Below are positions 1-64,000 of a DNA stretch of 64,000 nucleotides, piece by piece (within the stretch, counting starts at the first letter, position 1; the number at the start of each line of letters is the position of its first letter). Below the pieces are notes generated by a model, which was not told where the DNA came from, made no database searches, and saw nothing but the letters and a program-made list of their open reading frames with translations. This DNA is from Macrostomum lignano (lineage: Eukaryota). The stretch covers positions 1 through 64,000 of the forward strand of contig NIVC01003268.1 in the NCBI GenBank assembly GCA_002269645.1. The letters run 5' to 3'. A program made the position numbers and the translations under genes.

Positions 1-874
1 GGATTGCTGCATGATCCCTTTTAATGCAGATGTTGTTCTAGTTTCGTTTCGCTCATCTCGACACATGTAGGCCGTGTATGCAACATCAATGTCCTTCTCT
101 ATTGCCTTAAGATAGTCGCTTTTAGTGCAGTCTTTGGCTCAATGACTTCCAAATACAGCTCGATTCCGGTTAGCTTCACCCATCCTTGTGGTCCGCCCCA
201 GTCCACAACACTCTACTGCGATCATCTCTAGTCAGTCTAAATGTGTAGCTAAAGTTACTAGTCAGTCGATTAAATGTATTACAGAATCCACTCATGATCT
301 CAATGGTACAAATACATCAACAGACCGATACAGCGGGTTCTTAGCAGCATCATCAGCACCTTGCAATGCATAGTTGTATCTCTTCTTCCTCTTTTTATAG
401 CCACTGTCATTGATGTCTCCTTCTTTTTCATCTGCAATAAAACCCGCACCACTTCCAATGAATAAAATCAGGATTCTCGATCAAACAATGAGCGTCATAG
501 ACAATTCCAAAGTTGGCGATTCGCTCCAACTCAGTGCTCCCATTCGATACACTAAACTCCTTGAACATGTACGCCCAAAAGTTACTGATCAGAGCCACAT
601 CCGCATCATGCTTGTCAACGTTAGCACGAGCCGCATCCGCACCACCTTTTGTCTTGAATTGAAATGTCATATGGAAGCCGCTCTTAAGACTGTGCACACT
701 AACCAAAGACGAACATCCATTGTATGTAAATGTCAGTGTTTGGCCAGGACCAAGATTAGTTTCATTCTGATTTTCCTGACTGGGAACTCTTACCTGAGTC
801 GCTTTGATTGTGCTATCATCACTCAAAATAGGCTTGTTAATTTTGTAGAAAACTGGTGTCAGTGGGTCGTTCAT
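1..874 (-). pseudogene. Polinton double-jelly-roll major capsid protein, N-terminal part, frameshifted, runs off the window
   Basis: ORF 428-874 has ILSDDSTI...GQTLTFTY and ALISNFWAYMFKEFSVSNGSTELERIANFGI, matching the Polinton MCP N-terminus. It continues in other frames as GAGFIADEKEG..SGYKKRKK and VFVPL/SGFCNTFNRL..YTFRLTR. Confidence 0.75.
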
Positions 875-904
875 TTTTTAACTAAAAATAAAATAAAATA
901 AGAA

Positions 905-2118
905 ATGAAGCGAAAAAGTACACAGCAGATATCTGAATTGGAGAAGCTAGCACAAGCAGAGAAACGAGTTACCGGGCTAATAAATAAGGAGCAACAATCC
1001 TACAATGAGTTTGTCCAAGCAGCCACAGAGTTTCATAAACCCGGGTATGGAGAAGCTAAGAAAAATATTGATCAGGTCAAAGAAACTATCGACGACATAC
1101 AGGAAACCCAAGTGCAAAAGGTTTGGGCAAAATTCCAGAAGCACCACAGATACAGCCGCAACCACAGACACAACCGCAACCACAACACACAACAACAATC
1201 AAACACAACAGCAACTAAAAGTGACAGATAACATTTTTGGACCAGTAGAGCGTGTCGAACATGATGGGAAATATGTATTTGGAATAAGTATGTGGAGAAA
1301 ACATTTATAATGAACCAGTGGAATATTATATCGACATAAATAAGGAAAATATTTCTGTTGTCAAAGGCTCGAAACTAAGAATTCCTTTCACAGAAACCTT
1401 ACTGACTTTTATGACCAAGAACCAAGAGAAATCTCGGAAACAGCTAAAGAACTACAGAGATCTAGTGACTTTTTCTCTTGTTAGAGATATAGAAATACTA
1501 AAGGTCCCAGAAGTTGAAACACATGTACGATAGCGGTGTCAACCTGACTAAATTCAAAAAGTACAAGCACTTTAAACAATGGTTCGATTTGCCAGATCAG
1601 GCGGAAGTCATAAAATATCTAGAACAACAACAGCAACCAACCACAACCACAGCAGCAGCAACATTTCACAGAAGTACTCAGGCAACTGGAAAATGCAGAT
1701 CCGACTCAAGTAGCTAAATAAAAATGATCACCCAGATGCCTGGCAACACTTAGAACAACACTCTCCAGATCGAATGAACAGAATCAAGCAAAGAGTTTTC
1801 ACACCTCAACAAAGACAGGCACCACATGACAGTTCCATCTCTGAAAGTGAGCAGTCTTTTGCATCACCTCCCCAGCAGCTACAAGCCCAACCAACTCCAC
1901 AACAACAACACCAACCGCCCTCAACTGGAAAAGGAATTTCTGAAATCTACAAGCGAGTAGCGGTTCTTCTAGGAGCAGCAAAGACCGGAATGAAAGATGA
2001 AAATAGAAAAGAATTTGTCAACATCCTGGACAAAATGATGGAAAAGAAGTATATCGACAAAAGAGGGCAGAGAGCTTCTGCTTTCGCGGTTCAACAAAAA
2101 ATAATTTATTTCAAGTAA
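905..2118 (+). pseudogene. Conserved Polinton protein(s) of unknown function, split by frameshifts
   Basis: Fragments DNIFGPVERVEHDGKYVFG, YIDINKENISVVKGSKLRIPFTETLLTFM..QLKNYRDLV and KRVAVLLGAAKTGMKDENRKEFVNILDKMMEKKYI resemble recurrent animal-Polinton ORFs (recognised by eye). Confidence 0.5.
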
Positions 2119-2142
2119 AATGCCATTATTTTTGAGAAAGAC

Positions 2143-2535
2143 GTGGACAAATACTATGACAAAGAGGAACTTAATCTCATTAAACGCGGATCTGGACTTT
2201 TCCCTGCAGGCCACTATCCAAGAAAAGAACGCTCTGGGAACGGTCTTGCCGATTTGATCGCTCAGGGGGCCAAGATTTTTAAGGTCATTGGAGAGAACAA
2301 AGAGAACATCAAGAACGTTGCCGAAGCGGCTGGCAGTGTAGCCACAGCAGCCAAAAAGATAAAGGATACTGTAACACCTAAACAAGAGATTCAGCCTCCA
2401 CTGGCCCCGCTGGCTCCATTGGCCCCAAATCCAGACAGTGTGGACCCTGCAGTCTATGAGAAGATGAGGGCTAGCATTAAAAAGGAAGTGGTTTCAAATT
2501 TGACTAAAGGGTACTTTCCGAGGGTACAAGACTAG
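2143..2535 (+). CDS. Small putative virion core/membrane-interacting protein with GxG motifs
   Basis: 130-aa ORF with RGSGLF and SGNGLADLIAQGAKIFKVI (candidate protease sites then an amphipathic stretch) and a Pro-rich segment; lies in the capsid/ATPase block. Confidence 0.4.
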   Translation: MDKYYDKEELNLIKRGSGLFPAGHYPRKERSGNGLADLIAQGAKIFKVIGENKENIKNVAEAAGSVATAAKKIKDTVTPKQEIQPPLAPLAPLAPNPDSVDPAVYEKMRASIKKEVVSNLTKGYFPRVQD

Positions 2536-2538
2536 TCC

Positions 2539-2680
2539 AAATGACACATCTAAGTCCCAAAATGACACATCTAAGTCCCGAAATGACACATCTAAGTCCC
2601 GAAATGACACAATTAAGTACCAAAATGACACATCTAAGTCCCAAAATGACACATCTAAGTCCCGAAATGACACATCTAAA
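2539..2680. repeat. 21-bp tandem repeat, about 6.7 copies (AAATGACACATCTAAGTCCCR)
   Basis: Units start at 2539, 2560, 2581, 2602, 2623, 2644 and 2665. Confidence 0.95.
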
Positions 2681-2716
2681 TTATTTATTATTTAATTTTT
2701 TTTCATCATAGAAAAA

Positions 2717-3516
2717 ATGGACTTTTCAAACGACTTCAATCCTCACTGGACGCGTAATCAGATTAAGTTTTCTCATCACGAGTCAATCCGAGTCACTTCA
2801 GATGCATTGTTGTTGGTTCATCAGGTTCAGGTAAAACATTCAGAGTCTTTAACATGCTTCTTAGACCTGGCTTTATCGACTATGACACTCTGCACATCTA
2901 CTCTCCCACACTGTATCAAGATGAGTATAAAATGCTGATTTCTGGATTGCAAAACAAACTGAACAAAGAGGACATTATTGCATGTTTTAATAACCAAATG
3001 AGCCTTCCCAGTAACCCTGAAATTGTAGCTGCTGAATATGCAAAGCACCTCAAAGACAATGAAAAATGGCAGAACATTAAAGTGTTCACCTATGGAGATC
3101 CACAGGCTGATCCAAAGACCAAACTTCTACCCCAACCAGATGAGCTAGAAAAGGGGAGAAAGCATTTGATCGTCTTTGATGATTGTATGACAGGCCCACA
3201 GAAGCAGATAGAAAACTATTTTACAAGAGGGCGACATAACAATTGCAATGTAATTTACATTGCACAGAATTGGTTCGAGCTCCCGAACAAAACAATTCGT
3301 GGGAACTGCAATCTGATTCTCCTGTTTCCAACCATTCCACAGGACAGGCTAAAAAGATTTTACAATGAGGTCATTGCGCCTGCCTATTTCATAAATCCAA
3401 CAAAAAACTCAAGCAGAAAGATTTCACAAGAGGAATTCGTTAATCTTTGCTATGACAAGTGGAATCAGCCTTACCAGTTTGTGATTATCAGCAAAGAAAA
3501 AAGAACTGTAATTTAA
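2717..3516 (+). pseudogene. A32/FtsK-like DNA packaging ATPase, one frameshift near the 5' end
   Basis: Walker A CIVVGSSGSGKT (in frame with ORF 2854-3516), Walker B LIVFDD, arginine-finger motif FTRGRHNN, IYIAQ. ATG 2717 is in another frame. Confidence 0.9.
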
Positions 3517-3532
3517 AATTTGCTATTAAAAG

Positions 3533-4270
3533 ATGTCGATAAACTTTGCAGGTGAATCCATTTCTGGCAACAGCGCTCTTACATCAGCTCAGATATCCAT
3601 CCTTGACAGGCGATATATCAACAGCGACGAAAAGATCCCAGAGATCAAACTGAATAAAAACAGACTGAAAGCCCTAGAGCGCTCCATGCACCAGTTGCAA
3701 ATAAACATGGAAGATCTCAGGCTTAAAGTAGCTAGGCAGAAGTTTGAAAGTGATAAGCTTTATGTGCCGTTGTTAAACGCAACTAATGAACTAAGGTCAG
3801 AAATAACTTCGATAGTCTCGCTAATCAACGGCTTGAGATCATCAGTTAATCTTCTGGGAAATTCCACTGATAGACGGATGCGTATTCTTGAAGGAGGAGT
3901 TTTCACAAACACAGCTAAAGTAAATAATTTAGAAGAGTTCATGAACCAGTCAACAGCGTTGCATGATAGAATTAAAGAAAACGTCGCAACCAACACAGTT
4001 AAAGTCAATAATTTAGAAGAGTTCATGACTCAGTCAACATCGTTGCATGATCGAATCAAAGAAAGACTTGAAGCATTAAAGAGAAAGGATGTATCACACA
4101 GTAGCTATCTAAACGGAATGTATAGCTCTTGGGGTAAAATAATAAGGAGGCTTGATCGTCTGGAGAGAACACTCAATCTTCGTGATATTGCTATTGATGA
4201 AGCAGAATCTGCTGCTCGTCCGGTCATGTCTACAGATCGAGTAGAAGGAGCTCTGGACCCCGCGGAGTAA
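3533..4270 (+). CDS. Coiled-coil protein with an internal 28-aa repeat
   Basis: Intact 245-aa ORF; an 84-bp direct repeat (3908/3992) encodes TNT(A/V)KVNNLEEFM(N/T)QST(A/S)LHDRIKE. Confidence 0.6.
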   Translation: MSINFAGESISGNSALTSAQISILDRRYINSDEKIPEIKLNKNRLKALERSMHQLQINMEDLRLKVARQKFESDKLYVPLLNATNELRSEITSIVSLINGLRSSVNLLGNSTDRRMRILEGGVFTNTAKVNNLEEFMNQSTALHDRIKENVATNTVKVNNLEEFMTQSTSLHDRIKERLEALKRKDVSHSSYLNGMYSSWGKIIRRLDRLERTLNLRDIAIDEAESAARPVMSTDRVEGALDPAE

Positions 4271-4442
4271 TCCGGCACGCTCTCAAACGTCAGCCGCCCA
4301 GCCGCTGCCTGCTGGACTCGCGATCCTCCGGCGTCACGAGAGCCGCCTAGACAACCGGCGGTGCAGATGGAATTATCAAAAAGAAAACAGATCTTTCAAC
4401 CGGATAGTTTTATAATTTTTTTTATTTTTTCTAGAGAAAAAA

Positions 4443-5161
4443 ATGGCCCAACAAAATTCTCTATACGATCAGTCTCAATACGTTGAACCTAAAATACCGA
4501 CAGCACCAAACTCAATGGCACCGAATTCGAACACACAAAACCTGGCACCGAATCTGAATGCACCCTATGAGCAACAAAAACTCTACCCCGTCATTACTTG
4601 TAACTCTCAACAGTTTCGACTGGTGGAGATTCAAAAAATGCGCGATGATCTTGAAAAAAATATTTTCCACAACACAAAGAAAATTAAGCGCTATGACAAC
4701 CACTGTAAATTTTTCGACTACAGCAATATGATTCTAGGATCTGTGTCTGTTCTATCTGGATCTGCTGCAGCTGTCTCAGTGTTGCCAGTCATCACAGCCC
4801 CAATCGCAATCCCGGCTCTGTGGGTGCTGCATGTGGACTTATTTCAGCAATTACTGGAGCATTAGCGCGAAACAGGCGAAAAAAACTAAAGCAGCTACAG
4901 GAGAAGCAAGTAAAAGAGAAAGGGGTGCACACTTCAATCATAGGGTACATTTCAAGGGCAATCGAGGATAAGTTCATTTCAGAGGATGAGTTCAAAACCA
5001 TTCAGGATCTTTATGAACAATCAATTCGAATGAACTTGAACATGGTCGGTACTGATGACATGAGTCAGCTGAAAATGAACTCGAGAAAGTTTTCAACATT
5101 ATGTGGAAAGAAGTCGGCAACGAAGAAATTCGGCAAGAAGGACGACGAGAATGCACAATGA
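4443..5161 (+). pseudogene. Polinton hydrophobic-hairpin membrane protein, one frameshift
   Basis: QQFRLVEIQKMRDDLEK..KKIKRY, a hydrophobic Gly/Ala-rich segment spanning the two ORFs, then ISRAIEDKFISEDEFKTIQ; pattern recurrent in animal Polintons. Confidence 0.55.
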
Positions 5162-5164
5162 ACC

Positions 5165-5566
5165 CTATGAAACACAGCCAAGAATAATTTCCTTGTAGGT
5201 CTTTCGTGTTTTGGTCATTGCATACAAAACAGTCATGCACAGCTCACCGCAAATATCACTGCTAAGACCTTGGAGAATAAAGTCTGAGCGATAAATTTTT
5301 TTATTATTTTTTCCCTTCATATAATTTCTTAGCTCTTCTGGTACTGCCGTCCCATAGCTATCGAAGTAATAACACTTGTGCTTGCGATCGGGATCAATCA
5401 CCCAGCAAACCCAATGAGATCCTGGCTTATCGGTGGTGTCAAAGTTCATGATGCCGCATTCCTTTCTTAGAGGAAAATCAGGCAGAGTGTCCCTCATAAA
5501 TATTCCTCTAAAGTTTGGGATTTCCAGTTCGTTAGCCAAATCTTCAAGAAAGTTATTTGTCGTCAT
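5165..5566 (-). CDS. Adenain-like cysteine protease (virion maturation)
   Basis: Catalytic His (GSHWVCW), Asp (YFDSYG), oxyanion Gln and Cys (QGLSSDICGELC). Confidence 0.92.
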   Translation of the reverse strand: MTTNNFLEDLANELEIPNFRGIFMRDTLPDFPLRKECGIMNFDTTDKPGSHWVCWVIDPDRKHKCYYFDSYGTAVPEELRNYMKGKNNKKIYRSDFILQGLSSDICGELCMTVLYAMTKTRKTYKEIILGCVS

Positions 5567-5650
5567 TTTTTATGAGGTTTATTAAACTTTCTCTTAAACC
5601 TAAACCTCTCCCCTAACCCACCTCAACCTCCTAAACCCAATCTCCTAAAC

Positions 5651-8600
5651 CTAATCTCCAGTGCCCGAACGGTAGACTGTTAATTTGTCATCAAAAATGA
5701 ATCTCTTGTTATCTGCACCTGACAGTCCAATCTTCTTTTGCTGAATTGTGTGAATAATATGGTTTTTAGATTGTAGCTTTGAGAACTCATGTGATGTCTT
5801 TTTGTTGCAATTCAAGGCGTCTCTGTATTCAGCTTCATTAATTTCCTTCCTAACCACACGTTTCGGAATTCCCTTTGATTTTTTAATTGGGTCTGACGAC
5901 TCACATTTTACAAAATAGGACTTTGCTCTCAACCCAATGAATTCAGTGATTATGTCACCAGCAATCTCGTCCTTCATTTTCCCAATCACTTTCTTGTTAG
6001 TGGCGTCAAACACTTGATCGCCATTCTGTGTCCTAAAGATTCATCATACTCAGACAAGTCAAACAAATCTTTTTGCTGCAGCATGTCCTGATAAATGTCT
6101 TCTGTTTGAATGTCCATAATAAAACTGTCTGTGTCAGTGTACAAGAGTTTCATTTTATCCTTGTACTGCTGCTTCATGCCATAGAAGAACTGGTACATCA
6201 GACGTTTTGATTCGTCGAGAACAGTGACACCTGTATAGATCGGCTTGCGCAGCGTCACCTTGGTTTTGTAAAATATGATCACACCTAAGTAGCTATTAAA
6301 GATATGGAGTTCTTTGAATGTTGGCTTTGACATATTTGCCTGAATAACAGCAGGCTCTGATGAGGTAACAAGTTTCAGGTTTGTTCTTTTCCGCTCATTC
6401 TCAAGAGTCTTGCCATAGACAGAGTTGTTGGCCAACTTAAAGAGGTTCTTGTCAAAGTCGTTGGTTGCTTTGGTCCTAAACTGGGTGTTCTTATCAATGT
6501 AGGGTTTCATCCACGCTTCCTCTGTAAATGTAAGAGCCCTGTGAACTTTGGTGACCCTGCAACCAAGTGAGATAAAATACTGAAGCAGTTTGTAATGGAT
6601 TTTGTAACGTGTCTTGTTGTTTAGATTCTGTGTTAGTTTCTCTGTATGTTCTTTTTCTGTTCCTGACAGGTGCCAAGTTCCATTATTATCATTGGGAGTT
6701 TCGATTATTTTCGGGCACTTGATGTTCTCTGGGAAGGGTGGAAAGTCAGAGAAATAGTCGTGAAGCTCTGGTGGAATGTAAACATCAACTCATAAATGGC
6801 AGCCAATGAAAAGTCCCACTTTAATTCTGATGAGGGTAGCCATCGAAAATCTCTAACTGGAAGATCTTGACTCATCGCCCACCCGTAGAGATTATTAGCG
6901 TCCAAGTAAGTAATGTAGTTTGAGGGCTGCTCCTTATTGTAAGATTCAATGTAGGGATTGTTTGCTTTTGCATACCTGTTAACGCAAATTGAGATCCCCC
7001 TCGCTTTGACGATTCGACAAAATTGTACATGTCAATGTCTGTAAGAAGTTCAATGTACCAATCTGGATCTTGATCCCATTTCATTTTAAGCAAAGATTCC
7101 CAGCTAGTGGCAGGCAGAGACACATAATGTGCTGGATCGAGGCCATATGCTGTGTACCAGGTGTATCTGAAGGTTTCAAACACATCAGCCAGCAGAAACA
7201 CATCTGTGAAGAGGTAAAGCAGGTGATACTGGAAGAAGTTTTGACAATTAAAGTAATTATAGACATGCTTCGCGTGCTCATAGTCTTTGTCAGAGATTCC
7301 AGAGTCTGTTAGCTTTGAAAAGAACTTTCCTGTGGTGGTAAACCTTCTTCAAATACGTGATACCCAGTAATATTTTCATAGGGGTAGAAGCCTTTGGTTC
7401 TCAGGAGTTTAAATGATTCATCACTGTTGTAATTTTACTTGCAAACATCTTTGTATATGTACATTGTTCATCTTTTAGATTCTTGCTTAGTTCGTCTAGA
7501 CTGGCAGCTAGAAATTGATATGAATCCTTCAGTCTTATTTACCTGTACCCGAACTTACCCCCGAATTATCCTGTTTAATATCAACACACTTAAACTTCTC
7601 CTTGTTCTCTGCGATGCAGTCAAGGTGTATGTCTGGAATCATGCCGATTTTTTCAACTATTAAATGCATGTCATAGTTCTTTGCGTTGTGACAAAATATC
7701 GTTAGATCATGAATGTTCGATTTTAGCTTTAGATTACAGGTGTTATGCGCTGCACCTCTAAATTTCCCAGTAAAGTGGCAGTGGTCCCTAACGGTGGGGT
7801 TTTTAATATTAGTGCAAGTTAAATGTTTCCTGCAGATGTGGCAATGAGTTGCTGATAGGAAATTGCTTTCATCCTCCTCAGTCATCATTATTGGAACAGG
7901 TTGAAGGGTGCTAATCACTTTTGCAACTCTAACATTCTGGCAATAAACTGCTCCACACACTGCTCTCCAAAGAAATAATTATACTCAACAAGTCCTTTTG
8001 TATTAATAAAGGCATATGCTACTGAATTGGGGACATGTTTTTGAGTTTGAGTTTGTTTTTGTGTTTCCGGCACGATTGAGCATTCGAAATCAGCATATAC
8101 AACAAATGGGAGCTTCTCCATCTTGTGATAGTTCTTAAACCGAGATACTTCTCTTCAGCTGAAGGAAGAGAGCAGTTTGTCGGGTGATCCTCGCATGATA
8201 ATTCATGCTCTGTTAGTTTTTCAAAGCGTTCAGGTCCACTGTAATGCTTAAGGCACAAGCGGCAGATGGCAACAGCCTCGTGATGATTATTCAACTGCTT
8301 GTGAATGAGTCTTGAAAGATCTTTAATCCAAACATAGTGAGCCTCCTCTAGTAAATTACCAATCACTAGAAGATCCACTTCAGTCCGCCTTTTCCCCTCA
8401 GGATCTAAAACGTCTTTGCTACATCTGACCGGTTGAACTTTCTCAGTTTTTTCACTCCACTCAAAGACTGTGATTCTAATTTTGTTATTAAACACCTCTT
8501 CCAGCTTTGGGATCTGAGAGATCGCCAAGCCTCCTTTGTCAAACCTGATTCCCTTCTTTTCGCATTCGATAAGATAGTAGTTGAAATAATTTTGATAATT

Positions 8601-9470
8601 TGAGGTTCTTTCGGGGTGGTGAGGTACACTATCATGAAGAAGTGCAGAAAGAACTGCCCATAGAGCACAGCAATTGTCTTTATTTTTAACATTTATGCAA
8701 GCTTTTTTACCGGCTAGCTTATGCGGGAGCTCTATATAAGAGGAGGCTTTAAGTGGGTCATATTTCATGACCATGACAGTTGCTCTTTGAATCCCTCCCA
8801 CGACCCATCCGGAGCCTCTGGATGTAAACGCTTCAATTTTCTTAGTGACATCTTGAAGGAAAGGATCCAGTGTGTCTGTTGGGGTGAATGGCTTTGCCTT
8901 TGTTGTCATGTAATACTCGAGATGCTCAGTGGGTTTCGCAGGCATATAAAACGCAATCTTGAATGATATCTGTAGTTTAAAGGTCTTGCGTGTTTTGAGT
9001 GTGTGATCAACAACTGATTGGATGCTGTCTTTATAGTCGTAGATGTTTGCGGTGGTGCCGTTTATTGGGATTGTGTACTCTATGTAATGTTCTGTAAACT
9101 TCCTCTGTGCAAAATTAATCTCTTCAATGGCAAGCTCCGACTCTTTTAAATGGATTAATTGCTCTAATTTCTCTTGTTCCTGCTTATTTTGTGGGTACTT
9201 TGCTTTTTCACCAGTGAGAGTTTCGTATTTGTTAACTAAGTTGCGACTCCTCTCTTGGTGTTCCTTTGCAGAATTTTTTATAGGCGCATACTGGTTGGAT
9301 TCTAATTGATTGATGATTTCCAACTGTTTTTCATAGCTTCCCAGGTGACCAGGGTCTGTGTTAAACGTTTGTTTACATGCTTCTCTTAGTGAATTACTTT
9401 TGTCTTGAAATGAGACGCCTTTTGAAAAATATTTGTTGACTAAATCTTTTGCTGGATTAGCTTTTGGCAT
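5651..9470 (-). pseudogene. Protein-primed family B DNA polymerase with an internal endonuclease-VII-like zinc motif, multiply frameshifted
   Basis: Exonuclease VVYADFE, CHIC...VRDHCHFTGKFRGAAHNTCNL, FCHNAKNYD, polymerase motifs DANNLYGWAM, KLANNSVYGK and YTDTDS, IGLRAKSY and KSKGI, spread over 7 ORF fragments. Confidence 0.95.
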
Positions 9471-9663
9471 TTTTTTCTATAAAAGAAAAAAAAATTTTTG
9501 AGGGTGACCACCCTGATAGAAAAGTTGAACTGTTTCTACATCCTATCAGTAGTATTAGGTTTATGAAGCTGGATAAAGTGGGGTTTTAAACCTCATCACA
9601 TGCGCATTATTGTAAACCCAGCATTGTGCAGTGTCATGATGGCTTTGACAATGTCAGACTTGC

Positions 9664-10041
9664 TTACAGAATTTTCATGCTCAAATCATCACGATCGGGG
9701 CAGCCCTCTCCTGCCTTAATTGTTATACCTTTGTCTCTTGCAATCTTTTGCAATTCAAGCTGGTGGGCTCTATCATTACCAGCTTTAACAGCAGTTGCTA
9801 CACCTCCAGCTACACCACCTGCGGCACTCACAGCGCCTGCAATGATCGGAATAAGAGCTGCTAATGGTAGGATTCCTCCTGACTTTTCATCTGTGATGCT
9901 GTGTCTTTGTTCATTACATTGAACTATTTGCTGCACGGGATCGACTTTTACTTTGGCACCTTTTATTGATATAAGACCTGGTCTCTTTGAGTCAATGATT
10001 TTATTGAGTTTATTGATGGTTCTGGTTTCAATCTTTGTCAT
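9664..10041 (-). CDS. Adenovirus pX(mu)-like core protein
   Basis: KSGGILPLAALIPIIAGAVSAAGGVAGGVATAV closely parallels the adenoviral pX C-terminal GG/ILPLLIPLIAAAIGAVPGIASVAL. Confidence 0.7.
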   Translation of the reverse strand: MTKIETRTINKLNKIIDSKRPGLISIKGAKVKVDPVQQIVQCNEQRHSITDEKSGGILPLAALIPIIAGAVSAAGGVAGGVATAVKAGNDRAHQLELQKIARDKGITIKAGEGCPDRDDLSMKIL

Positions 10042-10057
10042 TTTTTATTTTAATATT

Positions 10058-11053
10058 TTAATTAATTTCCGTGTCAGCTGGTATCACTAGGAGTTCAGCT
10101 CTAGTGAATGACCGCGTGGGGGATTTAGGGTTAAAGGTTTGAGATAAAAAGTAATAGTCTCCAGAGTCGGAGGTAAAATGTCTGTCTATTTTATGTACAT
10201 CAAGGCTGAAGTATGGATCTGTAGCTCTTCTTTTGGTGTCTTTCTCTAGCTCTCCAGGTAGATATAAAAAGCGTAGAAACTCAGAGTTTGTCAGTATGTA
10301 TGGTGATTCAACTCCTGGAAGCTTAGGGTAGTTTGAGGTGTCTGTTCTATGAGATGACTTAAGTTCGACAGTGTCTTGTTTAATTGCATGGGACGGTTTC
10401 AATTCAGTCATGCGCGTGACTTCATTGTTCAGTTGCTCTATAACAGTGGGGAGCCGGTCTGTCCACTTGGTATAGTACTGGCCACTTTTTAGTTTCAGCT
10501 CCTCTGCTGTCTGCTTAGTGAATAGCCTCTTGGCTAGAGTTAGATTGAATCTTTCCACAAAAGCCTGGTCTCTGTGGAGCTCAGTTCTTCCATAGCGAAT
10601 TTTTGTGTCATACTTATGTAGAAGTGATATCACTGCACCCATGAATTCTTTACCCGGGTCCGTCATAAAGATTTCAGGGTAACTAAGGGGTGAGTTTTTA
10701 TAAATATCTTGGAGGGCGGCTGCAACTGCTTCTGACTTCTTCGTCTTGAGTGGGCGAGCTTCCTTATATCTGGAAGCAATGTCAATAATTGTAAGAGCAT
10801 ACTTGTAGCCTGAGTCGTTGGGGAGAAACAAAAGATCTGCTTGGTGCGCTTCATTAGGTTTATAGATGCTAAAGTGAGGTCTCGTAAATTGAACAGGTGG
10901 GAAATAGACTTGAAAGACAGCCTGCTTAGAGAGCCACTTTTCTACTTTAGCTTTTGGTTCCTTACTTAGTTCTGCGAGTTTGGTGACTGCATTTTTTCCT
11001 ACAAAGAATCCTTTGTCGCTGTAGTAGAGTTTTTTAAGTTTCTGATCTGTCAT
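10058..11053 (-). CDS. Retroviral-like DDE integrase of Polinton type
   Basis: Intact ORF, likely ATG 11053. Catalytic D (HQADL), D (TDPGKEF), E (AFVERFN); C-terminal KRRATDPYFS...RSFTRAELL. Confidence 0.95.
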   Translation of the reverse strand: MTDQKLKKLYYSDKGFFVGKNAVTKLAELSKEPKAKVEKWLSKQAVFQVYFPPVQFTRPHFSIYKPNEAHQADLLFLPNDSGYKYALTIIDIASRYKEARPLKTKKSEAVAAALQDIYKNSPLSYPEIFMTDPGKEFMGAVISLLHKYDTKIRYGRTELHRDQAFVERFNLTLAKRLFTKQTAEELKLKSGQYYTKWTDRLPTVIEQLNNEVTRMTELKPSHAIKQDTVELKSSHRTDTSNYPKLPGVESPYILTNSEFLRFLYLPGELEKDTKRRATDPYFSLDVHKIDRHFTSDSGDYYFLSQTFNPKSPTRSFTRAELLVIPADTEIN

Positions 11054-11083
11054 TTTTTTAAAAAGAAAATTTAAAATAAAATA

Positions 11084-11554
11084 ATGCAACGCTCTGGTGG
11101 TAAGTTAGATTCACATGGACTGATAGAAAAGCTTCCTCATCCAAACAAAGGCTGGACACTTCCCGGCTATAAATATTGCGGGCCTTTGAATCCACTTGAA
11201 ATACAGTTAGATAAAAACAATAATCCACATCCTGGGCATGAGCCTGTGAACGAGCTAGACTCTGTCTGCATGTGGCACGATGTTAAATATAGAGATTTTC
11301 CTGAGGAGAAGAATCGCTGGGACAAAGAAATGCTTAAGAGACTAGACAATATAGGGGCTTCAAGCGGATTTCGTGAGTCGATTGCTCGGAAGCTAGTTAA
11401 AGCTGTTATTTTTAGTAAGGCAAAGTTGGGTTTGGGGTTCAAGGCGAAGGTGGGTGTTTGGGGAGAGAGGGCGGGTGTGCGGAAAGAGAGGGCGGAGGCT
11501 TGGAAGCAGGGTTTATTTTGTGTGCTCCTAACAAGAAATTGGGAAGACTGCTGA
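11084..11554 (+). CDS. Parvovirus-VP1-type phospholipase A2
   Basis: Ca-loop LPGYKYCGPLN, catalytic HD (CMWHDVKY), second Asp (WDKEML). Confidence 0.88.
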   Translation: MQRSGGKLDSHGLIEKLPHPNKGWTLPGYKYCGPLNPLEIQLDKNNNPHPGHEPVNELDSVCMWHDVKYRDFPEEKNRWDKEMLKRLDNIGASSGFRESIARKLVKAVIFSKAKLGLGFKAKVGVWGERAGVRKERAEAWKQGLFCVLLTRNWEDC

Positions 11555-11710
11555 AAGAGCTGGGGTAGAGAGAGCGCGCGTGGGGGAGAGAGATTTTCAC
11601 TTTAACTGAGCCCAGCCGGGGAAGAATTCCGTCTCGAGTGAAGGCCAGAATGCAAAGGATTTCGGCCTCGCGCGAGGCCAAAATGAAAACGATTTTGGCC
11701 TTTCAGTTTT

Positions 11711-11980
11711 TTAACGCAATTGCTTAATGATTTCTGCAAAGTTATAGTAGCTGTCGTAATCTTTTACATAGGTTACTCCATACTTATGAAACCAGTGTCT
11801 TTGGAGAGCTAGATTAATATTAGGGACATTGATATGAACGTCGGGCCAATATTTTTTCATGTATTCGCTGCATTCAAGTTTGCATCGGTACTTGGATTTG
11901 TACAATGGATGAGGCTGAGTATAATAAGAACCTGGAGAGACAACTGGAAACATTTTTAGAGAAAATTTAGATTTTTTCAA
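11711..11980 (-). CDS. Hypothetical 89-aa protein, accessory block
   Basis: ATG-initiated Tyr/Lys-rich ORF, co-oriented with neighbouring accessory genes; no motif recognised. Confidence 0.35.
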   Translation of the reverse strand: MKKSKFSLKMFPVVSPGSYYTQPHPLYKSKYRCKLECSEYMKKYWPDVHINVPNINLALQRHWFHKYGVTYVKDYDSYYNFAEIIKQLR

Positions 11981-12505
11981 AGGGTAAGGACCCTGCGCTG
12001 ATGCTTTAAAGTCTTAGGGATCTGGTCTCGCGTTGCAAATTGAATGTGGGGAGAAGAATGCAGATTATTTTCTGATTGTCTCGAAGATGCTATGGGTGGA
12101 TTTGGAGCTGTTATGCTCAGAGCATAAACCCTCAGAGCATAACAGTAGGACACCTGTTATGCTCTGATTCTGTCAGAGATAATATGGATGGATTTAATGG
12201 GATTATGGAGGACGTTTTGTGAGCGAGTGCGACCCCCCTTTTTTTCTGATTCTGTCAGGGATAATATGGATGGATTTAATGGGATTATGGAGGACGTGAA
12301 AAATTTTGTCCCAGAAGCCCCCTCATGCCTTCTACTAAAAAAGAACGAACGCGCTTTGATGGCATGGCCAACAAGTAGGGAATTCCCAACTTGTTCCTTG
12401 ATGCTGGTCAAGGAATAATCGAATAATCAAGGGCCAACTGTTTTATTAAATCACATTTCAGATTGTCTTCATGTAGCAATTAAGGCGAGTCAAAACGCGA
12501 GTCAC

Positions 12506-13185
12506 TCAGCCAGAAGGATTAATAATCTTGCAAACTGTGTCCACAACATCCTCAAGAGTAGTCTCTGGCAGCACTCGGATCTTGTGCACAGTTTTGAAAA
12601 GAGCAAACTGTGCATGCAGCTCCTCCCGTAGTTGTTCAAGATAACTCAGTGTAATGTGCTGCTCCCCACCTCGGTTTCGCTGTTGAATGCGCTCCAGTGC
12701 AAGCTCGGGTGTGATGTCCAGATAGATTAGTGTGGCATCAGATTGAAAGCAGTTGGTAAACATTTCATACAACCGAATCATCAGATTCAGTTCAAAGTTA
12801 GTCAACCGATCCTGTTTGTACAACAGATTTGAAAAGGCAATTCCGGATCGTAGGTGTCGGTCCATTACTATCAGATCAATCGGCTGGCGGCCCTCCTTCA
12901 CCTCGTTTGTCGCAAATTGAACTGCGGCCATGTCGCGTCCCATCAGCTCTTGGTACACCAACGTTTGAAAAGCAAATGCTGACAGTTCACCAGAATAAAA
13001 CTTCTCCAGGGCGCCGCAAAAAGGACCCTCGCTGCGGCAAAAATTTGCACCGGCAGAAAATGAGCACGCTTCCTCCAGTTGTCTAGTCTTGATCGTAGTG
13101 CCAAATTATGCAGTACGGTGGATTTGCCCGCTCCCAACAGTCCTTCAAGGATGAAGACGCTCGGTGCAAAAACGATATTTGCCAT
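12506..13185 (-). pseudogene. Deoxynucleoside kinase (dNK family), one frameshift
   Basis: P-loop ILEGLLGAGKST. After a frameshift near 13100 the frame reads ALEKFYSGELSAFAFQTLVY, then IVMDRHLRSGIAF, LIYLDITPELALERIQQRNRGGE (lid) and YLEQLREELH. Confidence 0.88.
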
Positions 13186-13194
13186 TTCAGATTA

Positions 13195-13767
13195 CTAGTT
13201 GTTGGATATAGGATCGATTGACTGCAAGATATTATGCGTTGAATTAGGAATCGAAAGCTTTAAGTATGTTTCAATACATGATAAAATAGAGGAGAGTTCT
13301 TGGGCATTTGCTGGGCCCATTATGACCAGCTTTTTTGAACAAAACAAATTTGCAAACAAACGTTTATTCCAGCTGCAGCGCAATCGCACGGCTTGAGGAA
13401 AAGTTTCTGCATCGTAGCTCACAGTGAAACCAATGAAACATCCAATTCTTAATTTTAGCATAAAAAATCTGTCTGTTGCGCTATAAAATTCATATTCACC
13501 AACATATGTTGAGGTTTGAATACGTATTGAATTAAAATCCAGCTTAAAAACAGAATTGTGAATTGCCAGGAGTGTGGATATTAATTTGAGATTTGATGCA
13601 CATCGAAAAATTGTAATTTTTCCACCAGGATAGATTTGCATAGTATAGCCAGCACTCGTAGCAACTCTCAGCATAGAGGGTCGTCCAAAATAGAGTTTGC
13701 AATTGAATCCGCTTTTTAGCAGTTTTAGCTGAAGCTGAAATAAATCTAGTCCATCGGAACCGCTCAA
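13195..13767 (-). CDS. Divergent TATA-binding-protein (TBP)-fold protein; true 5' end probably near 13865 and frameshifted
   Basis: Two TBP half-repeats: LDL..., TMQIYPGGKITI (cf. ALIFSSGKMVC), IRIQTST (cf. FKIQNMV), VSYDAETFPQAV (cf. SSYEPELFPGL), ANLFCSKKLVIMG (cf. LLIFVSGKVVLTG). Confidence 0.78.
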   Translation of the reverse strand: MSGSDGLDLFQLQLKLLKSGFNCKLYFGRPSMLRVATSAGYTMQIYPGGKITIFRCASNLKLISTLLAIHNSVFKLDFNSIRIQTSTYVGEYEFYSATDRFFMLKLRIGCFIGFTVSYDAETFPQAVRLRCSWNKRLFANLFCSKKLVIMGPANAQELSSILSCIETYLKLSIPNSTHNILQSIDPISNN

Positions 13768-13917
13768 ATCCAGTTGTGCGCTCCCGACACTCTGAACAAT
13801 TCTCTGAAAATTTCAAACCAGAAATAAGTCTGAATAAGTCGTGGTAAGACAAAGAACTTGGTCATCAGTTTATTATAATAATAATAAGTCGGGTAGTTAG
13901 CAAAAGCGCTATTGCAG

Positions 13918-14283
13918 TCAGGCTAAATGTCTCGCGGATAGCAGTAGGTAGGCAGGCGAATTGCTAAAGATAAGCACTAAGGCGAGTAAACCAGCCTTGC
14001 AGTCTAAAAGCCAAGCAGCAGATTGACGAGAAGAAAAGCGATGTAAACGACGTAGAGCATCTAATGAAAATAACAATTTGCGTTTAAAAGGATAGGCTAG
14101 AAAACCCGAGCTATATGCTTTAAAACATGTGAGGAAGTTGAATCCAAGGCGAGCCGATCTATTTAAATGTTTACGAATATTCAGGTGCTCGTCCTTGCTA
14201 CTAAAAATTTGCCAGAAATAGTTAAAGTTTATGATAGTGCGAGACGTCAGACATGCTGAAAAAGTCCCTCGCAGCAATGACAC
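13918..14283 (-). CDS. Hypothetical 121-aa protein, accessory block
   Basis: ATG-initiated ORF tightly packed between neighbours; no motif recognised. Confidence 0.3.
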   Translation of the reverse strand: MSLLRGTFSACLTSRTIINFNYFWQIFSSKDEHLNIRKHLNRSARLGFNFLTCFKAYSSGFLAYPFKRKLLFSLDALRRLHRFSSRQSAAWLLDCKAGLLALVLIFSNSPAYLLLSARHLA

Positions 14284-14293
14284 CAGTTGGAGC

Positions 14294-15473
14294 TTAAGCG
14301 AACAGACTGCAATCCGAATCGGAGGATCTGTTGCTCGAGGCTTCAGCTCCAGCTAGCTGCTTGGCATACGAGAGATCCTTAGAGGCGACTCGCTTTCCCG
14401 GCTGAACCGTAGGCGAACTTACGAGCTTCTTGACTGCCGGTACTTCAGCCCAGTCGGGATCGCTTGCTGGTCCACCTTTGCAAGCAGGCTGGTTCTTAGG
14501 AGCGCTCGCGGCAGGCCTTGGACGTTTCGAATTCTTGCTTGGTGGCGGCGGTGGTGATGAGGTTCTCCTCTTCTTCTTCGGCGTGGTGCTGCTCTCACTT
14601 CGATTCTTGCCGGTGGCAGTGAGAAGACTTGGAGTAGGCAAACTTGAAATTTTCTCCTCGTTGCTGTGTTCATGCACAATCCGATACTCGGACAGAGGTC
14701 CCTGCAGGTTCCCTATCAGGCCGGTAGTGTTTCCATCAGACAGCCACACCAGAGATCGGATGCAGGCGGCAAGTCGCCAGGCTGGTGCCCCCTTCGGAAG
14801 GTAGAGCGAAGTGATTTGCACCGTGATCTGGTAGAGTCCGCTTCGCTCGCTGAAGTCTCGGGCGAAACCTCTTGGATTGTGCGGCTGCCCTCGTTGGTGG
14901 AGAATGTTGTGCATGGATAGTTGGGCTTGATGCCGATCCAGGTAATTGGGTTGGCACCGCTCGCGTCAGGACTCTTAGTGAGTCTAATGAGCCCCATTCG
15001 GTCAGATTGCTGGTGAAGTGCCTTCTCGATCGACTTCTCGATCGCTCTGGAAAGAATATGACAGATAGCAACGTAAGAAAATTGCAGTAAACTTTAATTT
15101 CTAACCTGGGATGCGGTTCACAAACCAAAGAATAGGATTGTATTTACCTCAAAGTTGAAACCAGCTGAGGGCAAATGCCCTTGGCTTGAAAACCAAGTGC
15201 GATAGCTTCTCGTCCTTCGTTGACCGAGTGTTCTGTGCCCGCACCGCTGTCTGTTCGGTGCAAACCGCGAAAGAGTAGAATCGGCTGTTGAGACTGCAGT
15301 AGAATCGGTAGTTTCTCGTGCTTGTCGCCCACCGGAGTCCAAGAGAGAGCGCGGAACTGACAGTTGTTGGCAAACTTGGGCGAAGAAGCTGGCTCGACAT
15401 GGATTGTAGGCCGCGTCTCGGGTGAAACAAACTGCTGTGCGCTTAAGACTTCTTCTTTAGCGAAAAACGCCAT
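14294..15473 (-). pseudogene. Degraded gene of about 390 codons, possibly OB-fold ssDNA-binding protein with a basic NLS-bearing tail
   Basis: ORFs 15144-15473 and 14736-15128 share a frame, separated by one TAA; two further frameshifts link to 14294-14914. Tail contains PKKKRR. Confidence 0.35.
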
Positions 15474-15528
15474 GATGGTCGGTTAGTCTCCCTCGGTCTG
15501 CTCCGGAAGATTCTAAAACACCACTTCC

Positions 15529-15535
15529 TTATATA
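15529..15535 (-). promoter_or_regulatory. Candidate TATA box heading the accessory cassette
   Basis: TATATAA on the minus strand about 55 bp upstream of ATG 15473. Confidence 0.4.
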
Positions 15536-15636
15536 CTGTTTTTTGAAAAGGTTTCCGGATAGTTCACCCAAATCGTCTGAATTCTTTACTTCTCCCGAAA
15601 CGCTTTTAAGCCATATCAAGCTGTAAGTTCAAACAT

Positions 15637-15810
15637 CCTGACCTTTTGATTGAACATTGCGTTCTGGGGCTTGCTTTCCCTGACATTTCGATCTGGAGCG
15701 ATTTGTGGCCAGCTGTTTCACTTAAAAGTTGTCAGTTTTATCTTCCTGACCTTTTGATTGGACATTGTGTTCTGTGGCATGCTTTACCTGGAATTTCGAT
15801 TTGGAACGAT
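15637..15810. repeat. Subterminal imperfect direct repeat (period 108 bp), probably within the right terminal inverted repeat
   Basis: CCTGACCTTTTGATTG(A/G)ACATTG... begins at 15637 and 15745. Confidence 0.8.
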
Positions 15811-16056
15811 TTGGAGGCAATTTATCTTTACGAACAGTTGTTTTAGAAATTTAACAACTAGCGTCGGCGGCGAGGGAAAGAAAAACTGGAGGTCTGCGCT
15901 TTGTGGAAGAGAGGAAAATTGCGCCCCAGTTGCTATCGGGAGAGGGTTGAAAATTTGTCCGAAGTTTCGGCTATCTCCCATGTATATTGCCCATGTACCA
16001 ACCATACATTTTTCGTATTTAAAAAAACCCTCCGTGTCCGATTTTTATCTACTACT

Positions 16057-16310
16057 CTGGCCCACTTTTCAACAGGATCTCGCCAACTGCTCCCTTGATG
16101 ACCAACAAGCTCTCGTAACTGTTGCTTCTGGACAGCTTGGCTTCATTTGAATGGTGAGCAGGCAGCGAGCTGAGCAGATCTCAGCTGAGTAATCCAAGTT
16201 CTGCTAGTCTTCAATGACGGGCAGCTCCTCCGCCGCAACGAAGCGGCCATCAGAGCCAGTCTTCACCAGGCACTCCGGCATGACCGTCCTACACAAGCAT
16301 CTGAGACTTT
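16057..16310 (-). mobile_element. Ty3/gypsy relic A (protease C-terminus to start of RT)
   Basis: Near-identical to 58600-58860 and homologous to 48350-48740. Confidence 0.85.
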
Positions 16311-17129
16311 TGTTTATTTTATTTTATTTTATTGTATTTTAGTATAGTTTATTAGTTTAGTTTAGTATAGTATAGTATAGTATAGTTTAATTTAGTTTAG
16401 TTTAGTTTAGTTTAGTTTAGTTTAGTATAGTAATAGTTTAGTTTAGTTTAGTTTAGTTAAGTTAAGTATAGTTTATTTTAGTTTAGTTTAGTTTAGTTTA
16501 GTTTAGTTTAGTTTAGTATACTATAGTTTATTTTATTTTAGTAAGGTATAGTTTAGTTTAGTTTAGTTTAGTATAGTATAGTATAGTTTAGTTTAGTTTA
16601 GTTTAGTTTAGTTTAGTTTAGTTTAGTATAGTTTAGTTTAGTTTAGTTTAGTATACTATAGTTTATTTTATTTTAGTAAGGTATAGTTTAGTTTAGTTTA
16701 GTTTAGTATAGTATAGTATAGTTTAGTTTAGTTTAGTTTAGTATAGTATAGTTTAGTTTAGTTTAGTTTAGTTTAGTTTAGTTTAGTATAGTATAGTTTA
16801 GTTTAGTTTAATTTAGTTTAGTTTAGTTTAGTTTAGTTTAGTTTAGTTTAGTTTAGTTTAGTTTAGTATACTATAGTTTATTTTATTTTAGTAAGGTATA
16901 GTTTAGTTTAGTTTAGTTTAGTATAGTATAGTATAGTTTAGTTTAGTTTAGTTTAGTTTAGTTTAGTTTAGTTTAGTATAGTATAGTTTAGTTTAGTTTA
17001 GTTTAGTTTAGTTTAGTTTAGTTTAGTATAGTATAGTTTAGTTTAGTTTAATTTAGTTTAGTTTAGTTAAGTTTAGTTTAGTTTAGTTTAGTATACTATA
17101 GTTTAGTTTAGTTAAGTTTAGTATAGTAT
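16311..17129. repeat. (TTTAG)n/(TATAG)n pentamer microsatellite with recurring variant blocks
   Basis: Direct inspection; the block GTATACTATAGTTTATTTTATTTTAGTAAGG recurs three times. Confidence 0.97.
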
Positions 17130-17226
17130 TGACTTAAACTTGACTCAGCTGCAGGGCTTTCCCGGGGGGACACAGCGGGAAGGCGCGAGCGCCCATTCCG
17201 CTAATCCCTGAACGGCCGACGCGTCG

Positions 17227-20200
17227 CTATGGACGAAGGGTTGGCGCCGCCCAGGGAGGTCCCCCAGTGTCGCCAGCAGCTATGGTGCTCTTTGGAAAGG
17301 AGAGTTCAGCCCTGCGGGTGGCCCGGAGGTAGCGCATGAGCTGGTTAAAGTTTTCGGGTTTGCACGCTTCAGTAATAGATGTGTGTGGCCCGAGGTAAGT
17401 GAGTCTGGCTCGCGTAAAGGCGGGACAGATGCTGACGAAATGCTCAGCGGTTTCGTCACCTGAGTTACAGAAACTGCAGATGGCGTTGGTGGCGTTGCCC
17501 TGCAGGTACTGGTGCCTAGAGAAGCAGCCGTGACCTGAGAGGGTCATGGTGGTAGCCTGGATGTCTCTGCGTGAGAGGCACAAGAGGAGCTTCCGGAGCT
17601 GGTGAGAGGGTTGAGGGACAGCGCCTCTGGATTGCCTGCAGTTCGTGCGGTTCGCCCAAGTCGAGCGGTGCTGAGTCCTGATCCACGCTTTGATGCGCGA
17701 GTCGATGACACAGCCAGGAATCGGGACAAGGGGTTCGGGACCGAGAGAGGAGCCGGAGGCGCCAACTTTCGCAAGGGCGTCAGCCAACTCATTCCCTCGG
17801 ATCCCCACATGCCCGGAACCCACTTGAGGGTGATTTTGTTGGTGGAGCCCAACATGTTGAGGAGTTTGATACAGTCGAGGACTTTAGCAGAATTGGTGCT
17901 GCAGCCGCTGATGGCGTGCAAGGCAGCTTGGCTGTCCGAATGGAAAGTGATGTTGTTACCGGTAACGCCAGTGGCGAGGAGCTCTGCGGTGCAGGAGCTG
18001 ATGGCAAGAACTTCATTTTGGAAGACACTAGAGTTGACCCCAGTGTACTGAGCTTGGGTTGCGATAACCCTCCCGTTCAGGAAGATTCCAACACCAAAAC
18101 CGGTGTTGTCTGACTGCTTAGAACCATCGGTGTAGCAGTGAAGCTCACCAGGGTTCCAGTGGTCATAGAGAGTATCTCGCGAGTCGATAGCTACGGAGTA
18201 GCGTTGTCTCAGGTTGAGCGTTGAGGCAATGCCATCGGTGAAGACCCGATTGGCCTGACACTCGTTGAGGATGTTGATGCACAGGTCGCTATGCGGGACG
18301 AGGTTCCGCTTAGCAAGTGCCCTCATGTAAAGGAATTTGACACCGGCATAAAGTAAACGCCCGGTCGTTCTAGCCGCCTCACCCCTGACGAAGAGGTCAA
18401 GAGGCGGTAGATTAAGGAAGGCCCCATGCCGGCAAAAGGCGTGGACCTGGTGGCGTTGCAGATAAGCCTACACGCTCTGCCCTGGATCGTGTTGAGCAAA
18501 TCTGCCTGGTTAGCGCTAACCCAGACAACCGAGGCGTACGTCATGGCAGGTCTAACTACGGAAGTGTAGATCCACCAAAGCCGTTTTGGGGATAGACCCC
18601 AAAAAGTGTCAAATGCTCGACGGAGCTGGGCCAGGATGGCTGAGGCACGCTAGGCTTTTGCTTTCACGTGGAAGGACCAGTTGAGCCGGTGGTCAAGTAT
18701 GACCCCGAGACATCTGGTCTGGTGCGCGAAGGCAATATCTCTGCCGTAAAGCTGCAGAGGTCGTATGTTCCAGCGTATTCTGCTGGTGAACATAATGGCA
18801 ACAGTTTTGGGCTCAAAGAGTTCCAGACCGTTGTTATTGGCCCAGGATTCTGCTTCGCGGATAAAGCTCCGCATCAGATCCCTGAGCGTGCTGGAGGACG
18901 GCCCAGCCACAATGGCAGTGACATCGTCAGCATACCCGACTTTGAAGACGGGATCAGGTCAGGAGTCACCCAGAAGAGCGTCCATGACCAGGTTCCAGAG
19001 CGTCGGGGTGAGGACTCCGCCTTGGGGTCCACCCTTACAGACTCTGGCGGAGGCAGTTTGCCCAAGAAGTTGGGCAGTGACCGTACGGTTGGAGATCATG
19101 TACATGATCCACCGTATGAGGGTAGCGTGAGCTTTGCGATTTTGAAGGGCCCTTTGAAACGCTTCAAAGATAACGTTGTCGAAGGCGCCAACAATGTCGA
19201 GAAAAAGAGCCAGGGCGTTACCGTCACCCAGTACCGCCCGTTCAATCTTCTCGACTATCGCATGCAGGGCGCTGTCAGTCGACCTCCCGGTACGGAAGGC
19301 GTGCTGATTATTGCTGAGAGGCATTGCTGTCAGCTCGCAAGAGAGCAGCCGCCAGAGAATAAGCCTCTCAGTGAGCTTAAGCATTGCTGACGTTAAGCTA
19401 ATTGGCCTAAAGGCCTTGACGCTCTGGTAGTCACCCTTCCCAGGTTTGGGAATAAAGACTACCCGAGCTTCAGTCCAGCATTTGGGAACGTATCCCAGCT
19501 GGATAGAGGCCCGCATAAGATTGCGGGTGAGTCTCAGGAACGAGGGTATCTTGGCTGCTTCACGAAGGAGAACAGGGTAGATACCATCAGGTCCAGGAGA
19601 TTTGAAGGGTTTGAAGGTTCTGACCGCACGAGCGATTAGGTCTTCAGTGACAATGCCCGCCGCTAGGGTGGCTCCATCCATCGAATGGTTGGGCTCCGGT
19701 CTAGCAGTAGGTACCCTCGGGAAGAATGTGCTGAGCATATGCTGAAGCACTTCTTCAGGGTCTTTAGTAAGAGAGCCATCATCTTTTTTGATCATGGCTA
19801 ATTTGAACATTTTGTCCATTGTAAGGGCCTTGACAAGCCTGGAAGTAGGTCTGTCTTGATCCAATTCATTGCAGAATTGGCGCCACTTACATTCCTTGGC
19901 CTTGCGCACTTCAGATTTGAAATTGCGGGAGGCTTGCCGGAAAAGCTCCATGTCCTCCGGGTTTCCGGTCTTCATGGCACGGCGGTGAAGGCTTTTGGCC
20001 TTCCGCCTGAGTTTCCCCAGCTCCGGGTTTCATTACGGCGCCGAGGTCTTGCCTTTGTAGGCACGGACAGGGCAGGCCGCCTCATAGGCTGCAATAATGC
20101 AACCTGTCAGCGTCTCAGCCGCATGGTCCACATCCTCGCAGGTCTCAATCGGACGTAAGTCCGTGAGTTCCTGCAGGTGCAGATCAAGGGTAGCCTTATA

Positions 20201-20953
20201 GGCCGCCCAATCTGTGTTGCGGATGTTACGCCTCCAAGTAATCGAGGACTGGGGTTTAGTGTCCGCGATATTAAAGGCGATAAAGCAGTGGTCAGACAGG
20301 GAGGGCTCCTCAGACCAGACTCTCCACTCCTCAACTCTGTCAAAGAGTCTTGGGGTAACGAGTGTGGCGTCAAGGACCTCAGTCCATCTGCCATTGTTAA
20401 AGGTAGGAGTGCTACCGCGGTTGCAGAGCATGAGGTTTGTGTTAGAGATAAGGGCCAGAAGCTCCTCCCCTCTAGTATTTGTGTCTTTGCTGCCCCAGTG
20501 CTTGTGGTGCGCGTTGAGGTCGCCCCCTAAGCACAGCTCAGCGTTCTGGGACTCGCAGTACTGCGCAAGGCGCAGTAAACTCTCGGGAGCAGGGTCTCTG
20601 TCGCCTGGGATGTAAACCGAGGCAACAAGACACGTACGCGGAGAGAAATGATTAGATTGGATGACGCAAAGATCTCCAGCAGAGAGATCAGTCCTCAGCC
20701 AAGCCTGGAGATGGCTAGCAGCGAGGATAGCCGCTCTAGGGCGGCTGTTCCCCGGGCCACACACATAAAAATCAGAGTAGCCAGAGGGAATGTTGGGCAA
20801 CTTACCGTTGCGCATCCAGGGTTCTTGGATCAGGATAAGGCCTGGCCTGTACAGCTCAGCAATCTTCATCAGATTTACTGACGCAGATACGCAATGCTGT
20901 AAATTTATTTGCAGACAGAATGTCGCTCCTTTGGCAGCGTGGAGCTTAGTCAT
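17227..20953 (-). pseudogene. LINE ORF2: AP endonuclease, reverse transcriptase, RNase H, zinc motif; several frameshifts
   Basis: QINLQHC, LIQEPW, GDLNAHH, LDATL, SDHCFI (APE); KSPGPDG, FRPISL, QHAF, FLDIVGAFD, GGPQGGVL, GYADD near 18925 (RT); CYTDGSK, QNEVLAI, FHSDSQA, GNELADALA (RNase H). Confidence 0.95.
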
Positions 20954-20992
20954 ACTGTATTAAATGCAATATCTGGCTAGAGCCCAGGGCCA

Positions 20993-22555
20993 TCAAGGAG
21001 ACTTGGACAACAGATCGTCCTCGTCCCAGGCCGCTGGGGCTTGACTGGGAGATGGGAGTTGGTCGACGTCCATGGCCTCCTCACCCCCACCGGCCCCCCC
21101 AGCAGAGTGCTCAGGCTCCGATGACAGGATGGAGGAAGCTTCCTCATCTGCATCTTTACCTTCAGACCCCACCAGGGTGGCCGAGGAGAGCTCGGATTCC
21201 GAAGACCCGGCCTCGTCCTCAACTCCTTCTCCGACTGGCAGGTTTGGTTTCCGGGGCTTGGCCGGAGCCGTTACCACGGTCGCCGAACTGCTTCTAGCAG
21301 AGGGGCGAGACGCAGCTTTGGCTTTGGGATCGGCTTGCGCCTTTCCTTGGGCCTTAGACTGCGCCCCGCTCTTGCCGGAGATGCCGGGGTTGGCAGTAGC
21401 CTTCCCTTTGGCAGACTTTCCTCGGTGCATCTTGAGCTTGAGGGCACCCAGCTGGAAAGAGGATCCATTAGGGTACCGACTCGCCCAAGCGTTGGAAAGG
21501 CCGAGGACAATTGAGTTGCCCGTCTCCCCCCTGCGGACTCGGCGGTGATACACCAGTCGACTAGCAGGGAGGTCGGGGTTCAGACGCAGTAGGACCCGGC
21601 GGATAACGTCTGGTCCAGCTGCGGTGCTCTTAGCAGGGACGAAAACCACATAGGGTATCGTCTTTGGACGCTGGCCCTCGCGAAGAAAAAGAGCTCCACC
21701 AAGGTCAGCATCCAAGGAGACCGTCGGTAGCCGCAGGAGCAGCTGCCGAGCGTCCTCCTCGCTGCTAGGAGCAATAAGAACGAATGTGCTTCGCAGCACC
21801 ATCCGCTCAATGCCGATGGAGATTCCCTCCTCGACAGTCAGCTCAATCAGATAGGAGTCAACAGCACTCCACACTTTTTGAAGCTGATCAGTGGTCCAGT
21901 CCTGGTCGCGACCTTGGATGATCACTCCCGGGATTTTGGCCTTGGCCTTTGCCGCAAAGGTAGCTCCCGAAGGAACCTCCTTGTTGGCAGTGGCCATTTG
22001 TTGCGCCGTGGTTTCGGCCTCAGCAGCCGCGGCAGCAGCTCCAGGGAGCGCCGCCGCTGAACTACTGGAGCTTCCACCGGCCGGCCCGCCTGGTTGCCTT
22101 GGGACTCCAGTCGCTTCAGCATCCATGGTGGACGCCGCCGCTTTGGCCCCCGCAGCTCCCTTCTTGGCATGCCTTTTGGCGCGTTGTTTAGCGCGTTTGC
22201 GCTCAAGCCGAGCCCGCTGAGCTTCATCGGATCTGCCAGATTTGGCCGGTCCTTTAGGCTCAGAGCTCGCGGTTCCCTTAGATCCACCAGCGGAGCTGGC
22301 AGGTCTTTGGGTATTTTGAGTTTGGTAGCTCTGGTCGGATCTGCCAGCAGAGCCAGCCGGTCCTTCCTTTGCCACAGTTGAATCAGTCGGTTGGGATCTG
22401 CCAGCAGGGCCGGCCGGTCCTTTGGACTGAGGTTGGGGTTTAGAAGGGTCCCCGTCCCTAGAAATAGCTTGTTTATCCATAGTCGGCTCGAAGGCCATGA
22501 TAAAAGGTTGGTGGGCCACCCTCAAAGGGGCGCGGTACCCACCCGGCCGCTTCAC
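20993..22555 (-). CDS. LINE ORF1 (520 aa)
   Basis: Intact ORF directly upstream of ORF2; central globular region (LLRLNPDL..LVLGL..FQLG pattern) resembles LOA-group ORF1, flanked by low-complexity tails. Confidence 0.85.
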   Translation of the reverse strand: MKRPGGYRAPLRVAHQPFIMAFEPTMDKQAISRDGDPSKPQPQSKGPAGPAGRSQPTDSTVAKEGPAGSAGRSDQSYQTQNTQRPASSAGGSKGTASSEPKGPAKSGRSDEAQRARLERKRAKQRAKRHAKKGAAGAKAAASTMDAEATGVPRQPGGPAGGSSSSSAAALPGAAAAAAEAETTAQQMATANKEVPSGATFAAKAKAKIPGVIIQGRDQDWTTDQLQKVWSAVDSYLIELTVEEGISIGIERMVLRSTFVLIAPSSEEDARQLLLRLPTVSLDADLGGALFLREGQRPKTIPYVVFVPAKSTAAGPDVIRRVLLRLNPDLPASRLVYHRRVRRGETGNSIVLGLSNAWASRYPNGSSFQLGALKLKMHRGKSAKGKATANPGISGKSGAQSKAQGKAQADPKAKAASRPSARSSSATVVTAPAKPRKPNLPVGEGVEDEAGSSESELSSATLVGSEGKDADEEASSILSSEPEHSAGGAGGGEEAMDVDQLPSPSQAPAAWDEDDLLSKSP

Positions 22556-23457
22556 TCGACCGGGCAGTAGGCCAATAGAACCCTCAAGGCTGGCCCGACA
22601 CCAGGAGGGGGGACCGCTTGCAACCGGACTACTCCCCGGCCTTCCAGCCCATCGGCACGGTCAACACCTTAGGCATTAGAGAGTACGTTGAGCAGTACCA
22701 CGGCCTGCAGGTTGGCGAGCCAGACCCGCATACCCAAATTCGGCCGAAGCCACTGGATAGGGTCGCCAGCGCCGGAGCCCAGTCTGTCCAGCAGCCCTAG
22801 GGACTGCCTTGAACACACACGGGGACGAGTACCCTGGGTCGACTTGCGAGACAGCGTGGGGGGGGGTCTGCGGCTGCCGGAGGAAAATAGAGGGTGCAGA
22901 CCTCCCACCAGCCTTGACCTGCTGAAGATAGGGGCAGGCGTGAAGCATCGCAGACCTTAGTCCAAAGGCCTGGTCTGTCTCATACTTCACTGGCATGCTG
23001 AATACGCCTTCGCGTGCGTTGGCAGACCTCACAAGTGAGGCAAATTTCATAAAGAGCTTTATCGCAGCTCTTGAAGCCTTTCATCCTTTCAGCTTGCAGA
23101 CAATATGAATTTTACAAAAAAGTCAGGCCTTAGAAGTGGCCAATTAATTTTTATCAGACCTTTATATGAAATTTAACTATAGACTAGATATGCACTGCCT
23201 AGCAGGCAATGAAATTTTAAAGCTTTGTACATGTACATGCCTGAACCAAGACTCTGATGATAAGGCTATTCATTTGTATGTGCATTCAGTTCATAAATGT
23301 ACATTGAATCCAACCCATACCCCACCCCCCACATCTAGGCAAGGCAGTGCAACCCTTAAAACTAAAACACAGGTAGGCCTTGTCTGCTCCTAACTTCTCG
23401 AGGCCATAGTAGACAAAAATAAGTAATTAAGTAATAAAATAAAAATAACTTTACTAC

Positions 23458-24321
23458 AGATTGGCTCTTATCTCTGCGATGTTAACCATCCCCAGTGCAA
23501 AGAGATTGGCCGCCCCCCTCCTATCTCTGCAGTGTTAACCATCCCCAGTGCAAAGAGATTGGCCGCCCCCCTCCTATCTCTGCAGTGTTAACCATCCCCA
23601 GTGCAAAGAGATAGGCCGCCCCCCTCCTATCTCTGCAGTGTTAACCATCCCCAGTGCAAAGAGATTGGCCGCCCCCCCCTCCTATCTCTGCAGTGTTAAC
23701 CATCCCCAGTGTAAAGAGATAGGCCGCCTCTCCTATCTCTGCAGTGTTAACCATCCCCAGTGCAAAGAGATTGGCCGCCCCCCTCCTATCTCTGCAGTGT
23801 TAACCATCCCCAGTGCAAAGAGATAGGCCGCCCCCCTCCTATCTCTGCAGTGTTAACCATCCCCAGTGCAAAGAGATTGGCCGCCCCCCCCTCCTATCTC
23901 TGCAGTGTTAACCATCCCCAGTGTAAAGAGATAGGCCGCCTCTCCTATCTCTGCAGTGTTAACCATCCCCAGTGCAAAGAGATAGGCCGCCCCCCTCCTA
24001 TCTCTGCAGTGTTAACCATCCCCAGTGTAAAGAGATAGGCCGCCCCCCTCCTATCTCTGCAGTGTTAACCATCCCCAGTGTAAAGAGATTGGCCGCCCCC
24101 CTCCTATCTCTGCAGTGTTAACCATCCCCAGTGCAAAGAGATTGGCCGCCCCCCCCCCTCCTATCTCTGCAGTGTTAACCATCCCCATGTAAAGAGATAG
24201 GCCGCCCCCCTCCTATCTCTGCAGTGTTAACCATCCCCAGTGTAAAGAGATAGGCCGCCTCTCCTCCTATCTCTGCAGTGTTAACCATCCCCATGTAAAG
24301 AGATAGGCCGCCTCTCCTATC
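23458..24321. repeat. About 53-bp minisatellite, about 16 copies, each unit with an internal inverted repeat
   Basis: Unit CCTATCTCTGCAGTGTTAACCATCCCCAGTGCAAAGAGAT(A/T)GGCCGCCCCCCT; poly-C length varies. Confidence 0.95.
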
Positions 24322-24322
24322 C

Positions 24323-25500
24323 CAATGCAATCTGATGCAACCTGATACAATCTGATACAATCTGATACAATCTGATGCAACCTGATACAATCTGATACAA
24401 TCTGATACAATCTGATGCAATCTGATGCAATCTGATACAATCTGATGCAATCTGATACAATCTGATGCATTCTGATACAATCTGATGCAATCTGATACAA
24501 TCTGATACAATCTGATACAATCTGATACAATCTGATACAATCTGATGCAACCTGATACAATCTGATGTAATCTTATGCAATCTGATGCAACCTGATACAA
24601 TCTGATGTAATCTTATGCAATCTGATGCAACCTGATACAATCTGATGTAATCTTATGCAATCTGATGCAACCTGATACAATCTGATGCATTCTGATACAA
24701 TCTGATGCAACCTGATACAATCTGATGCAACCTGATACAATCTGATGCAACCTGATACAATCTGATGCAACCTGATACAATCTGATGTAATCTTATGCAA
24801 TCTGATGCAACCTGATACAATCTGATGTAATCTGATGCAATCTGATGCAACCTGATACAATCTGATGCAACCTGATACAATCTGATGCAACCTGATACAA
24901 TCTGATGTAATCTTATGCAATCTGATGCAATCTGATACAATCTGATGCATTCTGATACAATCTGATGCAACCTGATACAATCTGATGCAACCTGATACAA
25001 TCTGATGCAACCTGATACAATCTGATGCAACCTGATACAATCTGATGCAATCTGATACAATCTGATGCATTCTGATACAATCTGATGTAATCTTATGCAA
25101 TCTGATGCAATCTGATACAATCTGATGCAACCTGATACAATCTGATGCAACCTGATACAATCTGATGCAATCTGATACAATCTGATGCATTCTGATACAA
25201 TCTGATGCAACCTGATACAATCTGATGTAATCTTATACAATCTGATGCAACCTGATACAATCTGATGCAACCTGATACAATCTGATGCAACCTGATACAA
25301 TCTGATGTAATCTTATACAATCTGATGCAACCTGATACAATCTGATGCAACCTGATACAATCTGATGCAACCTGATACAATCTGATGCAATCTGATACAA
25401 TCTGATGCAACCTGATACAATCTGATGCAACCTGATACAATCTGATGTAATCTTATGCAATCTGATGCAATCTGATGCAATCTGATGCAACCTGATGCAA
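24323..25500. repeat. 10-bp satellite (CAA(T/C)CTGAT(A/G))n, about 118 copies, with 20-bp dimer structure
   Basis: Direct inspection. Confidence 0.97.
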
Positions 25501-25523
25501 TCCAGTGTCTAAACGCACGAACT

Positions 25524-26445
<922 letters not shown>

Positions 26446-28806
26446 TCCAGTGTCTAAACGCACGAACTCCCACTTCTAGACCGCAAGCCTGGGAAAGAAA
26501 TTTATTGATTAGTTACTATTGCTGGCTCCTCTTTTTTGTTTGGCAGGTTGGTAGAGCTTGTCTACTCATCGTAGTACTCCTCTGCAGTTGTCTTCTTGAA
26601 TTTTGAAGTCGACCGAGTATGAGAGAACTTTAGTGAACGTATCAAGTCAATCCATCGACGTCAATGTGTTCCTCACAATCAAAATTAGAATTAGAAGACG
26701 CGCCCTAATAACAAATTCAACTCTATAACAATAGCTCGTAACGAGGTCCTCCAGGAAGGGCGTCTTCTTCTAGAAATAACAAAATCGGAGTCCCGTGCCC
26801 CTATCTCGTACTCTAGGTACCAAAACCAATCAATCAATAATCATCTAAGAGTATCTGAATCGGTCCGCAGATCCTATCCAATCCCTTAGAAATAGGGAGG
26901 CCTTCGATTCATTAGCTCAGTAAAATCAACTCATCAGTAACGGCTGGCAATAGCACAGCTCTCAATCAGAGATGTGGTCTTGATTGGCTGCTCTAGCAAA
27001 GTCCAAGCCCAAGACTGGATGGATTTTTCGTTTGTAATTTATACAAAATTTTAAGTCAACTTTGAACTCAAACCGGTGTTTTGATGAGGTCAAGAAATGA
27101 ATTTTATCATTGGACCGGTGGGGTTTCTGAATAGAAAAGGGTGAAACCTGGATGCATTCCGGTTAAAATTCACCATATTTGTAAATTCTAAAAATAGATG
27201 ATGCGAAGCTGTTTTTTGAACTATATAATGATCATTCGCTGTTTTCGTGAATTACTGCTATAAAAAAGTAGCGAATGACGCATGCTATTTTTAAATTTAT
27301 ATTCGTATTTTTATTTTACTAGTTTTAGTAGTCTGCTATGTTTGGAGATCTCCACACATCTGGTCTAAGCTGTTCTGTCTCATGTCCTGTCTACAAGAAT
27401 TTAGTCGTCAGTCCTCTGGAACCTCAAAAATATTGAGCGATTCAGCCAGAAAGTCGGAATTGATCCATCAGCACCAGTGAATTGAATACTCCACTTTGCG
27501 TCAATCAGCACTGCATCTCGGTGTGTCGTTGCCAAGCCTCCCTATTTTATCACAACGCCAACCGCATGTGTCTACAACAGCTCTGGCTTCGTTGATAACT
27601 GGAATTTACACGGGCGGAGCTTCTGGATCTTCAACAGTGCCACCAACAGACTATGGATGCCAACCTGTCGCGAATTTTTGTGACGTCTAAGATCAAGAGT
27701 CAACGGAGGGCAAACCCGGACCGCTTGGTGTCCTTACCTACTTGTAGTATCTCAAGCATTCGGACATCATCCAGAAACCGTTGGTACCTTCAGCCGACTG
27801 CACCAGTAGACTATGTACGTTTTGCTTGAAGTTGCACAGCGAAATAAATGCATTTTGTGCATTGTTACGAACGCGAGATCCTCTCTGCGTAAGAAGTCAG
27901 TTTACACTTGATGAAACTGAAAAACTTGCCAATTAGTTATTTGCTAGATGGATAGCAATGCATTCAAAATTACTTATAACAATATAATTCAATAATATGA
28001 CACGTGATTAGTGTTACTCCTCATGAATTAAATAGTTTTAATAGCTTCAGAAATGAAATAGATATGATGAAAAATCTCAATTAGGTGCAGCTGCTGGTTG
28101 CCACCCGTCGAAGAAGCCGAAGGCATCAGCGTGAAGGCTGCATGCAACTACCTGGGAGTCTGGCTAAGGTTGTCCAGCAGTTGGGATTTTCCCATTATTG
28201 AAGCTTGATAAGAAAATGCTGACATGGCGAAGTGCAGATTGGCGCACGAAGGTGAATTGAATACAACAGCGCTAATGGTAGGAATCAGACAAAAACTATG
28301 AGACAAAAGGGAAAAAAACTCAGAGGGGGAATTCTACTCTTGGTAATTTTACGGGTAAACTCGGGTGTCTCCAAAAATCTGTATTACATAAAATTATCTA
28401 AAAGCAAAAACCCAGATAGCACTTCATGAGCTGCAGATGAAAGAACGACCCAAGCTACAAAACACCGTATTGAAGCTTAGACACAGTTCGCATTGCAGGC
28501 TGCAAAAACAAAGCCCCAGAACTTCCGAAAGGTCATCCAGCACAAACAGAAAATAACGCAGCAAGGCAGGTAAAATTGATGCGCTGCATGGTACAAAGGT
28601 TGCGAGTGACGCATGCAGTACCTGGGGATTCCAGACACTGTCTGGCAGAGATAAAAGTGCATTTAGTCACGGGATTCTGGCCAACCGAATCCCCAGCTGA
28701 GGCAAACAGTCTGATGCAAATGGCAAACCGCGTGACGCGTTTGGAATGCGAAGTGCAGCCTGCAGTCACGTGAAATTTATCCCATGGGCAGGGAATGCTT
28801 CTTCTC

Positions 28807-28814
28807 TATATAAA
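28807..28814 (+). promoter_or_regulatory. TATA box of fibrinogen-related gene copy 1
   Basis: TATATAAA about 75 bp upstream of ATG 28887; conserved in copy 3 (62309-62316), destroyed in copy 2. Confidence 0.6.
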
Positions 28815-28886
28815 TGCAGCCATTTTACAGGATGCAGCTGCAATCCTCAGATTACCGATACAACAACGAAAGGCGAACTTGACTCG

Positions 28887-29974
28887 ATGCAGCTCTTTCA
28901 GTTGCGAGTTTCTGCAGCGTTGGCTCTGCTGCTCTGCTCGCTGGCAGCCGGCCAGGTCTCCCAGTGCGCTCCCGCTGACTCTCCGCGGCTCCGCTTCGTG
29001 GCGCAGCTCAGCGTGAACGGCTGCGCGCTGTTCGTGCACGACACGGGAGCGAGCGACGGTCCGCACTTGGCAGTCGAGCCGCTCATGTGCGTGACGGACA
29101 GCCTGAGAGGCATTGTTCCCCGATTCGACTTCATCACCCAGCAGATGTACTTCAGCGTTCCTGTATTGATGAGGGATGCTGGGATGCTCGCAGAGGCTCA
29201 GCGTCAACTGCGGCGTCTGTCACCGAGGTCTGTGAGCTTCGCCACGGTGACCAACATCAGCGTCTCAGCCGACACCCGCTCATCGGTTCGGGTTTTGGGC
29301 TTTCTGTGGACTCCAAATGAGACAGTAGCCACTCTGAGACTCGGCTTTGGAGAGAAGAAAGTCAACCCAATAAGAGGTTTTGTGTTACAAAATACGCCGA
29401 TTAAAAATCGGGAAAAAATTGAAAATTCAACAATCGAGACTCTAAAAAATGTAAAACTCTCAGCTACTCTTCTGTTGAATGGCTGTTTCCATGATGTCGA
29501 CAGCAGCGTCATGCTGCAAAACGACAGCTTCATCGAAGTCGGCGTGTACAAGCAAAAATTCTTACCCGCGTGCCGACAGCTGCGGTTCAATCGGTACGTT
29601 AAACTCGCGAACTGCTCTGCCCGAGTGCACCAGAGACTCGACATCAAGGGCCACTTCCTCATCGAGCCTCGGCTGTGCCACAACATCTCCAGCTTGAGCA
29701 GCGAGTCAGTCAGGTATGACTACAGCCGAGACATGCACTACCTTAAGCTGGATCTGGTGCTGCAAGATGAGGCCACACGCGATGCTGTGAGGACTCAGTT
29801 GGCCGACTTGTCGCCTCGCTCGGTCGACTTCATGCGACTGTGGACTGCTGAGAGATCGGTGAGCTCTTCGTTGAGTGCTCGGTTTGAGGTCGGTCCGCTG
29901 ATGGCGGCGGCAGACTGGAGGTCCGCTCAGCTGCGGCTGCTCTGCGGAAACTGGACGGAGTGCCGCGATCTCAG
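28887..29974 (+). CDS. Fibrinogen-related secreted protein copy 1, exon 1 (signal peptide plus two repeats of an unrecognised domain)
   Basis: ATG 28887, signal peptide MQLFQLRVSAALALLLCSLAAG. Donor CAG/GTTGGC at 29974/29975 (phase 2) matches acceptor TTCCAG/G at 30382/30383; both sites conserved in copy 3. Confidence 0.75.
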
Positions 29975-30382
29975 GTTGGCTGACATTTTTAAGGCATGTC
30001 TGTGAAGGCTTTACCTTTCATTTACCTTGATTTTATATTTTATATTTTTGCTTTCGAGCTGCTCTTCGCTGAACAGGTCATTATGAGTTTTGTAGTGAGA
30101 TTAAGAAAGATTTTTTTAGTATCAGTTTGGATGAAGAGTAAATTTTTGTCGGTAAGTCTCAGGTGGCCCGAATTGATGACCTAAAAAACACACAAACACA
30201 AATAGCATAGTTTTATAGTTTATGAAATAATTGCATGTTAGCGGCATCATTACTGTTTACCACATATACCCAGACTATAATATTTTACATTATTTACCAT
30301 TACTTGCTTTCGGCTTGTTTGACTTTATCTATCTATTCCTTCTTAGCGCTGTGCCGTTTACAAAGCAATTGACGACTTCCAG

Positions 30383-30723
30383 GGCTGCTGTGCTGGCGGA
30401 GCCCGCTGACCTGTGGCGACACGTGCAGTGGCGGGTGACGTCGCTGGTATCTAAGCAGTGCCTCCTAAAGTCCAACCGAATCACTTCATCATGGAGAATG
30501 AAGCCATCTGAAGATACAGTCAGCTGCTCCAGTCTGAAGTCCTGCGCCAGGCTGCAATGCGCCTCTGTTCAACGCACAGCGAACTCTTCCAGTGCGGTTC
30601 AACTGCAGCCAGACGGTCGCTGCTTCCTGAAGATTCAGGAGCGACTCACTGGCAGTGTGAGTTTTCAACGCAACTGGACTGAGTACGAGACTGGGTTCGG
30701 TGATGGCACTGACTTCTGGATCG
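30383..30723 (+). CDS. Copy 1, exon 2 (Cys-rich PAN-like module plus start of fibrinogen domain)
   Basis: SLKSCARLQC...DGRC then KIQERLTGSVSFQRNWTEYETGFGDGTDFWI; donor G/GTGAGC, phase 1. Confidence 0.85.
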
Positions 30724-31106
30724 GTGAGCGGCTTTTTTCATCGATTTTTCATATTACGTCTCAGGAATGGAAGCAGATCTTGTGCACTTATTAGCAGAAG
30801 GCTAGGTGACTCATTCTAAGTGAATGATGGAATGCATTCAATTGATGGAGGGGGTTGAAGTATTGCTCAGCTGGATAAAATGTTCAGTTAACGTTGCGTC
30901 ATAAGCTGGGTAATGCTCAATCGTGTATTGGCGTTGTCAGGTCTTGTGCGGCTTCAGTAAAACCTTATTTTCATGGAGTGCACTGAAAAGATGAGACCAT
31001 CGGTTCTTTCATTCTTAGTTCGAGGAGAGACCTGAGTACATGCTTCCCTCTGATTTCGGGAGAAACAGGAATATTGAGCTGCATGTTTTTTTCAATGAAA
31101 TCCAAA

Positions 31107-31628
31107 TGTGGGGTCTGGCCTGTTGAGTGCTCTTGCACTTGGTCGTTGGAGTTGTTTTTGCGTGCGCCCCATCCCTGGACCAGTTCTGGCTGGTCAGTGG
31201 GGGGAGTCGCTCGGCCCCGCTTCAGTCTTCTCCGCGGCGGCCACTGATTGGCTGGGCTTGTGTTTTTGTGTTTTTCTTTTCTCTCTACCCGCGGTGGCCT
31301 CTGATTAGCTGGGCCTGAGAGCTTGTGTTTTTCGCTCTAGCCCTTATTCAATGAGATCTGCTCGGCGGGCACGCTGATTGGCTGAGAAGTAGTTTTTTGT
31401 TTGGCGTCTTTCTCTCACGCTGTCTGCCTCTCTGCCCGGTTTAAGTGGTATAAATTGTTCTCCAGCCTGGCCCAGCCAGCTCCCCCGCCCCGCGCCTTGC
31501 GCATAATTCTCCAAACTAAACTAGCGATACTCAAGCGAGCCGTGAAGACGGTCTCTTACTGCGACGACTCAGCTAATTGCGAGTAAATAAAGCAGTCAGG
31601 TGGTAGATATATTCGAACAAGCTTCACA
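31107..31628 (+). mobile_element. LTR-like segment in intron 2 of copy 1
   Basis: Starts TGTG, contains TATAAAT and AATAAA, ends CACA, followed by PBS-like TGGCACC; absent from the paralogous intron; no TSD or partner LTR found. Confidence 0.35.
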
Positions 31629-32307
31629 GCTTCTGGCACCGGTAAGACGCCGAGTTCATTCGCTTCTTTAGCTTTTCTGAGGATTTTTCGTAGCAGTGAT
31701 TCCATAGCTAGAGCGTCATCACGCCTGCGACTGTGACCACTGCAGCACAGCAGCGTTGTATATTGTGTATTATTGTAGTACTGTACCGGTTACTTTATAT
31801 AGTGTGTACATCCTACAGTATCGAAACTAGAAGCATTCGAGAGTGTTACCACACCTCGAGCCGCAGCATGAATGCTGAGTGTCACAACACCAGACGGATC
31901 GACCTATTATCGCAGAGCGTCGTCATATCTGCTCGTATCCATAAAAGTACAAGACAGAGCGTCACTACGCCTGTTATTTTACGTATAACCTATTGTACTC
32001 CGGACTGGGCACTCAAACTGACCCGGGTTACGACACAAAGTATTGCTAAGGAGTTTTGTTGTTTAAGATTCGCTAGTGGCTGATTTAGTATATGTAGCTC
32101 GCAGACCAACCAAGCATCAAGCACAGCTGCTACAGTGACCCGATTGTGCAAGAAACAATGCCGAGTTGCTGCATGCATGCATAAATCTGCAGACAGACTC
32201 ATCGTAGGCATCACAGGGATACTCGTAGAGTCTGTTTGAGGTTGATGGCGAAGATCTGCAGGTTGGCGAGATGGCGAGAGCTGCAGCTGTCTTGATGCAC
32301 AGTTTTG

Positions 32308-32448
32308 TGCCGACTGCTTTACTCTGGTTGCTGTCATCTGTTTGCGCTTGTGCCAATCATGAGCAGCGCTCTCATGCCGACTGCTTTACCCTGGTTGCTG
32401 TCATCTGTTTGCGCTTGTGCCAATCATGAGCAGCGCTCTCACGCCGAC
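32308..32448. repeat. 67-bp tandem duplication
   Basis: TGCCGACTGCTTTAC.CTGGTTGCTGTCATCTG... at 32308 and 32375. Confidence 0.9.
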
Positions 32449-32751
32449 GCGCTCCTTTGTGGGTGAACCCAAATTATTCCTGTTAAAGCGCGCTCGTGTC
32501 CCAAAAAATACTCAGAAGATGCGTTTCAGTATTCTGCCCGTTCGACCCTGCAAGTATGAGTTAGGATATTGCATTTTTTTCATACGAACGCCACCTTGAA
32601 TTTTCCTTATAAACCTAAAGAAGATTGAAGGGCAACATTTGCACGAAAGGGGATGCAACCCTACAACCCTGCAAAAGCAACAGCTCGAATTTAAAGTGTA
32701 TACATGTATGGCATTAAAATGCAAACAGCGATGCAAGAAAATAAGAAAAAT

Positions 32752-33016
32752 ATACTCAGCAACATCGAAAAGTAGCCATCACTGAAGATCCGTCTGTGGT
32801 CGCCACTTTTGAGATTGCAGGTGAGGTCTCTCAAAATTTTGGAGTGACGCAACTTACTCGTAGTTACGCCGCGGCAGACTTTAGTTGAGGAATGAAGTGG
32901 GGATTGGTGTGCGAGGGTTGGACGGATTAAAGCTATCCAGATCAGTTTTCTCGAATCTTTCCTCGTAAATTGCTCACTGGCGCATAGAGTGGCGACTTTT
33001 CAATGTTGCTGAGTAT
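32752..33016. mobile_element. MITE-like element with about 29-bp imperfect terminal inverted repeats
   Basis: ATACTCAGCAACATCGAAAAGTAGCCA at left versus reverse complement ATACTCAGCAACATTGAAAAGTCGCCA at right; no clear TSD. Confidence 0.45.
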
Positions 33017-33609
33017 GTAATTTTTAAAGAAAAAACTGAGCACAACTAAAAGCGCTGCATAAACTGAGCGTGACGCAAATAAATGGGCGACGGCGCAGAA
33101 GCTAAGGCCCCCGCACCAGGACACCAGCTCATGCACGCAGAGCCAAGCACCCCCTCCCCAAACAGCGCGGACAGATAATGGGGAAGAGAGAACGCGTGCA
33201 AAGCGACACTGGCGGGGCAAAGGAGTAAAAACTGGTTAGGGACTTGTCTAAGCCATTCACAGACCAGCACATTACGGTATTCTCGCATACAATTCTATAT
33301 AGATAAGTGATGGCCCGGTCTTAGGTCTATTATTCAATGTTGAAACTCTGAGTTTTCAATGATAGGGCAGTCTGAGTTGAGGAGCAAAAAGGCCGTCCAA
33401 CTGAAGCATCACCAGCTTTCAGGTTGGCTGCATCAGCAGAAGTCATTCGCGCATTAATCCAGATTTTCAGCACAAGACATGTCAAACGTTTTGCTATATA
33501 ACCTTGTGCGTTGAAATATTTTCATGAACATCCGAATTTCGACTTACCTGACAGCAGCGGCGACAAGCCGAGCAGAAGTGACTCAGACTCAGCCGCTCTC
33601 CTCCCGCAG

Positions 33610-34025
33610 GTCTCTCTGCCATCCACTCGCTCAGCCAGGGCGGCGCCACCCTCAGAGTGGAGATGAAGCTGTGGAACGGCTCTGAGCTGCATGCGGAGTA
33701 CGCGGGATTCCAGGTGGGAGACGCCAGCACTGAGTATCGGATGACGTACCGAGAGATGCTGAGAGACAGGTCCAGTGTCAGCTTTGACGCCTTGGACCAC
33801 CACAAAGTTATGCGGTTCTCCACGATGGACAGGGACAATGACATATGGGATGCTTCATGCTCAAACAGTTTTGGAAAAGGAGGCTGGTGGTTTAAAAGCT
33901 ATCCCCACTTCAACCCTAACGGAATTTTTCCTTCAAAGGAGCCACGAGATATTAGCTATATGACCTGGTACACTGGCACTGGTTATCTGACTCTTCGTGA
34001 AGTGCGGCTGATGCTGCAGATTTGA
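33610..34025 (+). CDS. Copy 1, exon 3 (fibrinogen C-terminal domain, remainder)
   Basis: Acceptor CCGCAG/GT restores FWIGLSAIHSL..LRVEMK; FSTMDRDND, GGWWF, NPNG; stop TGA at 34023-34025. Confidence 0.9.
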
Positions 34026-34342
34026 GCAACAAAGTTGAGTAACCCAACAACGCATTCTTACGCTCGTGAAACTTTTGTCAAATCGGAGTTTTACTTAATT
34101 GTTTTTTTGAAACAAATTAGCATGTCTATGCAATATGTAAATTCAAAACAATGCTTTCTTAAATGTCTCTAATTGTAACTGTTTTAATTTTATTGACAGA
34201 AACTGAAAACACTTTGCAAGTTTAAACCAAAACCTAAGCCTACTTTAAACCTAATTTATACCTAATTTATTAGAAGCAAACAGTTTTCAACAATAAACTA
34301 CGAGCGTAACAAGAAAAAGTTAGCAACTATTCTACCAATCGA

Positions 34343-37300
34343 CTGTTCTATCAGTATTTTGCTGTCTGTTCTATCAAAGTATTGTGCTGTCTGTTCTATC
34401 AGTATTGTGCTGTCTTTTCTATCAGTATTGTGCTGTCTGTTCTATCAGTATTGTGCTGTCTGTTCTATCAGTATTGTGCTGTCTGTTCTATCAGTATTGT
34501 GCTGTCTGTTCTATCAGTATTGTGCTGTCTGTTCTATCAGTATTGTGCTGTCTGTTCTATCAGTATTGTGCTGTCTGTTCTATCAAAGTATTGTGCTGTC
34601 TGTTCTATCAGTATTGTGCTGTCTTTTCTATCAGTATTGTGCTGTCTGTTCTATCAGTATTGTGCTGTCTGTTCTATCGGTATTGTGCTGTCTGTTCTAT
34701 CAGTATTGTGCTGTCTGTTCTATCAGTATTGTGCTGTCTGTTCTATCAGTATTGTGCTGTCTGTTCTATCAAAGCATTGTGCTGTCTGTTCTATCAGTAT
34801 TGTGCTGTCTGTTCTATCAGTATTGTGCTGTCTGTTCTGTCAGTATTGTGCTGTCCGTTCTATCAGTATTGTGCTGTCTTTTCTATCAGTATTGTGCTGT
34901 CTGTTCTATCAGTATTGTGCTGTCTGTTCTATCAGTATTGTGCTGTCTGTTCTGTCAGTATTGTGCTGTCTGTTCTATTAGTATTGTGCTGTCTGTTCTG
35001 TCAGTATTGTGCTGTCTGTTCTATCAGTATTGTGCTGTCTGTTCTGTCAGTATTGTGCTGTCTGTTCTATTAGTATTGTGCTGTGTGTTGTATCAGTATT
35101 AGGCTGTCTGTTTTATCAGTATTGTGCAGTCTGTTATATCAGTATTGTGCTGTCTGTTCTATCAGTATTGTGCTGTCTGTTCTATCAGTATTGTGCTGTC
35201 TGTTCTGTCAGTATTGTGCTGTCTGTTCTATCGGTATTGTGCTGTCTGTTCTATCAGTATCGTGCTGTCTGTTCTATCAGTATTGTGCTGTCTGTTCTAT
35301 CAGTATTGTGCTGTCTGTTCTATCAGTATTGTGCTGTCTGTTCTATCCGTATTGTGCTGTCTGTTCTATCAGTATTGTGCTGTCTGTTCTATCAGTATCG
35401 TGCTGTCTGTTCTATCAGTATTGTGCTGTCTGTTCTATCAGTATTGTGCTGTCTTTTCTATCCGTATTGTGCTGTCTGTTCTATCAGTATTGTGCTGTCT
35501 GTTCTATCAGTATTGTGCTGTCTGTTCTATCAGTATTGTGCTGTCTGTTCTATCAGTATTGTGCTGTCTGTTCTATCAGTATTGTGCTGTCTGTTCTATT
35601 AGTATTGTGCTGTCTGTTCTATCGGTATTGTGCTGTCCGTTCTATCAGTATTGTGCTGTCTGTTCTATCAGTATTGTGCTGTCTGTTCTATCCGTATTGT
35701 GCTGTCTGTTCTATCAGTATTGTACTGTCTGTTCTATCAGTATTGTGCTGTCTGTTCTATCAGTATTGTGCTGTCTGTTCTATCAGTATTGTGCTGTCTG
35801 TTCTATCAGTATTGTGCTGTCTGCTGTATCAGAACTGTGCTGTCTGTTCTATCAGTATTGTGCTGTCTGTTCTATCAGTATTGTGCTGTCTGTTCTATCA
35901 GTATTGTGCTGTCTGTTCTGTCAGTATTGTGCTGTCCGTTCTATCAGTATTGTGCTGTCCGTTCTATCAGTATTGTGCTGTCTGTTCTGTCAGTATTGTG
36001 CTGTCTGTTCTATTAGTATTGTGCTGTGTGTTGTATCAGTATTGCTGTCTGTTTATCAGTATTGTGCAGTCTGTTATATCAGTATTGTGCTGTCTGTTCT
36101 ATCAGTATTGTGCTGTCTGTTCTATCAGTATTGTGCTGTCTGTTCTATCAGTATTGTGCTGTCTGTTCTATCAGTATTGTGCTGTCTTTTCTATCAGTAT
36201 TGTGCTGTCTGTTCTATCAGTATTGTGCTGTCTGTTCTATCAGTATTTGCTGTCTGTTCTATCAAAGCATTGTGCTGTCTGTTCTATCAGTATTGTGCTG
36301 TCTTTCTATCAGTATTGTGCTGTCTGTTCTATCAGTATTGTGCTGTCTGTTCTATCAGTATTGTGCTGTCTGTTCTGTCAGTATTGTGCTGTCTGTTCTA
36401 TTAGTATTGTGCTGTCTGTTCTGTCAGTATTGTGCTGTCCGTTCTATCAGTATTGTGCTGTCTTTTCTATCAGTATTGTGCTGTCTGTTCTATCAGTATT
36501 GTGCTGTCTGTTCTATCAGTATTGTGCTGTCTGTTCTGTCAGTATTGTGCTGTCTGTTCTATTAGTATTGTGCTGTCTGTTCTGTCAGTATTGTGCTGTC
36601 CGTTCTATCAGTATTGTGCTGTCTGTTCTGTCAGTATTGTGCTGTCTGTTCTATTAGTATTGTGCTGTGTGTTGTATCAGTATTGCTGTCTGTTTATCAG
36701 TATTGTGCAGTCTGTTATATCAGTATTGAGCTGTCTGTTCAATCAGTATCATGCTGTCTGTTCTATCAGTATTGTGCTGTCTGTTCTATCAGTATTGTGC
36801 TGTCTGTTCTATCGGTATTGTGCTGTCTGTTCTATCAGTATCGTGCTGTCTGTTCTATCAGTATTGTGCTGTCTGTTCTATCAGTATTGTGCTGTCTGTT
36901 CTATCAGTATTGTGCTGTCTGTTCTATCAGTATCGTGCTGTCTGTTCTATCAGTATTGTGCTGTCTGTTCTATCAGTATTGTGCTGTCTGTTCTATCAGT
37001 ATTGTGCTGTCTGTTCTATCAGTATTGTGCTGTCTGTTCTATTAGTATTGTGCTGTCTGTTCTATCAGTATTGTGCTGTCTGTTCTATCAGTATTGTGCT
37101 GTCTGTTCTATCAGTATTGTGCTGTCTGTTCTATCAGTATTGTGCTGTCTGTTCTATCAGTATTGTGCTGTCTGTTCTATCAGTATTGTGCTGTCTGTTC
37201 TATCAGTATTGTGCTGTCTGTTCTATCAGTATTGTGCTGTCTGTTCTATCAGTATTGTGCTGTCTGTTCTATCAGTATTGTGCTGTCTGTTCTATCAGTA

Positions 37301-40300
37301 TTGTGCTGTCTGTTCTATCAGTATTGTGCTGTCTGTTCTATCAGTATTTGCTGTCTGTTCTATCAGTATTGTGCTGTCTGTTCTATCAGTATTGTGCTGT
37401 CTTTCTATCAGTATTGTGCTGTCTGTTCTATCAGTATTGTGCTGTCTGTTCTATCAGTATTGTGCTGTCTGTTCTATCAGTATTGTGCTGTCTGTTCTAT
37501 CAGTATTGTGCTGTCTGTTCTATCAGTATTGTGCTGTCTGTTCTATCAGTATTGTGCTGTCTTTCTATCAGTATTGTGCTGTCTGTTCTATCAGTATTGT
37601 GCTGTCTGTTCTATCAGTATTGTGCTGTCTGTTCTATCAGTATTGTGCTGTCTGTTCTATCAGTATTGTGCTGTCTGTTCTATCAGTATTGTGCTGTCTG
37701 TTCTATCAGTATTGTGCTGTCTGTTCTATCAGTATTGTGCTGTCTGTTCTATCAGTATTGTGCTGTCTGTTCTATCAGTATTGTGCTGTCTGTTCTATCA
37801 GTATTGTGCTGTCTGTTCTATCAGTATTGTGCTGTCTGTTCTATCAGTATTGTGCTGTCTGTTCTATCAGTATTGTGCTGTCTGTTCTATCAGTATTGTG
37901 CTGTCTGTTCTATCAGTATTGTGCTGTCTGTTCTATCAGTATTGTGCTGTCTGTTCTATCAGTATTGTGCTGTCTGTTCTGTCAGTATTGTGCTGTCTGT
38001 TCTATCAGTATTGTGCTGTCTTTCTATCAGTATTGTGCTGTCTGTTCTATCAGTATTGTGCTGTCTGTTCTATCAGTATTGTGCTGTCTGTTCTATCAGT
38101 ATTGTGCTGTCTGTTCTATCAGTATTGTGCTGTCTGTTCTGTCAGTATTGTGCTGTCTGTTCTATCAGTATTGTGCTGTCTGTTCTGTCAGTATTGTGCT
38201 GTCTGTTCTATTAGTATTGTGCTGTGTGTTGTATCAGTATTGGCTGTCTGTTTATCAGTATTGTGCTGTCTGTTATATCAGTATTGTGCTGTCTGTTCAT
38301 CAGTATTGCTGTCTGTTCTATCAGTATTGTGCTGTCTGTTCTGTCAGTATTGTGCTGTCTGTTCTATCAGTATTGTGCTGTCTGTTCTATCAGTATTGTG
38401 CTGTCTGTTCTATCAGTATTGTGCTGTCTGTTCTATCAGTATTGTGCTGTCTGTTCTATCAGTATTGTGCTGTCTGTTCTATCAGTATTGTGCTGTCTGT
38501 TCTATCAGTATTGTGCTGTCTGTTCTATCAGTATTGTGCTGTCTGTTCTATCAGTATTGTGCTGTCTGTTCTATCAGTATTGTGCTGTCTGTTCTATCAG
38601 TATTGTGCTGTCTGTTCTATCAGTATTGTGCTGTCTGTTCTATCAGTATTGTGCTGTCTGTTCTATCAGTATTGTGCTGTCTGTTCTATCAGTATTGTGC
38701 TGTCTGTTCTATCAGTATTGTGCTGTCTGTTCTATCAGTATTGTGCTGTCTGTTCTATCGTATTGTGCTGTCTGTTCTATCAGTATTGTGCTGTCTGTTC
38801 TATCAGTATTGTGCTGTCTGTTCTATCAGTATTGTGCTGTCTGTTCTATCAGTATTGTGCTGTCTGTTCTATCAGTATTGTGCTGTCTGTTCTATCAGTA
38901 TTGTGCTGTCTGTTCTATCAGTATTGTGCTGTCTGTTCTATCAGTATTGTGCTGTCTGTTATCAGTATTGTGCTGTCTGTTCTATCAGTATTGTGCTGTC
39001 TGTTCTATCAGTATTGTGCTGTCTGTTCTATCAGTATTGTGCTGTCTGTTCTATCAGTATTGTGCTGTCTGTTCTATCAGTATTGTGCTGTCTGTTCTAT
39101 CAGTATTGTGCTGTCTGTTCTATCAGTATTGTGCTGTCTGTTCTATCAGTATTGTGCTGTCTGTTCTATTAGTATTGTGCTGTGTGTTGTATCAGTATTA
39201 AGCTGTCTGTTTTATCAGTATTGTGCAGTCTGTTATATCAGTATTGTGCTGTCTGTTCTATCAGTATTGTGCTGTCTGTTCTATCAGTATTGTGCTGTCT
39301 GTTCTATCAGTATTGTGCTGTCTGTTCTATCAGTATTGTGCTGTCTGTTCTATCAGTATTGTGCTGTCTGTTCTATCAGTATTGTGCTGTCTGTTCTATC
39401 AGTATTGTGCTGTCTTTCTATCAGTATTGTGCTGTCTGTTCTATCAGTATTGTGCTGTCTGTTCTATCAGTATTGTGCTGTCTGTTCTGTCAGTATTGTG
39501 CTGTCTGTTCTATTAGTATTGTGCTGTCTGTTCTATCAGTATTGTGCTGTCTGTTCTATCAGTATTGTGCTGTCTGTTCTATCAGTATTGTGCTGTCTGT
39601 TCTATCAGTATTGTGCTGTCTGTTCTATCAGTATTGTGCTGTCTGTTTTATCAGTATTGTGCTGTCTGTTCTATCAGTATTGTGCTGTCTGTTCTATCAG
39701 TATTGTGCTGTCTGTTCTATCAGTATTGTGCTGTCTGTTCTATCAGTATTGTGCTGTCTGTTCTATCAGTATTGTGCTGTCTGTTCTATCAGTATTTGCT
39801 GTCTGTTCTATCAGTATTGTGCTGTCTGTTCTATCAGTATTGTGCTGTCTGTTCTATCAGTATTGTGCTGTCTGTTCTATCAGTATTGTGCTGTCTGTTC
39901 TATCAGTATTGTGCTGTCTGTTCTATCAGTATTGTGCTGTCTGTTCTATCAGTATTGTGCTGTCTGTTCTATCAGTATTGTGCTGTCTGTTCTATCAGTA
40001 TTGTGCTGTCTGTTCTATCAGTATTGTGCTGTCTGTTCTATCAGTATTGTGCTGTCTGTTCTATCAGTATTGTGCTGTCTGTTCTGTCAGTATTGTGCTG
40101 TCTGTTCTATCAGTATTGTGCTGTCTGTTCTATCAGTATTGTGCTGTCTGTTCTATCAGTATTGTGCTGTCTGTTCTATCAGTATTGTGCTGTCTGTTCT
40201 ATTAGTATTGTGCTGTGTGTTGTATCAGTATTGCTGTCTGTTTTATCAGTATTGTGCAGTCTGTTCTATCAGTATTGAGCTGTCTGTTCATCAGTATCAT

Positions 40301-43300
40301 GCTGTCTGTTCTATCAGTATTGTGCTGTCTGTTCTATCAGTATTGTGCTGTCTGTTCTATCAGTATTGTGCTGTCTGTTCTATCAGTATCGTGCTGTCTG
40401 TTCTATCAGTATTGTGCTGTCTGTTCTATCAGTATTGTGCTGTCTGTTCTATCAGTATTGTGCTGTCTGTTCTATCAGTATCGTGCTGTCTGTTCTATCA
40501 GTATTGTGCTGTCTGTTCTATCAGTATTGTGCTGTCTGTTCTATCCGTATTGTGCTGTCTGTTCTATCAGTATTGTGCTGTCTGTTCTATTAGTATTGTG
40601 CTGTCTGTTCTATCGGTATTGTGCTGTCCGTTCTATCAGTATTGTGCTGTCTGTTCTATCAGTATTGTGCTGTCTGTTCTATCCGTATTGTGCTGTCTGT
40701 TCTATCAGTATTGTACTGTCTGTTCTATCAGTATTGTGCTGTCTGTTCTATCAGTATTGTGCTGTCTGTTCTATCAGTATTGTGCTGTCTGTTCTATCAG
40801 TATTGTGCTGTCTGCTGTATCAGATGTGCTGTCTGTTCTATCAGTATTGTGCTGTCTGTTCTATCAGTATTGTGCTGTCTGTTCTATCAGTATTTGCTGT
40901 CTGTTCTATCAGCATTGTGCTGTCTGTTCTATCAGTATTGTGCTGTCTTTCTATCAGTATTGTGCTGTCTGTTCTATCAGTATTGTGCTGTCTGTTCTAT
41001 CAGTATTGTGCTGTCTGTTCTGTCAGTATTGTGCTGTCTGTTCTATTAGTATTGTGCTGTCTGTTCTGTCAGTATTGTGCTGTCCGTTCTATCAGTATTG
41101 TGCTGTCTGTTCTGTCAGTATTGTGCTGTCTGTTCTATTAGTATTGTGCTGTGTGTTGTATCAGTATTAAGCTGTCTGTTTTATCAGTATTGTGCAGTCT
41201 GTTATATCAGTATTGAGCTGTCTGTTCAATCAGTATCATGCTGTCTGTTCTATCAGTATTGTGCTGTCTGTTCTATCAGTATTGTGCTGTCTGTTCTATC
41301 GGTATTGTGCTGTCTGTTCTATCAGTATCGTGCTGTCTGTTCTATCAGTTATTGTGCTGTCTGTTCTATCAGTATTGTGCTGTCTGTTCTATCCGTATTG
41401 TGCTGTCTGTTCTATCAGTATTGTGCTGTCTGTTCTATCAGTATTGTGCTGTCTGTTCTATCAGTATTGTGCTGTCTGTTCTATCAGTATTGTGCTGTCT
41501 GTTCTATCAGTATTGTGCTGTCTGTTCTATCAGTATTGTGCTGTCTGTTCTATCGTATTGTGCTGTCTGTTCTATCAGTATTGTGCTGTCTGTTCTATCA
41601 GTATTGTGCTGTCTGTTCTATCAGTATTGTGCTGTCTGTTCTGTCAGTATTGTGCTGTCTGTTCTATCAGTATTGTGCTGTCTTTTCTATCAGTATTGTG
41701 CTGTCTGTTCTATCAGTATTGTGCTGTCTGTTCTATCAGTATTGTGCTGTCTTTTCTATCAGTATTGTGCTGTCTGTTCTATCAGTATTGTGCTGTCTGT
41801 TCTATCGGTATTGTGCTGTCTTTTCTATCAGTATTGTGCTGTCTGTTCTATCAGTATTGTGCTGTCTGTTCTATCAGTATTGTGCTGTCTGTTCTGTCAG
41901 TATTGTGCTGTCTGTTCTATTAGTATTGTGCTGTCTGTTCTGTCAGTATTGTGCTGTCCGTTCTATCAGTATTGTGCTGTCTGTTCTGTCAGTATTGTGC
42001 TGTCTGTTCTATTAGTATTGTGCTGTGTGTTGTATCAGTATTAAGCTGTCTGTTTTATCAGTATTGTGCAGTCTGTTATATCAGTATTGAGCTGTCTGTT
42101 CAATCAGTATCATGCTGTCTGTTCTATCAGTATTGTGCTGTCTGTTCTATCAGTATTGTGCTGTCTGTTCTATCAGTATTGTGCTGTCTGTTCTATCAGT
42201 ATTTTGCTGTCTGTTCTATCAAAGCATTGTGCTGTCTGTTCTATCAGTATTGTGCTGTCTTTTCTATCAGTATTGTGCTGTCTGTTCTATCAGTATTGTG
42301 CTGTCTGTTCTATCAGTATTGTGCTGTCTGTTCTGTCAGTATTGTGCTGTCTGTTCTATTAGTATTGTGCTGTCTGTTCTGTCAGTATTGTGCTGTCCGT
42401 TCTATCAGTATTGTGCTGTCTTTTCTATCAGTATTGTGCTGTCTGTTCTATCAGTATTGTGCTGTCTGTTCTATCAGTATTGTGCTGTCTGTTCTGTCAG
42501 TATTGTGCTGTCTGTTCTATTAGTATTGTGCTGTCTGTTCTGTCAGTATTGTGCTGTCCGTTCTATTAGTATTGTGCTGTCTGTTCTGTCAGTATTGTGC
42601 TGTCTGTTCTATTAGTATTGTGCTGTGTGTTGTATCAGTATTAAGCTGTCTGTTTTATCAGTATTGTGCAGTCTGTTATATCAGTATTGAGCTGTCTGTT
42701 CAATCAGTATCATGCTGTCTGTTCTATCAGTATTGTGCTGTCTGTTCTATCAGTATTGTGCTGTCTGTTCTATCGGTATTGTGCTGTCTTTTCTATCAGT
42801 ATCGTGCTGTCTGTTCTATCAGTATTGTGCTGTCTGTTCTATCAGTATTGTGCTGTCTGTTCTATCAGTATTGTGCTGTCTGTTCTATCAGTATCGTGCT
42901 GTCTGTTCTATCAGTATTGTGCTGTCTGTTCTATCAGTATTGTGCTGTCTGTTCTATCCGTATTGTGCTGTCTGTTCTATCAGTATTGTGCTGTCTGTTC
43001 TATTAGTATTGTGCTGTCTGTTCTATCGGTATTGTGCTGTCCGTTCTATCAGTATTGTGCTGTCTGTTCTATCAGTATTGTGCTGTCTGTTCTATCCGTA
43101 TTGTGCTGTCTGTTCTATCAGTATTGTACTGTCTGTTCTATCAGTATTGTGCTGTCTGTTCTATCAGTATTGTGCTGTCTGTTCTATCAGTATTGTACTG
43201 TCTGTTCTATCAGTATTGTGCTGTCTGCTGTATCAGAACTGTGCTGTCTGTTCTATCAGTATTGTGCTGTCTGTTCTATCAGTATTGTGCTGTCTGTTCT

Positions 43301-45783
43301 ATCAGTATTTTGCTGTCTGTTCTATCAAAGCATTGTGCTGTCTGTTCTATCAGTATTGTGCTGTCTTTTCTATCAGTATTGTGCTGTCTGTTCTATCAGT
43401 ATTGTGCTGTCTGTTCTATCAGTATTGTGCTGTCTGTTCTGTCAGTATTGTGCTGTCTGTTCTATTAGTATTGTGCTGTCTGTTCTGTCAGTATTGTGCT
43501 GTCCGTTCTATCAGTATTGTGCTGTCTGTTCTGTCAGTATTGTGCTGTCTGTTCTATTAGTATTGTGCTGTGTGTTGTATCAGTATTAAGCTGTCTGTTT
43601 TATCAGTATTGTGCAGTCTGTTATATCAGTATTGAGCTGTCTGTTCAATCAGTATCATGCTGTCTGTTCTATCAGTATTGTGCTGTCTGTTCTATCAGTA
43701 TTGTGCTGTCTGTTCTATCGGTATTGTGCTGTCTGTTCTATCAGTATCGTGCTGTCTGTTCTATCATTATTGTGCTGTCTGTTCTATCAGTATTGTGCTG
43801 TCTGTTCTATCCGTATTGTGCTGTCTGTTCTATCAGTATTGTGCTGTCTGTTCTATCAGTATTGTGCTGTCTGTTCTATCAGTATTGTGCTGTCTGTTCT
43901 ATCAGTATTGTGCTGTCTGTTCTATCAGTATTGTGCTGTCTGTTCTATCAGTATTGTGCTGTCTGTTCTATCGGTATTGTGCTGTCCGTTCTATCAGTAT
44001 TGTGCTGTCTGTTCTATCAGTATTGTGCTGTCTGTTCTATCAGTATTGTGCTGTCTGTTCTGTCAGTATTGTGCTGTCTGTTCTATCAGTATTGTGCTGT
44101 CTTTTCTATCAGTATTGTGCTGTCTGTTCTATCAGTATTGTGCTGTCTGTTCTATCAGTATTGTGCTGTCTGTTCTGTCAGTATTGTGCTGTCTGTTCTA
44201 TTAGTATTGTGCTGTCTGTTCTGTCAGTATTGTGCTGTCCGTTCTATCAGTATTGTGCTGTCTGTTCTGTCAGTATTGTGCTGTCTGTTCTATTAGTATT
44301 GTGCTGTGTGTTGTATCAGTATTAAGCTGTCTGTTTTATCAGTATTGTGCAGTCTGTTATATCAGTATTGAGCTGTCTGTTCAATCAGTATCATGCTGTC
44401 TGTTCTATCAGTATTGTGCTGTCTGTTCTATCAGTATTGTGCTGTCTGTTCTATCGGTATTGTGCTGTCTGTTCTATCAGTATCGTGCTGTCTGTTCTAT
44501 CATTATTGTGCTGTCTGTTCTATCAGTATTGTGCTGTCTGTTCTATCCGTATTGTGCTGTCTGTTCTATCAGTATTGTGCTGTCTGTTCTATCAGTATTG
44601 TGCTGTCTGTTCTATCAGTATTGTGCTGTCTGTTCTATCAGTATTGTGCTGTCTGTTCTATCAGTATTGTGCTGTCTGTTCTATCAGTATTGTGCTGTCT
44701 GTTCTATCGGTATTGTGCTGTCCGTTCTATCAGTATTGTGCTGTCTGTTCTATCAGTATTGTGCTGTCTGTTCTATCCGTATTGTGCTGTCTGTTCTATC
44801 AGTATTGTGCTGTCTGTTCTATCAGTATTGTGCTGTCTGTTCTATCAGTATTGTGCTGTCTGTTCTATCAGTATTGTGCTGTCTGTTCTATCAGTCTTGT
44901 GCTGTCTGCTGTATCAGAACTGTGCTGTCTGTTCTATCAGTATTGTGCTGTCTGTTCTATCAGTATTGTGCTGTCTGTTCTATCAGTATTGTGCTGTCTG
45001 TTCTGTCAGTATTGTGCTGTCCGTTCTATCAGTATTGTGCTGTCTGTTCTATCAGTATTGTGCTGTCTGTTCTATTAGTATTGTGCTGTGTGTTGTATCA
45101 GTATTAAGCTGTCTGTTTTATCAGTATTGTGCGGTCTGTTCTATCAGTATTGTGCTGTCTGTTCTATCAGTATTGTGCTGTCTGTTCTATCAGTATTGTG
45201 CTGTCTGTTCTATCAGTATTGTGCTGTCTGTTCTATCAGTATTGTGCTGTGTGTTCTATCAGTATTGTGCTGTCTGCTGTATCAGAACTGTGCTGTCTGT
45301 TCTATCAGTATTGTGCTGTCTGTTCTATCAGTATCGTGCTGTCTGTTCTATCAGTATTGTGCTGTCTGTTCTGTCAGTATTGTGCTGTCCGTTCTATCAG
45401 TATTGTGCTGTCTGTTCTGTCAGTATTGTGCTGTCTGTTCTATTAGTATTGTGCTGTGTGTTGTATCAGTATTAAGCTGTCTGTTTTATCAGTATTGTGC
45501 TGTCTTTTCTATCAGTATTGTGCTGTCTGTTCTATCAGTATTGTGCTGTCTGTTCTATCGGTATTGTGCTGTCTGTTCTATCAGTATTGTGCTGTCTGTT
45601 CTATCAGTATTGTGTTGTCTGTTCTATCAGTATTGTGCTGTCTGTTCTATCAGTATTGTGCTGTCTGTTCTATCAGTATTGTGCTGTCTGCTGTATCAGA
45701 ACTGTGCTGTCTGTTCTATCAGTATTGTGCTGTCTGTTTTATCAGTATTGTGCTGTCTGTTCTATCAGTATTGTGCTGTCTGC
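34343..45783. repeat. 23-bp satellite array (CTATCAGTATTGTGCTGTCTGTT)n, about 500 units, with higher-order variant blocks
   Basis: Direct inspection; the variant cassette containing GTGTGTTGTATCAG recurs about 13 times. Confidence 0.98.
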
Positions 45784-48740
45784 TGTATTAGTAGTTATGG
45801 TAAACAAGCCGGCAGCCGATAGACTGCGAGGCGAGAAACGAATGTGCCAAGCGCACTGTCTTAATTGTAAGCGAGCAACAATAGCAGCAACCCGAACTCC
45901 AGAGTTAAAACACACACAACGTACACTGAAGTTACATGCATGCACGGAGGTAAAATGACAAACGCAACTGCATGGAATAAAAGCTCAAATACGAGTACGA
46001 ATAGAAGCTCGTGTGGCTCCCGCCGGCCGCTGGTCAGGGGCGCCGCCATTGGCTCCAGATCAGGAAGTTGCTCGACCATGGCGCTAGGAAGCTGCTCGGG
46101 CAACTCCTCCTCAGGTTCGGCCCCCTCAAGCGACCCAGGCGCACTCGGCCGGCCAGTCCACTGATTCGAGTGCGCAAGCCGCAGGCCGCCCTCCGATTGG
46201 TCCGCAGGGGCTGCCAGCGTTGTGTTCTGGTCGTGCTGCACCACGAACTTGGCCGAAACCGGAGAGGATCCCAGACGCATCCTCAGCCAGATTGGGTCAC
46301 CCACCTGCTCAGTCATGGTTACCGGTTGGCGAAGGCGATGACCGCACATCAGAATGTCCGGAGATGCCGCTCGATTTCCACTGGGCCGGCTGGTCCTGAT
46401 CGTCAGCAGCAGTTTCTGCAGGAAGTGGTCGAACGGCACCATTTTTGTCCACGCCTTGAATCCATCCTTGATGATCCTCACTAGCGTTGCTGCCTGACCG
46501 TTCGAGGCCGGATAGAACGGCGGAGTGTCCAGCTCCTGGCACCCGATGATGCGCAGCCACTGGGTCATTTTTTCCGACTTGAACTCCGGCGCATTGTCCG
46601 ACACCAGCGTCCGAGGCACTCCGTTCCTGGCGAACACCGCTCTCAAAACCCGCAGGACACTGTCCGCAGTTCGGTCTGGCACCTGGATCGCCTCAGGCTA
46701 CCCCGAGTAGGAGTCCGACAGCGGCAGCAGCAGGCCGACACCAGAAATCTCACAATGGTCCATGTGAACCCGGGACCACGGCTCACTCTCGGCTGGCCAG
46801 ATGTCGATTCTCCGCTGCAGGACTGGCCGAGTTTCTGAGCACTGCTGGCAGCGCTACACAAAGCTGCGTACTTCGCGATCGAGACCCGGCCACCAGAACT
46901 CCTTGGAGATGTGCGCCTTGGTGTTGTCGGCGCTCGGATGCACTTCGTCGTGCGCCACCTCCAGGATGCGCCTGCGGAGAACAGGGGCAGCACAATTCTG
47001 GTTCCGTGGATCACCAGACAGCGCCTCCCGGCACGCTTTGTACGGCCTCTCCACCTGCGACACCTTGTCCCACCGGCCAGTTCTGATCCTCTGCTGCAGC
47101 CGCTTCATCAACGCGCACATCCTGGTTCCCTCACGAAGATCCTGCAGAGTCACAAGAGCTCCTTCTGACACGACCTCTTCATGCTCTAGCTGGTGCACGG
47201 CGTCACTTGTAGGGTCTTGGGCAGCAAAACTCAGGTGAGACAGGGCATCTGCATCTACCATCAGTCTTCCCGGCACATACTCCACCTCGTAGTCAAAAGC
47301 AGATAGCCGCGGGGCCCAGCGAGTTAGTCTTGCCGACACTGTTATAGGGAGATGATTTTTGCTGGGATTTAAGATGTACTTCAGTGGCTCGTGGTCAGTC
47401 TGGAGCGTGAACCTCTTTCCCAGAAGCATCTTGGGGGCTCGCTCGACCGCCCAGACAATGGCCAGCGCCTCCCTCTCAATGTTGGAGTAGTTGGCCTTAG
47501 ACTTGGTCAGCGCCCGAGAGAGGTACATGACTGGGTGACCTGACTGCACCAGCACAGCGCCCAGAGACTGCTCGCTAGCATCTACTTGCAGACACACCGG
47601 CGAGTTGACATCAAATGGTTTCACACACGGATTCGAGCTCAGGCTCTGCTTCACATTGGTGAACGCCGCCTCGGCAGCCGCACTCCAGTCAAACACGCGG
47701 TCCGCTCGACAAAGTTCCTGCAGAGGCCGACACTTCTCAGCAAAGTTGGGAACCAATCGACAATAGAACTGCGCCAAATCCAGAAACCGCTCGAGATCCT
47801 TCTTGCTTTTCGGAGCCTCCACATCCTGAATCTTCTGCACCATTCCCGGATCCGGCTTGATCCCCTCTTCATCGATGATGTGGCCCAGGAACTTCAGGCT
47901 ACTGGCCTCCATAATGCACTTCGCTTCGTTGATTTTAATATTGTCCACAGCTTGTCCAGCACCTTCTCCCTGATAGTCTGCAGCTCCGCCTTTGACACCG
48001 CTCCCATGAGCACATCGTCCTGGTACACGATGACACTTGGGTGCTCACCCAGCAGCTTCTCCATCTCGCGCTGGAACACAGACGGAGAAACCTTAATGCC
48101 GTACGACAGCCTGTTGAAGCGGTAACAGTCGAAAGGGGTTTTGATCGTAGTGATGTCCTTCGACTGTTCTCCAGTGGCACCTGGTAGTAGGCGTCGGACA
48201 GAAGAACTTCTTGTTTGCCATCTTTGAGAAGGCTGTCTCGATGGACGGAGTCAAGTACGTCTGGTCCTGCACCCACTGATTGACGGCAGTGTAACCTCCG
48301 CAGATCCTCACGGACATCTTGTCGGACTTAACCGTCACCACTATGGGGCTGCCCCACTCTAAGGACGTCAGGTTCTCAACTATGCATGCCTTCTCCATCA
48401 GGTCCATCTCCTTCTTCACCAGTGGACGCAGCGCCAGCGGCAGCTCTCTGGCTGTTTGGAAAATCGGCCGGCTCCTGCCTTCAACAGAGTCTCACCAACT
48501 GCTCCATTGATGCCCAGCAAGCTCTCGTATATGTTGTTGCTGAGTGGCTTGGCCTCATCCGAATGGTGAGCAGGCAGCGAGCAAAGCAGATCTCAGCTGA
48601 GTAACCCAAGTTCTGCTGGCCTTCGATGACGGGCAGCTCCGCCGCAACGAAGCGGCCATCAGGGCCGCCAGTCTTCACCAGGCACTCCAGCATGCCGAGC
48701 TGCTTCATCGCATGCCCGTCGTACGCAAGCGTCAGGGACT
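45784..48740 (-). mobile_element. Ty3/gypsy relic B: protease C-terminus, RT, RNase H, integrase, possible short 3' LTR
   Basis: EWGSPIV, DAYYQ, RLPYG, VYQDDVL, FLGHII, LQVDAS, YSNIEREALA, TDHEPL, RLTRWA, FWWPGL, LVSDNAPEF, YPASNGQA; TGTAAC...AATACA at 45936-45784; frameshifted, gag absent. Confidence 0.93.
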
Positions 48741-49005
48741 TTAGTTAAGCTTAGTTTAGTTTAGTTTAGTTTAGTTTAGCTTAGTTTAGCTTAGCTTAGT
48801 TTAGTTTAGTTTAGTTTAGTTTAGTTTAGTTTAGTTTAGTTTAGTTTAGTTTAGTTTAGTTTAGTTTAGTTTAGTTTAGTTTAGTTTAGTTTAGTTTAGT
48901 TTAGTTTAGTTTAGTTTAGTTTAGTTTAGTTTGTTTAGTTTAGTTTAGTTTAGTTTAGTTTAGTTTAGTTTAGTTTAGTTTAGTTTAGTTTAGTTTAGTT
49001 TAGTT
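48741..49005. repeat. (TTTAG)n microsatellite
   Basis: Direct inspection. Confidence 0.98.
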
Positions 49006-50417
49006 CAGTTTCGAAAATGAATAATAGGAGGATTGAGGAAGTGGCGACTAAAAGTAGTATGTTTAGAAAGTTGAGAGATAATATTAACTTGGAAATACTT
49101 CCGCTGCGATATGATAATAGAAGCTGAGAAATTTTTTTCACTCAAAATGATTGATTGGTGGATTTCCAGTAAGATTTGCCAAACCATTTTTTGCCCATCG
49201 AACGATCAGTACTAAGAGGGAAGTCACTCCTACCCACTCCAGAAAACTTACTTGGCTGCGCCATTCCGGAGCAACGCAGAAACAGGAACTTCAACAGCAT
49301 GAACAAAAAATTTGTTGCACACATTCTCAAACAAGAATCAAGTCGTCAGCTCTCTTGAAGGTCGAGTTATTCAACGATTCTGCCCGTAGGTGGAAATTTC
49401 GCGTAAGCGCTAATAAACTTACACCTTTCCACCTACGCCTTTCCACCAATCAGCTCTTTAGTAACAGTGAGTTCAATGATGTTGTGCAATTATTGCAATA
49501 CTTTAATACAAAAATATAAGCCTATGCTTGTTTTAGGCCTTCATTTTTACGGAAGGAAATTTAAAGTGGTTTATAAATGAAAATTATGTAATGAAAAATC
49601 TCTATCGGGTGTCCAGACGATCGCAGTTGCCTTGTTGCCATACCTTCAAGAGGCCGACGGCGTCACCCTGATGATGGATTGATTGAGAGTCTGGCTAAGC
49701 AGGTCCAGTCGTTGAGGTTATCTCATCATTGATACTCCCACTCAGAGCGCACAGAGGTGTATAAAAAGGCCCATAAGAAAAATCCAAAAAATTATCCGGC
49801 AGAGAGTGAATCTCACCTTAGAATTTCCACATCTAAAGCTACCAGGCTATCGCAAGAAACCAGTATTGTGTAGACTTTTTTTCAAAAAAAACATACACAA
49901 CATCGCACTACGTATGCTGCTGATTGAACCAATCTAAAAGCACCAACTTGGACACAGTTCGCATTGCAGACTGCAACAACAAAGCACCAGAACTTCCGAA
50001 AGGTCATCAGCACAAACAGAAAATAACGCAGCAAGGCAGGTAAAATTGATGCGCTGCATGGCGCAAAGGTTTCGAGTGACGCATGCAGTACCTCGGGATT
50101 CCAGACACTGTCTGGCAGAGAAAAAAGTGCATTTAGTCACGGGATTCTGGCCAACCGAATCCCCAGCTGAGGCAGACAGCCTGATGCAAATGGCAAACCG
50201 CGTGACGCATCTGGAATGCGAAGTGCAGCCTGCAGTCACGTGAAATTTATGCCATGGGCAGGGAATACTTCTTCTCGTAATGCGGCCATTTTATGCAGGA
50301 TGCAGCTTACCGACAGATTCCTTCCTCAGATTACCGACGCAACAACGAAAGGGGAACTTGACTCGATGCAGCTCTTTCAGTTGCGAGTTTCTGCAGCGTT
50401 GGCTCTGCTGTTCTGCT

Positions 50418-51698
50418 TCTTCTTCTTCTTCTTCTTCGGGCGTGCTCGGGCCAGGGCCCATGGCACCGGGCGTCAGATGGCGCCCGCCTTCCCGAGGAAG
50501 TTCAACACCGCGACGCAGTTCTCGAAAACTGCCGCGGGCTCCGGGCTTGGCCCCCAGAGGCGGCAGCGGTGAGATGTCAGGGCGGGGCAGGAGATCAGCA
50601 GATGGGCCGCCGTCTCCTCTCCATCGCCACAGAAGCGGCAGGTGGGGGCCACGTCATCGCCGATGGCGGCCTGGAAGCCCCGCAGAGCCGGGCAGCGGTC
50701 GGCGCGCAGCTGGCAGATCAGCCGCTCCTGCCGCCGCGTGGGGTCGCTCGTCGGCGGAGGCGGCAGGCGGCCCGCCGTGCAGGCAAGGTGCCAGGCAAGC
50801 GAGCTCGTGCTCACCGCCTCGGTGGCCGCCGCGTTGTAGATCTGGTGCCAGCGGGCGAGGCAGTGGCGGCGGACGGCAGCCTGCGCGGCAGCTAGCGGGA
50901 CGGGCGCGGTGCCTTGCGCCAGCGTGGTGCCTTGCTTGGCGATCGCGTCCACGGCCTCGTTGCCTGGGATTCCCGCGTGGCCAGGCACCCAGTGCAGGTG
51001 GACCGAGGTTCCCCGGGCCGCGAGGTCGGCGAGGCTGGCCCAGACGGCGTCGATCATGGTGGCACCCGTCGACCCGGGGGCGCTCAGGGAGTCGGAGCAG
51101 ATGCGGACCGGCGACAGCTCTGCCGGGTCCGGGGCCGCGAGCACCCACCGAAGGGCCTCAGCGATGGCCACTAACTCGGCGTGGAAGCTGGACGTCACAT
51201 GGCCAGCAGCGACGCACAGCGTCGTGTTGGGCTCGACCAGGACGCCACTGCCGCCGTCCAGGATGCCGTCCTTCGCCGCTCCGTCGGTCCAGATCACGGT
51301 GCTGGCGGGCGGCAGGGCGGCAAGCGTCTGCTGCGCCGCGGCTCTCCGGGCCTCCGGCAGGTCCCCCCGCGAGGTCGGGGAGGCCAACTGCAGCCCGAGG
51401 GTGACGGAGTCCAGAACAGCCCAGGGAGGTGTCGTCGGGACAGCGTGGACGGGCTCTCGCGGGAAGCCGCTCAGGCCCGCAGCTCTGCATACACTGGCCG
51501 CCGTCTCGCGCCAGCCGCGGGCGCTTTGGAGGCGGCGGCGCGGGCCGACGCTGGCCGCGCCGGCGCGCAGCGGGTTGTCATGCGGCAGCCTGAGGGCGCG
51601 CTCATGGAGGAGGCCAGCGTGCATCTCCTCGCGGACTGCCATCGGCGGCAATCCGGCCTCGCGCTCCAGCACCTCCGACCTGGTGTTCCAGGTGGTCG
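50418..51698 (-). mobile_element. 5'-truncated GC-rich LINE (I/Nimb/Ingi-like) with RNase H and C-terminal zinc motif
   Basis: 13-bp TSD CTGCTGTTCTGCT at 50405-50417 and 51699-51711; (GAA)7 tail; IWTDGA, HAELVAI, ICSDSLS, HWVPGHAGIPGNEAVDAIA, CRFCGDGEETAAHLLISC. Confidence 0.93.
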
Positions 51699-52954
51699 CT
51701 GCTGTTCTGCTCGCTGGCAGCCGGCCAGGTCTCCCAGTGCGCTCCCGCTGACTCTCCGCGGCCCCGCTTCGTGGCGCAGCTCAGCGTGAACGGCTGCGCG
51801 CTGTTCGTACACGACACGGGAGCGAGCGACGGTCCGCACTCGGCAGTCGAGCCGCTCATGTGCGTGACGGACAGCCTGAGAGGCATTGTTCCCCGATTCG
51901 ACTTCATCACCCAGCAGCTGTACTCCAGCGTTCCTGTATTGATGAGGGATGCTGGGATGCTCGCAGAGGCTCAGCGTCAACTGCGGCATCTGTCACCGAG
52001 GTCTGTGAGCTTCGCCACGGTGACCAACATCAGCGTCTCAGCCGACACCCGCTCATCGGTTCGGGTTTTGAGCTTCCTGTGGACTCCGGATGAGCCAGTA
52101 GCCACTATGAGATTCGGATTTGGAGAGAAGATCCGATATGAAGTTCTACATCTCCGAGAAAACATCATTCTAAGACTTCTGAATATCGATCCAATGAGAA
52201 CCTTACTAATTCAAAGTACCCAGACGCGGATCGTCGAGAAAAATAATGAAAGTTCAATAATCGAGACTCTAAAAAATGTAAAACTCTCAGCTACTCTTCT
52301 GTTGAGTTTCTGTTTCCATGAGGGTCAGAGCCGCATCATGCTGCAAAACGACAGCTTCATTGAAGTCGGCTTGTGCAGGAAAAAATTCTTACCCGTGTGC
52401 CGACAGCTGCGGTTCAGTCGGTACGTCAAACTTGAGAACTGCTCTGTCCGAGTGCACGAGACGCTCGACACGATGGGCCACTTCCTCATCGAGCCTCTGC
52501 TGTGCCACAACATCTCCAGCTTGAGCAGCGAGTCAGTCAGGTATGACTACAGCCGAGACATGCACTACCTTAAGCTGGATCTGGTGCTGCAAGATGAGGC
52601 CACACGCGATGCTGTGAGGACTCAGTTGGCCGACTTGTCGCCTCGCTCGGTCGACTTCATGCGGCTGTGGACTGCTGAGAGATCGGTGAGCTCTTCGTTG
52701 AGTGCTCGGTTCGAGGTCGGTCCGCTGATGGCGGCGGCAGACTGGAGGTCCGCTCAGCTGCGGCTGCTCTTCTCTCCTATCTCTCCTCCTTTCTCTCTAT
52801 TCTTCCATCTCTAATCTGTTCACTCTCGTCTCTGCTCTGCACTCTTTTCTTTCCCCACTTTTGACTGCTAATTTTCCTTTCTTCTCTTTTATTCTCTTCC
52901 CTCTTCTATACTCTCTCTCTAAAAAGCAGCCTAACTTTAAAAGCGCACATCGCT

Positions 52955-53295
52955 GTTCAGGATTAACCTTTGAACTTGAAATTTCACACGATTGTGTTAC
53001 AGATTATTGTCTGTGTCAAACTTAAAGAGGATTAATAAAAGTAGAGCGGCGCTAAGGAGGATTTAGTGAAAAATCCTGCTTTTCTAGCAGTTTTTTGCTT
53101 TTTTGAGTAGAAAGACTTAGACTTAGGAAATTTTAAGGTAAGCCTAAGACATTCTCCGTAGTGAGTTCAGGGTGGGTGCAAAAATTGGTTTGATTTGCTT
53201 GAGCGGTTTGGGAGTCCATAGCGATCAAAATTGTACACAGACAGACACACAGACAGACACAGACAGAGTTTTGATTTTTATAGGTGTAGATAGAA
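52955..53295 (+). mobile_element. Possible non-autonomous Helitron/Helentron-like fragment
   Basis: (CAGA)n-rich tract followed by TTTTATAGGTGTAGAT; absent from the paralogous introns; pattern recognition only. Confidence 0.25.
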
Positions 53296-56200
53296 GATTT
53301 TGCGGCTGCTAGGTGTCAAGCTGTACATTTTCAAATGTTTCGGCAGGTAAGCGAACAGATATTAAGACCTGCTAACTTAGGAATCAGAATTCAGAACTGA
53401 TACAGTTGCATAGTGGCTCCAAGGCGCTGTTTATAGATACCAAATTTGAGTCTCCAGTTGAGTTATTGGTACAGCGGTACTCAAATATTGCCTAAGAATA
53501 GCCTTTTGAAATTCAGAAGCAATCTTCTCAAAAATACGCATTTCTAGCTGTCGTATCGAAAGATTTATGGAGTTCACTCGCTGTTTTATTTTTATCGATT
53601 GACTGACAATACTTCATTGAAACGTGTGCGTTCTTTTAAGTTTAAGCTGCCGGACGGTCAGCTGAGCTGACCATGGACCAACAGCCTTTTCTGGTGGTAA
53701 TTTTTTGTAGTCAATGGTAAAAGAAAAATGATGTAGACGTTCCTGCCGAGCATGGTCAGCAGCACTGAACATTTACGAAAAATGGGTGAAAAACTTATCT
53801 GCAATGGAATGCAGCGACTCGGTTTCAGCATTCTCAGTGATGACATCATCAGTCTCAGAATCGGATGTATGCAAGATTTCTATGGTTGTAGCTGATTCAC
53901 TTATCAATAAAATGATGCACTACTCGTATTAAACCCCGAAAATGCGGTGGCCTGCTCTGCAGGCCATAGCTAATGGTCTATGGCTTGCGAATCATTTGAA
54001 TGCTGTTTCGAAAATAAGTCTGCATAACCGTAGCTTGCGGCTTTGGCCTGCTCAGCAGGACATGCCTATTTTTTATACAGAAAACATTTGTGAATCACAG
54101 TCAACGAGTCTTTCTATCGAGCATTAAGATTCCAGCAATAGTCTATAACTAGCCCAGCTGACCATTTCGGCAGGAACGGAGCTTTTGTATTTCTAGCTCC
54201 GGCGCAAATAGGTTTTAAACACTGCCTTTGTCTTTGACGCATTTTAGCTAAAACCGTTTGTAAATCGATCATGCCATTTAAAAATGGCAACGTTTAAAAG
54301 TAGACAAAGTTGACTTGTAATGTGTCAATCTGTTGCACATCTTATCAAGGACAATTTCTTTTCAGAAAGACATGGCATTTCTGGCTCAATCGTCAAACAA
54401 ATAGTATTTTGCGTACATATGAAGTGAGATTTTGAATTCATTCGAAAGACGTATTTTAAATGCGTGCTCATTTGTATTTTTGTTCTTGTCATTCCTTCGT
54501 AGCCCTGTGCCGTTTAAACAAGTAATTGACGACTTCCAGGACTGCTGTGCTGGCGGAGCCCGCTGACCTGTGGCGACACGTGCAGTGGCGGGTGACATCG
54601 CTGGTTGCTGGGCAGTGCCTCTCCAAGTCCAGCCAAATCACTTCATCATGGAGAATGACACCGCCTGTAAGCGACAGCTGCTACAGTCTGAAGTCCTGCG
54701 CCAGGCTGCAATGCGCCTCTGCTCAACGCACAGCGAACTCTTCCAGTGCGGTTCAACTGCAGCCAGACGGTCGCTGCTTCGTGAAGTTTCAGCAGCGACT
54801 TACTGGCAGAGTGAGTTTTCAGCGAAACTGGACTGAGTACGAGACTGGGTTCGGTGACGGCACTGACTTCTGGATCGGTGAGTGGCTTGTCAATTGATGT
54901 GCGTCAGGAACTGAAGCAGGTCTTATCAACTGCCATAGGAGTGTCATTTAGGCCGTACAATCAATAACGTTCGTTGGTTGGTGGCTGTGGAAATTTTACG
55001 CTCGTAGTTCTTCGGACCGCCCTGCAGCTAAGTGGAAATTTTAGCAAAACTTTTTTTCCTACATCTTTTCCAGCTTTTCGAAACTTGTATGTCTTTATCT
55101 TAAAAATCTGTATTTATATCCTAAGTAAGTAAGTATTCCTCTGTAGGCTCTGCGCTGAATTGGATGTCATGTTACAAACAAGTAATTATTCGTACGACGC
55201 TCGAATCCAACAAACAACAGCAACAACAAAGTACGCTGCCCAGCATGCAAGTCACAGTTAGAGCAGGGCGTGTCAGATGGCGCGTCCCAGATCTTGAGAG
55301 CAGACAAAGTTCGCCCCGTTGGCAGTGTCGAGCTCCCTGGCGTGGCATAGCATGCATTAAATTATTAAGCTGAATAAATGAAAATGTAAAATATAATCAA
55401 ATGCCTTAAAAATTTTAATTAACTGTTAAATAAACCATTCAATTAATTATCTAGAGGCACATTGATATAAAAGATCCAGCAAAGTTGCAAGTAAAAATGA
55501 TTCAAGTTTTTGTGCGACTCAACTTTAAATTTCTAACCCCACTGTCCCAATGCAAATTCTAGCCAAGCTTAAAATCAAAATATGAGGAGATAGGGCAGTC
55601 TGAGTGGAGAAGAGCAGATAAAAGGCCGTACAGCTGAAACATTGCCAGCTTCCAAGTGAGCTGCATCAATAGAATTCATTGGCGCCTCAATCCAGACTGC
55701 CTGGGCAAGTCAGGCCTAAAATTATGGAAAATATATTTTCATCAATTTTGAGTCACGACTCACCTGACAGCAGCGGCGACAAGCCGAGCAGAAGTGACTC
55801 AGACTCAGCCACTCTCCTCCCGCAGGCCTCTCCGCCATCCACTCGCTCAGCCAGGGCGGCGCCACCCTCAGAGTGGAGATGAAGCAGTGGAACGGCTCTG
55901 AGCTGCATGCGGAGTACGCGGGATTCCAGGTGGGAGACGCCAGCACTGGGTATCGGATGACGTACCGAGAGATGCTGAGGGACAGGTCCAGTGTCAGCTG
56001 GGATGCTTTGCAGCTCAGCAAAGGCATGCGGTTCTCCACGATGGACAGGGACAATGACGTATGGGATGCTCAGTCATGCTCAAACACACTCGGAAATGCA
56101 GGCTGGTGGTTTCATTACTGCCGCCACTTCAACCCTAATGGATTTTATCCTTCGCAAGAAAGGATAGATATAATTGGCAATATGGTGTGGTACATTTCTT

Positions 56201-57002
56201 ATAGTAAGAAACTGTCTCTTCGTGAAGTGCGGCTGATGCTACAGATTTGAGCATAAGAATTGAGCGACTTGTCGATGTACCCTGTTTATTCAAGTAATTT
56301 TTTATCGGACTTATGCTAAAAATTCTAAAATATTTTGTAGGAGAATAACAAGCATGTTCCTGCAAAATATTAACCGCAAAATACCGATTTTTAAAGTCTC
56401 TTTGATGCAAGAGTTTTACTGAATGAAAACACTCGACAGCTTAAAAACTAAAAACAATATTTTTGCTTGTTTAAACTTAATAAACTCATTTTTATATACT
56501 TAGACTTTTTTCAACAATATGCTAAAAGACAAACCATCCTAACGCAACGCATCTGTGCAACTCAAATACAGAGTTGTTGTTCGCCACTTTTCCTTCACAT
56601 TTTTTGCATTCGAATTTCCTACAAATTGCAAGCTGAAAGCCTCAAGTTTGTTGCTACGAGCGTATGAAGCTTTTCTGAAGTCTTGCTTTTCTGATACTGA
56701 CTGATAATCCCCTATAGATGCCTGTGATTTGAGCGCATTTTAAATGGATTTATACACAAGCACATGTGATGAACGGGAGGGAGGAGACTTCAGGTTAGTT
56801 GCCTCACCTGGGTTCGTGTACTGAACCTTTAGCGCTACGGTCCTCCAACCTACTAGCGTACGAAGCAAAAGTCGGTTGAGATCTCGGAACGGCCCAGGCT
56901 CGGCTCGGTCGTCGGCACGGCTCGGTCGTCGGCTCGGCTTCAAGACGAAGATCGCCACTACATTTATACGCGCAGTCTCAAAGCGTTGACCGGGGAGGGG
57001 CG

Positions 57003-57537
57003 TTGCTGTCTGTTCTATTAGTATTGTGCAGTCTGTTCTATCAGTATTGTGCTGTCTGTTCTATCAGTATTGTGCTGTCTGTTCTATCAGTATTATGCTG
57101 TCTGTTCTATCAGTATTGTGCTGTCTGTTCTATCAGTATTGTGCTGTCTGTTCTATCAGTATTGTGCTGTCTGTTCTATCAGTATTGTGCTGTCTGTTCT
57201 ATCAGTATTGTGCTGTCTGTTCTATCAGTATTGTGCTGTCTGTTCTATCAGTATTGTGCTGTCTGTTCTATCAGTATTGTGCTGTCTGTTCTATCAGTAT
57301 TGTGCTGTCTGTTCTATCAGTATTGTGCTGTCTGTTCTATTAGTATTGTGCTGTCTGTTCTATCAGTATTGTGCTGTCTGTTCTATCAGTATTGTGCTGT
57401 CTGTTCTATCAGTATTGTGCTGTCTGTTCTATCAGTATCGTGCTGTCTGTTCTATCAGTATTGTGCTTTCTGTTCTATTAGTATTGTGCTGTTTGTTCTA
57501 TCAGTATTGTGCTGTCTGTTCTATCAGTATTGTGCTG
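57003..57537. repeat. Second array of the same 23-bp satellite, about 23 units
   Basis: Same unit and orientation as 34343-45783. Confidence 0.97.
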
Positions 57538-57839
57538 TTTTTCAGGTTTTTTCAGAGTTATGACATAATTTATGCAAGCAGACGCGCTCCACGGAACTTC
57601 ACTTACCTGTGGGTCATTTCGGAGCCGCACTGAGTTCTCTGAGTCGCAACGCAAGACGCATCGGTCGAGCAAAGTCTTCAGTTTAGAGTTCGCCTGCCAA
57701 GGCCTCATCAGGGCTGCTGAAAACACCGCTTTCAAGACAGGAAGCCCAGCTCGCATTGCTGAGATTAACCCGAGTCCAGCACGCGCTGGTATTGCAAATC
57801 TGACGACTGCTGGCTGGCATCCAACCGCAGAATCACAGG

Positions 57840-59109
57840 CGAGTTGACGTTTAACAGTTTCACACTTTCACACGCTGCTTCACGTTGGTGAATGATGCCT
57901 TGACAGCCACTCTGTAGTCAAACACGCGCTCCACTTTACGAAGTTCCTGCAGAGGCCGCCAATTTTCAGCAAAGTTGGGAAGAAGTCGCCTTCAGAGGTG
58001 CAAAATCCCCACACCGGTCGAGATCCTTCCTGCTTCTCATAGCTTCTGCATCCTGAATCATCTGCACCAATCCCGGATCCGGCCTTATCCTCTCCTCATC
58101 GATGATGTGGCCCAGGAACTTCAAACTGCTGGCCTTCATAATGCACTTCGCTTTGTTGATTTTCACATTAGCCTCTCTCAGATTGTCCAGCATTTTCTCT
58201 CCGATATTCTAAAGCTCCGCCTTCGACACCGCTCCCACGAGCACATCGTCCTAATGTACGATGACGCTTAGGTTGCTCACCCAGCAGCTTCTTCATCTCG
58301 CGCTAAAACACTGACGAAGACACTTTGATGCCGTACGGCAGCCTGTTAACACGGTAGCAGCCGAAAGGTGTGTTGATGGTGGTGATATTCTTTGACTCAT
58401 TTTTCAGCGGAACCTGGTAGTAAGCGTTAGACAAGTTCACTCGGCATAACAACATCATCTTGTTTGCCGTGTTTGAGAATGCTGTCTCGATTGACGGAAT
58501 CAGATACGTCTGATCCTGCACCCACTTATTGACGACAGTTTAGTCTCTGCAGATCCTCACTGACATCTTGTCGGACTTCATCGTCACTACTATTGGACTG
58601 TCCCACTTTTTAACCGGATCTCGCCAACTGCTCCCTTGATGACCAACAAGCTCTCGTAACTGTTGCTTCTGGACAGCTTGGCTTCATTTGAATGGTGAGC
58701 AGGCAGCGAGCTGAGCAGATCTCAGCTGAGTAACCCAAGTTCTGCTAGTCTTCAATGACGGGCAGCTCCGCCGCAACGAAGCGGCCATCAGGGCCGCCAG
58801 TCTTCACCAGGCACTCCAGCATGCCGAGCTGCTTCATAGCATGCCCGTCGCACGCCAGCATTTAGTTTAGTTTAGTTTTGTTTAGTTTTGTTTTGTTTTG
58901 TTTACTGTTTTAAGTTTTGTTTTGCTTTGTTTTGTTTTGTTTTGTTTTGTTTTGTTTTGTTTTGTTTTGTTTTGTTTTGTTTTGTTTTGTTTTGTTTTGT
59001 TTTGTTTTGTTTTGTTTTGTTTTGTTTTGTTTTGTTTTGTTTTGTTTTGTTTTGTTTTGTTTTGTTTTGTTTTGTTTTGTTTTGTTTTGTTTTGTTTTGT
59101 TTTGTTTTG

Positions 59110-59140
<31 letters not shown>

Positions 59141-60110
59141 TTGTTTGTTTTGTTTGTTTTGTTTGTTTTGTTTTGTTTTGTTTTGTTTTGTTTTGTTTTG
59201 TTTTGTTTTGTTTTGTTTTGTTTTGTTTTGTTTTGTTTTGTTTTGTTTTGTTTTGTTTTGTTTTGTTTTGTTTTGTTTTGTTTTGTTTTGTTTTGTTTTG
59301 TTTTGTTTTGTTTTGTTTTGTTTTGTTTTGTTTTGTTTTGTTTTGTTTTGTTTTGTTTTGTTTTGTTTTGTTTTATTTTATTTTTTTTGTTTTGTTTACT
59401 TTTTTAAGTTTTGTTTTGTTTTTTTTGTTTTGTTTTGTTTTGTTTTGTTTTGTTTTGTTTTGTTTTGTTTTGTTTTGTTTTGTTTTGTTTTGTTTTGTTT
59501 TGTTTTGTTTTGTTTTGTTTTGTTTTGTTTTGTTTTGTTTTGTTTTGTTTTGTTATGTTTTGTTTTGTTTTGTTTTGTTTTATTTTTTTTTGTTTTGTTT
59601 ACTTTTTTAAGTTTTGTTTTGTTTTGTTTTGTTTTGTTTTGTTTTGTTTTGTTTTGTTTTGTTTTGTTTTGTTTTGTTTAGCACCTGCCGGATCTCTTTC
59701 TGGCACCTGCTGGCTAGCGGGCAATGCCTGATGCAACGCAGGGACCTCTTCAGCTTGGCCAGAGGCGGTCAGTGGCACAAGGACGACTAAAGTAACGTAT
59801 ATATCTACTTAAGTAGTCCTTGTGGCACAGCTAAAATTTTTCTTACCATCTGAAGTTGCCGCACGTACTCGGTGATCTGACCCACGGACAACTCTATTGA
59901 GACTTTGCTCCGGACCTGCTGTTCGCTGAGGCCGTCAGTGAGACGCATTCTGATCAGTTGCTCAGCTTGATCGACATTCTCGCCCCTCAGCCTCTCGAAT
60001 TCGCAGACCACCGCCTGCTCTCAAAGTCGGGGATCGAAACCGGCAACCGTCTCGCCCTCATGCATGGACATGAAAGCCGCTCGTTTGGCATATGACAGCC
60101 TCCTTTTGGG
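57840..60110 (-). mobile_element. Ty3/gypsy relic C (gag fragment, microsatellite, protease C-terminus, RT), degraded
   Basis: Homologous to 47600-48740; NAYYQ, RLPYGIKVSSSVF, FLGHII. Gag-like GETVAGF..CEF..EQLIRMRLTDGL at 59805-60070. Confidence 0.88.
58861..59680. repeat. (TTTTG)n microsatellite with TTTAG units at both edges
   Basis: Direct inspection. Confidence 0.98.
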
Positions 60111-62308
60111 TTTTAGAGGCGTCACGAGGTTGGTTCACAGTTTTATTCAATATTAAAAAAGCTCATGAGGTTTCGTCTGCCGAGAGAGACAGGATGCATT
60201 CAGAATGGATTTTTGTAGTGAAGAGCTAGGGCTGTTGATTGCTGCATTGCTGAATGTGATGCATAGCTGCATCAGTTTGTGTATTGCAAGTGCATTTTAG
60301 GCGATCAGTAGCTTCACAATTTCATAAAAGATGTAGCAGCCGCCGAAAACTCGAAGCCTATTTAATGCTCTATGAAATCAAATTTTTAAAAGAGGTGAGA
60401 CCAATGCGCTCTGACTGCAGGAAAAACATTCAGAACGTTGATCTATCTCTGACATGAGGCCAAAACTTTTGAGTGTACTGCAGGGTGCATTTCTTCTTGC
60501 ACTGGTATTCAAATTTAGGCTCGGGTTTATAATAGTATAACCTGGTGAGACAAGTTGAATATTTTAGTAAATTCATTTTTAGGAGCGTCTGCACCCAGAA
60601 ATGTTGGTTAAAATTGTTGGGATATGGACTTTTTAGCCAATTGAAAGAGGTGAAAATGCGTACAAAAATAGATAATAGGAGAATTGAGGATGGCGAGTAA
60701 AAGTAGTATGGTTGGAAAGTTTTGAGTGAAAGATGATCACGTTGATAATTTTGAAATTTCGATGCAATGGGATAATGGAGGCTGTGAAGGTATATTTATC
60801 CCTTAAAATGATTGATTGGTAGATTAGCAGTAGGAATTCGAAGCTTCTTCCGCTCGTCGAGCTACTCAGACGGGAATCCCCGGCGATTTACTTTGCTGCA
60901 CCAGTGCGGAGCAACGCAGGAAAAGTCAATTCAAGACAATGTGCTCAAATTTTGTTGTGCACCTTCTCCAACAACAATAAAGTCAGCAGCCTTCTGGAAC
61001 GTCAAAGTATTCAACGATTCTGCCAGAAATTAGCAATCAATGTTTTCTATAAGCGCCAGTGAATTCAATACTCCACTGTGCGCCAATCAGCACTGCGTCT
61101 CGGTGTGACCTCCCTATTTTATCGGAACGTCAAACACATGTCTGCAACAGCTCTGGCTTAGATGGTAATTGGAATGTACACTGGCTGAGCGTCTGGATCT
61201 TTAACATGGGCACCGGGTTTCTATGGACACAGTACTGCGAATTTCTGTGACGGCTTTGATCAAGCCTCCACGGAGGGCAAACCTGAATTTCTCGGTGTCC
61301 TCACCTGGTTTCTCAGGCATTCGTTCATCGCAGACACACATGAAATCAAGTATAATTTACTCTTTTTATTAAACAATCTACTATTTGCTAAACAATGTTC
61401 CTACACGTGTAAGTAGTAAATTTTGTTTAGTTTGCAGTATTTCCTGTCGTAATTTAGCGCTATTTTTCCTTTTTTGTTTCGATAGTTTATATTACCCGAT
61501 GTTGAGTAACACTCGAAATGTATGTCAGTGAATTCAATGCGGTTCTGCAATTTTTTTAATGCTAAAATACAATAATATGAGCAAATGCTTATTTACAGAA
61601 GAGATTTATGCAAAAAGTTAAGAGATTCAGAAATATGATGAAATCTCTATCCGGTGTCAAGACGATGGCAGTTGCCTGGCTGCCACCCGTTCAAGAAGTC
61701 CACGGCGTCACCTGATGACGGATTGTTTGAGGGTTTTGCTGAGGAGGTCCAGTCGTTGAGGTTTCTCATTATTGAAACTCTCATAAAATGAGAGTCTTGG
61801 GAACTATTGGAAGAATCCGGAAAAACTGTCCAGCAAGGAACAAATCCCAGCTTCGAAGTTTCATATCAAAAGCAAACTGGCTTTCGCAAGAACCCAGCAT
61901 TGCATAGAATTACCTAAAAGCCATTGCACAAGAAAACACTGCGCGTGCTGCACACTGAATAAATATGAAAACACAGACTTGGACACAGTTCGCATTGCAG
62001 ACTGCAAAAGCAAAGCCCCAGAACTTCTGAAAGGTCATCCAGCAAAAACCGAAAATCCCGCAGCAAGGCAGGTAAAATTGATGCGCTGCATGGCGCAAAG
62101 GTTTCGAGTGACGCATGCAGTGCCTCGGGATTCCAGACACTGTCTGGCAGAGATAAAAGTGCATTTAGTCACGGGATTCTGGCCAACCGAATCCCCAGCA
62201 GAGGCAAACAGTCTGATGCAAATGGCAAACCGCGTGACGCGTCTGGAATGCGAAGTGCAGCCTGCAGTCACGTGAAATTGATCCCATGGGCAGGGAATGC
62301 TTCTTCTC

Positions 62309-62316
62309 TATATAAA
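62309..62316 (+). promoter_or_regulatory. TATA box of copy 3
   Basis: TATATAAA at the same position relative to the ATG as in copy 1. Confidence 0.6.
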
Positions 62317-62388
62317 TGCAGCCATTTTACAGAATGCAGCTGCAATCCTCAGATTACCGATACAACAACGAAAGGCGAACTTGACTCG

Positions 62389-63524
62389 ATGCAGCTCTTT
62401 CAGTTGCGAGTTTCTGCAGCGTTGGCTCTGCTACTCTGCTCGCTGGCAGCCGGTCAGGTCTCCCAGTGCGCTCCCGCTGACTCTCCGCGGCTCCGCTTCG
62501 TGGCGCAGCTCAGCGTGAACGGCTGCGCGCTGTTCGTGCACGACACGGGAGCGAGCGACGGTCCGCACTTGGCAGTCGAGCCGCTCATGTGCGTGACGGA
62601 CAGCCTGAGAGGCATTGTTCCCCGATTCGACTTCATCACCCAGCAGCTGTACTTCAGCGTTCCTGTATTGATGAAGGATTCTGGGATGCTTGCAGAGGCT
62701 CAGCGTCAACTGCGGCATCTGTCACCGAGGTCTGTGAGCTTCGCCACGGTGACCAACATCAGCGTCTCAGCCGACACCTGCTCATCGGTTCGGGTTTTGG
62801 GCTTCCTGTGGACTCCGGATGAGTCAGTAGCCACTCTGAGACTCAACTTTGGAGAGAACATTCGATATGAAACTCTACATCCCGAAAACATTGTTCTAAG
62901 ACTTCTGAATATCGACTCAATGAGAAACTTCCTAAATCAAAATACCCAGATGCAGAGTCGAGAAAACAAAGAAAATTCAACAATCGATGCTCTTAAAAGG
63001 GTGAAGCTCTCAGCTACTCTTCTGTCGAATGGTTGTTTCCATGAGGCTCAGAGCCGCGTCATGCTGCAAAACGACAGCTTCATTGATGTCAGCGTGTACA
63101 AGCAAAAATTCTTACCCGCGTGCCGACAGCTGCGGTTCACTCGGTACGTCAATCTCGAGAACTGCTCTGCCCAAGTGCACCAGAGACTCGACATTGAGGG
63201 CCACTTCCTTATCGAGCCTCCGCTGTGCCACAACATCTCCAGCTTGAGCAGCGAGTCAGTCAGGTATGACTACAGCCGAGACATGCACTACCTGAAGCTG
63301 GATCTGGTGCTGCAAGATGAGGCCACACGCGATGCTGTGAGGACTCAGTTGGCCGACTTGTCGCCTCGCTCGGTCGACTTCATGCGGCTGTGGACTGCTG
63401 AGAGATCGGTGAGCTCTTCGTTGAGTGCTCGGTTCGAGGTCGGTCCGCTGATTGCGTCGGCAGACTGGAGGTCCGCTCAGCTGCGGCTGCTCTGCGGAAA
63501 CTGGACGGAGTGCCGCGATCTCAG
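62389..63524 (+). CDS. Fibrinogen-related secreted protein copy 3, exon 1
   Basis: ATG 62389, signal peptide, 1136 nt (phase 2), donor CAG/GTTGGC as in copy 1. Confidence 0.75.
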
Positions 63525-63945
63525 GTTGGCTGACATTTTGTTATAGGTTGAAACCTTTGAAGACTTTATCTTTCGTTTACCGTGATTTTATATTTTATAC
63601 TTTTGCTTTCAAGCTGCTCTTCTCTAAACACGTCATTATGAGTTTTGTAGTGAGATTAAAAAAACTTTTTAGTATCAGTTTGGAAGAAGAGTAAATTTAA
63701 GTCTGTAAGTTTCAGGTGGCCCGAATTTATGACGTTAAAACACACAAGCACAAATAGCATCGTTTTATAGTTTATAAAATAATTGCATGTTAGCGGCATA
63801 TTTACTATTTACCACATATACCCAAACTATAATATTTTACATTATTTACCATTACTTGCTTTCGACGCCGCTTGCTTGTTTGACTTTATCTATTTATTTA
63901 TTCTTAGCACTGTGCCGTTTACAAAAAACAATTGACGACTTCCAG

Positions 63946-64000
63946 GGCTGCTGTGCTGGCGGAGCCCGCTGACCTGTGGCGACACGTGCAGTGGCGGGTG
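63946..64000 (+). CDS. Copy 3, exon 2 (partial, runs off the window)
   Basis: Acceptor TTCCAG/G then AAVLAEPADLWRHVQWRV. Confidence 0.75.

What the first reader, a model, noticed from the sequence alone, without database searches (positions are those of the whole stretch)
11711..15535. Co-oriented accessory cassette (SSB-like, unknown, TBP-like, dNK, unknown) reading inward from the Polinton terminus
Seen: five tightly packed minus-strand genes headed by a TATATAA box. The distal part looks more GC-rich than the core (by eye, not computed). Inference: this resembles an early-gene block of a larger DNA virus (replication, transcription, nucleotide supply) grafted onto a Polinton, suggesting a more autonomous polintovirus group or capture from a helper or large virus.
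Basis: partly seen in the sequence, partly recalled or inferred. Interest (0 to 1): 0.75.

Follow-up and report, generated by a model that had tools for sequence, protein, structure and literature searches.

The report
Flatworm Polintons encode own TATA-binding protein
The gene block is not a graft but the end of a second virus-like transposon into which the first one jumped, and that second element carries its own altered TATA-binding protein plus a matching non-standard promoter box before its capsid genes, suggesting a small integrated virus with its own late-gene switch.

Summary
The 'five-gene cassette' is two elements. Polinton A ends at 12336 and the last ORF lies in its terminal repeat. 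Bases 12337-16056 are the right end of a separate 17.5-kb Polinton (B) into which A inserted; both 6-bp target duplications were found on neighbouring contigs. B's end unit is TATA box > spliced SSB-like gene > TBP-fold gene > dNK > (pPolB). This order recurs in five further Polinton families of the same genome (host named Macrostomum lignano by UniRef), and the TBP is under purifying selection. TBP fold: confirmed by structure prediction and by Pfam hits of its orthologues. SSB: a lead only. The second 'unknown' gene is unsupported. New here: these families carry a non-canonical box, TATAAGCA, before virion genes (TATAAGC 28 sense, 0 antisense). A separate Polinton family with a different TBP carries a different box, CTTAAGAA (28 versus 2). 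Family A has no TBP and neither box. Best reading: an element-encoded TBP variant turns on late genes through host Pol II, like herpesvirus vTBP. Binding and transcription starts are untested, and the shared TAAG core leaves a helper-virus polymerase as a rival. The TBP lacks its own ATG and must get one by splicing.

The parts
11727..12336 (.). Right terminal inverted repeat of Polinton A (the inserted element; no TBP found), ending ...CTTCTACT
   Evidence: 99.7% to A's other end on C4948; the same terminus shows in 13 of 14 A-type loci, 11 of them with unrelated flanks; 657-bp inverted pair in A copy C1831
11711..11953 (-).
   Evidence: found at both ends of A copy C1831 and at the other end on C4948; no Pfam hit
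12337..12342 (+). 6-bp target duplication AAAAAA made by A's insertion into B, just upstream of B's pPolB frame
   Evidence: same 6 bases precede A's other end on C4948, following B-left sequence; C2158 shows the same junction two A's short
12337..16056 (.). Right 3.72 kb of Polinton B (17,458 bp in copy C4619:71-17528)
   Evidence: 99.4-99.8% to five other contigs; B-left 13.7 kb lies on C2158 and C4948
12506..13185 (-). Deoxynucleoside kinase gene, split over two frames near 13050-13100 in this assembly
   Evidence: Pfam PF01712 E 9e-16 for the 3' frame, P-loop in the 5' frame; split in 6 of 6 copies; a relative is one open frame, PF01712 E 8e-25; 2 of 4 runs differ from the assembly by a small indel in this area
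13195..13803 (-). TBP-fold coding exon (202 aa), no own ATG, starts at a phase-0 splice acceptor (AG at 13805-13804)
   Evidence: model pLDDT 88; top 39 listed PDB rows (ranks 1-44) all TBP-containing entries, E 1e-8 to 2e-6; Atlas 0.95, 30 of 30 hits TBP; orthologues hit PF00352 though the window protein alone does not; acceptor in 6 of 6 families
13918..14352 (-).
   Evidence: only in B copies; relatives have just 138-257 nt here; 66 of 5000 shuffles as long
14417..14422 (-). Candidate alternative 5' splice site GTAAGT, phase 0, in the SSB tail (K-x-L|V-S)
   Evidence: exactly one phase-0 GTRAG in exon 2 of each of 7 elements from 6 families, 42-50 codons before the stop; not seen as a joint
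14294..15046 (-). Exon 2 of the SSB-like gene (beta-rich domain plus low-complexity tail); frameshifted near 14859 in this copy
   Evidence: Atlas 0.94 to Nucleocytoviricota-rich clusters, some with DUF5871/DUF2738 in 10-29% of members; UniRef gene model P0004
15047..15147 (-). 101-nt GT..AG intron
   Evidence: skipped in runs X1, X2, X6 (RNA by guess, three studies), not in X17
15148..15473 (-). Exon 1 of the SSB-like gene (109 codons)
   Evidence: aligned with five relatives, invariant R41 W45 P56 Q60 G70 R88
15528..15535 (-). Canonical TATA box (TATATAAG), candidate early promoter
   Evidence: canonical boxes 54-101 nt before the first ATG in families B, E, F, H, I
15866..16056 (.). 191-bp right TIR of B, ending ...CTACTACT
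   Evidence: 95% to the left TIR on C4619, C1975, C1704
16057..16062 (+). 6-bp target duplication CTGGCC of B
   Evidence: same hexamer flanks B's left end on C2158

Best explanation
Architecture (shown): Polinton A integrated into a resident Polinton B, so the window joins A's end to B's early unit. Mechanism (inferred): B and its relatives are one-directional Polintons with two transcription classes. A canonical TATA box near the right TIR is read by host TBP and gives an early transcript for the SSB-like protein, TBP variant, dNK and pPolB; RNA processing supplies the ATG that TBP (and in several families pPolB) lacks, either by cis-splicing from a conserved donor in the SSB tail (an SSB-TBP fusion) or by host leader trans-splicing. 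The TBP variant then binds the lineage's non-canonical box TATAAGCA, 43-55 nt before most virion-gene starts, and recruits host Pol II, switching on capsid, core and protease genes. In this copy A separates the early promoter from pPolB and dNK is broken, so the window's B copy is probably defective.
For: Nesting: both target duplications and both junctions. Native module: TBP directly behind SSB in 9 of 10 sampled loci, dNK in 7 of those 9, whole order to the protease in 5; pS 0.64-0.91 against pN 0.18-0.53 between families, omega 0.14 for the one unsaturated pair. Fold. Box: TATAAG is the top of all hexamers in the post-pPolB half of five families, 39 sense vs 2 antisense, 9.7 expected; 3 vs 3 in the early half; 1 of 39 sites is canonical TATAWAWR. 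Before mCP 5/5, pX 5/5, MCP 5/5, pVII 4/5, protease 3/5 families. Double dissociation: B lineage TATAAGC 28/0 and CTTAAGAA 0/0; family C, whose TBP falls elsewhere on the tree, CTTAAGAA 28/2 (1.65 expected) and TATAAGC 3/0 (2.3 expected); family A, with no TBP hit in 3 sequences, neither. Residues: both second-repeat Phe and the second stirrup Glu are kept in 10 of 10 B-clade proteins; the Pro that PMC12529657 (passages) says favours T at box position 1 is kept in 9 of 10 B-clade proteins (box starts with T) and replaced in both family-C rows (box starts with C).
Against: No binding, start-site or timing data. Both boxes share TAAG, the core of the baculovirus-type late promoter (recalled), so a helper polymerase could read them. 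Only one TBP-less family was the negative control, and only two TBP types were compared. The early/late boundary (position 7800) was set, and sites are homologous, so the p-values overstate; family C members are close kin. Both DNA-contacting Asn are lost, one first-repeat Phe is Tyr and the other column did not align, so the protein may bind DNA weakly or act as a decoy. The box was found before ATPase in only 1 of 3 located starts. Family C's TBP sits at the end of the unit that carries the boxes and has one itself, which needs a priming step. The fusion splice was not among the joints, a contig of X6 runs unspliced across both sites, and no fusion-length protein was among the 11 hits.
Confidence: 0.6

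Rival explanations
1. Same nested architecture, but the boxes are read by something else: a helper virus's late RNA polymerase (baculovirus/nudivirus-like DTAAG promoters) or host TBP on weak TATA variants. The element's TBP then has another job, such as competing for host TFIIB or damping host transcription.
For: TAAG is common to both boxes; ATAAG and TTAAG both fit DTAAG (recalled). The TBP has lost both Asn and keeps two or three of four aromatic positions.
Against: In the B lineage only TATAAG is strand-biased; [ACG]ATAAG 20/18, GTAAG 24/19, TTAAG 29/19. Flanking bases differ by family in step with TBP type, and A has neither. No helper virus was looked for.
Confidence: 0.28
2. Route of TBP expression: not an SSB-TBP fusion but operon-style processing, the host spliced leader being joined to the phase-0 acceptor and giving a free TBP (and free pPolB).
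For: 30% of host genes are leader trans-spliced and 15% lie in operons (PMC8629364, passages). AATAAA lies about 70 nt before the TBP acceptor in B and H, and before pPolB in B, E, H, I. That flatworm leaders end in AUG is recalled and was not in the passages read.
Against: A phase-0 donor is conserved in the SSB tail of 6 of 6 families (shuffle probability 0.05-0.18 each, not independent); the same paper says trans-splicing needs an acceptor without an upstream donor in cis. No AATAAA at that place in D and I.
Confidence: 0.4
3. One reading: a five-gene block grafted onto the left-hand Polinton and lying inside its TIRs.
For: The block is co-oriented with A's last ORF and higher in GC than A.
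Against: A's terminus lies at 12336; the block has its own termini and core; A and B share no blastn similarity; both target duplications are present.
Confidence: 0.02
4. The A/B junction is an assembly chimera.
For: Mis-joins through B exist: C4619 has unmatched flanks, and C4948 and C2158 give different B-left flanks for the same junction. None of four runs showed a loose end at the junction.
Against: The join falls on A's last base, both junctions exist on separate contigs, they share a 6-bp duplication, and C2158's flank matches the window's.
Confidence: 0.03

Closest known systems
Polintons/Mavericks (Alpha adintoviruses, PF03175-type pPolB; Starrett et al. PMC8502044, sections 3.1-3.4 read in part; Barreat and Katzourakis PMC8097293, passages)
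   Same: pPolB (PF03175), rve integrase with chromodomain, A32-like ATPase, adenain-like protease, pX-like protein; (AGT)2 ends, TIRs, 6-bp duplications; accessory genes near the ends.
   Different: All core genes on one strand; an intron-containing early unit (vertebrate intact elements are described as intronless); TBP, dNK and dUTPase; lineage-specific promoter boxes. Starrett's Fig. 5 legend lists 'TBP' among non-animal MELD viruses and related elements; the figure was not seen, so a TBP gene in a Polinton-like element has precedent.
Beta/gamma-herpesvirus vTBP (KSHV ORF24) and TATTWAA late promoters (PMC12529657, passages)
   Same: Virus-encoded TBP fold with altered DNA face, paired with a non-canonical box before structural genes, while early genes keep canonical boxes.
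   Different: ORF24 is a large protein in a six-factor complex, keeps four Phe and lacks the TFIIB-binding acids; the Polinton protein is a bare 200-aa core that keeps the acidic stirrup. No homology claimed beyond the fold; function untested here.
Nucleocytoviricota TBP-like and SSB-like (DUF2738/DUF5871) proteins
   Same: Nearest Atlas clusters and BFVD folds.
   Different: Those viruses usually bring their own RNA polymerase (recalled); none was seen in B. Identities are 7-18%, and cellular TBPs fit the model as well, so no donor can be named.
Adenovirus E2 unit (recalled)
   Same: DNA-binding protein and protein-primed polymerase under one promoter, reached by splicing.
   Different: No TBP or dNK in E2; B's first protein is not shown to be related to adenovirus DBP.
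VLTF3-bearing polintoviruses of corals (PMC11131425, passages)
   Same: A Polinton carrying a giant-virus-type late transcription factor.
   Different: Different protein; the words TBP, TATA and promoter do not occur in that paper's main text.

Membership tests
Polinton/Maverick (element B) | Protein-primed family B polymerase | tested here: met
   PF03175 E 2.5e-25 in a 1478-codon frame of copy C4619
Polinton/Maverick (element B) | Retroviral-type integrase | tested here: met
   rve E 2.5e-4 (below cut-off) plus Chromo E 8e-6; 26% to A's integrase
Polinton/Maverick (element B) | TIRs, AG..CT ends, 6-bp target duplication | tested here: met
   191-bp TIRs; AACATG on both sides of C1975; CTGGCC and CCCCTC across contig pairs
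Polinton/Maverick (element B) | Packaging ATPase and maturation protease | tested here: met
   Pox_A32 E 0.003 and Peptidase_C5 E 0.04, both weak and below cut-off; conserved in place across families
Polinton/Maverick (element B) | [quoted passage not shown] | tested here: inconclusive
   no Pfam hit; labels rest on size, position, 65-69% conservation and recalled motifs; not folded
Alpha adintovirus | OTU domain before a PF03175 polymerase; placement on a pPolB tree | not tested
   only the PF03175 part was shown
TBP family (PF00352) | Two-repeat saddle fold | tested here: met
   profile of 15 non-host rows finds 35 PDB sequences, all TBP-containing, best E 5e-21
TBP family (PF00352) | Four intercalating Phe and two Asn of canonical TATA binding | tested here: not met
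   two Phe kept, one Tyr, one column unaligned; both Asn replaced: a variant, not a canonical TBP
TBP family (PF00352) | Binds a promoter box and recruits TFIIB/Pol II | not testable with these tools
   only indirect sequence evidence
Herpesvirus vTBP system | ORF24-type multi-domain protein with five partner activators and TATTWAA box | tested here: not met
   bare TBP core, different box, no partner genes among B's ORFs; it may work like one without being a member
Nucleocytoviricota-type SSB (OB fold) | OB fold / DUF2738 membership | tested here: inconclusive
   Atlas 0.94 on a part of the protein; no Pfam or PDB hit; model pLDDT 44.5 and no usable fold match
Deoxynucleoside kinase (PF01712) | P-loop plus dNK core | tested here: met
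   broken in this assembly's B copies

The most novel reading that the evidence does not exclude
Flatworm Polintons acquired TBP at least twice and each lineage evolved a private TBP/promoter pair (TATAAGCA, CTTAAGAA), giving 17-kb integrating viruses a one-protein early-to-late switch on host Pol II; in the B lineage the TBP is made as an alternatively spliced fusion to the ssDNA-binding protein, which would tie late transcription to replicating genomes.
Probability: 0.35. Interest if true: 0.92.

Novelty: new variant of a known kind. Interest (0 to 1): 0.78.

Why it matters
How animal Polintons time capsid-gene expression, and whether they need a helper virus, is open. A TBP variant with a matching box is a concrete, cheaply testable answer and a sign of selection for an ordered virion programme in a laboratory flatworm where the element is transcribed. 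Two natural TBP/box pairs in one genome would also be a ready-made test of how TBP specificity changes. The nested insertion itself is ordinary.

Tried and rejected
Pfam on the window TBP, SSB and second-ORF frames: nothing; single-sequence PDB search of TBP: nothing relevant. An exact pattern search for the left A/B junction found only 5 intact B copies; the junction was later found with one substitution. Searches for loci around TBP relatives in viral and metagenome contigs found none, so the context of P0001-P0003, P0006-P0019 is unknown; their contigs are 1-6 kb. No run is on record as RNA; contig depth cannot rank genes. One search is circular (host TBP in the profile) and not used; the model used that alignment too, so the fold claim also leans. 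Alignment A5 misplaced the exon-1 rows and was dropped. The SSB fold was poor and both fold searches were uninformative. No complex prediction was sent: TBP-TFIIB needs DNA and is a textbook pair. Low GC of B's TBP gene (0.37) is not good evidence of recent capture: relatives range 0.34-0.48. Earlier scan findings: none returned. Paper searches listed nothing on TBP or TATAAG boxes in animal Polintons; Repbase and most subscription journals are outside the library; Starrett's one held supplement had no hit and its genome maps could not be seen, which may bear on novelty.
Full report
1. What is in the window. The window starts inside a Polinton (A): integrase, pX, protease, PLA2-like gene and pPolB pieces lie in 1-11554. 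A DNA search with 11700-16250 split at one base: 11700-12336 matched many A-type ends, and 12336-16056 matched five other contigs at 99-100% (40 of 727 candidates scored). A's terminus ...CTTCTACT at 12336 shows in 13 of 14 A-type loci, 11 with unrelated flanks.

2. The second element. The five contigs hold a separate Polinton, B: 17,458 bp in C4619, 191-bp TIRs, AGTAGTAG ends, full length in C4619 and C1975. It has a PF03175 pPolB, integrase with chromodomain, ATPase, protease, pX-like protein and dUTPase, all on one strand; capsid labels rest on position and recall. A and B share no nucleotide similarity. C2158 and C4948 carry B's left 13.7 kb joined to A's other end; A is flanked by AAAAAA on both sides and C2158's outer flank CTGGCC equals the window's. 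So A jumped into B just upstream of pPolB. UniRef names the SSB-like product as Macrostomum lignano.

3. The genes. First gene: two exons, 101-nt intron skipped in three runs guessed to be RNA and not in the fourth. Its SSB label is a lead: Atlas 0.94 to giant-virus-rich clusters, but no Pfam, PDB or fold support. This copy is frameshifted near 14859. Second 'gene': no ATG, no relatives, modest chance probability. TBP: invisible to Pfam alone, but Atlas gives 30 of 30 TBP hits, 10 of 11 database homologues hit PF00352 at some level, all 5 genomic orthologues tested hit it, 4 over the cut-off, and the model (pLDDT 88) matches TBP structures. It is 25% identical to host TBP. dNK: clear, but split in all 6 assembly copies; 2 of 4 runs differ by a small indel there.

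4. It is a native, old module. The SSB exon found 67 matches in the genome (82 scored) and the TBP 72 (76 scored, some split pieces). Of 10 non-B loci fetched, 9 have TBP directly behind SSB, 7 of these also dNK, and 5 show the whole order SSB, TBP, (dNK), pPolB, dUTPase, ATPase, mCP, pX, unknown, integrase, pVII-like, MCP, protease; the tenth is rearranged. TBPs are 37-44% identical to B's, with saturated synonymous sites and omega 0.14 in the one measurable inter-family pair. They form one clade with four unnamed database proteins (95/89).

5. A second TBP type. A PF00352 search returned 150 scored matches of 330 candidates, all over the cut-off. Beyond host TBP and a TRF2-like gene most are multi-copy; all 7 sampled lie beside pPolB and ATPase, 4 with TIRs in the fetched stretch. 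This family C has PC4 instead of the SSB-like gene and its TBP at the end of the structural unit. Its TBP groups with the host proteins (98/96, long branches, no outside references). Family A has no TBP in three sequences.

6. Promoter boxes. In five B-lineage families TATAAG is the most over-represented hexamer after pPolB (39 sense, 2 antisense, 9.7 expected) and not before it (3, 3); next bases are C 28/39, A 27/39, A 30/39; 1 of 39 is canonical. It lies 43-55 nt before mCP, pX and pVII-like starts (one at 86) and 124-165 nt before MCP, inside the upstream coding region. The early promoter is canonical in B, E, F, H, I. Family C lacks this box but has CTTAAGAA before integrase, mCP, ATPase, pX and TBP: 28 sense, 2 antisense, 1.65 expected; the B lineage has none, and A has neither. 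The boundary was chosen after and sites are homologous, so the contrast, not the p-value, is the evidence. Second-repeat Phe pair and stirrup Glu are kept; the first repeat and both Asn are altered; the position-1 Pro follows the first base of the box (role of the Pro from passages of PMC12529657). That the second repeat reads the 5' half of the box is recalled.

7. How TBP is expressed. In 6 of 6 families the fold begins right after a pyrimidine tract and YAG in phase 0, without ATG; pPolB starts likewise in E, F, I and has such an acceptor in B. Each family has exactly one phase-0 GTRAG donor in the SSB tail, which would give an SSB-TBP fusion. Against: not seen, where a contig runs unspliced across it, nor among hits. 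The rival is leader trans-splicing, common in this host (passages of PMC8629364). I rate the two routes about even.

8. What is known. Starrett et al. (PMC8502044: passages, section 3.4, part 2 of the text, one supplement searched; preprint 10.1101/697771: passages) list TBP in a figure legend for non-animal MELD viruses and related elements, without comment; figure not seen. Passages or word counts only: PMC11071296 (thymidine kinase and dUTPase in bidna-type viruses), PMC11131425 (VLTF3), PMC8097293 (ends, accessory regions), PMC11161782, 10.64898/2026.10.13.758929, 10.1101/2023.08.22.554363, PMC11296320 (no TATA or promoter text). Searches listed no paper on TBP or such boxes in animal Polintons; Repbase and closed journals were not searched.

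9. Verdict. Nested insertion: about 0.97. Native, selected TBP module in a Polinton lineage: about 0.95. TBP variant reads the box to drive late genes: about 0.6. New variant of a known kind; interest 0.78.

Noticed in passing
G000:C1113:339142-355084, C96, C530, C130, C84, C136, C986 (L061-L078): High-copy Polinton family C with PC4-like gene, a different TBP-like gene and its own box CTTAAGAA; probably over 100 loci by the PF00352 search.
   Followed up: partly
L039-L040 (A copy C1831) and window 1-11554: Family A genes are preceded by AT-rich runs ending in A's directly before the ATG, reminiscent of poxvirus-type late starts (recalled); A may rely on a different, possibly helper-driven, transcription mode.
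   Followed up: no
L093:5871-7289 minus (C362), L095 (C297): In family E the TBP and dNK lie in one open frame, a possible TBP-dNK fusion; dNK keeps its own Met and has an internal insertion.
   Followed up: no
L089-L091 (C84:1063001, C1135): Family D (about 29 copies) has the same unit but no dNK, so dNK is dispensable.
   Followed up: partly
G000:C986:295001-315000; C1090:53933-56340; C1391:120039-125120: More nesting: a family-C element within or beside an A-family element, and insertions inside pPolB of B-lineage copies.
   Followed up: no
G000:C975:122373-133902; C272:387843-397490: Palindromic elements made of two inverted half-Polintons (5.4-kb arms, 99% alike in C975); real derivative or assembly artefact not tested.
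   Followed up: no
window 15618-15705 and 15726-15814: 88-nt direct repeat (83%) between B's TIR and the TATA box, a possible enhancer-like pair.
   Followed up: no
L026 (B positions 7912-8133): 111-nt tandem duplication between dUTPase and ATPase holding four TATAAG sites; relatives have a short basic ORF near here.
   Followed up: no
L026:3701-8134: B's pPolB has an N-terminal C2H2-like zinc motif and an Endonuclease VII-like zinc domain (PF02945 E 4e-10).
   Followed up: no
window 17227-22498 minus: Non-LTR retrotransposon (ORF1, endonuclease, reverse transcriptase, RNase H-like frames by eye) to the right of a long TTTAG-type microsatellite at 16310-17130.
   Followed up: no
window 34218-45900: About 495 copies of a 23-bp tandem repeat; a fibrinogen-domain-like gene lies just before it (28746-34025, by eye).
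   Followed up: no

Follow-up and report, generated by a model that had tools for sequence, protein, structure and literature searches.

Polintons (Mavericks, adintoviruses) encode capsids and lack an RNA polymerase, and the timing of their structural genes is an open question. Nucleocytoviricota mostly bring their own RNA polymerase. In KSHV, EBV and HCMV, the viral TBP-fold factors ORF24, BcRF1 and UL87, respectively, act on modified TATA boxes at late promoters and use the host Pol II (PMC6541308). For Polintons, Starrett et al. 2021 (PMC8502044) give TBP as a figure-legend label only, for adinto-like elements under non-animal datasets; the passages, section 3.4 and one supplement file of that paper hold no account of TBP spread, splicing or a late box. 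No further Polinton TBP was found in a search of openly accessible article text, and the parts covered of PMC12220804, PMC11131425 (text and one supplement file) and bioRxiv 2026.06.19.733378 contain no TBP passage. The first-pass annotation of the locus, which knew of no such description for Polintons, was nearly right: no discussion was found, and the legend label is what it lacked.

The locus lies in a window of 64,000 nucleotides, by which the whole analysed stretch is meant (positions 1 to 64,000 of the forward strand of contig NIVC01003268.1, Macrostomum lignano, assembly GCA_002269645.1). On balance, it appears probable that the TBP-fold domain of a 17.5-kb Polinton is an alternative last exon of its leftmost early gene and that the fusion protein is a late-gene factor working on a variant TATA box. 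If this is true, a TBP mimic and its matching late box would be the missing switch of Polintons, parallel to herpesvirus late control. The model is directly testable through one junction, one box and one protein.

Two Polintons in the window

The TBP-bearing element A and the element B that supplies the core genes of the window are two different Polintons (Table 1). Only positions 12336–16056 match other copies of A, and they equal the left 3.7 kb of the complete 17.5-kb copies found elsewhere in the genome on contigs C4619 and C1975, which have 191-nt terminal inverted repeats (TIRs). Copies of B elsewhere end at the position equal to window 12336. The second junction of B was found on contig C4948, and both junctions carry the same 6-bp duplication of the uninterrupted sequence of A. 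A single element spanning window 1–16056 was rejected on these grounds, together with the completeness of A elsewhere. The integrase and polymerase of the window, initially taken for those of the TBP gene's own element, belong to B, which is inserted into A, and no TBP-like frame was found in B in the window or in four other B stretches. The right terminus assigned by the first-pass annotation proved to be a real TIR, 95% matched at the far end of complete A copies, yet it is the early-gene end of A and not the right end of the core-gene element. The annotation had also proposed a search for intact copies linked to pPolB and integrase; the complete copies on C4619 and C1975 carry both genes.

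Table 1. Coordinates of elements A and B and of the early gene in the window
Feature	Position	Strand	Remarks
Element B, a different multi-copy Polinton	1..12336	.	integrase, fragmented pPolB, protease, PLA2-like, pX
6-bp target-site duplication of B within A	12337..12342	.	between kinase and pPolB genes
Deoxynucleoside kinase gene of A	12506..13185	-	directly after TBP-like exon
TBP-fold coding exon	13195..13803	-	202 aa and stop; predicted last exon of spliced early gene
Predicted alternative intron 2	13804..14422	-	619 nt; phase-0 donor GTAAG at 14422, phase-0 acceptor at 13804
Exon 2 of early gene (ORF2)	14294..15046	-	window copy has a frame break
Intron 1	15047..15147	-	101 nt, GT..AG; spliced in RNA-like run contigs
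Exon 1 of early gene (ORF1)	15148..15473	-	108 codons; no family match
Canonical TATA box TATATAAG	15528..15535	-	about 60 nt before exon-1 ATG; predicted early promoter
TIR of element A	15866..16056	-	191 nt, begins AGTAGTAG

Past its first 3.7 kb, element A carries genes for a 1426-aa pPolB (PF03175, E 2e-25), dUTPase, ATPase-like, capsid-sized, pX, integrase and protease proteins. The integrase has a chromo domain and an rve match below the cut-off (E 2e-4); the matches of the putative packaging ATPase to Pox_A32 (E 0.004) and of the putative protease to Peptidase_C5 (E 0.03) are weak. Two marks of a Polinton, protein-primed PolB with a retroviral-type integrase and TIRs beginning with AG (C4619, C1975) with a 6-bp duplication (matching flanks on C1975), are present in A. 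The labels capsid, PZ and Z are our presumption from the look and position of the sequences, the capsid one being weakly supported: one of eight relatives was DJR-like at E 0.1, and there was no PDB match. No RNA polymerase subunit was noticed among the open reading frames of A.

The two flanks of the element do not agree on C4619, nor do those of the window and C4948; because the outer flanks of A do not pair between the latter two, the assembly may mix near-identical copies. The kinase of A is split over two frames in the assembled copies, and in another subfamily, on C297 and C362 (L060, L062), the TBP-like exon is fused in frame to the deoxynucleoside kinase, the whole frame being 469–473 aa. 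At C2285:150001-186834 two TBP-like-bearing Polintons adjoin, the first broken by a retroelement-like stretch. Elsewhere in the window, a long array of 23-nt tandem repeats (34200–45600), a simple AT-rich repeat (16320–17000) and open reading frames resembling, by eye, reverse transcriptase and RNase H fragments of a non-LTR retroelement (17200–20000) were observed.

The TBP fold, its predicted DNA contacts and a candidate late box

The TBP-like minus-strand frame occupies 13195–13812 and has 205 aa from stop to stop. Counted from the predicted acceptor (13803) it has 202 aa, and a product begun at the first in-frame ATG (13674, residue 44) would have 159 aa, so the length of 190 aa originally given was wrong. 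The two TBP half-repeats and the motifs IYPGGK, IQT, ETFP and NLFCSKK reported with it are all present in this frame. The ATG at 13865 lies in a different frame, which stops after 33 codons; a programmed -1 frameshift from this ATG was considered and discarded, no canonical slippery heptamer being seen by eye.

Single-sequence searches missed the TBP fold, which was detected by profiles and structure. The window protein alone gave no Pfam match at E ≤ 0.1 and no TBP match by phmmer against PDB. All eight relatives tested matched PF00352, six of them above the Pfam cut-off, and a 14-row family profile gave 36 matches in PDB, the top 35 all being TBP (best E 2.6e-9). The NCBIfam archaeal TBP model aligned over residues 3–182 with E 8.2e-8, far below its curated cut-off. 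The AlphaFold model, for which a family alignment without any cellular TBP was used, reached pLDDT 80.3. Foldseek matched it to TBPs with a best E of 1.3e-8 (TM 0.68/0.76), the first non-TBP following at E 6.8e-4, and VIA-align superposed residues 1–186 on human TBP 164–337 (Z 16.2, rmsd 2.7 over 167 residues) with the first non-TBP match only at Z 8.6. Two pseudo-symmetric repeats form the TBP saddle that defines PF00352. The TBP fold of the window frame is established by the agreement of profile, AlphaFold and Foldseek, and structure prediction, which the first-pass annotation had named as a check, returned what it expected. Since the TBP core begins where the first residue of the exon is aligned, a 159-aa product begun at the ATG would miss a strand, a helix and a second strand.

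The frame is a real, selected TBP-fold domain of a Polinton clade and not a canonical TBP. It does not have the four intercalating Phe of the canonical protein: F135 and F154 are invariant in 14 of 14 family rows, as are E133, Y58 and N152, the second intercalating aromatic being Tyr (Y58) instead of Phe in every row. The first intercalating position is R/K at residue 41 by secondary-structure register and Y38 by profile alignment, with P42 invariant in the 13 family rows that cover it. Of the original claim that three aromatics are retained and the first is replaced, the part on F135, F154 and Y58 stands, and the part on the first position depends on the alignment. The central Asn pair (LQN/IQN) is replaced by Q/L at position 4 and T/S at position 97, and helix 2 of the first repeat is without its basic patch (0–3 K/R in 17 residues vs 6 in 21 in cellular TBP). 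The net charge of the domain stays basic, from +4 to +21. The acidic Glu of the C-terminal stirrup, by which TBP contacts TFIIB, is kept as E133, as a sequence feature only. When TBP is bound to DNA, it is the C-terminal Phe pair that opens the box at its first TA step, whereas its 3' end is opened by the N-terminal pair; by this layout, the kept C-terminal half would face TATA and the changed half the 3' bases. The loss of both central Asn and of one or two Phe could equally mean that DNA binding is lost. Modelling of the domain together with a partial exon of host TFIIB, with no DNA and with the family alignment unused, scored 0.00 and is evidence neither way.

A possible target of the domain is the TATAAG(C/T) box, which first stood out before the minor capsid, pX and PZ genes in a scan of upstream regions. 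On the coding strand of five subfamilies, the late blocks (44.8 kb in all) have 35 copies of it and the early blocks (42.9 kb) have none, as counted in the same five elements in which it was discovered and in subfamilies that share ancestry. The sites are at matching places before the genes of dUTPase, the ATPase block, minor capsid, pX, integrase, PZ and major capsid, some of them overlapping coding constraint, for example at the integrase stop codon. The longer TATAAG(C/T)A is found 4–6 times per element on the coding strand vs 0.4–1.0 expected and never on the reverse strand (six elements). No TATAAG was found within 170 nt of the open reading frames of B in the two copies scanned; the B stretches have 0–5 chance-like TATAAG(C/T)A, two of them 3 and 5. 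TATAAG is also found inside early TATA boxes of other Polintons, and the late TATAAG(C/T) box is lacking from type-2 and most metagenome elements, most of the latter showing no common late box of any kind. In L154, a Polinton from a metagenome that carries PC4 as well as a TBP-like gene, several genes of the morphogenesis block are preceded by TATAAG-type boxes. In coral data, capsid genes cluster apart in expression (PMC11131425, in the parts covered).

The restriction of a TATA variant to late blocks suggests a late-gene activator that would work like the herpesvirus TBP mimics. The idea of the first-pass annotation that the lineage may carry its own promoter-recognition factor is strengthened by this restriction, binding itself being a prediction. 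With both Phe and the stirrup Glu in place, the C-terminal half-repeat would be expected to hold on to the 5' TATA half, and it could also bind the host TFIIB. The remodelled N-terminal half-repeat (Phe to Tyr, Phe to Arg/Lys, the Asn pair and basic helix 2 lost) would match the altered 3' half of the box, TATAAG(C/T)A. The capsid and packaging genes are predicted to be switched on through the variant box, which is found only before that gene block.

Another explanation, which is considered unlikely, accepts the predicted splicing and makes the domain a decoy or adaptor for TFIIB, for NC2 or Mot1-type regulators or for replication intermediates, with TATAAG(C/T)A read by host TBP. It agrees with the heavy change of the DNA-contact residues, and host TBP may read the late box because there are crystal structures, by the titles of their entries, of wild-type TBP on TATA boxes with the single changes G(-26) and C(-25), host-type TBP thus tolerating single variants of such kind. 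Against it speak the basic net charge and the fact that each of the 14 rows keeps the stirrup Glu and both C-terminal Phe, as does the box itself, which is confined to the late blocks of TBP-like-bearing elements and absent before B genes.

Predicted structure and products of the early gene

According to the late-factor model, the early gene would be started by host TBP and Pol II at the canonical TATA box; TATA-like boxes are present upstream of ORF1 in five of five subfamilies examined. Intron 1 is spliced in contigs of three probable RNA runs from three studies (the C4619 copy serving as reference) and not spliced in a DNA-like run, and its phase is the same in six of six subfamilies. The RNA status of these runs comes from a tool's guess and the splice joint, none being on record as RNA.

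The TBP-like frame, presented at first as a free-standing gene, is very likely an exon. A pyrimidine-rich YAG acceptor in phase 0 immediately precedes the start of homology in all 13 loci. No in-frame ATG lies upstream of the acceptor in 11 of the 13, and one subfamily has a stop codon formed by the acceptor. The first 43 codons before the ATG are constrained (pN 0.25 vs pS 0.60). The pyrimidine tract of the acceptor ranks first or second among 211–267 YAG sites in five of six subfamilies; that of the window subfamily is the weakest, 19 of 185 YAG sites being as pyrimidine-rich. The missing start is not an assembly slip, because the run contigs show no difference in length there. They do differ in length from the assembled copy at L032:901, 3077 and 3880, and some frame breaks of the assembly may therefore be errors.

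A matching donor is found in ORF2: each of nine elements, from six subfamilies, has a single phase-0 GTRAG there, and its place in the K-x-L|V-S motif does not vary. Elsewhere, Val-Ser pairs are coded as GTRAG in 30 of 100 cases; independence would give about 7e-4 for the observed constancy, but the subfamilies are related. Synonymous sites between subfamilies are mostly saturated, against the kept donor. Since the frame opens at a phase-0 acceptor and a phase-0 donor is kept upstream of it in six of six diverged subfamilies, the TBP-like frame is likely an alternative last exon of the early gene, and the signals make a spliced fusion of the two a good probability. The intron-2 junction was not seen in the contigs of the three probable RNA runs, and the contigs of two cross donor and acceptor unspliced; the runs were assessed as assembled contigs, which drop rare forms but give the one direct view of this junction.

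A start supplied in some other way, by a trans-spliced leader ending in AUG, a non-AUG start or another upstream exon, would give a stand-alone mini-TBP and no fusion. Trans-splicing of leaders is known in some invertebrates, and a phase-0 acceptor fits any such start. Despite an in-frame ATG 11 codons upstream in one subfamily, related Polinton TBP-like genes that are free-standing with their own ATG, and AATAAA between ORF2 and the acceptor in two of six subfamilies, this appears quite improbable: it leaves the phase-0 donor conserved in six of six subfamilies unexplained, and no loose end was found at the acceptor in the run contigs.

Returning to the spliced fusion, the ORF2 exon has an ordered N-terminal half followed by a basic low-complexity linker, and its unspliced form has an acidic Ser-rich tail; acidic tails are present in the unspliced ORF2 of six of six subfamilies. 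The upstream exons gave no Pfam match, and an Atlas search with exon 1 gave sub-threshold matches only. The AlphaFold model of exon 2 was poor (pLDDT 47.7, best Z 2.6) and matched no fold. In the Atlas, ORF2 scored 0.90–0.94 to viral clusters, only 10–29% of whose members carry DUF2738/DUF5871. DUF2738 is taken here to be a T7-type SSB. By the Atlas scores, the acidic tails and this link, the upstream exons may encode an ssDNA-binding fold. T7-type SSBs are known in eukaryotic DNA viruses, as stated in the parts covered of PMC4889955 and PMC10962738. The unspliced form would give a short protein with a putative ssDNA-binding fold, and use of the conserved internal donor would swap its acidic tail for the TBP saddle. 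More speculatively, the N-terminal domain might tether the factor to replicating genomes and so couple late transcription to replication.

Pyrimidine-AG acceptor-like sites were also observed just before the ATG of the kinase and pPolB in several type-1 elements, and pPolB frames without a nearby ATG in two. Alternative splicing may thus join the whole early block into a single unit. Polinton gene sets are possibly under-annotated, since annotation passes over spliced exons that have no ATG.

Conservation, spread and comparison with known systems

Six of six candidate regions were near-identical DNA copies of the TBP-like region, and a protein search of the genome with the frame gave 67 matches in several subfamilies. 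The mapped elements share the gene order ORF1-ORF2-TBP-like-(kinase)-pPolB, except that ORF1 was not detected in C297. In 40 of 40 own-genome loci examined, many of them copies of one subfamily, the upstream gene, kinase or pPolB lies beside the TBP-like frame. A Polinton lineage thus has the TBP-fold gene as a constant member of its gene set. The exon is under purifying selection, with a dN/dS of 0.15 between two subfamilies; most other inter-subfamily pairs are saturated, and a few give about 0.3. A subfamily represented by C724, C753 and about 25 similar matches keeps the TBP-like exon, the donor and the late boxes; it is likely non-autonomous, as the kinase is absent and most of pPolB is missing.

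In a 54-row tree, whose cellular labels are our reading of the sequences and whose branches are long, the window protein groups with P0001/P0002 (100/99) in a clade supported at 100/100. This clade joins other R-P type proteins (94/96), away from host TBP. The phylogeny suggested at first pass thus places the protein with other Polinton-linked TBP-like proteins; the type-2 branch is placed differently in the quick and the careful tree. Capture of a host gene that now decays as a passenger is hardly credible and already largely refuted: stops or frame breaks in several copies and the lack of a Pfam match for the window protein alone would suit it, but the dN/dS of 0.15, the same position in all elements examined and the distance from host TBP in the tree do not. 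Host TBP is found on C70, C713 and C1301 and a gene that we assume to be TRF2-like on C350, C3090 and C3513, three copies each, with host TFIIB-like exons on C469, C4505 and C5174.

A second Polinton lineage of the same genome has a free-standing TBP-like gene that starts at its own ATG and is convergent with pPolB, and PC4 lies near one end of the element; its loci were noted on C414, C96, C130, C100, C201, C1940 and C1545 (L084-L098, L110-L117, L176-L183). A PF00352 scan of the genome gave at least 150 scored matches among those listed of 330 candidates, most apparently of the second-lineage kind. Among cluster representatives, the family profile found 225 proteins at E ≤ 0.001 and a sub-family profile 214; hardly any of the clusters looked up had a name. 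Of 47 TBP-like metagenome loci, 31 have one or more Polinton core genes and 23 have two or more; among the 17 contigs of at least 4 kb, 15 have a core gene. In L154 and L157, PC4 directly precedes the TBP-like gene. It is also close to that gene in L160, where no core gene was seen. IMG/VR scans with queries A1 or A5 found no relative; query A3 gave three loci, of which L119 is a canonical-type TBP in a larger virus.

It is tentatively suggested, as a doubtful generalisation, that many Polintons run an early-to-late programme with their own TBP-fold factor and an ssDNA-binding module. In the present clade, alternative splicing of one early gene would yield either a replication SSB or an SSB-TBP fusion, of which the fusion would read the private TATAAG(C/T)A box and couple capsid expression to replication, and other lineages would achieve this via a separate PC4 gene.

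Element A resembles the described Polintons, Mavericks and adintoviruses in its TIRs, 6-bp duplication, pPolB, integrase, protease, pX, ATPase-like and capsid-sized genes (PMC8502044, in the parts covered). With cellular TBP/TRF (PF00352) the domain shares the stirrup Glu, both C-terminal Phe and a two-repeat saddle, which can be superposed along the entire core. It differs in an identity of about 20%, in the remodelled first repeat with its R/K-P motif, the replaced central Asn pair and the lost basic helix 2, and in that its gene belongs to a mobile element and its product is probably a fusion with a viral domain. The TBP homologues of Nucleocytoviricota give structural matches in BFVD (best E 1.3e-9), whereas identity is 7–18% among matches at E ≤ 0.001. 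The beta/gamma-herpesvirus TBP mimics read TATT, bind Pol II directly and belong to a six-member viral complex; the candidate box of the Polinton domain is TATAAG(C/T), and no herpesvirus-type complex partners were identified here. The likeness meant is one of the way of working. In this sense, and going by the parts of PMC6541308 covered here, they are the closest working analogue of the Polinton late-factor model.

What the first reader, a model, noticed from the sequence alone, without database searches (positions are those of the whole stretch)
28887..34025. Fibrinogen-related protein with an unrecognised large N-terminal region, hidden by splicing
Seen: three exons join with compatible phases (2, then 1) into 1845 nt (614 aa): signal peptide, about 340 aa of unrecognised sequence, Cys-rich PAN-like module, then a fibrinogen domain lacking its usual N-terminal strands (DGRCFLKIQER replaces GGGWTVIQRR). 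Known: invertebrate FRePs (ficolins, tachylectins, snail IgSF-FREPs) are pattern-recognition lectins with varied N-termini. Inference: a lineage-specific, tandemly expanded immune or adhesion lectin family. Unspliced exon 1 also ends in a nearby stop, so a short secreted isoform is possible.
Basis: partly seen in the sequence, partly recalled or inferred. Interest (0 to 1): 0.75.

Follow-up and report, generated by a model that had tools for sequence, protein, structure and literature searches.

The report
Flatworm lectin gene with new repeat domain
This is an already annotated three-exon gene of the flatworm Macrostomum lignano encoding a secreted fibrinogen-type lectin, whose "unrecognised" front half is two copies of a Macrostomum-restricted domain that has no match among known families or solved structures and that is also found joined to C-type lectin heads.

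Summary
The three-exon model (28887-29974, 30383-30723, 33610-34025; 614 aa) is correct. It equals GenBank PAA52284.1 (Macrostomum lignano BOX15_Mlig011340g2), so it is not hidden.

Pfam recognises only a fibrinogen C-terminal domain (aa 436-597, profile 35-205 of 221). The "340 aa of unrecognised sequence" is two copies (R1, R2) of a module of about 180 aa. This module occurs once or twice before a fibrinogen domain, and five or six times before a C-type lectin domain, in other Macrostomum proteins. A profile search of 1.84 billion proteins found 15 hits; every named one is M. lignano.

AlphaFold models the module at pLDDT 93. It has no Pfam match and no Foldseek match in the PDB. The exon 1/2 junction falls inside a helix of R2, so exon 1 cannot be a separate gene. 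The "PAN-like module" is the tail of R2 plus a shrunken fibrinogen A-subdomain.

The window holds three tandem copies; copy 2 is a retroelement-disrupted pseudogene. Paralogues are mosaic: the module cores are near identical, while the R1 tail and the ligand-binding P-subdomain are highly divergent.

A lectin function is inferred, not shown. Interest is moderate.

The parts
28807..28812 (+). TATA-like box, about 75 nt upstream of the ATG. It lies inside a roughly 400-bp upstream block (from 28476) that is 92-96% identical in copies 2 and 3.
   Evidence: Pattern scan; self-blastn.
28887..29974 (+). Exon 1 (coding part, 1088 nt, aa 1 to 362 plus 2 nt). It encodes the signal peptide, repeat R1 and most of repeat R2. 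Donor CAG|GTTGGC.
   Evidence: The donor motif is identical in copy 3 at 63522. The junction is used in the deposited protein PAA52284.1.
28887..28952 (+). Signal-peptide-like N-terminus (aa 1-22, MQLFQLRVSAALALLLCSLAAG|QVS).
   Evidence: It is the only hydrophobic window in the protein (KD19 = 1.87 at aa 3-21), with small residues at -3 and -1. No dedicated predictor was available.
28962..29516 (+). Repeat module R1 (about aa 26-210). Cys27, Cys46, Cys68 and Cys200 are conserved cysteines C1, C2, C3 and C6; C4 and C5 are lost. Its tail (about aa 151-226) is the hypervariable segment among paralogues.
   Evidence: BLASTP of R1 against R2: 28% identity over 137 aa, E = 3e-9. HMM hits. Alignment. 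Segment identities.
29550..29974 (+). Repeat module R2, exon-1 part (aa 222-362). It holds Cys229, Cys243, Cys264, Cys353 and Cys359.
   Evidence: AlphaFold2 model of aa 222-411: mean pLDDT 93.3, pTM 0.85.
29975..30382 (+). Intron 1 (408 nt, GT-AG). It is conserved at about 91% in copy 3.
30383..30491 (+). Repeat module R2, exon-2 part (aa 363 to about 399): the second half of helix alpha-3, helix alpha-4, two strands and the sixth conserved cysteine (Cys389).
   Evidence: The model is confident to unit residue ~178. The junction lies at unit residues 141/142, inside helix 135-147. The tail is present in every repeat of the multi-repeat relatives.
30383..30723 (+). Exon 2 (341 nt, aa 363-477). 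Donor TCG|GTGAGC.
30525..30623 (+). Reduced A-subdomain of the fibrinogen-related domain (aa 411-443). It has a C-x5-C loop, an extra Cys422/Cys443 pair, and DGRC where canonical domains have GGGW.
   Evidence: The Pfam match starts only at profile position 35, and at 34-39 in all relatives. Comparison across the family.
30600..30723 (+). Fibrinogen_C (PF00147) match, exon-2 part (from aa 436).
   Evidence: 119 bits; cut-off 22. PDB profile hits to fibrinogen, ficolin, angiopoietin and tenascin domains, E down to 1.6e-32.
30724..33609 (+). Intron 2 (2886 nt, GT-AG). It contains about 2.6 kb that is absent from copy 2's intron.
33610..34025 (+). Exon 3 (coding part, aa 477-614, stop at 34023-34025): the B and P subdomains of the fibrinogen-related domain.
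33828..33842 (+). D-R-D-N-D (aa 550-554), aligned to the calcium-site motif D-N-D-N-D of the fibrinogen gamma chain.
   Evidence: Alignment to 3fib_A. The position of the calcium site is from established knowledge of fibrinogen gamma and ficolin structures.
33900..33902 (+). TAT (Tyr574) where paralogues and canonical domains have the second Cys of the P-subdomain disulfide. Cys560 (33858-33860) is left without its partner.
   Evidence: Alignment A1. The same change is present in the duplicate gene on another contig.
34292..34297 (+). AATAAA, about 270 nt after the stop codon.
49947..56253 (+). Copy 2, a pseudogene. A 1282-bp 5'-truncated non-LTR retroelement (50417-51698) sits in the signal-peptide codons. 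It is flanked by a 12-bp target-site duplication, CTGCTGTTCTGC, at 50405-50416 and 51699-51710, and carries an RNase H ORF on the minus strand. The last 31 nt of exon 1 and its donor are replaced from 52771. Exons 2 (54538-54879) and 3 (55825-56250) are still open.
61978..64000 (+). Copy 3. It has the upstream block, an intact exon 1 (62389-63524), an identical donor, intron 1 and the start of exon 2 (from 63944), then runs off the window.

Best explanation
The locus is an expressed, correctly spliced three-exon gene of Macrostomum lignano for a secreted, N-glycosylated, modular lectin-type protein.

Architecture: signal peptide, then two copies (R1, R2) of a disulfide-bonded alpha/beta module of about 180 aa that has been found only in Macrostomum-like sequences, then a C-terminal fibrinogen-related domain (FReD). 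The FReD's A-subdomain is shrunk to a short Cys loop plus one strand. Its B and P subdomains, including the calcium-site motif, are kept.

How it most likely works (inferred): the FReD is the ligand-binding head, for carbohydrate or acetyl-group ligands as in ficolins and tachylectin 5A. The R modules are a rigid stalk, spacer or second interaction surface. The same R module carries a different lectin head (a C-type lectin domain) in other Macrostomum proteins. The organism therefore has a family of 'R-module + lectin head' proteins, built on the same logic as the snail IgSF-lectin (VIgL: FREP/CREP/GREP) family but on an unrelated scaffold domain.

The family sits in tandem arrays. Paralogues are mosaics. 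Module cores and the FReD B-subdomain are kept nearly identical, with low synonymous divergence, which is consistent with gene conversion. The R1 tail and the ligand-binding P-subdomain are old and highly divergent. The repertoire therefore differs mainly where ligands would be contacted.

Shown: the gene model, the domain architecture, the repeat family and its restriction, the confident fold model with no known relative, the tandem array and the mosaic divergence.
Inferred: secretion, disulfide pairing, lectin activity, the stalk role and any immune role.
For: Gene model:
- The translation is clean and identical to PAA52284.1.
- That annotation comes from a genome-guided RNA-seq assembly (PMC5730564).
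- Copy 3 has an identical donor.
- A 618/619-identical duplicate lies on another contig.

FReD: Pfam 119 bits; PDB profile hits to fibrinogen, ficolin, angiopoietin and tenascin FReDs, E = 1e-32 to 1e-22.

Repeat module:
- R1 against R2, E = 3e-9.
- An HMM finds it 2x in all FReD paralogues, 1x in P0029, 6x in P0021 and 5x in P0033/34. The last three end in Lectin_C.
- A profile search of 1.84e9 representative proteins gave only 15 hits. All named ones are M. lignano.

Fold: AlphaFold2 mean pLDDT 93.3, pTM 0.85. There is no PDB Foldseek hit below E = 0.1 and TM is at most 0.23. No consistent Pfam hit at E <= 10 for 27 units.

Exon 1 and exon 2 belong together:
- The junction lies inside helix alpha-3 of R2.
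- Cysteine co-occurrence across 36 units, counted as both present / both absent / discordant: C2-C3 28/7/0, C4-C5 25/10/0, leaving C1 (exon 1) to pair with C6 (exon 2), 21/2/4.

Secretion: a single N-terminal hydrophobic stretch and 10 sequons.

Mosaic divergence:
- dS is 0.03-0.06 in the cores and 0.32-0.38 in the R1 tail and P-subdomain. Omega is 0.4-1.0.
- Segment identities are 91-96% in the cores and 22-73% or 42-64% in the variable segments, with different nearest neighbours per segment.

Family size and spread: OG0000014. Paralogues are clustered on other contigs. The snail parallel is from PMC5433772.
Against: - No binding, expression or localisation data exist for any member.
- This particular copy has lost the second Cys of the near-universal P-subdomain disulfide (Tyr574) and the GGGW tryptophan (Cys443). 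Its pocket may therefore be altered or inactive.
- Omega of 0.4-1.0 against its neighbours indicates weak constraint. One of the two neighbours is a pseudogene.
- I did not see RNA-seq reads myself. Multi-mapping reads from paralogues could support a model at a silent copy.
- The 'no known fold' statement rests on Foldseek against the PDB and BFVD only. AlphaFold DB could not be searched.
- One marginal BFVD hit exists (Medusavirus protein, E = 9e-4, TM 0.55).
- The restriction to Macrostomum reflects what is in the databases. Few other macrostomorph proteomes are present.
Confidence: 0.6

Rival explanations
1. Exon 1 is a separate gene that encodes a short secreted two-domain protein ending at the stop just past the GTTGGC donor. 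Exons 2-3 are an independent fibrinogen-domain gene.
For: Read-through of the donor reaches a stop after 9 codons. The donor departs from the GTRAGT consensus at +3, +4 and +6. Two metagenome ORFs (P0025, P0030) end at the homologous position. That would equally result from prokaryote-style ORF calling that reads into an intron.
Against: - The deposited RNA-seq-guided model joins the exons exactly as proposed.
- All about 20 paralogous proteins read through the same junction.
- The junction lies within a helix of a confidently modelled domain, and the exon-2 part supplies two strands and the sixth conserved Cys.
- The same module is continuous in intronless transcript-derived ORFs (P0021).
- Exon 2 has no start codon or signal peptide of its own. 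Its ORF begins with intron sequence.
Confidence: 0.03
2. This copy is a decaying or functionally shifted family member. It is an intact ORF, but its FReD no longer binds the ancestral ligand, or the gene is silent. It is carried along in a tandem array that is turning over.
For: - The conserved P-subdomain Cys is lost (Tyr574), leaving an unpaired Cys560. The GGGW tryptophan is lost. R1 has a 17-residue deletion in its tail relative to copies 2 and 3.
- Omega is 0.6-0.8 over the gene.
- The neighbouring copy 2 is demonstrably dead.
- Retroelements and an 11-kb minisatellite flank the gene.
Against: - The 614-codon ORF is open across three exons with canonical GT-AG sites.
- The duplicate on another contig is 618/619 identical, including Tyr574. 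The state is therefore stable and the ORF has been kept in both.
- The W-to-C change co-occurs with a second new Cys (LQC...GRC) in five paralogues. That looks like a compensated new disulfide rather than decay.
- A transcript-based model exists.
Confidence: 0.2
3. The family is real and secreted, but its role is not pathogen recognition. It acts in reproduction, mucus or extracellular matrix, adhesion, or feeding. The FReD and C-type lectin heads would then bind self glycans.
For: - FReD proteins in animals also serve as matrix or signalling proteins (tenascins, angiopoietins, FGL1), and these are among the best PDB matches.
- The multi-repeat relative P0021 starts with a Thr/Pro-rich mucin-like stretch.
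- Macrostomum adhesion proteins are known to use lectin domains (PMC6410801 and PMC8621496, listed).
- Rapidly evolving, lineage-specific families in Macrostomum are often reproduction-related (PMC7336406 title and abstract).
Against: There is no direct evidence either way. Divergence concentrated in the ligand-binding P-subdomain, a large tandem family, and head swapping between FReD and C-type lectin domains all parallel the snail VIgL immune lectins. The gene IDs were not found in the held text of the supplementary files searched for four Macrostomum papers; the only hit was the orthogroup list of PMC7336406 (at least that file was cut when stored).
Confidence: 0.35

Closest known systems
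Biomphalaria glabrata VIgL family (FREPs, CREPs, GREPs): IgSF domains joined to a C-terminal fibrinogen, C-type lectin or galectin domain
   Same: Both are secreted proteins with one or two N-terminal globular domains followed by a C-terminal FReD. The same N-terminal scaffold is also combined with a C-type lectin head. Both form large, lineage-restricted, clustered gene families with segmental, gene-conversion-like mosaicism.
   Different: The scaffold is not an immunoglobulin domain. It is an alpha/beta module with three helical segments and up to three disulfides, with no Ig Pfam hit and TM of at most 0.23 to Ig structures. The number of scaffold repeats reaches six. No galectin-headed member was seen. 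No somatic diversification or parasite binding has been shown.
Ficolins, tachylectin 5A and FIBCD1 (FReD pattern-recognition lectins)
   Same: All have a C-terminal FReD with the conserved B and P subdomain core, the WW motif and a D-x-D-x-D calcium-site motif. Profile E-values to ficolin-1, -2 and -3 are 1e-28 to 1e-24.
   Different: There is no collagen-like region or short Cys-rich N-terminal oligomerisation segment. The A-subdomain is reduced: the Pfam match starts at position 34-39 in every member. This copy lacks the P-subdomain disulfide.
Fibrinogen gamma and alphaE C-terminal domains, angiopoietins, FGL1, tenascins
   Same: These are the best sequence matches among solved structures (1fzd E = 1.6e-32; 3fib 4.5e-30; ANGPTL2 2.2e-28; tenascin-R 1.4e-27).
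   Different: Those proteins multimerise through N-terminal coiled coils. Here the N-terminus is two globular repeat modules.
Annotated M. lignano paralogues ('Fibrinogen C-terminal domain-containing protein'; orthogroup OG0000014 of Brand et al. 2020)
   Same: They share the architecture and have 39-100% identity. The gene in the window is one of them (PAA52284.1).
   Different: None. This is the family the gene belongs to. What had not been described, as far as the searched literature shows, is the N-terminal repeat module and its link to the C-type lectin proteins.

Membership tests
Fibrinogen-related domain (Pfam PF00147) | Profile match above the curated threshold | tested here: met
   119 bits against a cut-off of 22, E = 3.5e-34, aa 436-597. 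PDB profile hits to many FReDs.
Fibrinogen-related domain (Pfam PF00147) | Complete A-subdomain: the first ~35 profile positions, with the N-terminal Cys paired to the Cys before GGGW | tested here: not met
   The match starts at profile position 35, and at 34-39 in six relatives. Upstream there is only a C-x5-C loop plus about 20 residues here, and C-x4-8-C plus one strand in distant members. A structural test failed: the full-length model had pLDDT below 50 in this region.
Fibrinogen-related domain (Pfam PF00147) | Calcium-site motif D-x-D-x-D in the P-subdomain | tested here: met
   DRDND (aa 550-554) aligns with DNDND of the fibrinogen gamma fragment 3fib. Metal binding itself was not tested.
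Fibrinogen-related domain (Pfam PF00147) | P-subdomain disulfide (C...GGWW..xC) | tested here: not met
   The second Cys is Tyr574 in this gene and in its duplicate. It is present in 11 of the other 12 aligned paralogues; the twelfth (P0019) is truncated before this position.
Fibrinogen-related domain lectins | Binding of carbohydrate or acetylated ligands | not testable with these tools
   This needs recombinant protein and glycan or acetyl-ligand binding assays.
Snail VIgL FREPs | One or two N-terminal IgSF domains | tested here: not met
   No Ig-family Pfam hit at E <= 1 or at E <= 10 on 27 repeat units. The confident model is alpha/beta, and its best Ig-containing PDB matches have TM of at most 0.23 and E above 0.1.
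Snail VIgL FREPs | C-terminal FReD, and sister proteins with the same scaffold plus a C-type lectin head | tested here: met
   This is an analogy of architecture, not homology of the scaffold.
Ficolins | Collagen-like Gly-X-Y region N-terminal to the FReD | tested here: not met
   No Gly-X-Y run is present in the 614-aa sequence (read directly). No Collagen Pfam hit.
   No PAN hit at E <= 1. The first Cys of the stretch (Cys389) belongs to the repeat module, which is modelled at pLDDT above 90 to about aa 399 and conserved as C6 in 27 of the 30 units that cover that position. The remaining stretch is about 35 aa.
New 'R module' repeat family (defined here) | Core motifs GC..V[HY].R.D..G.F[LV][IL]EP[LF].C, SV.FM.LW and LR..C....C..L, plus the tail P..[LF][WF]......C | tested here: met
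   Both R1 (C4 and C5 lost) and R2 (all six Cys) match an HMM built from the family and align with 34 other units.

The most novel reading that the evidence does not exclude
The R module is a previously undescribed extracellular protein fold. It serves as the common scaffold of a Macrostomum-specific system of diversified lectins: R + FReD with 1-2 modules, and R + C-type lectin with 5-6 modules. This would be a convergent counterpart of the snail VIgL immune lectins. Gene conversion would keep the scaffold uniform, while the R1 tail and the FReD P-subdomain carry the recognition diversity.
Probability: 0.3. Interest if true: 0.7.

Novelty: new variant of a known kind. Interest (0 to 1): 0.5.

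Why it matters
Fibrinogen-domain lectins are a recurrent solution for non-self recognition in invertebrates, and each lineage has attached the head to a different stalk: collagen in ficolins, coiled coils in angiopoietin-like proteins, and IgSF domains in snail FREPs. This locus shows a further solution in a free-living flatworm: a lineage-restricted alpha/beta repeat module, re-used with a C-type lectin head.

If the module is a new fold and the family acts in recognition, it gives three things:
- a tractable case, since M. lignano has transgenesis and RNAi, for studying how modular lectin repertoires arise and diversify;
- a new domain family for the databases;
- a concrete example of gene-conversion mosaicism in a flatworm multigene family.

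If it is only a matrix or reproductive protein family, it is an ordinary lineage-specific expansion.

Tried and rejected
1. AlphaFold2 of the full-length protein with 13 close paralogues gave mean pLDDT 42, and below 50 over the FReD. It was not used for fold search. The structural state of the FReD A-subdomain therefore remains untested.
2. A PDB sequence search with the family profile returned FReDs only and nothing for the first ~420 positions.
3. A word-index protein search with the 27-unit repeat alignment returned only five M. lignano fragments and added nothing.
4. Pfam scans of 27 repeat units at E <= 10 gave only scattered single hits.
5. Foldseek against the PDB gave no hit below E = 0.1. 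Foldseek against BFVD gave one marginal hit to an uncharacterised Medusavirus protein. This is recorded as a lead, not as a relationship.
6. Literature: 'Macrostomum lignano' + 'fibrinogen' gave no relevant paper. Gene identifiers are absent from main texts and from the supplements of three Macrostomum papers. They were found only in the orthogroup table of Brand et al. 2020, so no expression class could be assigned.
7. Positive selection: Nei-Gojobori omega is 0.4-1.0 in all segments. There is no evidence for omega above 1. The variable segments differ because dS is also high, so the pattern is a mosaic of ages or conversion, not hypermutation.
8. The PAN/apple reading was rejected.
9. The exon-1-only gene was rejected (see rivals).

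Full report
**Origin and observation.** The window is Macrostomum lignano genomic DNA. The protein predicted from the finding is 100% identical over its whole length to GenBank PAA52284.1, 'hypothetical protein BOX15_Mlig011340g2, partial'. They join in phases 2 and 1 into an uninterrupted 1845-nt reading frame of 614 codons. The splice sites are CAG|GTTGGC...CCAG|G and TCG|GTGAGC...CGCAG|G. The deposited protein uses exactly these junctions and only adds five in-frame residues of 5' UTR. The M. lignano annotation was built from a genome-guided RNA-seq assembly (PMC5730564), so the model is transcript-based, although I did not see the reads myself. A TATA-like box lies at 28807 and an AATAAA at 34292. 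The gene is therefore real and correctly modelled, and it is already annotated rather than hidden.

**Recognised parts.** Pfam finds a single family, Fibrinogen_C, over aa 436-597. It matches profile positions 35-205 of 221 at 119 bits, and nothing else appears even at E <= 1. A profile of 13 paralogues matched only fibrinogen-related domains in the PDB: fibrinogen alphaE and gamma, angiopoietin-like proteins, ficolins, tenascins and FGL1, with E from 1e-32 to 1e-22. All matches fall in profile positions about 420-600. The N-terminus is the only hydrophobic stretch and ends with small residues at -3 and -1. The protein has ten N-glycosylation sequons and no other membrane-like segment. It is therefore most likely secreted.

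**The 'unrecognised' 340 residues.** They are an internal duplication. Residues about 35-165 align with about 230-365 at 28% identity, E = 3e-9.

- I built a profile of the N-terminal region from six diverse paralogues and searched it with HMMER against 1.84 billion representative proteins. It returned only 15 hits. Every hit that carries a name is from M. lignano. The unnamed ones come from Logan or JGI assemblies.
- The hits revealed that the region is a repeat module used in several architectures. It occurs once before a fibrinogen domain (P0029, 452 aa). It occurs twice before a fibrinogen domain in this family and in P0022, P0026 and P0027. It occurs six times (P0021) or five times (P0033, P0034) before a C-terminal C-type lectin domain.
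- An alignment of 36 non-redundant units defines a module of about 180 aa. Its hallmarks are GC..V(H/Y).R.D..G.FLIEPLLC, SV.FM.LW and LR..C....C..L, followed by a tail P..LW......C.

**Fold.** A first AlphaFold2 run on the full protein with only close paralogues failed (mean pLDDT 42). A second run used one unit (R2, aa 222-411) with the 27-unit alignment. It gave mean pLDDT 93.3 and pTM 0.85, and it is confident to about aa 399. The model is an alpha/beta domain of eleven strands and four helices. Foldseek found no PDB structure below E = 0.1, and TM was at most 0.23. Pfam scans of all 27 units at E <= 10 gave nothing consistent. In BFVD there was one marginal match to an uncharacterised Medusavirus protein (E = 9e-4, TM 0.55). 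AlphaFold DB was not available, so 'new fold' is a strong lead and not a conclusion.

- The exon 1/exon 2 junction (aa 362/363) lies inside helix alpha-3 of R2. Exon 2 supplies the rest of that helix, helix alpha-4, two strands and the sixth conserved cysteine.
- Across the 36 units, cysteines C2 and C3 are always present or absent together (28 both, 7 neither, 0 discordant). The same holds for C4 and C5 (25, 10, 0). That leaves C1, encoded in exon 1, to pair with C6, encoded in exon 2 (21 both, 2 neither, 4 discordant).
- Together with the deposited model, the identical donor in copy 3 and the continuity of the module in an intronless transcript-derived ORF, this makes 'exon 1 is a separate gene' very unlikely. 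The proposed unspliced short isoform would be an incomplete domain.
- The 'Cys-rich PAN-like module' dissolves. Its first cysteine is C6 of R2. The rest is a C-x5-C loop and about 20 residues in front of DGRC. In more distant members the corresponding region is only C-x4-8-C plus one strand.
- All members match the Pfam fibrinogen profile only from position 34-39.

**State of the fibrinogen domain in this copy.** The calcium-site motif is kept: DRDND aligns with DNDND of the gamma chain. The second cysteine of the P-subdomain disulfide is Tyr574, which leaves Cys560 unpaired. Eleven of the other 12 aligned paralogues keep the cysteine; the twelfth is truncated before that position. A duplicate gene on another contig is 618/619 identical and has the same Tyr, so this is not an assembly error. 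The GGGW tryptophan is Cys443. In five paralogues this change co-occurs with a second new cysteine (LQC...GRC), which suggests a new disulfide.

**Genomic context.** The window holds three head-to-tail copies.

- Copy 2 (49947-56253) is a pseudogene. A 1282-bp 5'-truncated non-LTR retroelement sits in the signal-peptide codons. It carries an RNase H ORF on the minus strand, ends in a (GAA)n tail and is flanked by a 12-bp target-site duplication. The end of exon 1 and its donor are replaced as well.
- Copy 3 (from 61978) has an intact exon 1 and runs off the window.
- Other paralogues are also clustered on their contigs.
- Brand et al. 2020 place the family in orthogroup OG0000014. It has 26 M. 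lignano genes plus M. spirale and M. hystrix transcripts, and none from M. pusillum are listed.

**Divergence pattern.**

| Segment | dS, copy 1 vs copies 2/3 | Protein identity among nine paralogues |
|---|---|---|
| R1 core | 0.03 | 91-96%* |
| R1 tail | 0.32-0.34 | 22-73%* |
| R2 core | 0.06 | 84-94%* |
| FReD B-subdomain | 0.03 (first 50 codons of exon 3) | 90-97%* |
| FReD P-subdomain | 0.38 (rest of exon 3) | 42-64%* |

*Ranges are for the close paralogues; the most divergent rows of the matrices (P0008, P0009, P0014) are left out, not the same ones for each segment.

Omega is 0.4-1.0 throughout. Nearest neighbours differ between segments. This is a gene-conversion-like mosaic in which the ligand-binding subdomain and one loop-rich tail hold the diversity. 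There is no evidence for omega above 1.

**Interpretation.** The best-supported reading is a secreted modular lectin-type protein. The fibrinogen domain is the binding head, and the R modules are a stalk or second interaction surface. The family also uses a C-type lectin head on the same scaffold. The closest known system in logic is the snail VIgL family (FREPs, CREPs, GREPs; PMC5433772). However, the defining IgSF domains are absent, so this is an analogue and not a member. Function, ligand, tissue and any immune role are untested. No expression data for these genes were found.

**Verdict.** The added value is the resolution of the N-terminal half into a Macrostomum-restricted repeat domain with a confident model, no known relative, and dual use with two lectin heads. 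Interest is moderate (0.5). I rate it a new variant of a known kind.

Noticed in passing
window 34343-45793 and 57004-57538: A 23-bp minisatellite (consensus CTGTTCTATCAGTATTGTGCTGT) of about 499 copies (11.4 kb, 94% matches) starts about 320 bp after the gene's stop codon. The same unit (23 copies) follows copy 2. It is therefore part of the duplicated unit and has expanded hugely after copy 1.
   Followed up: partly
window ~400-11600: A cluster of ORFs typical of a Maverick/Polinton-like element: rve integrase (10058-11089, minus strand), adenovirus-type cysteine protease (5165-5566, minus strand), a PLA2-like domain (11084-11554, plus strand), and several minus-strand ORFs at 5651-9470 with a YTDTDS polymerase-B-like motif split over frames (apparently broken). 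A deoxynucleoside-kinase-like ORF lies at 12506-12961.
   Followed up: partly
window 17227-22555 (minus strand): A long non-LTR retrotransposon with an ORF1-like protein, an AP endonuclease, a reverse transcriptase and RNase H in separate ORFs.
   Followed up: partly
window 45861-48419 (minus strand): A fragment of an LTR (gypsy-type) retroelement pol, with RT-RNase H, integrase zinc-binding and integrase core domains. It lies between the minisatellite and copy 2.
   Followed up: partly
window 16308-17127, 48740-49011, 58861-59679, 23465-25502: Long pentanucleotide microsatellites, (TTTAG)n twice and (TTTTG)n, plus 53-bp and 20-bp minisatellites upstream of the gene.
   Followed up: no
window 30734-33361 (intron 2): About 2.6 kb of intron 2 has no counterpart in copy 2's intron. 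It contains a 67-bp tandem duplication (32308-32448) and two CTGATTGGCTG motifs (31244, 31374) upstream of a TATAAA-like site. This may be an inserted element or promoter-like remnant.
   Followed up: no
P0021 (L001 199-4587), P0023, P0033, P0034: Large secreted proteins (1285-1462 aa) with four to six R modules detected (six in P0021, five in P0033/P0034, four in the N-terminally incomplete P0023). P0021, P0033 and P0034 end in a Pfam Lectin_C domain; P0023 is named C-type lectin domain-containing by UniProt. P0021 also has an N-terminal Thr/Pro-rich mucin-like stretch. It comes from an intronless 4.8-kb Logan contig (SRR30276812) of unknown species.
   Followed up: partly
R-module model m3ca9b74c032e: The only structural match below E = 0.001 in any library was a predicted structure of an uncharacterised Medusavirus stheno protein (A0A7S7YF07; E = 9e-4, TM 0.55 on the query, 161 columns, 16% identity). 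The meaning is unknown.
   Followed up: no
P0025, P0030 (JGI/IMG metagenome ORFs): Two short ORFs from environmental contigs encode single R modules (about 37% identity). Both end exactly at the position homologous to the end of exon 1 (...C.LL[KR]). This suggests that the intron position is conserved in a related, unsampled animal.
   Followed up: no
contigs of P0003/P0051 (508 kb), P0014/P0018/P0053 (352 kb) and P0009/P0055/P0057 (76 kb): Paralogues lie next to each other on other contigs. Each cluster appears twice in the assembly with near-identical proteins, which is consistent with the known duplicated (hidden polyploid) M. lignano genome. On the 508-kb contig the counterpart of this window's dead copy 2 is an intact gene (P0003).
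   Followed up: partly
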